A stretch of DNA of 64,000 nt from Hormiphora californensis. Its lineage: Eukaryota > Animalia > Ctenophora. Within the stretch, counting starts at the first letter, position 1. The number at the start of each line of letters is the position of its first letter. The position numbers and the translations under genes were made by a program. Of this stretch, positions 1 through 64,000 are shown in pieces. Where the stretch lies: NCBI GenBank assembly GCA_020137815.1, contig CM035353.1:5580001-5644000 (forward strand). Reading direction: 5' to 3'. The notes beneath the pieces were generated by a model. It had not been told where the DNA came from, searched no databases, and saw only the letters and a program-made list of their open reading frames with translations.

Positions 1-1256
1 ACCACTATTCTTTAAATCCTTGCCACCATCCCCCACCGTGGGTCACGGAAGGCAAGGTGGTCGGGACATAAAAACGAGTTCTACCAAACTCCATCGAAAA
101 GGAACAAACAACCGAAAATAGCAAAACTTCTAAAGAAAGGGATCAAGCCGTTCAAAAGGGGGAAAACTAGAAAACTCGTCGCGGTCGAAGCTATTTAGCC
201 TACCCCCGTGGGGCTGTGGCAGAATCCCTTTCTGAAAGTTTCCTGAAGTTGGGAAAGCGAAAAAGCCCCCATCTTCTGAAAGAAAAAAAAATATCTGGAA
301 AATACCGACCGGTAGCACTGCCACCACTTTTCCAAAACCTTTGAATATGTGCGCAAGGTAACCTGAATTTGTTGAGGGGCAAGTATTCTAAACAAAAACA
401 ACCCCGATTCGATCAGGACGAGCTGCCTTACTCCCTACTGAAAACACTTTTTCCCAAACCTGGAACCCAACCGGAGTTAAGTAAATTCCCTTTTTAATCG
501 TAATTAAATTTTGGGGGTTTTTTTTCCCTACTACCCCCCGTAAAAATACCCCCCCCCGGACAATCCTTGTGGCCCCCCGGAAGGTTGGTTTTCCCTTTCC
601 CTCCCCCCCTCCTCCTTCACTTTTTCATGCCACATCATTGCCCACGCGGATGCTTTTGCTGAGTGCGTTGTTATGATAGTGTATTGTAACTGAAACTTAT
701 TTGTAAATCTTGTAAATCTTGTAAATCTAACATTGATCACTTGCTATCAACAAATCTCAGGTTTATCTCGTGCCAGATGATTCACAGAAATATTTTACCA
801 ATCAGGACACTTGTACAGCTGGAGAAGACGTAAATGTATTTGGGTTTTGGTTTATTCAATTCCCTTGAGCACGCTGGTAAATCAGCGTTCGACTTTAACA
901 TATCTAATTAACTTGAAAGCGTATGGTTGTCTATCTGCTACGAAATAGGTTTGGTAGTTGGTGATGCCGGTAGCGGGCTTCGTTTTCGCGCGCTACGTGC
1001 GCGAGTTGTAAGGGTGACTGCGTCACCAAGTTTGGTAGAGACGTTTTTGAAAATTTTGCATTGAGCTCCTTCAAAAATCAAATTGAAAGCTTGACTACAG
1101 CTCAGGACATCAAAATCAGCGCTACAATGGCGAAGAAATTACACAGAAAGCTTCAAAACACGCCTTTTTTAAACACAGCCTCAGAGATTTAGCCCTGACT
1201 TTATTGACCGTTTAATCATTGGAAAGTCCTCGATACTCTCTTCCCAACGAGCCTAA

Positions 1257-1860
1257 GGCTATAAGCATACTGATCGTGATGATCATAATCAGGTCAGTGT
1301 GCGGACGTTTTGATGGTCACCATCAAAGGAGCGCACACACTGATGTTTATCATCATGATGGAGGCTTGATGCATCATGATGTTCTCAAACCATAGTGTGT
1401 TCACGTTTGATCATCATGAACCATAGTGTGCTCACGTTTGATCATCATAAACCATGTTCAACTTGCTGGAACTTGCCTTTTGATCATGATCATCATGACC
1501 AGTGTGCTCAGCATGATGATGCTATCTCCCGGGAGCTCCCCCTTGTCTAGTCGCGCGCTCTGAGAGGCTGTTGCATATCACGTGACCTGTACAACAGCCT
1601 CTCGCGCGCGCGAAATCGTACCACGTGGTACATATCACATGACTACAGTGCAGCCCTCCACAAGAATAAGATCAAAACCTGCGCACACTAGGTGTTGATG
1701 ATCATCATCCAACTTAAGAGACGGCTCCAGGGCCAGCTCTTACGTGATGATCATAATGTTCCGCACACTGCAGTTTTTTGCAGATGATGATGATCAAAAC
1801 CATGAGCACACTTCATCTTTTTAACTGATTATGATCATCACGATCAGTATGCTTATAGCC
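1257..1860. mobile_element. PIF/Harbinger-type MITE (604 bp)
   Basis: 36-bp TIR GGCTATAAGCATACTGATCGTGATGATCATAATCAG; TAA TSD at 1254-1256 and 1861-1863. Confidence 0.9.
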
Positions 1861-2800
1861 TAAGATTGTGCGATGGCCGATGTGGACAAGAAATGACAGA
1901 GTTATTGCCAAAAAAGTCAAAATTTGACCATAAAAGGGATTTCACTCCACCGTTATCCAACTTATTTTCGATCGCAAGCATGCCGTAAGTCAAACAAAAC
2001 GATATTGAAACTTTTGGAGACAATTTTTTTTTCAACTTTTTTGGCAGGTTCACTCGAAATTCAAAACAGGGTGCGCGTCGCAATGCCAAAATGCGCGTCG
2101 CATGCGCGTCGCATTGTGCGCGTCTCAACACAGTGTCTCGCCTCCATGGGCGTAGTGCAGAAACTCTCGGAAGCCAGAATATAGACTTGACTTCAGTGTC
2201 AATTTTGACCCACTTCCTGTTGACAGACAAACTTCTCGGGTATTTTCCAGTATATTAGGATCATTTGTAGTCTTTTGCGACAAACCGGATGCAAATCGGT
2301 CCAGTGGATCGCGTGCAACATCCCTTGAAAGAAACGACCCTTTTTGGGGCGGAGCAGACACCTGTGTGTGAGCTCAATCTTGGTCGCGCACGGTGTCACC
2401 AAGGATCACTCTTACACTCTAAAGTCGAATAGTAACCGGTACCAGATAGAAAACAATTCAAGTTTAGTATTACCATTGAATTAGATAGACGTTTACATAA
2501 CCAATAATTTCAATTCAGTTTTAAATTTTGTCCAATATGAAATGAATAAAATTGAAGAAAGTTCAATATTACACAAAAAAATTTAAATAGTAGACTTTAT
2601 ATCTAAGTCAAATACCAGAAAATTAAAAATACACTCAGCGAAACACTGCACAACACACTGATCGACCATGATCATTGCTGATCTGTCTGGGTGCCGTAGA
2701 CCCCATCTGAGCGTACTGAGAATCAAATGGGGGTCTGGCGCCGCCAGACAGTCGCTGATTAGATCCCTTGCTATCAGTGTCAGTAGGACTTTTACTACTA

Positions 2801-3758
2801 CAATCGGACCCCGATTTAGTGGCACCCCGATTAGTGGCAGGATAATCTTCCCCCAATATAACGGGTGACAACTAAAAATCTGGACAATTTTCTGTGAGCT
2901 CTAGCGCCGGCCCCGTTTGAGATACAGCTTCAGGCCTGAGCTAGAACGATTTTTCAGACAATTTTGAATCAGAATAACACAACGGAAAAAACTAAAAAGT
3001 TCATTTTCATTGCGTTATCGCATCATTTCCTCTTGACCCACCAAAGCATGTGTACGGAGATTTGAGATTTCTGTGTGATCAGAAACGACCTTCCCGATGA
3101 GATAAACTTTATCTCATCGGGTTTATCATAAAGTTCTCAAATTTGAAATAATGGTTGTTCATGCCATAACCAGCATAACTGCCAAGTTTCAACATTTTAG
3201 CTTATCAGGAAGTTGGTTTTCCACGTCATAAATGTTTCGAGAGATCGTCAAAATGGCGATTTCTCAAATTACCTGTAAACTACGCTTTGAAGGGTTTGTT
3301 ACAGATGATTCTGTGATTAGAATTGAGATTATCGGAGTGTGAAACAAAGTTAATTTTGTTCAAAATCGTCTGAAAAATCATTCTATCGCTGCCCCGAAGC
3401 TGTATCTCAAAAAGAACAGGCGCTAGAGGTGCTAGAAAAGTGTGTAAATTTCAAGTACTACATGCTTTGGTGGGTCAAGAGGAAATGATGCGATATCGCA
3501 ATGAAAATGAACTTTTTAGTTTTTCCCGTTGTGTTATTCCGATTCAAAATTGTCTGAAAAATCGTTCTAGCTCAAGCCTGAAGCTGTATCTCAAACGAGG
3601 CCGGCGCTAGAGCTCACAGAAAACTGTCCAGATTTTTAGTTGTCACCCGTTATATATAGGAAATCAACAGCATTTGACCCCGATTTAGTGGACACCCCGA
3701 TTTAGTGGACAAAACCCTTTCCCCGAGGGTGCCACTAAATCGGGGTCCGACGCAACTG
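2801..3758. mobile_element. Tc1/mariner-type MITE (CAGTCGGACCCCGATTTAGTGG family) interrupted by a nested element
   Basis: TA flanks and CCCCGATTTAGTGG subrepeats. Same family at 7406-7490 and 41211. Confidence 0.75.
2859..3652. mobile_element. Long-TIR non-autonomous DNA transposon (TA TSD)
   Basis: TIRs of about 190 bp, TAACGGGTGACAACTAAAAATCTGG... / ...CCAGATTTTTAGTTGTCACCCGTTA. Confidence 0.88.
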
Positions 3759-3936
3759 TAGTATAACTTATACTATAAGTACTAGAAATCAAAAAATATA
3801 TCTGAATAAACGAAATGTTAAAATTAAGTGGTACTGCAATAATAATAAGGAGAAGAAAAAAAAGACAATAATATTCATATAAACAAACATTCCAATTGAT
3901 TCTTTTTCCCTCTCGGTATTCACAGAAATCTTCTAT

Positions 3937-4149
3937 AGTGCGGTTTTTAATAACGCGAACCGGGGGCGTGCATTTATTTAAATCGATTTTTACGTGCTAA
4001 ACTAATTCGGTCATATCTTTGGTTCCTGATAAGATAATGACTTGATCTTGGTTGCATTGAAAAGTCAGGAACTGGATTTAGATTTAGCACGTACAAATTG
4101 AGTTTCATAAATGCGTGTGCCCCCGGTTCGCATTATTAAAAATCGGACT
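3937..4149. mobile_element. AG...CT-ended MITE (Kolobok-like), related to 54776-55046
   Basis: Imperfect TIR of about 30 bp. The internal segment CAACCAAGATCAAGTC.TTATCTTATCAGGAAC is shared in inverted orientation with about 54925-54960. Confidence 0.65.
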
Positions 4150-4218
4150 TTGCTTTCTGTCTGGCACTGGCAGCGCCAGACCCTGATTAGATTCTCAAAG
4201 TGATAGTGCGCTCAGATG

Positions 4219-4302
4219 CTGTCAGGCCAATGCTCTGACCACAGTTCTCACGCGCTCCTTATTTGAGAGAAACGAGAATGGGTCAGGCCAATGCTCTGAC
4301 AG
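4219..4302. mobile_element. 84-bp MITE with 8-bp TSD, nested in a repeat spanning about 4156-4331
   Basis: Ends CTGTCAG...CTGACAG; TSD CTCAGATG at 4211-4218 and 4303-4310. Confidence 0.8.
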
Positions 4303-4303
4303 C

Positions 4304-7300
4304 TCAGATGCGGTCTGCGGCGCCATACAGTCTGTTTTTGAACGTAATGAAGGACTTTAGACATTTATTAGAGAAAATGGGGTGTGACCGGAAATAGTAA
4401 ATAAAAGGATTGCACGAGCTGTGCAGAGTGTAAAGAATAATAGAGAAAACGAGACAGCAGTAAAGATACAACGAAAACGCTCCGTTTGAAATGTTTGTCA
4501 GTGTCAAGCTAACCGGAAGAGCGTTACACTGCATGGAGCATGTTGTAAACATTCAGTAGGTTAGACGGTAACAAACACAAAATGTAAAACACAATCATCA
4601 TAGTGACTAAGGTAGAACTCTTGCATGACCGGTTTACCCTAAACAACCGTAACTTGCTACCAAATCGGGACTTTTTAATCCGTAAACCGGATTTAGTGGG
4701 AGTGCGTTTGATATTTTTACCACACACTCCTATTGCTCCAGCCGCCCCTTTTGAGTTGTTCCAGTGGTTCGGACTCCAACCTTTGTCACCACAATTGCTG
4801 TCCTCAATTAGAACGTCTAAACCCCCCGCAGTGGAGGATCTGTGGCCCAATTTGATCACATGGAGATCCAAATCTTCATTTCCTGCTACGTCCGGTGGAT
4901 CCTGGGGTGAAAGTGAGGCCGAAAGCACAGTTGATGCCCGTTTGCTTGTCCGACTGAGACAAGTTTCATCGCCTGAGAAAACTCTGGAGAATCTGTCAGC
5001 TACTTGCACGGTGCCGTTCCGCTGGGCCAACTTCACCACTACTAGGACACAGAGGATAAAGGTAGCGAGGAAGGGAGTCATGGACATGACATTTGTAACG
5101 ATGAAAGTAGCTTTTGATTCCATATCACTTAACTCGATGTGCTCCATGCCAAAATATCCAACAATCGGCACGTAATGGTATCCACCTGAAGATATATAAA
5201 GTCCAATTTGTGTATTTAAGGGACAATTGACACACTGAAAATGGTCGCGTGTGCCACCCAGATTTATGAAAACAGTTATTTGGGTCGATGTAAGGAGCGT
5301 TGTTAGGTGTAACAGTGAACAGACGGACACAAAATTTTATTGAACCCCCGCAATGCTGATTTCCAAACCCTGAATGGGGCCTGAATGATCTTTTTAGCAT
5401 GTGTGTGCTAAAAAGAGAGAGATAGAAAGAATAGAAATATTATGGCTTTTAGTGAGCCCATGATATACTCAATAAGTTTTACTTACCACGTTTGAAGAAA
5501 GGATACATGGTTGAAATGAATGGATAGAGCCAAGCCAAAAGGCACAAAGCAGAAAATCTGGATTTAGTAAGAATGCGCATCCTCTGAAATGGAAACCAAA
5601 CCGCGATAAACCTGTAATATGGGGAGGGGGATGTTGGTAATTAGAGTTAGATATAAACCTAATAGGGCGAGGGTCTGGTTCGTTAAATCAAATTTTATCA
5701 CCCACTTTTGTCAGGAATGGGCTCTCTGGCGGTGCCAGACTCCGTTTTGATGCACTCAGATCAGGTCGACACCGCCAGAGGGCGGAATCACACCAAGATC
5801 TTCGAAAGAATTGTTTCGACGCACCAAACTCAATCACACTGAAAAGTATGGTTGGTTCTTCACAGCAGGCGTTCAGTTGTTGTGAACGCCTGCTGTGCGC
5901 GGCGCATTGGCACGTGCATCTTGGGCGCTGACAGGCTTTCACATGTTGTAAAGTCGGATTTTTTGAAGTTGTCACCCCAAAATGACCGCGCGTGTGAAAT
6001 TTATCAATTTTGACGCGCATACCACACGTTAACATGTGATGTGACGCGCAAAAACATTCCGCGCACGAGAAGGGGGGGTGACAACTTCAAAAAATCCGAC
6101 TTTAACATATAGAAGCCTGCCAGCGCCCAAGATGCACGTGCCAATGCGCCGCGCACAGCAGGCGTTCACAACAACTGAACGCCTGCTGTGAAGAACCAAC
6201 CATACTTTTCAGTGTGATTGAGTTTGGTGCGTCGAAACAATTCTTTCGAAGATCTTAGTGTGATTCCGCCCAGACAGGGAATGAATGGACATTATTGATT
6301 CCTTTACCTGTCGATTGAGAAGACGAGAACAAGAAGAAGGGATGCTTCATTAGTGGTACTGGACACCCAACCTGAAATATATTAGAATGATGAGAAATAG
6401 AAATAGTTCCAAATGTCATGGTAAAATATAATGCACATGAGGAAGTTGTGTCAATAGTTCTCAATCAATTAACCAACTACTTAAAAAAGCTTTTATAAAA
6501 GCCTTTATAAAAGCTTTTAATAAAAGCTTTTATAAAGGCTTTTATAAAAGCTTTTTTAAGTAGTTGGTTAATTGATTGAGACCTATTGACACGACTTCTT
6601 CATAAAAGTTTTATGAAGTTCACTAACCGATAAAATCAGAGATGTATGTCCCATCCAGATCGTTCCCGCCAATAACCGGAGGTAGACTTCTTGAGTTAAA
6701 AAGTCCCGCTGAAAATTCATAAATTAATTAAACAGATATATCAATTAAGAAGATAACATCTTCTTATATTAATAGATATGATGGACAAAAGAAAAAAAGT
6801 GTGATCTATTTCGATTTTTTGTAGCTACCGTGTGGGGCAATAAAAATGCCCCCCCCCCCAAGTCTACCATAGTTCCAGATATCGTGGAGCGCTAAAATTT
6901 GGTATAGTAACTCTATGAGACAAATAAATAACTTGGCCAAAATTTCAGACCTCTAGCTCAAAATTCATTTTTTTGATAGGAATGAACATTGTCATTCATT
7001 CCAGGAAAAAATATTTTCCGGTCCAAAATTTAACAAATTATGTTTGGCTATCGATTTGCTTTCCAATGGGACCAAGATCAGCTAAATTGGACAAACACAA
7101 GAGACACAGTGTCATGTTGCTTTAAGTTAGTCAGGTCATGTGATCTTCACCGAATCGTTGAGTTTCCGGGATTGCTAATCGGTCCAATGGTATTTCTTAC
7201 CTGCGACAAACGGAACAACAATGATACATGTGAGCAGATCGGCCACGGATAACTGCATGAGGATTGAGGTGGTCCGTGTTTTGAACTGATTCTGTAGTAG

Positions 7301-7754
7301 TGCTAAATGAACTGTTAGCATACCGTTCGATACCGCCCTGAGAGAGAGAAAAGGGTTATTACTTTGAAATTACAATGTACAAATCTCAACATGAACAAGT
7401 ATGTACAGTCGGACCCCGATTTAGTGGCACCCTCGGGGGAAAGGGTTTTGTCCACTAAATCGGGGTGTCCACTAAATCGGGGTCCGACTGTACCACACTG
7501 ATCTACAATCAGCAGTATAGTACCAACTAGGTACTAACCTGTCAGAGCATTGTCCTGACCCTATTCTCATAGGATCTATGAGAATAGGGTCAGGCCAATG
7601 CTCTAACAGGTTAGTAGTTTAGAAAGTCAAAGCATTGGCAGCTGACAACTACTCACCCCAATATGCAAACAATAGAGCATATGATGCCACACACATAGTC
7701 AATAGAAGTGTAGTGAAACTGTATCCGCATGGTACTAGTATTAGTATCTGACAT
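4304..7754 (-). CDS. Orphan rhodopsin-family (class A) GPCR, 6 coding exons: 7754-7657, 7337-7201, 6708-6628, 6371-6308, 5611-5487, 5185-4304 (one +1 frameshift near 4535)
   Basis: Manual splicing with phase-consistent GT-AG introns gives MSDTNTST... TM1 (ILGAVSN), TM2 LSVADLL, TM3 SIDRFIAVWFP, TM4 LLAWLYP, TM5, a long ICL3, TM6 CLLP and TM7 SSCNPFIYYFR (NPxxY). Confidence 0.88.
5780..6271. mobile_element. Palindromic Harbinger-like MITE in GPCR intron 4
   Basis: Near-perfect arms of about 160 bp starting GGGCGGAATCACAC; 3-bp AGA TSD. Confidence 0.85.
5952..6101. mobile_element. Kolobok-like MITE at the centre of 5780-6271
   Basis: TIR AGTCGGATTTTTTGAAGTTGTCACCCC; flanks GTAA and TTAA. The same end occurs at about 46587, and a relative at 42919-43068. 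Confidence 0.75.
6437..6603. repeat. AT-rich near-perfect palindrome in GPCR intron 3
   Basis: Arms of about 83 bp with a 1-nt centre at about 6520, built from AAAAGCTTTT units. Confidence 0.9.
7406..7490. mobile_element. 85-bp Tc1/mariner-type MITE
   Basis: TA|CAGTCGGACCCCGATTTAGTGG...CCACTAAATCGGGGTCCGACTG|TA. Confidence 0.9.
7532..7616. repeat. 85-bp palindrome related to 4219-4302
   Basis: TACTAACCTGTCAGAGCATTG... / ...CAATGCTCTAACAGGTTAGTA with a 3-nt loop. Confidence 0.85.
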
Positions 7755-8464
7755 ATGGCAGCTAGCCGCTAGGAATATAATATAATATCAAGATATAAGT
7801 TGAGAGGTTTTGAAGGGAGGGCAGGGGAAGAATCAAGTACAGCATGGGTTGGAGATACTGGGGAAGTGAGTTCGGTTCTGGAGAAATTGAATTTAAGGTT
7901 GATACCGCGTTATTTTATTTAGCTGGTGGTTAATGAGTTTATCTCGATATGTTTGTCTGACAAGATTATGATTAATGAGATTCTAGGAAGTGTAGGAGGT
8001 TGTGGTTGGCCGAGAGACACGAGATATATCTAGAAACCATGGTTTGATAGTTATAAATTAGAAAACCCTAATTAGTGGAGGGGTGAATACCACTTATTTG
8101 GCCATATTAGGACGACATTAACCACATTGATAAACAAACCCCTCCCTTCGAACGAATTCGATCATGTTAAAAATATCCACGCAGACATGACGAAGAACTA
8201 AATGGTGATAAACTGAACTCACTTCCCCCTACCTGTTATCCAAACTTGGGAATAAAGAAAACAAAATAATCTAAAAGGTGTTTTACTCTACAATCTTTTA
8301 TTTACAAAATGCTGTACATATCACACACATTTACATCTTCGGAAGCATCTCATAAAGATACAAGGTGCATACACCATGGAGCAAGGTGCATGGAGGAAAA
8401 CTCTCATTATTCTCATTCGAGGATAATAATCATAGTCTTGTGCGGATCTCCTAGATCTCAGGGG

Positions 8465-37943
<29,479 letters not shown>

Positions 37944-38038
37944 TCTGGATCGTCACATACTGTCTATATATGAAGGATAAAAAGAAGTTAATATTTTGGA
38001 AACTGATTAAATCTTTCTAAAGAGGAAAAAAGATCAAG

Positions 38039-38044
38039 TTTATT
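38039..38044 (-). terminator. Poly(A) signal of LRRC74, about 75 nt upstream of the DNAH12 acceptor
   Basis: AATAAA on the minus strand, followed by a U-rich tract. Further copies near 38090 and 38131. Confidence 0.5.
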
Positions 38045-38225
38045 AAAAACAGATAAAATTTCAACGGCTTTACAATTGCTTTTTACAGTTTATTTACACA
38101 AATTGCTGATTTCACGCACACTGATTGTAGTTTATTGTTACTCAGTCTTTGAACAAATATACTCTCCTGAAGAGCTCTAATCACACCGACACAACTACAA
38201 AACAAATATAGTGCTACTATCCTGT

Positions 38226-39638
38226 TCATCCTGCAACATTACTATTATACCTCACCACACACTCATCCAACCACTTGGTCTGCTCCGTTTCAAGGAGGGC
38301 GGTATAGTTGACTGATCCCTTGTTCTCCCCGTCCATCTGGTCTATCAGCATCTCCATGTTGGTCTTGTCAAATGGAAGGTGGGCCTGCTGGAAGGCATCG
38401 AACAACACCTCCTTGCTTACCTCCATACTTTCCTCTTCGTCAAATCGTTTGAACACTTCCACCAGCTCAAAGTGCTTATTATGCTCCAGCCATTCTTTAA
38501 GAGTGGCTATGGGGTTAGGCTTCTTTCTTCCCTCTAAGTATGGCTGGTGGGTGACTTTTAGGTTCTCCAGTGTCGTCTTGGTTTCCTTTAGCGTATTCCA
38601 GAGGTCCTCGTCGACTCTGACATTTGAAATGTCAACGTGCTCAATAACCGTGCTACTGTTTTTACCGAAACTCTCCAATATTTGACATGCCCCAGCCGGG
38701 GTTATGGGATTAAATCCCACGTTAAAATGCTTCAAGCCCTCATTCCCCTCGACGCCCTTGGCAAGATACTTTGCACCTTCAGCTGTTATCCGATTATTGC
38801 TGATGTCTAACCACTGAATGATAGTGTTGTTTCGGAGTGCCTCGCCCAATGCCACTGCACCTTCATCGCCAAAACCGTTCCATGCGAGGTTTAGTTGCTT
38901 CAGCATGACGTTGTTTTTCAATCCATGGGCAACAGCGATTGCACCACGTCTTCTCAGGTTGTTCCATGACACATTAAGGAATTCCAGACTCTCGTTAGCC
39001 CCGATGGCAGGTCCTAGCAATTGTCCTCCCTTCTCCCCGATACAATTCTTACTGAGATCAAAGTGGGTCAACCGAAAGTCCTTCATAACATCCGTGAAAT
39101 GTTCAATGTCCTTGTCTGAAAAGCTGTTGCCGGAGAGAAACACTTCCTTGAGATTTACATTTGAATGCAGCATATCACCAAGAGATTTAGCACCTGCAGT
39201 ACCGAGCTTGTTTTCTCCCAAATCAAGAGTTGTGATGTAGCAGTTCTCACGTAGCATGTTAGCAATGTATTGTCCACCCTCGGCTTCTAACGCATTGTCG
39301 GAAAGGTTCAACTTTAAAACTGAGGTGTTATTGATGAGGGCTAAAGCGATGGCTTTTGTACCCTTTGGACCAAGGCCATGATGTGACATCTGGATTTCTG
39401 AAGACTGCATATTTCGCAGGAAGTAACTAACGGGTATGATCCCCATTGACTTGCATTGTGTCACATACACCTGTCGACCGGTTGTGTCATAACTGGTCTT
39501 TTCTTCTTCAATCTCAAGGTCAGTGTCATAGCCATCACTTGAAGGGGCAGGCGACCCAGAAGCAATCGGAGGAGGTTTTTCGATGGAAGATTTCGATTCC
39601 ACAGGATCGATGGTAATTGGTTCACTTACGTCTACCAT
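38226..39638 (-). CDS. LRRC74: Leucine-rich repeat protein, LRRC74A/B-like (RNI-like LRRs plus C-terminal EF-hand-like region), intronless CDS
   Basis: 470-aa ORF with repeated LxLSxNxL/I units, N-terminal YDTDLE...CKSMGIIPVSYFLR, and degenerate EF-hand loops (FDEEESMEVS, MDGENKGSVNY). Confidence 0.8.
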   Translation of the reverse strand: MVDVSEPITIDPVESKSSIEKPPPIASGSPAPSSDGYDTDLEIEEEKTSYDTTGRQVYVTQCKSMGIIPVSYFLRNMQSSEIQMSHHGLGPKGTKAIALALINNTSVLKLNLSDNALEAEGGQYIANMLRENCYITTLDLGENKLGTAGAKSLGDMLHSNVNLKEVFLSGNSFSDKDIEHFTDVMKDFRLTHFDLSKNCIGEKGGQLLGPAIGANESLEFLNVSWNNLRRRGAIAVAHGLKNNVMLKQLNLAWNGFGDEGAVALGEALRNNTIIQWLDISNNRITAEGAKYLAKGVEGNEGLKHFNVGFNPITPAGACQILESFGKNSSTVIEHVDISNVRVDEDLWNTLKETKTTLENLKVTHQPYLEGRKKPNPIATLKEWLEHNKHFELVEVFKRFDEEESMEVSKEVLFDAFQQAHLPFDKTNMEMLIDQMDGENKGSVNYTALLETEQTKWLDECVVRYNSNVAG

Positions 39639-40337
39639 CTAAAACACATATAAAATTGTTAATTAAAGTTGATCTATTGACTATTTCTCACTCATGATCT
39701 GTACATGTTTGTCCTGAAGACTGAAAATTTCTTATTTTGCCTTCGCTGCAAACAGCGCGAGCAATGGGCGACTGGCCCCAACCCATATGCAGTGTGCACT
39801 GTGCATCAGTGGCCATTATCGACACACCGAGTACTGAAAAAAAATCATGGCTGGCCGGACGTGATAAAAATTCAAATTTCAAAATGGAGGAAAGAAAGGA
39901 ACACGACGAACACAAATTTCAAAATTCAAAACTCAATTTTTTTTGAGTGCGCGAAAAACTTTTTATTTTCAAAATCTGGATTTCTTATTACGCGCAAAAC
40001 CAAAATTTACGCCGCGCACGCGCGCTTGGTTAAGTTTTTGCAAAATGCCGAGCTCGAAATTGAAAATTTTTAAAAGTTTAAAAAAGGTTTCGGTTCTCGT
40101 TTTTTTTAGCTGTTTTCACACCCCCTGACCGTGGCTATTGACCCTGCTAATAGCCCCGAACACACAGGGAAACGCTAGGCCTGAGGCTTTTCTCCAACGA
40201 CCAGCGAGAAGCGTTATCCTTGCCCCTTGGCGATGGAGAAGGCGACAAAAGGCCTCCAGGCCATATTAAATTTTACGTAGATACACAGTGACTGTTGATT
40301 GGAGCTCATGTTACTAAAATTTCCGTTCTAGAAACTC
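39639..40337. promoter_or_regulatory. Putative bidirectional promoter / outron region between LRRC74 and GPR107
   Basis: 699-nt head-to-head gap, with acceptor-like TAG at each edge (39640-39639 minus, 40330-40331 plus). The promoter is inferred from position only. Confidence 0.5.
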
Positions 40338-47583
<7,246 letters not shown>

Positions 47584-48194
47584 GGTGTTCAGGATCTGTG
47601 AATAAAGACATAATGGGTTGGTCAATGCAGTAGGCCTTATTACAAAGCTGGTCCGGGTAGAATTGTGTCCATTCCTAGACTTTCTGATTTTTCATTTCTC
47701 TCTGTTGTTTTCCAGTGTGAAAGTTTGTTATTGATTATCTGAACAACTGGCACGGATTTTTTGCTGAATGTTAGCTGTAAAATTTGTACCTTTGCGTTAA
47801 ATATTCTAAAAACAGATTTTACCTGTTGCATATTTTGGGTTAAAAATTTGCTGTAAAAAGGATAACATGAGATCATTATCTATAACTTCTCGAGTGGACG
47901 AGTTGTCTATTCTGTTTGTTTATTTGTAGTGAAAGACCGATATTTAAAATCTTGTGTGTTCCAGCTTGTAATTGTCCAACATAGAGTTTTCCTGTATCCC
48001 ATCATATCCCACCCTGAGTAGGACTGTTACTGCATTTTATTACATGTCTCTCTTTAATCCTGAATTCCACCATTCACCATGCCCCTAAAATTTACCGTCC
48101 TCTCCGCCCAATATAGGATATATATATCAATCCTGACCGTTACTTTATATCTCCCATGACTCCCCCCTCACACCCCCCCCCCCTATTTAGCACA

Positions 48195-48383
48195 ATGTCA
48201 GATGATAATGGTAGCACAACAGGCAGTGTAGCGGACATCCCTGAGGCAGGAACTCCCCCTACACCGACACTGAAGGAACGTCTCATGCCAGCTAATCCCA
48301 TTGGGTTTACTATCTCTGTCGTGGTATCACTCGTGGCCATTCTCGGATTTATCTTTGGTCTTCCGTGTCCTGATACCGAATAG
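48195..48383 (+). CDS. Candidate 62-aa single-pass membrane microprotein
   Basis: MSDDNGSTTGSVADIPEAGTPPTPTLKERLMPANPIGFTISVVVSLVAILGFIFGLPCPDTE*. One hydrophobic segment of about 21 aa; pyrimidine tract plus TTTAG 4 nt before the ATG, as in the neighbouring genes. Confidence 0.6.
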   Translation: MSDDNGSTTGSVADIPEAGTPPTPTLKERLMPANPIGFTISVVVSLVAILGFIFGLPCPDTE

Positions 48384-48662
48384 AGGGGCTGTTGGGCTAC
48401 TGAGTCGAGATTAGAGGGGTTGTTCTGATCAGAGGGGACTCAAGAAAGTCAGAAGTCGCTGTGTACATATTATATTTTATCGCTCAATAATGCTATCACA
48501 TGAGTTTAACTGTTTTTAACCAGAAGAGACCTTATTGTTTTGACTTGGCTGTCATTTATCTGTATATTGTGCCGTTTATTATAAAACTTTTTTAACAAAA
48601 CATCCGTGTCTTATGACTTCCGGTCCGAGGGTCTTAATGTGGGCGAGTATACTCTCTCTCTA

Positions 48663-48694
<32 letters not shown>

Positions 48695-48705
48695 TATCTT
48701 TCGCA

Positions 48706-48748
<43 letters not shown>

Positions 48749-49264
48749 CTATCTATCTTTCACATTTTCTCTCTCTTCCTCCATTACTAAACCGAGCACC
48801 ATTGTCTTTTTAGAGCGAGTAAACAAGTGAGAATAATGGCAGTTGAATGTTAGCGTCTCTTCTTTGCCGACGTCTTGTCCCTGCTACTCTGAAACTAGTG
48901 AATCACCACCACCCAGTATTTTGTAAGTCACTACTTTGTCCTCACATTTTGTAAGTCACAACGTTCTCTATACTCCTCATTCGAAGCAGCTGGTGTTCTG
49001 TTGAGGGGGTGATCCCTGTAGTGATCTCACGTGGTTCGAAGTTTGGCATAGTCAGGGATCACCTCCTCAACATGTCTCTACCACGGACGGTGCCATCAGC
49101 CCTATACAGCTGATCCAGAGGCTGGTGTTCTCTTGGCTTTGAATATAATGATCTAGCAATTCCAGATCTGTACTAGCTTGTCTTCTCTCTTTGTTTTGCT
49201 AAACTTACAATCACTTTTCAATCACGACCCGTTCTTTTTAATTATTAAACTCTCAGCAAGGGCC

Positions 49265-52200
49265 ATGACCAGTGAAGGAACCGATCCACCCATCAGCAAG
49301 AGTGCCGCCAAGAAACTTGCCGCTAAACAAGCGAAGGAAGCAAAGAAGGCTGAAGTGCAGGCCAGGTACAAAACAATTGTGTTACAGTGGTCATCCGACA
49401 TAATTGTCACAGCTCGACAAGAAATTCGACCTGAAATCCGACGTAGAATGCGCCGTGCATTCGTAGTGAGAGAGACATAAAGACTAACGAGAGAGAAGAA
49501 TTGAAGCGTGACAGCATTTGGTCGACTTTCAACAGGCGTTCATAACTGAACGCCTGCTAAGTTGAAGAACCAACCAAACTTTTCTCGTCGAATTCCACGT
49601 CGAAGTTCACGTCGAGATATGGCAATTATGTCGGATGACCACTAATATCTCTAATAGTATATCGAACCTATTCAGCGTGTGACATGTGTATAGAAAGTAA
49701 CCCTAACAACATCTAGTGGATATATATAAACATTGTCTCGTTCCTTCTCAGGCTGAAGGCAGAAGCAGATGCCCGAGATGTTGACGACTACAGTAAGGAT
49801 AAATACGGGAAACAACCCATCTGTACAAGTAGTGAGAAAACGGGACGAAAATGGGTCGAGGTACATGTTGTTTGTTTTCTGAACTTGACCAAATTTTATT
49901 GGACATTAAATGGGTTCTTCTACAATAAAACCCGTCTGCTCATTTTGTACAGCTGGAAGGAGAAACCTAAACTTCCTCATTAGTTGGGATTTATTACAAA
50001 GTCACCCATTTACGTTGTAAAAGGGGCACTCGTACCATCTACGGAAGGGTAATTTCGTTACCAAGGTATTTTATAAAATGCCCTACTGGTAGAGGATCTA
50101 CCTCTGCGGAACATTTGTCTGCTGTAATCAATTGTGTTTTATTTTCAGGTAGAGGATCTAGATACGTCCATGGCAGGGGAGGAGGTGCTAGTAAGGGGCA
50201 GGGTCCACCTTAGTCGTGTAACAGGGAAACAGTGCTTCCTGAAACTCAGACATCGTTATTACTCAGTACAGGTTAGTGGCTAGTGCTTCCTCAGACATCG
50301 TTACTATTCTGTACAGGTAAGAGAAACACTTTCACGACGGGGTGTTGAGGTTTCCCTCGGTTTGGTTATTTCATCCGTGAGCTTTCAGCTTGCACAGAGG
50401 GGTAATTTCATTACCAATCCCTTGGTAACGAAACTAACTAAAGTGTGCCCTACTAAGTACTATCAATATAGACCAGTCATATGATGTCGGTTTTGGACCA
50501 AAAAAAACATAATTGATCTAAATGTGATTCCACTTCTAGGGCACTCCAATAGGTCCCTAGAACCACCAAAAAAATTTGTCACTCTTCATCAAATGAATAA
50601 ATTCGGTTTTTGGGCCACGCCCTTTTACCTGTATTTTCAGTCATGTGGTCAAAACTATAAACCATCTTAGGAAACGAGTAGAGAAGAAATTAAGGGCACT
50701 AAAGTGTGTAGCGTCCTCGCATTAGTGGGGGTAGGTGCCGGAATTAAGTCCCTATCTCATCTGGTTAATTAGATAATTGGATAATTAGGTATGCGCATAA
50801 CCATTTTTTGGCTATATGGCTATAGCCACTTAGGAATGGTTTAGAGACTTTTCACTGGTGCCATTTTGTAGGCAATGGCCAAGTTATGGGGGGTCGACGT
50901 CGGACTTTTAAGCTCTATCTCCAACCGTTTAGCCGTTATTTCGATTCAAAGGTGCTGAAAATGAGCAAAAATCGGGCTTTTTACCGTTTTTTGCTCATTT
51001 TCAGCACCTTAAAAGCCAAATAACGGCTAAATGGTTGGAGATAGAGCTTAAAAGTCCGACATCGACCCCCCATAACTTGGCCATTGCCTGCAAAATGGCA
51101 CCAGTGAAAAGTCTCTAAACCATTCCTAAGTGGCTATAGCCATATAGCCAAAAAATGGTTATGCGCATACCTAATTATCCAATTATCTAATTAACCAGAT
51201 GAGATAGAGACTTAATTCCGGCACCTACCCCCACTAATGCGAGGACGCTACACACTTTGGTGCCCTTAATTTCTTCTCTACTCGTTTCCTAAGATGGTTT
51301 ATAGTTTTGACCACATGACTGAAAATACAGGTAAAAGGGCGTGGCCCAAAAACCGAATTTATTCATTTGATGAAGAGTGACAAATTTTTTTGGTGGTTCT
51401 AGGGACCTATTGGAGTGCCCTAGAAGTGGAATCACATTTAGATCAATTATGTTCCCTATCATGCATCATATGACTGGTCTAATAAACTACAGTCTACAAT
51501 TTGTTTTTCCGGCAAACAGCAGATATAATCAAATGTACATTGTACCCTGTCAGATAGTGTACGCAGTTGATGAAAAGATCAGTAAACAGATGATAAAGTA
51601 TGTTGGTGGGTGCCCTAAAGAGAGCATTGTCGATGTTCAGGGTGTGGTGGTGAAGGCAGATGTGCCCATTGAGAGTTGCAGCCAGAAAAACCTCGAGTTA
51701 CAAGGTTCGTTGGCAGGAAATACTGGTCCCTGATTGGCTGATAACCAGTCACGTGACCTAAATAACGAGTTCTGATTAGTTGTTTACTTGTGTCGGTCGG
51801 TTCCTGTTCGTTGGGGATTAGTTAAATTTAATTTCTCGGTACATGCTCAATCCAATTTTTGGCAAAGGTTGGTGCATGAAGTATGAACACGTGTAATTCC
51901 TTGTAAACATAGCTTCTACTCCCCGGCAACCCCCCCCCCCCCCCCCCCCCCCCCCAGGTATGACGTTCCACGTAGTGTCTGAGTCGGAGCCCCAACTGCC
52001 CCTACAGATTGATGATGCCAGCCGACCAGTTGGAACAGAGGGAGCAGGACCGATTGTTAATCAGGACACTCGGCTGAATAACAGGATTCTTGGTTAGTAG
52101 CCGTTGTTATCACTGGGTTTGCTTGATCATAATTTGGACCCGATTTGGATAGCTCGAATAATTATTTGGCTAAATTAACCTGGTTATTTAGCTCAGAATA

Positions 52201-55200
52201 ACTGAAAATACTAATTATCCGAGTTATATTATTATATCTGAGTATTGAGTAAATATATATTTATTGTCTTACCCTCTCTCCCCCCTGGTAGACCTGAGGA
52301 CACCCACAAGTCAGGCGATATTCCGAGTGGGCCATGGTGTCGTGGAACTATTCAGGGAGTACCTCTCTGCCAATGGTTTCACAGAGATTCACACCCCTAA
52401 GATCATCTCGGCTGCTAGTGAGGGCGGGGCTAATGTTTTCAAGGTAATATTAGGCTGTCCAGTATTGATTGTCGTTGGGCTTTTATGGAAAAATGGTTTG
52501 AGATAGAGCAAAATGGACTTCACCACCGTTTTTCTCACGCGATTTTAGATCGGAATATCATGCTTGGTATCGGTATGTGGCCGTTCTCGGTTCCCAGCAG
52601 GCTATTTTCTCTACGCCACTCTTGTTGCCGCTGCATGGGGTTACCAATGTTTTTTAAACGCTGCTGGAAGAAAACTGGTACAGTTTCTTTAGCTCCCGTA
52701 GTGCTCAATCGATAGACAATCGTCTAAGGATGAGGTATGTATGCGATTTGGGTCTTTACGCGTTCACTAATAACCTCTAAAACAGTAAATGTAACACGAA
52801 AAAGCGAAAAAGTTTGGCCCGTTTTGGGGACATGTTCAAAAACGTCAATTGGTCACTTTAAAAGTCAACCAATCACATAATTGGCTTCACTACGTCTTAG
52901 AACTTACTTAGAACTATCTTTTACTGCAAAGTTTTTTTATTATAAGCCAATCCTGATGAGACCCGGAAGTGAAAGTTTCTAATTTTTACCAAAACTTTTT
53001 GGAGGCCCGTTGCTCAGTGACAAAATAAAGATAGGATGTTTTATTACATCTTGAACGATAGGTAATTGTCCAATGAACAAGCTTGATGCAAAAAAACATC
53101 ACTCCGGTACCATTTTTAAGAAGTACAGCAGCTTTAGTACTAAAACTCGAAAATCGCGATTTTCCAAATGCAGCGGCAACAGGAGTGGGGTAGAGAAAAT
53201 AGCCTGCTGCGAACCGAGAACGGCCACATACCGATACCAAGCATGATATTCCGATCCAAAATCGCGTGAGAAAAACGGTGGTGAAGTCCATTTTGCTCTA
53301 TCTCAAACCATTTTTCCATAAAAGCCCAACGACAATCAATACTGGACAGCCTAATACTAGTGACATTAATATCTTACTATTCCCCGTGCCTGGCTGACAT
53401 GACACCATATATGGGCATCACGTGACACACCATATATGGGCATGTCTCTAGTGAGGGTGGGGCTAATGTTTTCAAGGTAATATATTAGCGACATTAATAT
53501 ACAAACACTTAGTGACTACTCTTTGTTAGTGAAATACATACTAATAGTCCGGTAAAATGATGTTAGCGTTTCCAAGCTCGTGTAGATTTGTTCACAAAAC
53601 CATTTTCGATGTCAATACAGGGTGGTTCAGAAACATGGAGCCACTGTATTGACACATTAGTTATCTCAAAATGGCTCCATGTTTCTGAACCACCCTGTAT
53701 ATATGATATAGCTACGGTAGCTTTATAAGCTACCTGGCCTTTGTTTTTGCAAACAAGCGCCATGTGGTACACTCACTTTACACGTCATCACAGCTTAAAT
53801 TATTGTTTTAATTCTAAAGTGTGTGGTTTCTCATTACACGTTATCATAGCTGACGATCTTATATAATATTCTCAATTCTGTGAAACATATGTCTGCCTAA
53901 ATATCCGTGTTTCGATCTTATATAATCTTACGGTTCTCCTCAGGTTTCCTATTTCAAGGGTAACGCCTTCCTGGCACAATCACCCCAGCTGTACAAACAA
54001 ATGGCAGTGTGTGCAGACATCGAGCGGGTATTCACCGTGGGAGCAGTGTTTAGGGCGGAGGACAGTAACACACATAGGCACCTGTGTGAGTTTACTGGAC
54101 TTGACATCGAAATGGCATTCAAGGAGCATTATCATGAGGTATGGAGGTGTTACCATATATGGAGGTGTTACCTAACCATATTATATGGAGGTGTTACCTA
54201 ACCATATATGGAGGTATTACCTAACCATATATGGAGGTGTTACCTAACCATATATGGAGGTGTTACCTAACCATATATGGAGGTGTTACCTAACCATATA
54301 TGGAGGTGTTACCTAACCATATATGGAGGTGTTACCTAACCATGTATGGAGGTGTTACCTAACCATGTATGGAGGTGTTACCTAACCATATATGGAGGTG
54401 TTATATTACCTAAACATGTATGAAGCCTGAATGAAGGTATAATTCACACATGTGTACCTGATTTTATAGAAAATTGTTATGAAATCGAGATCTAATGTAC
54501 ACATTTCCAGTGAAATCATTTGTTTTCCAGGCACTGACAGTGATTGGTGATATGTTTATCTCCATGTTCAAGGGTCTTCAGAAACGTTATGCCACTGAGA
54601 TTGAGATTGTCAACAAGCAGTTCCCTGCAGATCCATTTAAGTTTGTTGAGCCAGGTGTGTTATTTGATTTCTACACTACTCGCCAGTGTTATACTGATAG
54701 TAGGGTCAAGAAGTTACCCCTCTCTCGCCAGCGCGTGAAGGTCGCGAGGCGACATGATGGGTTTTCAGTATATAAAGTCGAATTTTTTAATCAAGGGACA
54801 GGGGGCCGCGCATTCAGAGAGGTCGCGCGGCGTTGTATTTGCGCGTGATAATCGAGATCAAGTTCCTGGCAATCTTAAGACTTTAACCTAACAGCGTTGG
54901 AAAGATAATTTTAAGACCTTTTCAACGCAACCAAGATCAAGTCTTTATCTTATCAGGAACAGGAGATATGAGCGAAAACGTTTAGCACGCGCAAAAAGAC
55001 TTTTGTAAATGCGCGGCCCCCTGTCCCTCGATTTAAAAATTCGACTTTATACCCTGCTAACTTAAATAACCCGCCAGCGGCGAGAAGTCCCACTGGCGCG
55101 CTCTCAATATACAGCCAGTCCAGCGGCAGATTATTTCCCACTGGCTGGCTGTTTATTATTAACTCCTATGTTATATTCAAAGTGTGTGTAAATGATCAGT

Positions 55201-56867
55201 TCTTACTGAAATACAGAGGGAACACTGTTTGCAAGAGTTACACACTGCATTGGAGAGAAAGAAACAACACATTCCGTCAATTTCTCTCTCTTTATCTCCC
55301 CTTTTGTTTCACTATCTCAATTCCTCTGTGTTATGTCTGGCATGCCCCATATCTTGTTATTTCTTTCTCTCTCTCCTTAGTAACTGTTACCAAACAATAT
55401 ACACTCAATTGAGAGATGTTTTTGACTGTTTCTCAGTTCTCTTTGTGTGTTTTGATTAGTGTTCTCTCTCTTGTTAGTGTGTAATACTTGAAACAAACAA
55501 CTAAAGCAGGGTATATAACCCATAAACTCTGACCAATGGCACGTTATTGGTTTAAACCCCTCCGCCTCTCCCTCGGCTACGCCTCAGGATCGTCGTCGTG
55601 ATTTAAACCAGTTTATCCGCCACTGGCGGATAAACTACAGCTACCTTCTCCCAGCGGCGCGCTGGGAGAAAGGTATCTGAAATAACGTGCCAGTGGCCAG
55701 AGTTTATGCCTCATTTAACCAAACTGATGGTATAAGGGTCACTCGATCAATAGTACAGTATAAAATAGTATCGCAACTTGTATACCAGTTTTCCATCCTT
55801 ACACATCTTAAAACTCCCTCCTTAGCGCTGGTGTTGAACTACCCGGAGGCCATATCCATGCTACGGGAAGGCGGAATAGAGATTGGTGATTTTGATGATC
55901 TCTCAACACCTAACGAGAAGTTCCTTGGAAAGTTGGTTAAAGCGAAGTATGATACTGATTTCTACATCCTTGACAAGTACCCCCTGGAAGTGAGACCCTT
56001 CTACACCATGCCATGTCCCCATGATCCCAAGTAAGTAAAGGAGAGGATTAGAGAAATAAAGGGAGAGAGATAAATTAGTAAGTTGCTGTAAAACCAACCG
56101 TCATGAAGATAGAGCCATTGATTTCAAAACTTGTCTCCTTTTTGGTACAAGTATTGGCTAACAGTTGTGTGCTGCACAATGCTGCATCAATGTTTTACAG
56201 TTATCACTTTTCACACAGTTTATTTTGTGTTGCAAAACCGACCCCCTTGATACCCTCGTGGGATGGCGTGTTTTTCATTTACCCTGATTACACCATTGAT
56301 CTCAACAGATACAGTAACATTTAACAATTACATCATACTAATTAATTAACTACACCATTGTTCTCTCCAGATACAGTAACATTTAGCCATTACATCATAC
56401 TAATTAATTAATTAATTAACTACACCATTGTTCTCTCCAGATACAGTAACATTTAGCCATTACATCATACTAATTAATTAATTAACTACACCATTGTTCT
56501 CTCCAGATACAGCAACAGCTACGATATCTTTATGAGGGGAGAGGAGATTATGAGTGGAGCTCAGAGGATTCACGATCCAGCCCTACTTGAGGAGCGAGCC
56601 AAGGTCCACGAAATCGAGCTGGAAACAATTCGATCTTACATCGATTCCTTCAAGTAAGACACGGTCCAATTTCCCCGCACACAGCATGAGAGTGTAGATT
56701 ATTTTGAATAATGTTCCCTTACCCACCCTCCCTCCTTCAGGTTTGGTTCCTCGCCCCATGCTGGTGGCGGTGTCGGGGGTGAGCGAGTTCTTATGTTGTT
56801 CCTCGGTCTGGATAACATCAGGAAAACTAGCATGTTCCCTCGAGACCCAAAACGGTTGACTCCTTAG
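49265..56867 (+). CDS. DARS1: Cytoplasmic aspartyl-tRNA synthetase, 11 exons (approx. 49265-49365, 49752-49860, 50149-50271, 51554-51704, 51958-52091, 52292-52443, 53944-54138, 54531-54654, 55826-56030, 56507-56653, 56741-56867)
   Basis: [58 protein letters not shown] and C-terminal [10 protein letters not shown]. Confidence 0.96.
49386..49643. mobile_element. MITE in DARS1 intron 1, related to 5780-6271
   Basis: TIR AGTGGTCATCCGACATAATTG; shares the internal CAGGCGTTCA..ACTGAACGCCTGCT..GAAGAACCAACC motif. Confidence 0.75.
50469..51481. mobile_element. Near-fully palindromic 1-kb element in DARS1 intron 3
   Basis: TAGACCAGTCATATGATG...CATCATATGACTGGTCTA; inner portion homologous to 41334-42540. 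Confidence 0.92.
51714..51806. mobile_element. 93-bp hAT-type MITE at a DARS1 splice donor
   Basis: CAGGAA...TTCCTG ends; 8-bp TSD TTCGTTGG (51706-51713, 51807-51814). Confidence 0.88.
52450..53354. mobile_element. Mariner-like non-autonomous element in DARS1 intron 6
   Basis: TIRs of about 185 bp, TA|TTAGGCTGTCCAGT...ACTGGACAGCCTAA|TA. Confidence 0.9.
53618..53697. mobile_element. 80-bp Tc1/mariner MITE
   Basis: TA|CAGGGTGGTTCAGAAACATGGAGCCA...TGGCTCCATGTTTCTGAACCACCCTG|TA. Confidence 0.9.
54140..54415 (+). repeat. 23-bp minisatellite starting at the DARS1 intron 7 donor
   Basis: (CATATATGGAGGTGTTACCTAAC) repeated about 11-12 times. Confidence 0.92.
54776..55046. mobile_element. Kolobok-like MITE
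   Basis: TIR of about 38 bp, AGTCGAATTTTT.AATC.AGGGACAGGGGGCCGCGCATT. Confidence 0.8.
55048..55515. mobile_element. Dispersed repeat with short TIR; other copies at 29104-29242 (truncated) and about 30660-31100
   Basis: TATACCCTGCT...AGCAGGGTATA ends and cross-matches within the window. Followed by a hairpin-rich segment (55521-55708) also seen near 31105-31250. Confidence 0.7.
56289..56516 (+). repeat. Tandem repeat (62-70-bp unit) containing the DARS1 exon 10 acceptor
   Basis: TACACCATTG.TCTC..CAG|ATACAG.AAC occurs four times. Confidence 0.92.
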
Positions 56868-57139
56868 AGAAAGAAAGACTCTCACCCGCACACAGAAAAC
56901 TGACCCCTAATAAACGTTTTGTTGTGTTTGACGCTATGTATTTAGTGACTAGGGTAATTTAGGGATTTTTAAACCTTAATTGGTTCTCCATTTATTTGTC
57001 CATTTATTAGGTTTTAACTTTTCCACAACACCGTGCGTTTTTTTTCTCTGTCCAATCCATAACCCCCCCCCCCCCCAACATCATGCCCCCACCCAACACC
57101 CTGGCCCCTCCCTGTAATTTCAACACTGTTTTAGATCAC

Positions 57140-58342
57140 ATGGTGCGTGTCTCCTTTCTCCACCCTGATCTCGGTATCGGAGGAGCGGAGAGACTGGTCC
57201 TTGACATGGCCCTCGCCCTCCAATCTCGCGGTCATGACGTCACTGTGTTCACTGCACACCACGACCCATCCCACTGTTTCCCTGAAACGGCCGATGGAAC
57301 ACTGCGTGTGGTTGCTAAACTAGACTGGCTACCCCGGACAATATTTGGAAGATGCTTCGCTCTGTGTGCCTTTATCAGGATGATCTTCCTAGCTGTGTAT
57401 GTGAGATGTTTCGTTAGGTCAGATGTTTACGTTGTGGATCAGGTGTCACTTTGTGTGCCCGTTCTCAAGTTTCTATCCCGGACCCGGGTCTTGTTCTACT
57501 GTCATTTTCCCGATCTTCTCCTATCGACGGACCGGTCCGGTGCGCTCAAGCGGCTTTATCGTGCACCCCTTGATTGGTGTGAGGCGTACACTACCAAGAT
57601 GAGTGATAAAGTGGTTGTCAATTCAGGGTTCACACGAGCAATTGTTCAGCAGACTTTTGGTGGAGCTGAGTGTGATTATGATATCCTGTATCCCTCTCTA
57701 AACACGGAGACATTCGATGATAGTAACGGATTTGAAATTGTCACTGCTCCCAATCCTCCTTCCAGATCGTGTGTCTTTCTTTCCCTGAACCGGTACGAGA
57801 GAAAGAAAAATATTGGTCTGGCGATCGGGGCGTTACGGTACGTTAAATCAGTGTGTGGTGCGGAGGAATGGGAGAAGTGCCACCTTATTATCGCAGGGGG
57901 ATATGATACGAGGGTGAGTGAAAATGTTGAACACCATAGAGAGTTGGTCTTGTCTGCGGCTGATATTTCAGATCACGTCACCTTCCTTCGCTCAATTGAT
58001 ACCTCAACTAAACTATCCCTACTGCATTCCTCCACTGCCCTTCTCTATACGCCATCCAATGAGCATTTTGGTATTGTTCCCGTGGAATCGATGTATTGTG
58101 GAACACCTGTAATTGCAGTCAATAGCGGGGGACCCACAGAGTCAGTTGAAGATGGTGTCACGGGATGGCTGAGAGAACCTTCAGAGAAAGAATTCGGAGA
58201 TGCAATGTTGGAATTTTTAAGGGACCCCAAGTTGGCGGAGGATATGGGAGGAAAAGGACGTAAACGTGTACAGAAAATGTTTTCTTTTGAGTCATTTAGC
58301 GACCAGTTAGATGACTATGTTAATATTTTGAGTAAGTTTTAA
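57140..58342 (+). CDS. ALG2: Alpha-1,3/1,6-mannosyltransferase ALG2 (GT4), intronless
   Basis: FLHPDLGIGGAERLV, FYCHFPD, SLNRYERKKN and NEHFGIVPVE motifs. The likely start is ATG 57140, after TTTTAG; AATAAA at about 58390. Confidence 0.95.
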   Translation: MVRVSFLHPDLGIGGAERLVLDMALALQSRGHDVTVFTAHHDPSHCFPETADGTLRVVAKLDWLPRTIFGRCFALCAFIRMIFLAVYVRCFVRSDVYVVDQVSLCVPVLKFLSRTRVLFYCHFPDLLLSTDRSGALKRLYRAPLDWCEAYTTKMSDKVVVNSGFTRAIVQQTFGGAECDYDILYPSLNTETFDDSNGFEIVTAPNPPSRSCVFLSLNRYERKKNIGLAIGALRYVKSVCGAEEWEKCHLIIAGGYDTRVSENVEHHRELVLSAADISDHVTFLRSIDTSTKLSLLHSSTALLYTPSNEHFGIVPVESMYCGTPVIAVNSGGPTESVEDGVTGWLREPSEKEFGDAMLEFLRDPKLAEDMGGKGRKRVQKMFSFESFSDQLDDYVNILSKF

Positions 58343-59859
58343 ATTAATTTCACCACGTAATGATCAATTTAGTTTTCGTCAACAGTTTTAATAAATGAGT
58401 ATTATTTCTGATCAATTGTCACCAAAACAGGGCACGATCGCTCTGGAACGAGAGGGCACAATTTGTAGCGCGCGGGACGGTTTCTCTAAATAAAGTACAA
58501 CTTGTAGGCACTTGTGTCACGAGCGTTCACCGCGGAACCTCCTACGTGGAGTTGGTGTGGTAATGATGCTATGCTGAATGTCAGATGTTTTGAGATCATC
58601 TTATCAGTCATTATTTACTCAATGAAACAGCTGTGGACTCTGCGGATGTACCTCTGTGCCCTGCTCTCTATTTTCCCCAACTACTAAATACTGAGTTTTT
58701 GCGGACGCGGCTTTGTGCTTTTTACTGTGCAAGTAGCTACCGCGCGGCGCGTAATTCAAAATTTGATTTTGGAGCACACGTCGTCTGCAGACGTCTGCGG
58801 AGTTTTGAAATTTAGATGTTTTGAGTGTCACTTGTCAGCACAGAGCGTTCACGCTTTTTAGGAATTAGGCCCTACCTGTTGGCTGTTTCGGCACTAACTG
58901 AAGAGAGTTGCACGTTCTTCATTATGCCAAATGTCGATTTACCGGGCTTATGTCTGGCGGCGTTAGACCCCGATTTGATTCAAGAGTGTTGGAGCCCGAG
59001 TTTGAGCGAGTTGGTTTCTGAGAGAATTGTTTCGTTTCTTTGGTGATTTTGGACCTCCTCGGCTAAGTTAAAAAAGGAAAAAAAAAAAAAATCCCCCACC
59101 CCCATTGAAAAAAAAGAGCCAGGATAAAAGACAGAAAAAGAATTGAAAAAAAAAAAAAAAAAGAAAAAACCTCCCCTCCCTTCCCCTGCAGACTGACTCG
59201 ACAATGACTGTAGTTTACCCTGTGACCCAACGTCTGACATTATGGTGCCATTTATTGCATAGTCTTAGATGGTGCAATAGATGGTATCAGCTAGCATCTG
59301 GAGGTTCAAACTGACTGTTGAAACCACCTCCGGTGCGCCCTATTTTCAGATATATCGAGACCGTGATCCTGATATAATCCGTGATCCTGATATCCATATC
59401 GATTGATGATATCTTCGATCTTATACTTACTGAAGAGCATGGATTGATCTTCATTGATTAGGGCAAGTATATAGTTATTGACTCTCGAACCTCGTATCTC
59501 CAGTTCCATTAATTCAGTTCTCCTTAGTAGCATACCCTTCTTGACAGTTTACTGTCCACTAACACGTAACCCTAACACCCATAAGTGGGCCGTTTCTCTC
59601 CCCTTTTTCAGTAGTCAGGTTTCCTCAAGATTCTAAAGATTTTAAGATTCCTATTTCCATACATCATCACGGGGCACGGACATATTCTCTAGGATAGGAG
59701 AGAGTGGAAGTATAAGGGAAAGGAAACGATAAATGTACATCCCTAAAACAATTATGCAATGTTTATTGATCCCGGGATAATGACAAACTGTGTGAAATTT
59801 GTTAATTTTTGTTTGTAATTATAATGGTTGTACGTGGTTATAATTGAGAATAGAGTGTG

Positions 59860-59894
<35 letters not shown>

Positions 59895-60659
59895 TAATTA
59901 ACTTATTATTTAACTTATTATTTAACTAACTAAATGAAGATCATGACTCTAATAGTTGCAGGAAATGTATCTGTACAGGACATTATTGACAACAGACATT
60001 TCATATTTATAGTAGTTTCTTGAGTTGTAGGTATTGGAGCCTCCTTCGAATGGCTTGGACCCATACACAATTTGTGTGTGATCTCGGGTGATTCGAAGTA
60101 GGCTCCACCGCTTTTGAAAGCCGTTAGTTTAGTCTGTGTGTTTTCTAGCATATGTAAGAACTTTTCTGACAAGTAAAAGCTATAAAGCGGAATATTAAGT
60201 ATTTTGTGATGATGATGATGATGATGATTATCAAAACTTTTCAACATCTGCAATACGTGGTGAGTTAAGAGATAGGTGATGGCATCTAGCAAATAAAGTT
60301 ACGGGGGAGGTGACGAACCCGTAACATAAGCCAACCTATCTGACGAGAGACCCGATATTGATAGTCTCTGTAAGTCGACATCGATAGTCGTGAAGATGAT
60401 GGACGGCCAAAGAAGCAGTCCAACTCCTGAGTTGACGAGCGGACTACGGAACGGTAAAGAGTTCTCTGAGATCAGTTTCACTACAACACCGGTACGTAAA
60501 AACATCGACCCCCAGTGTAATTCTGGGACTACACCCGGACTTTTCTCCACCCCAAGTCCCGTTCCCAACATCATGAGCGACCCAACCCAAACGCCTCATA
60601 TACACACCTCTAGAAACTGCTAGAAATGGGAATAAAGGAGTCACACCTAGCGATCCACA

Positions 60660-61330
60660 CCGACTCTAGCACTACACTATCCCAGTCACAAACCAGGCGA
60701 GGTATCTAGGAATAACCCTGGACAAAAACTCAAACTACAAAGCCCACGTCCAAAATAAAACAGAAACAGTTAAACGATCTGCGAGACCACTGAGACACCT
60801 CATGACAACAAAATGGGGAATATGCATTATGCACAGCCCAAGGCAGATACGTTCACGACAATATACTTATGAAGACCCTGACATACGGGGCAGGCATATG
60901 GGGACAGAAAGTGCTGAAAAACCAAACACTCAAGATGAAGCTGGAAGCAGCACAGAACCCTATCACTCGAAGGATCACCTGAAGGCTGAGGGAAACTGGT
61001 GGACAGACCCCCTCCGCGAGCTCATCTAACGCACTCGAAAGCTATGAAATTACTCTTAACAAGCCTAAAAATTCCTAATGCCATCGACCAGACAAAACAC
61101 ACCGATATAACCTTTGAACAAAACTCCCAACTGAGCAAGAACAAAGTAATAAACGCGTACACAGATGGGTCAAGAATTAAGATACACTCAACACACATGA
61201 CAGGGGCAGGAGCCATAATCTACATGGATAACCAGGAAATCATCCTTCAAGAGCCCCTTGCACCCGAAAACACCATAAAGAGTATCAAAACATCAAAGAA
61301 AACATATACAAAGAAGACGAGCCACTAGAA
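60660..61330 (+). mobile_element. Degenerate LINE fragment: RT C-terminus plus RNase H (I/R1-group-like)
   Basis: ARYLGITLDKNLNYKAHVQ and INAYTDGSR...GAGAII, with frameshifts. Confidence 0.8.
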
Positions 61331-62063
61331 CTAAGGAAACTCACCAATGTAGTCACCAAATCCGGTCTATTCAAATAAAACATAACGCTACCACCAAAAT
61401 GATTCTATACCAACGGTAGTTTAAAAGTGCACACTGGCAAAGTCCTGATCTCATCAGGTAGAGTCTGTTGAAACCATCACGGCAGAAGCAAATCCGCAAC
61501 TAGCAAAAGCGCAATACAAACCAAGTCACTAGCCTTTGGACTGGCCCCCCACAGCTAGATCGGCAAAACAAAAAAGAACAGCGCCACCTGGGTCGACTCG
61601 ATCATAGCTGCTATGACGACTCGATGGACCGAACCCTACCACTGTACCCCGATCAGAGGTACACGCCTGGAAACAGGCAGGTGGTAGTGCACAAATGGTG
61701 CCTCATCATGGTGAAGATGAACGCGCACTATCGTTCGGCGATTTAACCTATTCTGGGGAAACCCAGTACCGTAAGACTGGTACAGTAGTACTAGTGCGCC
61801 TGCTGTTGGTGGTGACCTTCATGCTCTTTATCGAAACAGTTCTCGTCTGTCGACTCGTGTCTTCCAATGGAAGGGTACTACTAGGGGGTACCGGGGAAAC
61901 CCGGCGCTACCTTGGTGGGACCTGACCGGGAGATCGAGCACGGCGCTCTGGGCAGCCATGTGTGTTGGTAACCTGAGGAGAGAATTGTGAAATCAAGGGA
62001 ACGCTGCTCCCCAACGACAGCAAGTGGGTGGAAGTACGGGAGGTACACGACACACACACACAC

Positions 62064-63307
62064 CTCGGTGTCAAGGAAATGCCTATGTGGCAAAAACCCT
62101 ACTGAACCCGGCAGCTCTGGTCTCGTACACTGCTATTCCTGCAATACTCACTATCATGCAGACTGCGTTGGCCTTAATTTCCTCTCTATTGCAAAAGGGT
62201 CCATCCCTATTACCGATGGTGTTTATAACGCCCCTGGTTGGTCTTGCCCTGTTTGTCTAGTTTTCGCCCAACTGATGCAACCCGACAGTGCATTATTCAA
62301 TAAAATAGCTGAAAACGCTGCCCGCATCTTCGCTTCTACCGCAACTGCTCCTACTAAAACCGTCACCCAGCAACACACTCGAGCTGAAAACGCGCCTACA
62401 GACATTGCTACTCCCCAATGTAACAGAGCAAACTACTCGGATGCTTTGAACATCAATACACCTGCCACAAGTGCAATTGATTCAACTGCCGCAGCTCCGC
62501 AACCCCAAGGTCATCCCCAGGCTAGAACTAAACAAACCCAGCAACAAACCCCCACCCAATCACAACCCCGTGAGAGAGTGCATAAGCTGCTTATTTCTTG
62601 CGGTGTTAACGACTCCAGTAAAACAGCCAAGTCTGTAAGTGACTGCCTTGCCGAGACACCTATGCTGTTCCTTGACACAAAAAAATGCTGCAGAGATCAA
62701 GATTGGATTCCCTGAATCAACTAACATTAATGCAGTAATACAGCTAGTCACAGAGGCGATACCCAAAGATGCAACAGTTACCACTCTATCCTCCACTGCT
62801 AAAGTGACTATACTGAATGTACCTGAAAACATTGAATCCTTGTCAAACGACCAAGCTAAGAATAAAGTGCTAACCATGCTCCAACTCAAAAACCCATGGC
62901 TCAAGACTGAAGAGGTAACCATCGTGTACATCAAAAGTCACTACCGGAATAAGGATAAATGTACCATTGGCCTGCGTCTACCGATTCCCGCACAACAGCG
63001 TCTCCTTGACGCCGGTAAAATATACTATGCAACATCCCGACTTAATGTTGTGGAACGTTTCCACATTCCACAGTGTATCAAATGCCACCGTTTCAACCAC
63101 AGGACCACTGAATGCACCAGCTCAGTACTAGTTTACAAACTTTGTGGAGATAATCACGATGTCAAGGATTGTACCGATAGGAAAAAACTGTTTTGTATTA
63201 ACTGCAGTAGTTCTGATGCATTCAAATCCGAGGCCAGCCGTCACCACAGTGGAGATAGATTGTGCCCTGTCCGCCAACAGTTGCAGCAGTTACATTCAAA
63301 AAACTAG
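62064..63307 (+). mobile_element. LINE ORF1 with N-terminal PHD finger and C-terminal CCHC knuckles; one slip at the A7 run 62679-62685
   Basis: CLC...CYSCNTHYHADCV...WSCPVC; CIKCHRFNHRTTEC; CINC...H...C; ends SKN*. Confidence 0.85.
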
Positions 63308-64000
63308 ATTTGCTCAATGTCCCTTATCTTCGGATCGGTAATCTTAATTGCTGCTCACTGCGAAACAAAACTGAAGAAGTACTAATTCTAGCCGCCGAAC
63401 AGGAACTAGATGTACTATGCATTACTGAGTCCTGGTTATCCCCTAATGATGAAGCCCTCTCAAGAGAAATCGCTGAGCTGAACTTCAATTTACTCTATGT
63501 GGCTAGAGGTAGCAGAGGTGGGGGCGTGGCACTCATTTATAGGGATGGAATAAATGTAAAGAAATGTAAACCGAAGAAAAAGTTCCTAACCTTTGAGCTT
63601 CTTGAAGCCACTATTTACGGTCCAGGTATTGATCTCACAAGAATAGCAGTAATCTACCGCCCTCCAAACCAACATAAGCAGATACAGTTTCTGGATGATT
63701 TTGAAGCTTTCTTGTCCTCTTTCTCTTCGAAGTCTGGCCATTTGATGATAACCGGGGATTTCAATATACATATCGAAAAGCCTACATGCACTCTTGCAAA
63801 CGGTTTCCTGCAAACCTTGGAAGACCATGGATGGATCCAGCATGTTCAAGAACCCACCCATATCCTAGGAGGAACCCTGGACCTTGTATTGACGAAGGAT
63901 GTCCCTATTGTAAGCTCTGTGAATGTTATCCCGACCCCCGAGGCTCCAGACCACTTTCTCGTTGACTTTCATCTACATTGTGGGTCAGCGAACAGGAAGC
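63298..64000 (+). mobile_element. LINE (L2/CR1-group) ORF2 apurinic-like endonuclease, running off the window end
   Basis: Open frame with NLNCCSLRNK, ITESW, GGGVA, IYRPP, GDFNIH, TLDLV and PDHF. Confidence 0.92.

Follow-up and report, generated by a model that had tools for sequence, protein, structure and literature searches.

Ctenophores reportedly process mRNAs by spliced-leader (SL) trans-splicing, as described by Derelle in 2010.

In Hormiphora at least 56% of long reads carry the SL, and the genome holds 718 leader copies together with apparent shared first exons, which the authors judged likely mapping artefacts (PMC8527503). Operons and polycistronic mRNAs were unreported in ctenophores according to a 2021 survey (PMC7986045), and we found no ctenophore operon report in the literature, including after that survey, in a search whose scope lay outside Derelle 2010 and the Hormiphora supplement. 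Among the animals in which SL-resolved operons are known, tunicates have very short spacers, with none in Ciona and 23-30 nt in Oikopleura (PMC1488885). Here we describe a Hormiphora locus in which one pair of genes is spaced much as in C. elegans operons.

Seven genes, their acceptors and the spliced leader

The window (the whole 64-kb stretch of DNA analysed) carries two divergent gene blocks and no match to an Rfam family. The minus block and the gap between the blocks comprise the following features:

4304..7754, minus strand: rhodopsin-type GPCR gene, acceptor AG 7769 (weak 7tm_1 match)
8223..8270, minus strand: candidate GPCR non-coding first exon, 48 nt, with TTTTAG at 8271 and a GTGAGT donor at 8222 (proposed post hoc, from sequence only)
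8465..37943, minus strand: DNAH12, axonemal dynein heavy chain (dynein Pfam domains)
37964..37965, minus strand: DNAH12 acceptor AG, predicted SL site (8.2 bits)
37965..38038, minus strand: candidate intercistronic stretch, 74 nt, 49% T (sequence)
38039..38069, minus strand: LRRC74 mRNA 3' end region (contig ends in three runs)
38226..39638, minus strand: LRRC74-like gene, first of its block, one coding exon, 470 aa (LRR Pfam matches)
39639..39640, minus strand: LRRC74 acceptor AG, likely SL site (X3 contig edge and mRNA of a relative)
39641..40329, no strand: divergent gap, likely a bidirectional promoter with two outrons (judged by composition)

The plus block comprises:

40330..40331, plus strand: GPR107 SL acceptor (leader tails joined in two of four runs)
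40338..47583, plus strand: GPR107/108-type gene, first of its block (weak CAND6-7_N and GOST_TM matches)
48189..48190, plus strand: SL acceptor of the small ORF, an internal gene (leader tail in one of four runs)
48195..48383, plus strand: 62-aa ORF with one hydrophobic stretch (transcribed and SL-led; translation predicted)
48814..48922, plus strand: DARS1 non-coding exon (X4 contig, cis-spliced to 49257)
49255..49256, plus strand: DARS1 AG (cis acceptor in X4)
49265..56867, plus strand: DARS1, aspartyl-tRNA synthetase type, 11 coding exons, 522 aa (open frame, tRNA-synt_2 match)
56868..57134, plus strand: DARS1-ALG2 gap, with AATAAA 56909, TTTAG 56945 and acceptor 57134 (read from the sequence)
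57140..58342, plus strand: ALG2 mannosyltransferase, one exon, 400 aa (homology)

The original prediction held that every start codon of these genes follows a YAG, and recomputation bears this out: each of the seven starts is preceded, at 0-20 nt, by a splice acceptor that follows a T- or pyrimidine-rich tract. The AGs were recovered at 39639 (LRRC74), 37964 (DNAH12), 7769 (GPCR), 40331 (GPR107), 48190 (small ORF), 49256 (DARS1) and 57134 (ALG2), with AG-to-ATG distances of 0, 20, 14, 6, 4, 8 and 5 nt, respectively. The stop-to-start gaps (282 and 710 nt in the minus block; 611, 881 and 272 nt in the plus block) and the central start-to-start gap (699 nt) also agree with the earlier values. 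Scored with a weight matrix based on the window's own cis acceptors (49, annotated by hand), the seven AGs reach 4.9-12.4 bits. A YAG is found within 0-20 nt upstream of 44.7% of the 2,034 other ATGs of the window (low-complexity and degraded stretches masked), and an acceptor of at least 4.9 bits within that distance of 7.3% of them; the chance that all seven starts have such an acceptor is about 1e-8.

The RNA data consisted of contigs assembled from mixed marine samples (runs X1-X5, five of the seven listed) over positions 35990-41040 and 47000-50300; run X4 represents a related species, about 94% identical to the window. Contig assembly drops rare forms, and the uncovered stretches 37880-38017 and 39708-40214, each without a contig in all four runs, and 47888-48109 are not evidence of absence. 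Five of the seven AGs lie inside the regions covered: two have direct SL evidence, two have indirect evidence (39639 and 49256) and one is uncovered (37964). No leader was observed on DNAH12, ALG2 or the GPCR, only the first of which has its AG within these regions.

SL trans-splicing was observed at no fewer than two of the seven genes, GPR107 and the small ORF. Leader tails ending at 40331 measure 19 nt (X1, contig with no mismatches) and 24 nt (X4), and both agree with the 3' end of the Hormiphora SL (PMC8527503); the X4 tail plus AG is identical to its final 26 nt. At 48190 a 21-nt tail (X1, contig with one mismatch to the window) matches the 3' end of that same SL. The leader sequence also marks the source of the DNA as a ctenophore. 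The first gene and the internal gene carry the same leader family, the two tails differing by one base at a contig end. The proposed trans-splicing is thus real at these two acceptors, one of them belonging to an internal gene. An SL acceptor is however no operon signature here, because the plus block's first gene, the LRRC74 orthologue of a relative and the majority of Hormiphora long reads all carry the SL; with SL on first genes, monocistronic SL addition is normal. Given that both "first" genes carry the SL and that it is widespread in ctenophores, the presence of acceptors is not in itself proof of operons.

The LRRC74-DNAH12 junction

The minus block begins with a gene that we take to be LRRC74, a name also used in the original prediction. 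The best PDB match of its product is 9fqr_Km (473 aa, E 7e-83); the file labels this chain tubulin, which is inconsistent with the match. Protein P0121 shares 79% identity with the DNAH12 query, starting at residue 8 of the latter, and among PDB entries P0121 matches DNAH12 best (E 2e-101). Exon 1 of DNAH12 gave 252 matches in a full HMMER search and none in a word-based search; it contains two +1 breaks in the window (36855 and 36677) that are missing from the X3 and X4 contigs. LRRC74A and DNAH12 are both components of the 96-nm axonemal repeat (PMC11779644).

At the LRRC74 acceptor, the alignment of an X3 contig stops at 39640 and leaves three further letters unaligned. The orthologous LRRC74 mRNA L001 (77% at the amino-acid level), the single match in a metagenome scan for related loci, opens with a 26-nt ctenophore-type leader remnant located 26 nt before the start codon. 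The 3' ends of LRRC74 contigs from three runs of three studies are at 38039 (X4, with 13 A), 38064 (X2) and 38069 (X3), with AATAAA nearby at 38136, 38094 and 38044. The LRRC74 mRNA hence ends about 74-104 nt before the DNAH12 acceptor (three runs, one with poly(A)). The sole poly(A) is that of one X4 contig of depth 5.8; this poly(A) starts straight after AATAAA, an odd place, and may have arisen by internal oligo-dT priming. A second AG at 38017 is stronger than the DNAH12 AG at 37964 (13.3 versus 8.2 bits), and the LRRC74-DNAH12 gap contains no GTRAGW donor upstream of the latter. Behind the DNAH12 AG, an ATG at +5 forms a start-stop (ATG TGA), the real start lies at +20, and an in-frame stop is present between the AG and this start.

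The mature mRNAs are separate. We favour the view that LRRC74 and DNAH12, both cilia genes, probably constitute a dicistron transcribed into a single long RNA. Polymerase would run on from LRRC74 into DNAH12, and the single precursor would be cut into two mRNAs. Cleavage at the LRRC74 3' end and SL addition at 37964 or 38017 would be coupled steps, the latter giving DNAH12 its cap, and the same leader family would be used whether a gene comes first or downstream, as is the case in tunicates, Hydra and chaetognaths. Polycistronic transcription as originally proposed appears well supported at this junction and may extend to the other four.

The strongest competing account dispenses with operons, and we consider it rather doubtful. 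The genes would simply be densely packed, each transcribed from a separate promoter with the leader replacing a short outron, and the DNAH12 promoter would lie within the 3' part of LRRC74. Such an arrangement agrees with the presence of SL on first genes and on so large a share of Hormiphora long reads (PMC8527503), with the mostly monocistronic SL genes of other animals (PMC1488885), with the at least 200 nt left in four of the five co-oriented gaps, and with the ordinary non-coding exon of DARS1 in X4. Contigs bridging two genes were also absent among the pieces listed, in assemblies that drop rare forms. A promoter plus outron would however hardly fit into the 74-104 nt between the LRRC74 end and the DNAH12 AG, and in CpG, CGCG and A/T runs all five gaps are unlike the central one.

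The central gap and the other junctions

The central gap (689 nt) contains 34 CpG (observed/expected 1.17), six CGCG, five TTTGAA-type hexamers and 28 A/T runs, and each of these four counts exceeds those of all 137 overlapping unique-intron windows. The five co-oriented gaps are CpG-poor (observed/expected 0.42-0.62, 55 CpG in 2,700 nt), and the central gap is the sole one that is both CpG-rich and RNA-free. The central gap is not a repeat. The RFX X-box consensus is absent from it, and its one E2F-like site is not unusual, as one is present in 10% of intron windows. Composition is a weak promoter test, because CpG- and CGCG-rich stretches occur also in repeats and downstream of ALG2. Of the gaps, the central one alone looks promoter-like; a bidirectional promoter would be located in 39641-40329, and the locus is likely transcribed outward from it. 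At the LRRC74-DNAH12 junction, a promoter inside the coding region or 3' UTR of LRRC74 would yield the same picture as a dicistron.

In the plus block, three GPR107 introns were confirmed by RNA joints, and a 28-nt "exon" of this gene at 45574 was rejected as false. UTR contigs cover 47589-47703 (X3) and 47686-47838 (X1), and the GPR107 3' UTR likely extends to at least 47838. For the 62-aa small ORF we found no Pfam match and no homologue. The first two coding introns of DARS1 were confirmed by RNA joints, and ALG2 shows 52-62% identity to the 120 matches listed, which are ALG2 wherever a specific name is given. The distance from mRNA end to acceptor is at most 350 nt for GPR107-small ORF and about 200 nt (predicted) for DARS1-ALG2, and at most 428 nt separate the small-ORF stop from 48813. 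Some plus-strand junctions are probably polycistronic, though each leaves room for a promoter of its own.

The weakest block member is the GPCR on the minus strand. Its 7tm_1 match (E 0.0015) is under the Pfam cut-off, and its open frame of 448 aa runs to a stop at 4524, with TM7 in the next frame. A frame break near 4524-4550 interrupts the last exon, and the stop at 4304 is reached only via a +1 shift.

One pattern links several gaps. TTTAG follows AATAAA at 15-35 nt in three of seven cases in gaps versus two of 79 elsewhere (p 0.003, found after the fact), the distances in the three gaps being 22, 26 and 31 nt. In its strongest form, the proposal of complete three-gene and four-gene polycistrons, driven by one bidirectional promoter without internal promoters, builds on this pattern. 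Junction acceptors would be TTTAG at predicted cleavage points (38017, 8271, 56945 and perhaps 48813), junctions would be of the Ciona type with almost no spacer, and AGs 7769 and 49256 would be cis acceptors of 5' UTR introns. This special case of the dicistron reading appears unlikely. It fits the CpG-poor composition of all five co-oriented gaps, the SL on the internal small ORF, and the GT donors upstream of 7769 and 49256, the second of which is used in X4. The TTTAG pattern was however recognized post hoc, and its controls number only three terminal poly(A) signals, none of them with a TTTAG. U-rich sequence is expected behind any poly(A) signal. In addition, the X4 poly(A) is at 38039 and not at 38017, the GPR107-small ORF gap has no TTTAG junction, and the GPCR is placed behind a 30-kb cilia gene with which it has no evident shared regulation.

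The evidence at the DARS1 5' end is mixed. In X4, the relative, a contig of depth 25.5 begins at 48822 and is spliced to 49257, which defines a non-coding exon with a GTAAGT donor at 48923 and two upstream ATGs; an AG at 48813 (7.1 bits) is its predicted candidate SL acceptor. A contig from X5 aligns from 49255 with six letters unaligned, as expected for a leader that ends in AG but not for the cis form, so that AG 49256 is possibly also an SL site. A cis-spliced upstream non-coding exon had been named beforehand as evidence against the original prediction, and it was found in part, at this AG in X4. The view that all the AGs belong to 5' UTR introns as ordinary cis acceptors, without trans-splicing, is refuted as a general account and very improbable, even if it may hold for single genes: it is true for DARS1 in X4 and conceivable for the GPCR (donor 8222), but a non-genomic leader is joined at 40331 and 48190 and found on the LRRC74 orthologue, and three of the five co-oriented gaps lack a GTRAGW donor. 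Least probable of all is a "leader" cis-spliced as a shared first exon from an upstream genomic SL copy, as the 718 copies and apparent shared exons of Hormiphora (PMC8527503) might suggest, since no copy with up to three mismatches is found on either strand of the 64-kb window, the donor for GPR107 would have to be over 40 kb distant, on the far side of an antisense dynein gene, and such exons were themselves called likely artefacts.

Implications and comparison with known operons

Beyond the dicistron, we advance only tentatively that ctenophores may use SL-resolved operons regularly, with divergent blocks read from one promoter. The locus would include a functional cilia operon (N-DRC LRR protein and inner-arm dynein), and TTTAG junction acceptors would lie at the upstream cleavage point, unlike intron acceptors, which are mostly CAG followed by G. 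On this wider reading, many "promoters" annotated for downstream genes in ctenophores would be splice sites. The dicistron, if real, would be an operon in a phylum for which we found no report of one. The assignment of ctenophore promoters and enhancer loops to genes would then change; trans-splicing and operons are never mentioned in the main text of the ctenophore loop paper (PMC12221973). A two-gene expression tool would also be on offer, as with the Hydra operon.

The leader is the one described for Hormiphora californensis (PMC8527503). The main text of that study contains neither "operon" nor "polycistron", whereas here the leader is found on an internal gene and a 3' end is mapped beside a downstream acceptor. 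In C. elegans operons (PMC7986045, PMC1488885) the 3' end lies about 100 nt from the next acceptor, which the 74-104 nt at LRRC74-DNAH12 match; a U-rich spacer is likewise shared, as would be unrelated genes in one unit. C. elegans has a separate downstream leader, SL2; no evidence of such a leader was seen here, where a first and an internal gene carry one leader family. The latter is also the case in tunicates, where one leader type is used for first, downstream and single genes (PMC1488885). The TTTAG at the predicted cleavage point in three gaps resembles Ciona junctions, although against the zero spacer of Ciona the only mapped poly(A) (38039, in the relative) lies 21 nt before 38017 and 74 nt before 37964. 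The Hydra RFC140-flp operon (PMC3273482), also non-bilaterian, has 417 nt from stop to acceptor, including a T-rich tract, comparable to the 261-872 nt here; reporter assays proved it by showing that its spacer holds no promoter and that the acceptor is required, whereas the present case is known from sequence and contigs. In Paraspadella gotoi (PMC12460157) operons were called genome-wide, here at one locus with a predicted SL on the downstream gene of the pair. With the limit of less than 250 bp applied in that species, LRRC74-DNAH12 falls within the spacing and DARS1-ALG2 is predicted to do so. P. gotoi combines widespread SL use with the absence of an operon-specific leader, a combination that the present locus appears to share.

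Splice acceptors and the spliced leader at the gene starts

The original prediction held that the acceptor AG just ahead of each start codon marks two trans-spliced polycistrons. The seven AGs (39639 for LRRC74, 37964 for DNAH12 and 7769 for GPCR on the minus strand; 40331 for GPR107, 48190 for the 62-aa ORF, 49256 for DARS1 and 57134 for ALG2 on the plus strand), their distances to the ATGs and the six gaps were all confirmed on rechecking the sequence. Under a weight matrix built from 49 cis acceptors, annotated by hand in exon chains with open frames and in several cases backed by RNA joints or loose contig ends, the seven 5′ sites score 4.9-12.4 bits. A YAG stands within 20 nt of 44.7% of 2,034 other ATGs, and 7.3% of them have one that reaches the score of the poorest of the seven; the presence of such an acceptor at 7 of 7 starts is far above chance (about 1e-8). 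Three biases were picked after being seen, so that their p values are optimistic: a TAG ending (6 of 7 5′ acceptors versus 13 of 49 intron acceptors, p 0.005), a G directly after the AG (0 of 7 versus 34 of 49, p 0.0007), and a TTTAG 22-31 nt behind an AATAAA (3 of 7 in the gaps versus 2 of 79 elsewhere, p 0.003). The first two may constitute a sequence code that tells trans from cis splicing; the sole CAG among the seven belongs to DARS1 and is used in cis in X4, an RNA run from a relative about 94% identical to the window. In three of the five co-oriented gaps the TTTAG falls where cleavage is expected, which makes these sites candidate spacer-free junctions:

38017, minus strand, TTTAG
8271, minus strand, TTTAG
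56945, plus strand, TTTAG

Judged from base order, this suggests that, in the manner of Ciona, some of the true junctions coincide with the cleavage site.

The RNA data are assembled contigs of five (X1-X5) of seven runs, six of the seven from mixed marine samples, compared over 35990-41040 (X1-X4) and 47000-50300 (X1, X3, X4, X5). Contigs at least 99% identical to the window carry a 5′ tail identical to the 3′-terminal part of the spliced leader known from Hormiphora californensis (PMC8527503, in excerpt), a sequence with 0 matches within the 64-kb window; the tail marks the source as a ctenophore, presumably close to Hormiphora. At GPR107, contigs from X1, without mismatch, and from X4, at about 94% identity, stop at 40330 and continue with 19 and 24 leader letters, respectively, the final AG of the leader coinciding with the genomic AG. 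An X1 contig with one mismatch bears a 21-letter leader tail at 48189, so that trans-splicing also reaches an internal gene, the small ORF. This tail, near a contig end, is one base short of the published leader, either a leader variant or an error. Hence the predicted leader is documented, as sequence not encoded in the window, at 40331 and 48190, and its signs at 39639 and 49256 are indirect: at the LRRC74 AG an X3 contig breaks off with three unaligned letters of unread sequence, and at the DARS1 AG the alignment of an X5 contig begins after six. Over the DNAH12 AG, X1-X4 have no contig. In a metagenome scan for LRRC74, 202 pattern matches reduced to one locus, an mRNA-like contig of another ctenophore (77% amino acid identity) with a 26-nt leader remnant at its 5′ end and a short A run at its 3′ end. 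Spliced-leader trans-splicing takes place at this locus.

A short upstream ORF follows the leader in the other ctenophore's contig. In DNAH12, a start-stop mini-ORF (ATG TGA) lies at 37954-37959 (minus strand), 5 nt past the acceptor and in frame with the main start. Neither Pfam nor homology search detected a relative of the 62-aa ORF (48195-48383, plus strand), which, with one hydrophobic stretch and a leader-bearing transcript, is a candidate ctenophore micropeptide.

Acceptors do not serve as an operon signature here. Because the leader is present on GPR107, the first gene of the plus block, and on the LRRC74 orthologue, and because at least 56% of Hormiphora long reads carry it (PMC8527503, in excerpt), ordinary single genes of this phylum can be expected to have an acceptor ahead of their starts. 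That the locus contains no operon at all is a doubtful but real possibility. In animals with one leader it is spacing that distinguishes operons (PMC7986045, in part).

Spacing of the co-oriented genes

Operon-like spacing was found at one junction, LRRC74-DNAH12. Contigs of LRRC74 terminate at 38039 in X4 (with 13 A behind it), at 38064 in X2 and at 38069 in X3, that is 74, 99 and 104 nt ahead of the DNAH12 AG and 21-51 nt ahead of the stronger AG at 38017; contig ends are weak evidence, and the poly(A) comes from one low-depth contig of the relative, directly after AATAAA. The 74-nt stretch is 49% T, and a sequence scan found no splice donor in it. No contig bridging the two genes occurs among the RNA contigs examined. 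LRRC74A, a protein of the N-DRC, and DNAH12, which makes up inner arm a, share one axonemal repeat (PMC11779644, in part), so that co-transcription would make sense.

The remaining four junctions are looser. The GPR107 UTR likely extends to at least 47838, leaving at most 350 nt to the next AG; the DARS1 AATAAA ends 218 nt ahead of the ALG2 AG; and DNAH12 has AATAAA 533 and 150 nt ahead of the GPCR AG. The DARS1 AG was not upheld as a purely trans site. In X4, one contig of depth 25.5 begins at 48822 and, from about 48922, is joined by splicing to 49257; a GTAAGT donor lies at 48923 of the window. In a relative, and at least partly, this AG thus acts as a cis acceptor downstream of a non-coding exon, an outcome named beforehand as speaking against the operons. 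This exon holds two upstream ATGs. The cis form leaves room for trans-splicing at a candidate TTTTAG at 48813, 9 nt before the contig start, which would reduce the distance from the small ORF to DARS1 to no more than 428 nt; contigs over 47000-50300 (X1, X3, X4, X5) showed no leader at that site. GPCR may have a similar layout, with TTTTAG at 8271, a 48-nt exon and a donor at 8222.

The central gap and the surrounding sequence

In the gap between the divergent blocks (39641-40329) there are 34 CpG, 6 CGCG, 28 A/T runs and 5 hexamers of the TTTGAA type; none of 137 overlapping windows of 689 nt from unique intron, equivalent to about 20 independent ones, reaches any of these counts. Its CpG observed/expected ratio is 1.17, versus 0.42-0.62 in the five co-oriented gaps (pooled p 6e-5), and 39708-40214 is without a contig in any run compared (X1-X4). 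This composition would fit one bidirectional promoter here and none in the five gaps; similar CpG/CGCG richness is also found after ALG2 and in repeats. A sequence scan found no RFX X-box in the central gap. The unique stretch after ALG2 (58343-59042; 39 CpG, 7 CGCG) resembles the central gap, has no adjoining gene identified, and might act as promoter or as loop anchor. Ctenophore gene regulation leans heavily on distant loop anchors (PMC12221973, in part).

The window is animal DNA of 43% G+C, with intron-rich genes and many repeats:

61972-64000, plus strand, LINE-type element, a PHD-finger ORF followed by an endonuclease ORF
17328-18874, 50506-51453, 24300-25340 and 41334-42540, long inverted-repeat (fold-back) elements in introns, arms 264-512 nt
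27657 and 29240, 300-nt exact direct repeat inside a larger duplicated element

Pfam domains found were dynein, LRR, tRNA synthetase and GOST, and weakly 7tm_1. The names LRRC74, GPR107 and DARS1, named directly by no search, are those of the original prediction and are consistent with these matches; ALG2 was identified through homology. DNAH12 exon 1 is 79% identical from residue 8 to a homologue (P0121) whose best PDB match is DNAH12, an alignment that confirms the start codon as well. A single 6.9-kb reading frame forms the final exon of DNAH12 (8465-15381, minus strand), the rest of the gene being small exons. Single-base frame breaks at 36677 and 36855 in DNAH12, each due to an extra base in this draft assembly, are likely assembly errors, since they are absent from relatives' RNA contigs; the window sequence has further ones in coding exons of GPR107 (45385-45505) and GPCR (4524-4550). 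Degraded, homopolymer-rich stretches at about 22150-24250 and 29950-31950 resemble poor read ends, and an apparently absent DNAH12 coding block between the exons at 26731 and 22018 is probably within them.

Proposed transcription model and comparison with known operons

Polymerase would most likely initiate in the central gap in both directions, the leader replacing the outrons of LRRC74 and GPR107. On the minus strand, likely read-through of the LRRC74 poly(A) site would give a dicistron whose DNAH12 part is capped by trans-splicing, a reading that we consider rather probable, and some plus-strand junctions probably operate likewise. The two complete polycistrons originally proposed find partial support in the leader on the internal small ORF and the short LRRC74-DNAH12 spacing, and the cis-spliced DARS1 AG in X4 speaks in part against them; that all five junctions lack an internal promoter, a special case of the same reading, is unlikely.

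As of 2021, operons were unreported in ctenophores (PMC7986045, in part), and a literature search of papers outside subscription found no report of ctenophore operons or polycistronic transcripts. The words "operons" and "trans-splicing" occur 0 times in the available portions of the Beroe and Mnemiopsis genome papers, and those of PMC10282587 and PMC13498776 hold nothing further on ctenophore operons. Elsewhere, operon spacers measure about 100 nt in C. elegans, 23-30 nt in Oikopleura and zero in Ciona (PMC1488885, in part), chaetognath operons are called at <250 bp spacing (PMC12460157, in part), and in Hydra, where an operon has been proven, stop and acceptor are 417 nt apart (PMC3273482, in part). 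The locus is a partly supported candidate for an operon resolved by a spliced leader, and would function in the manner of the tunicate, Hydra and chaetognath operons that use a single leader type.
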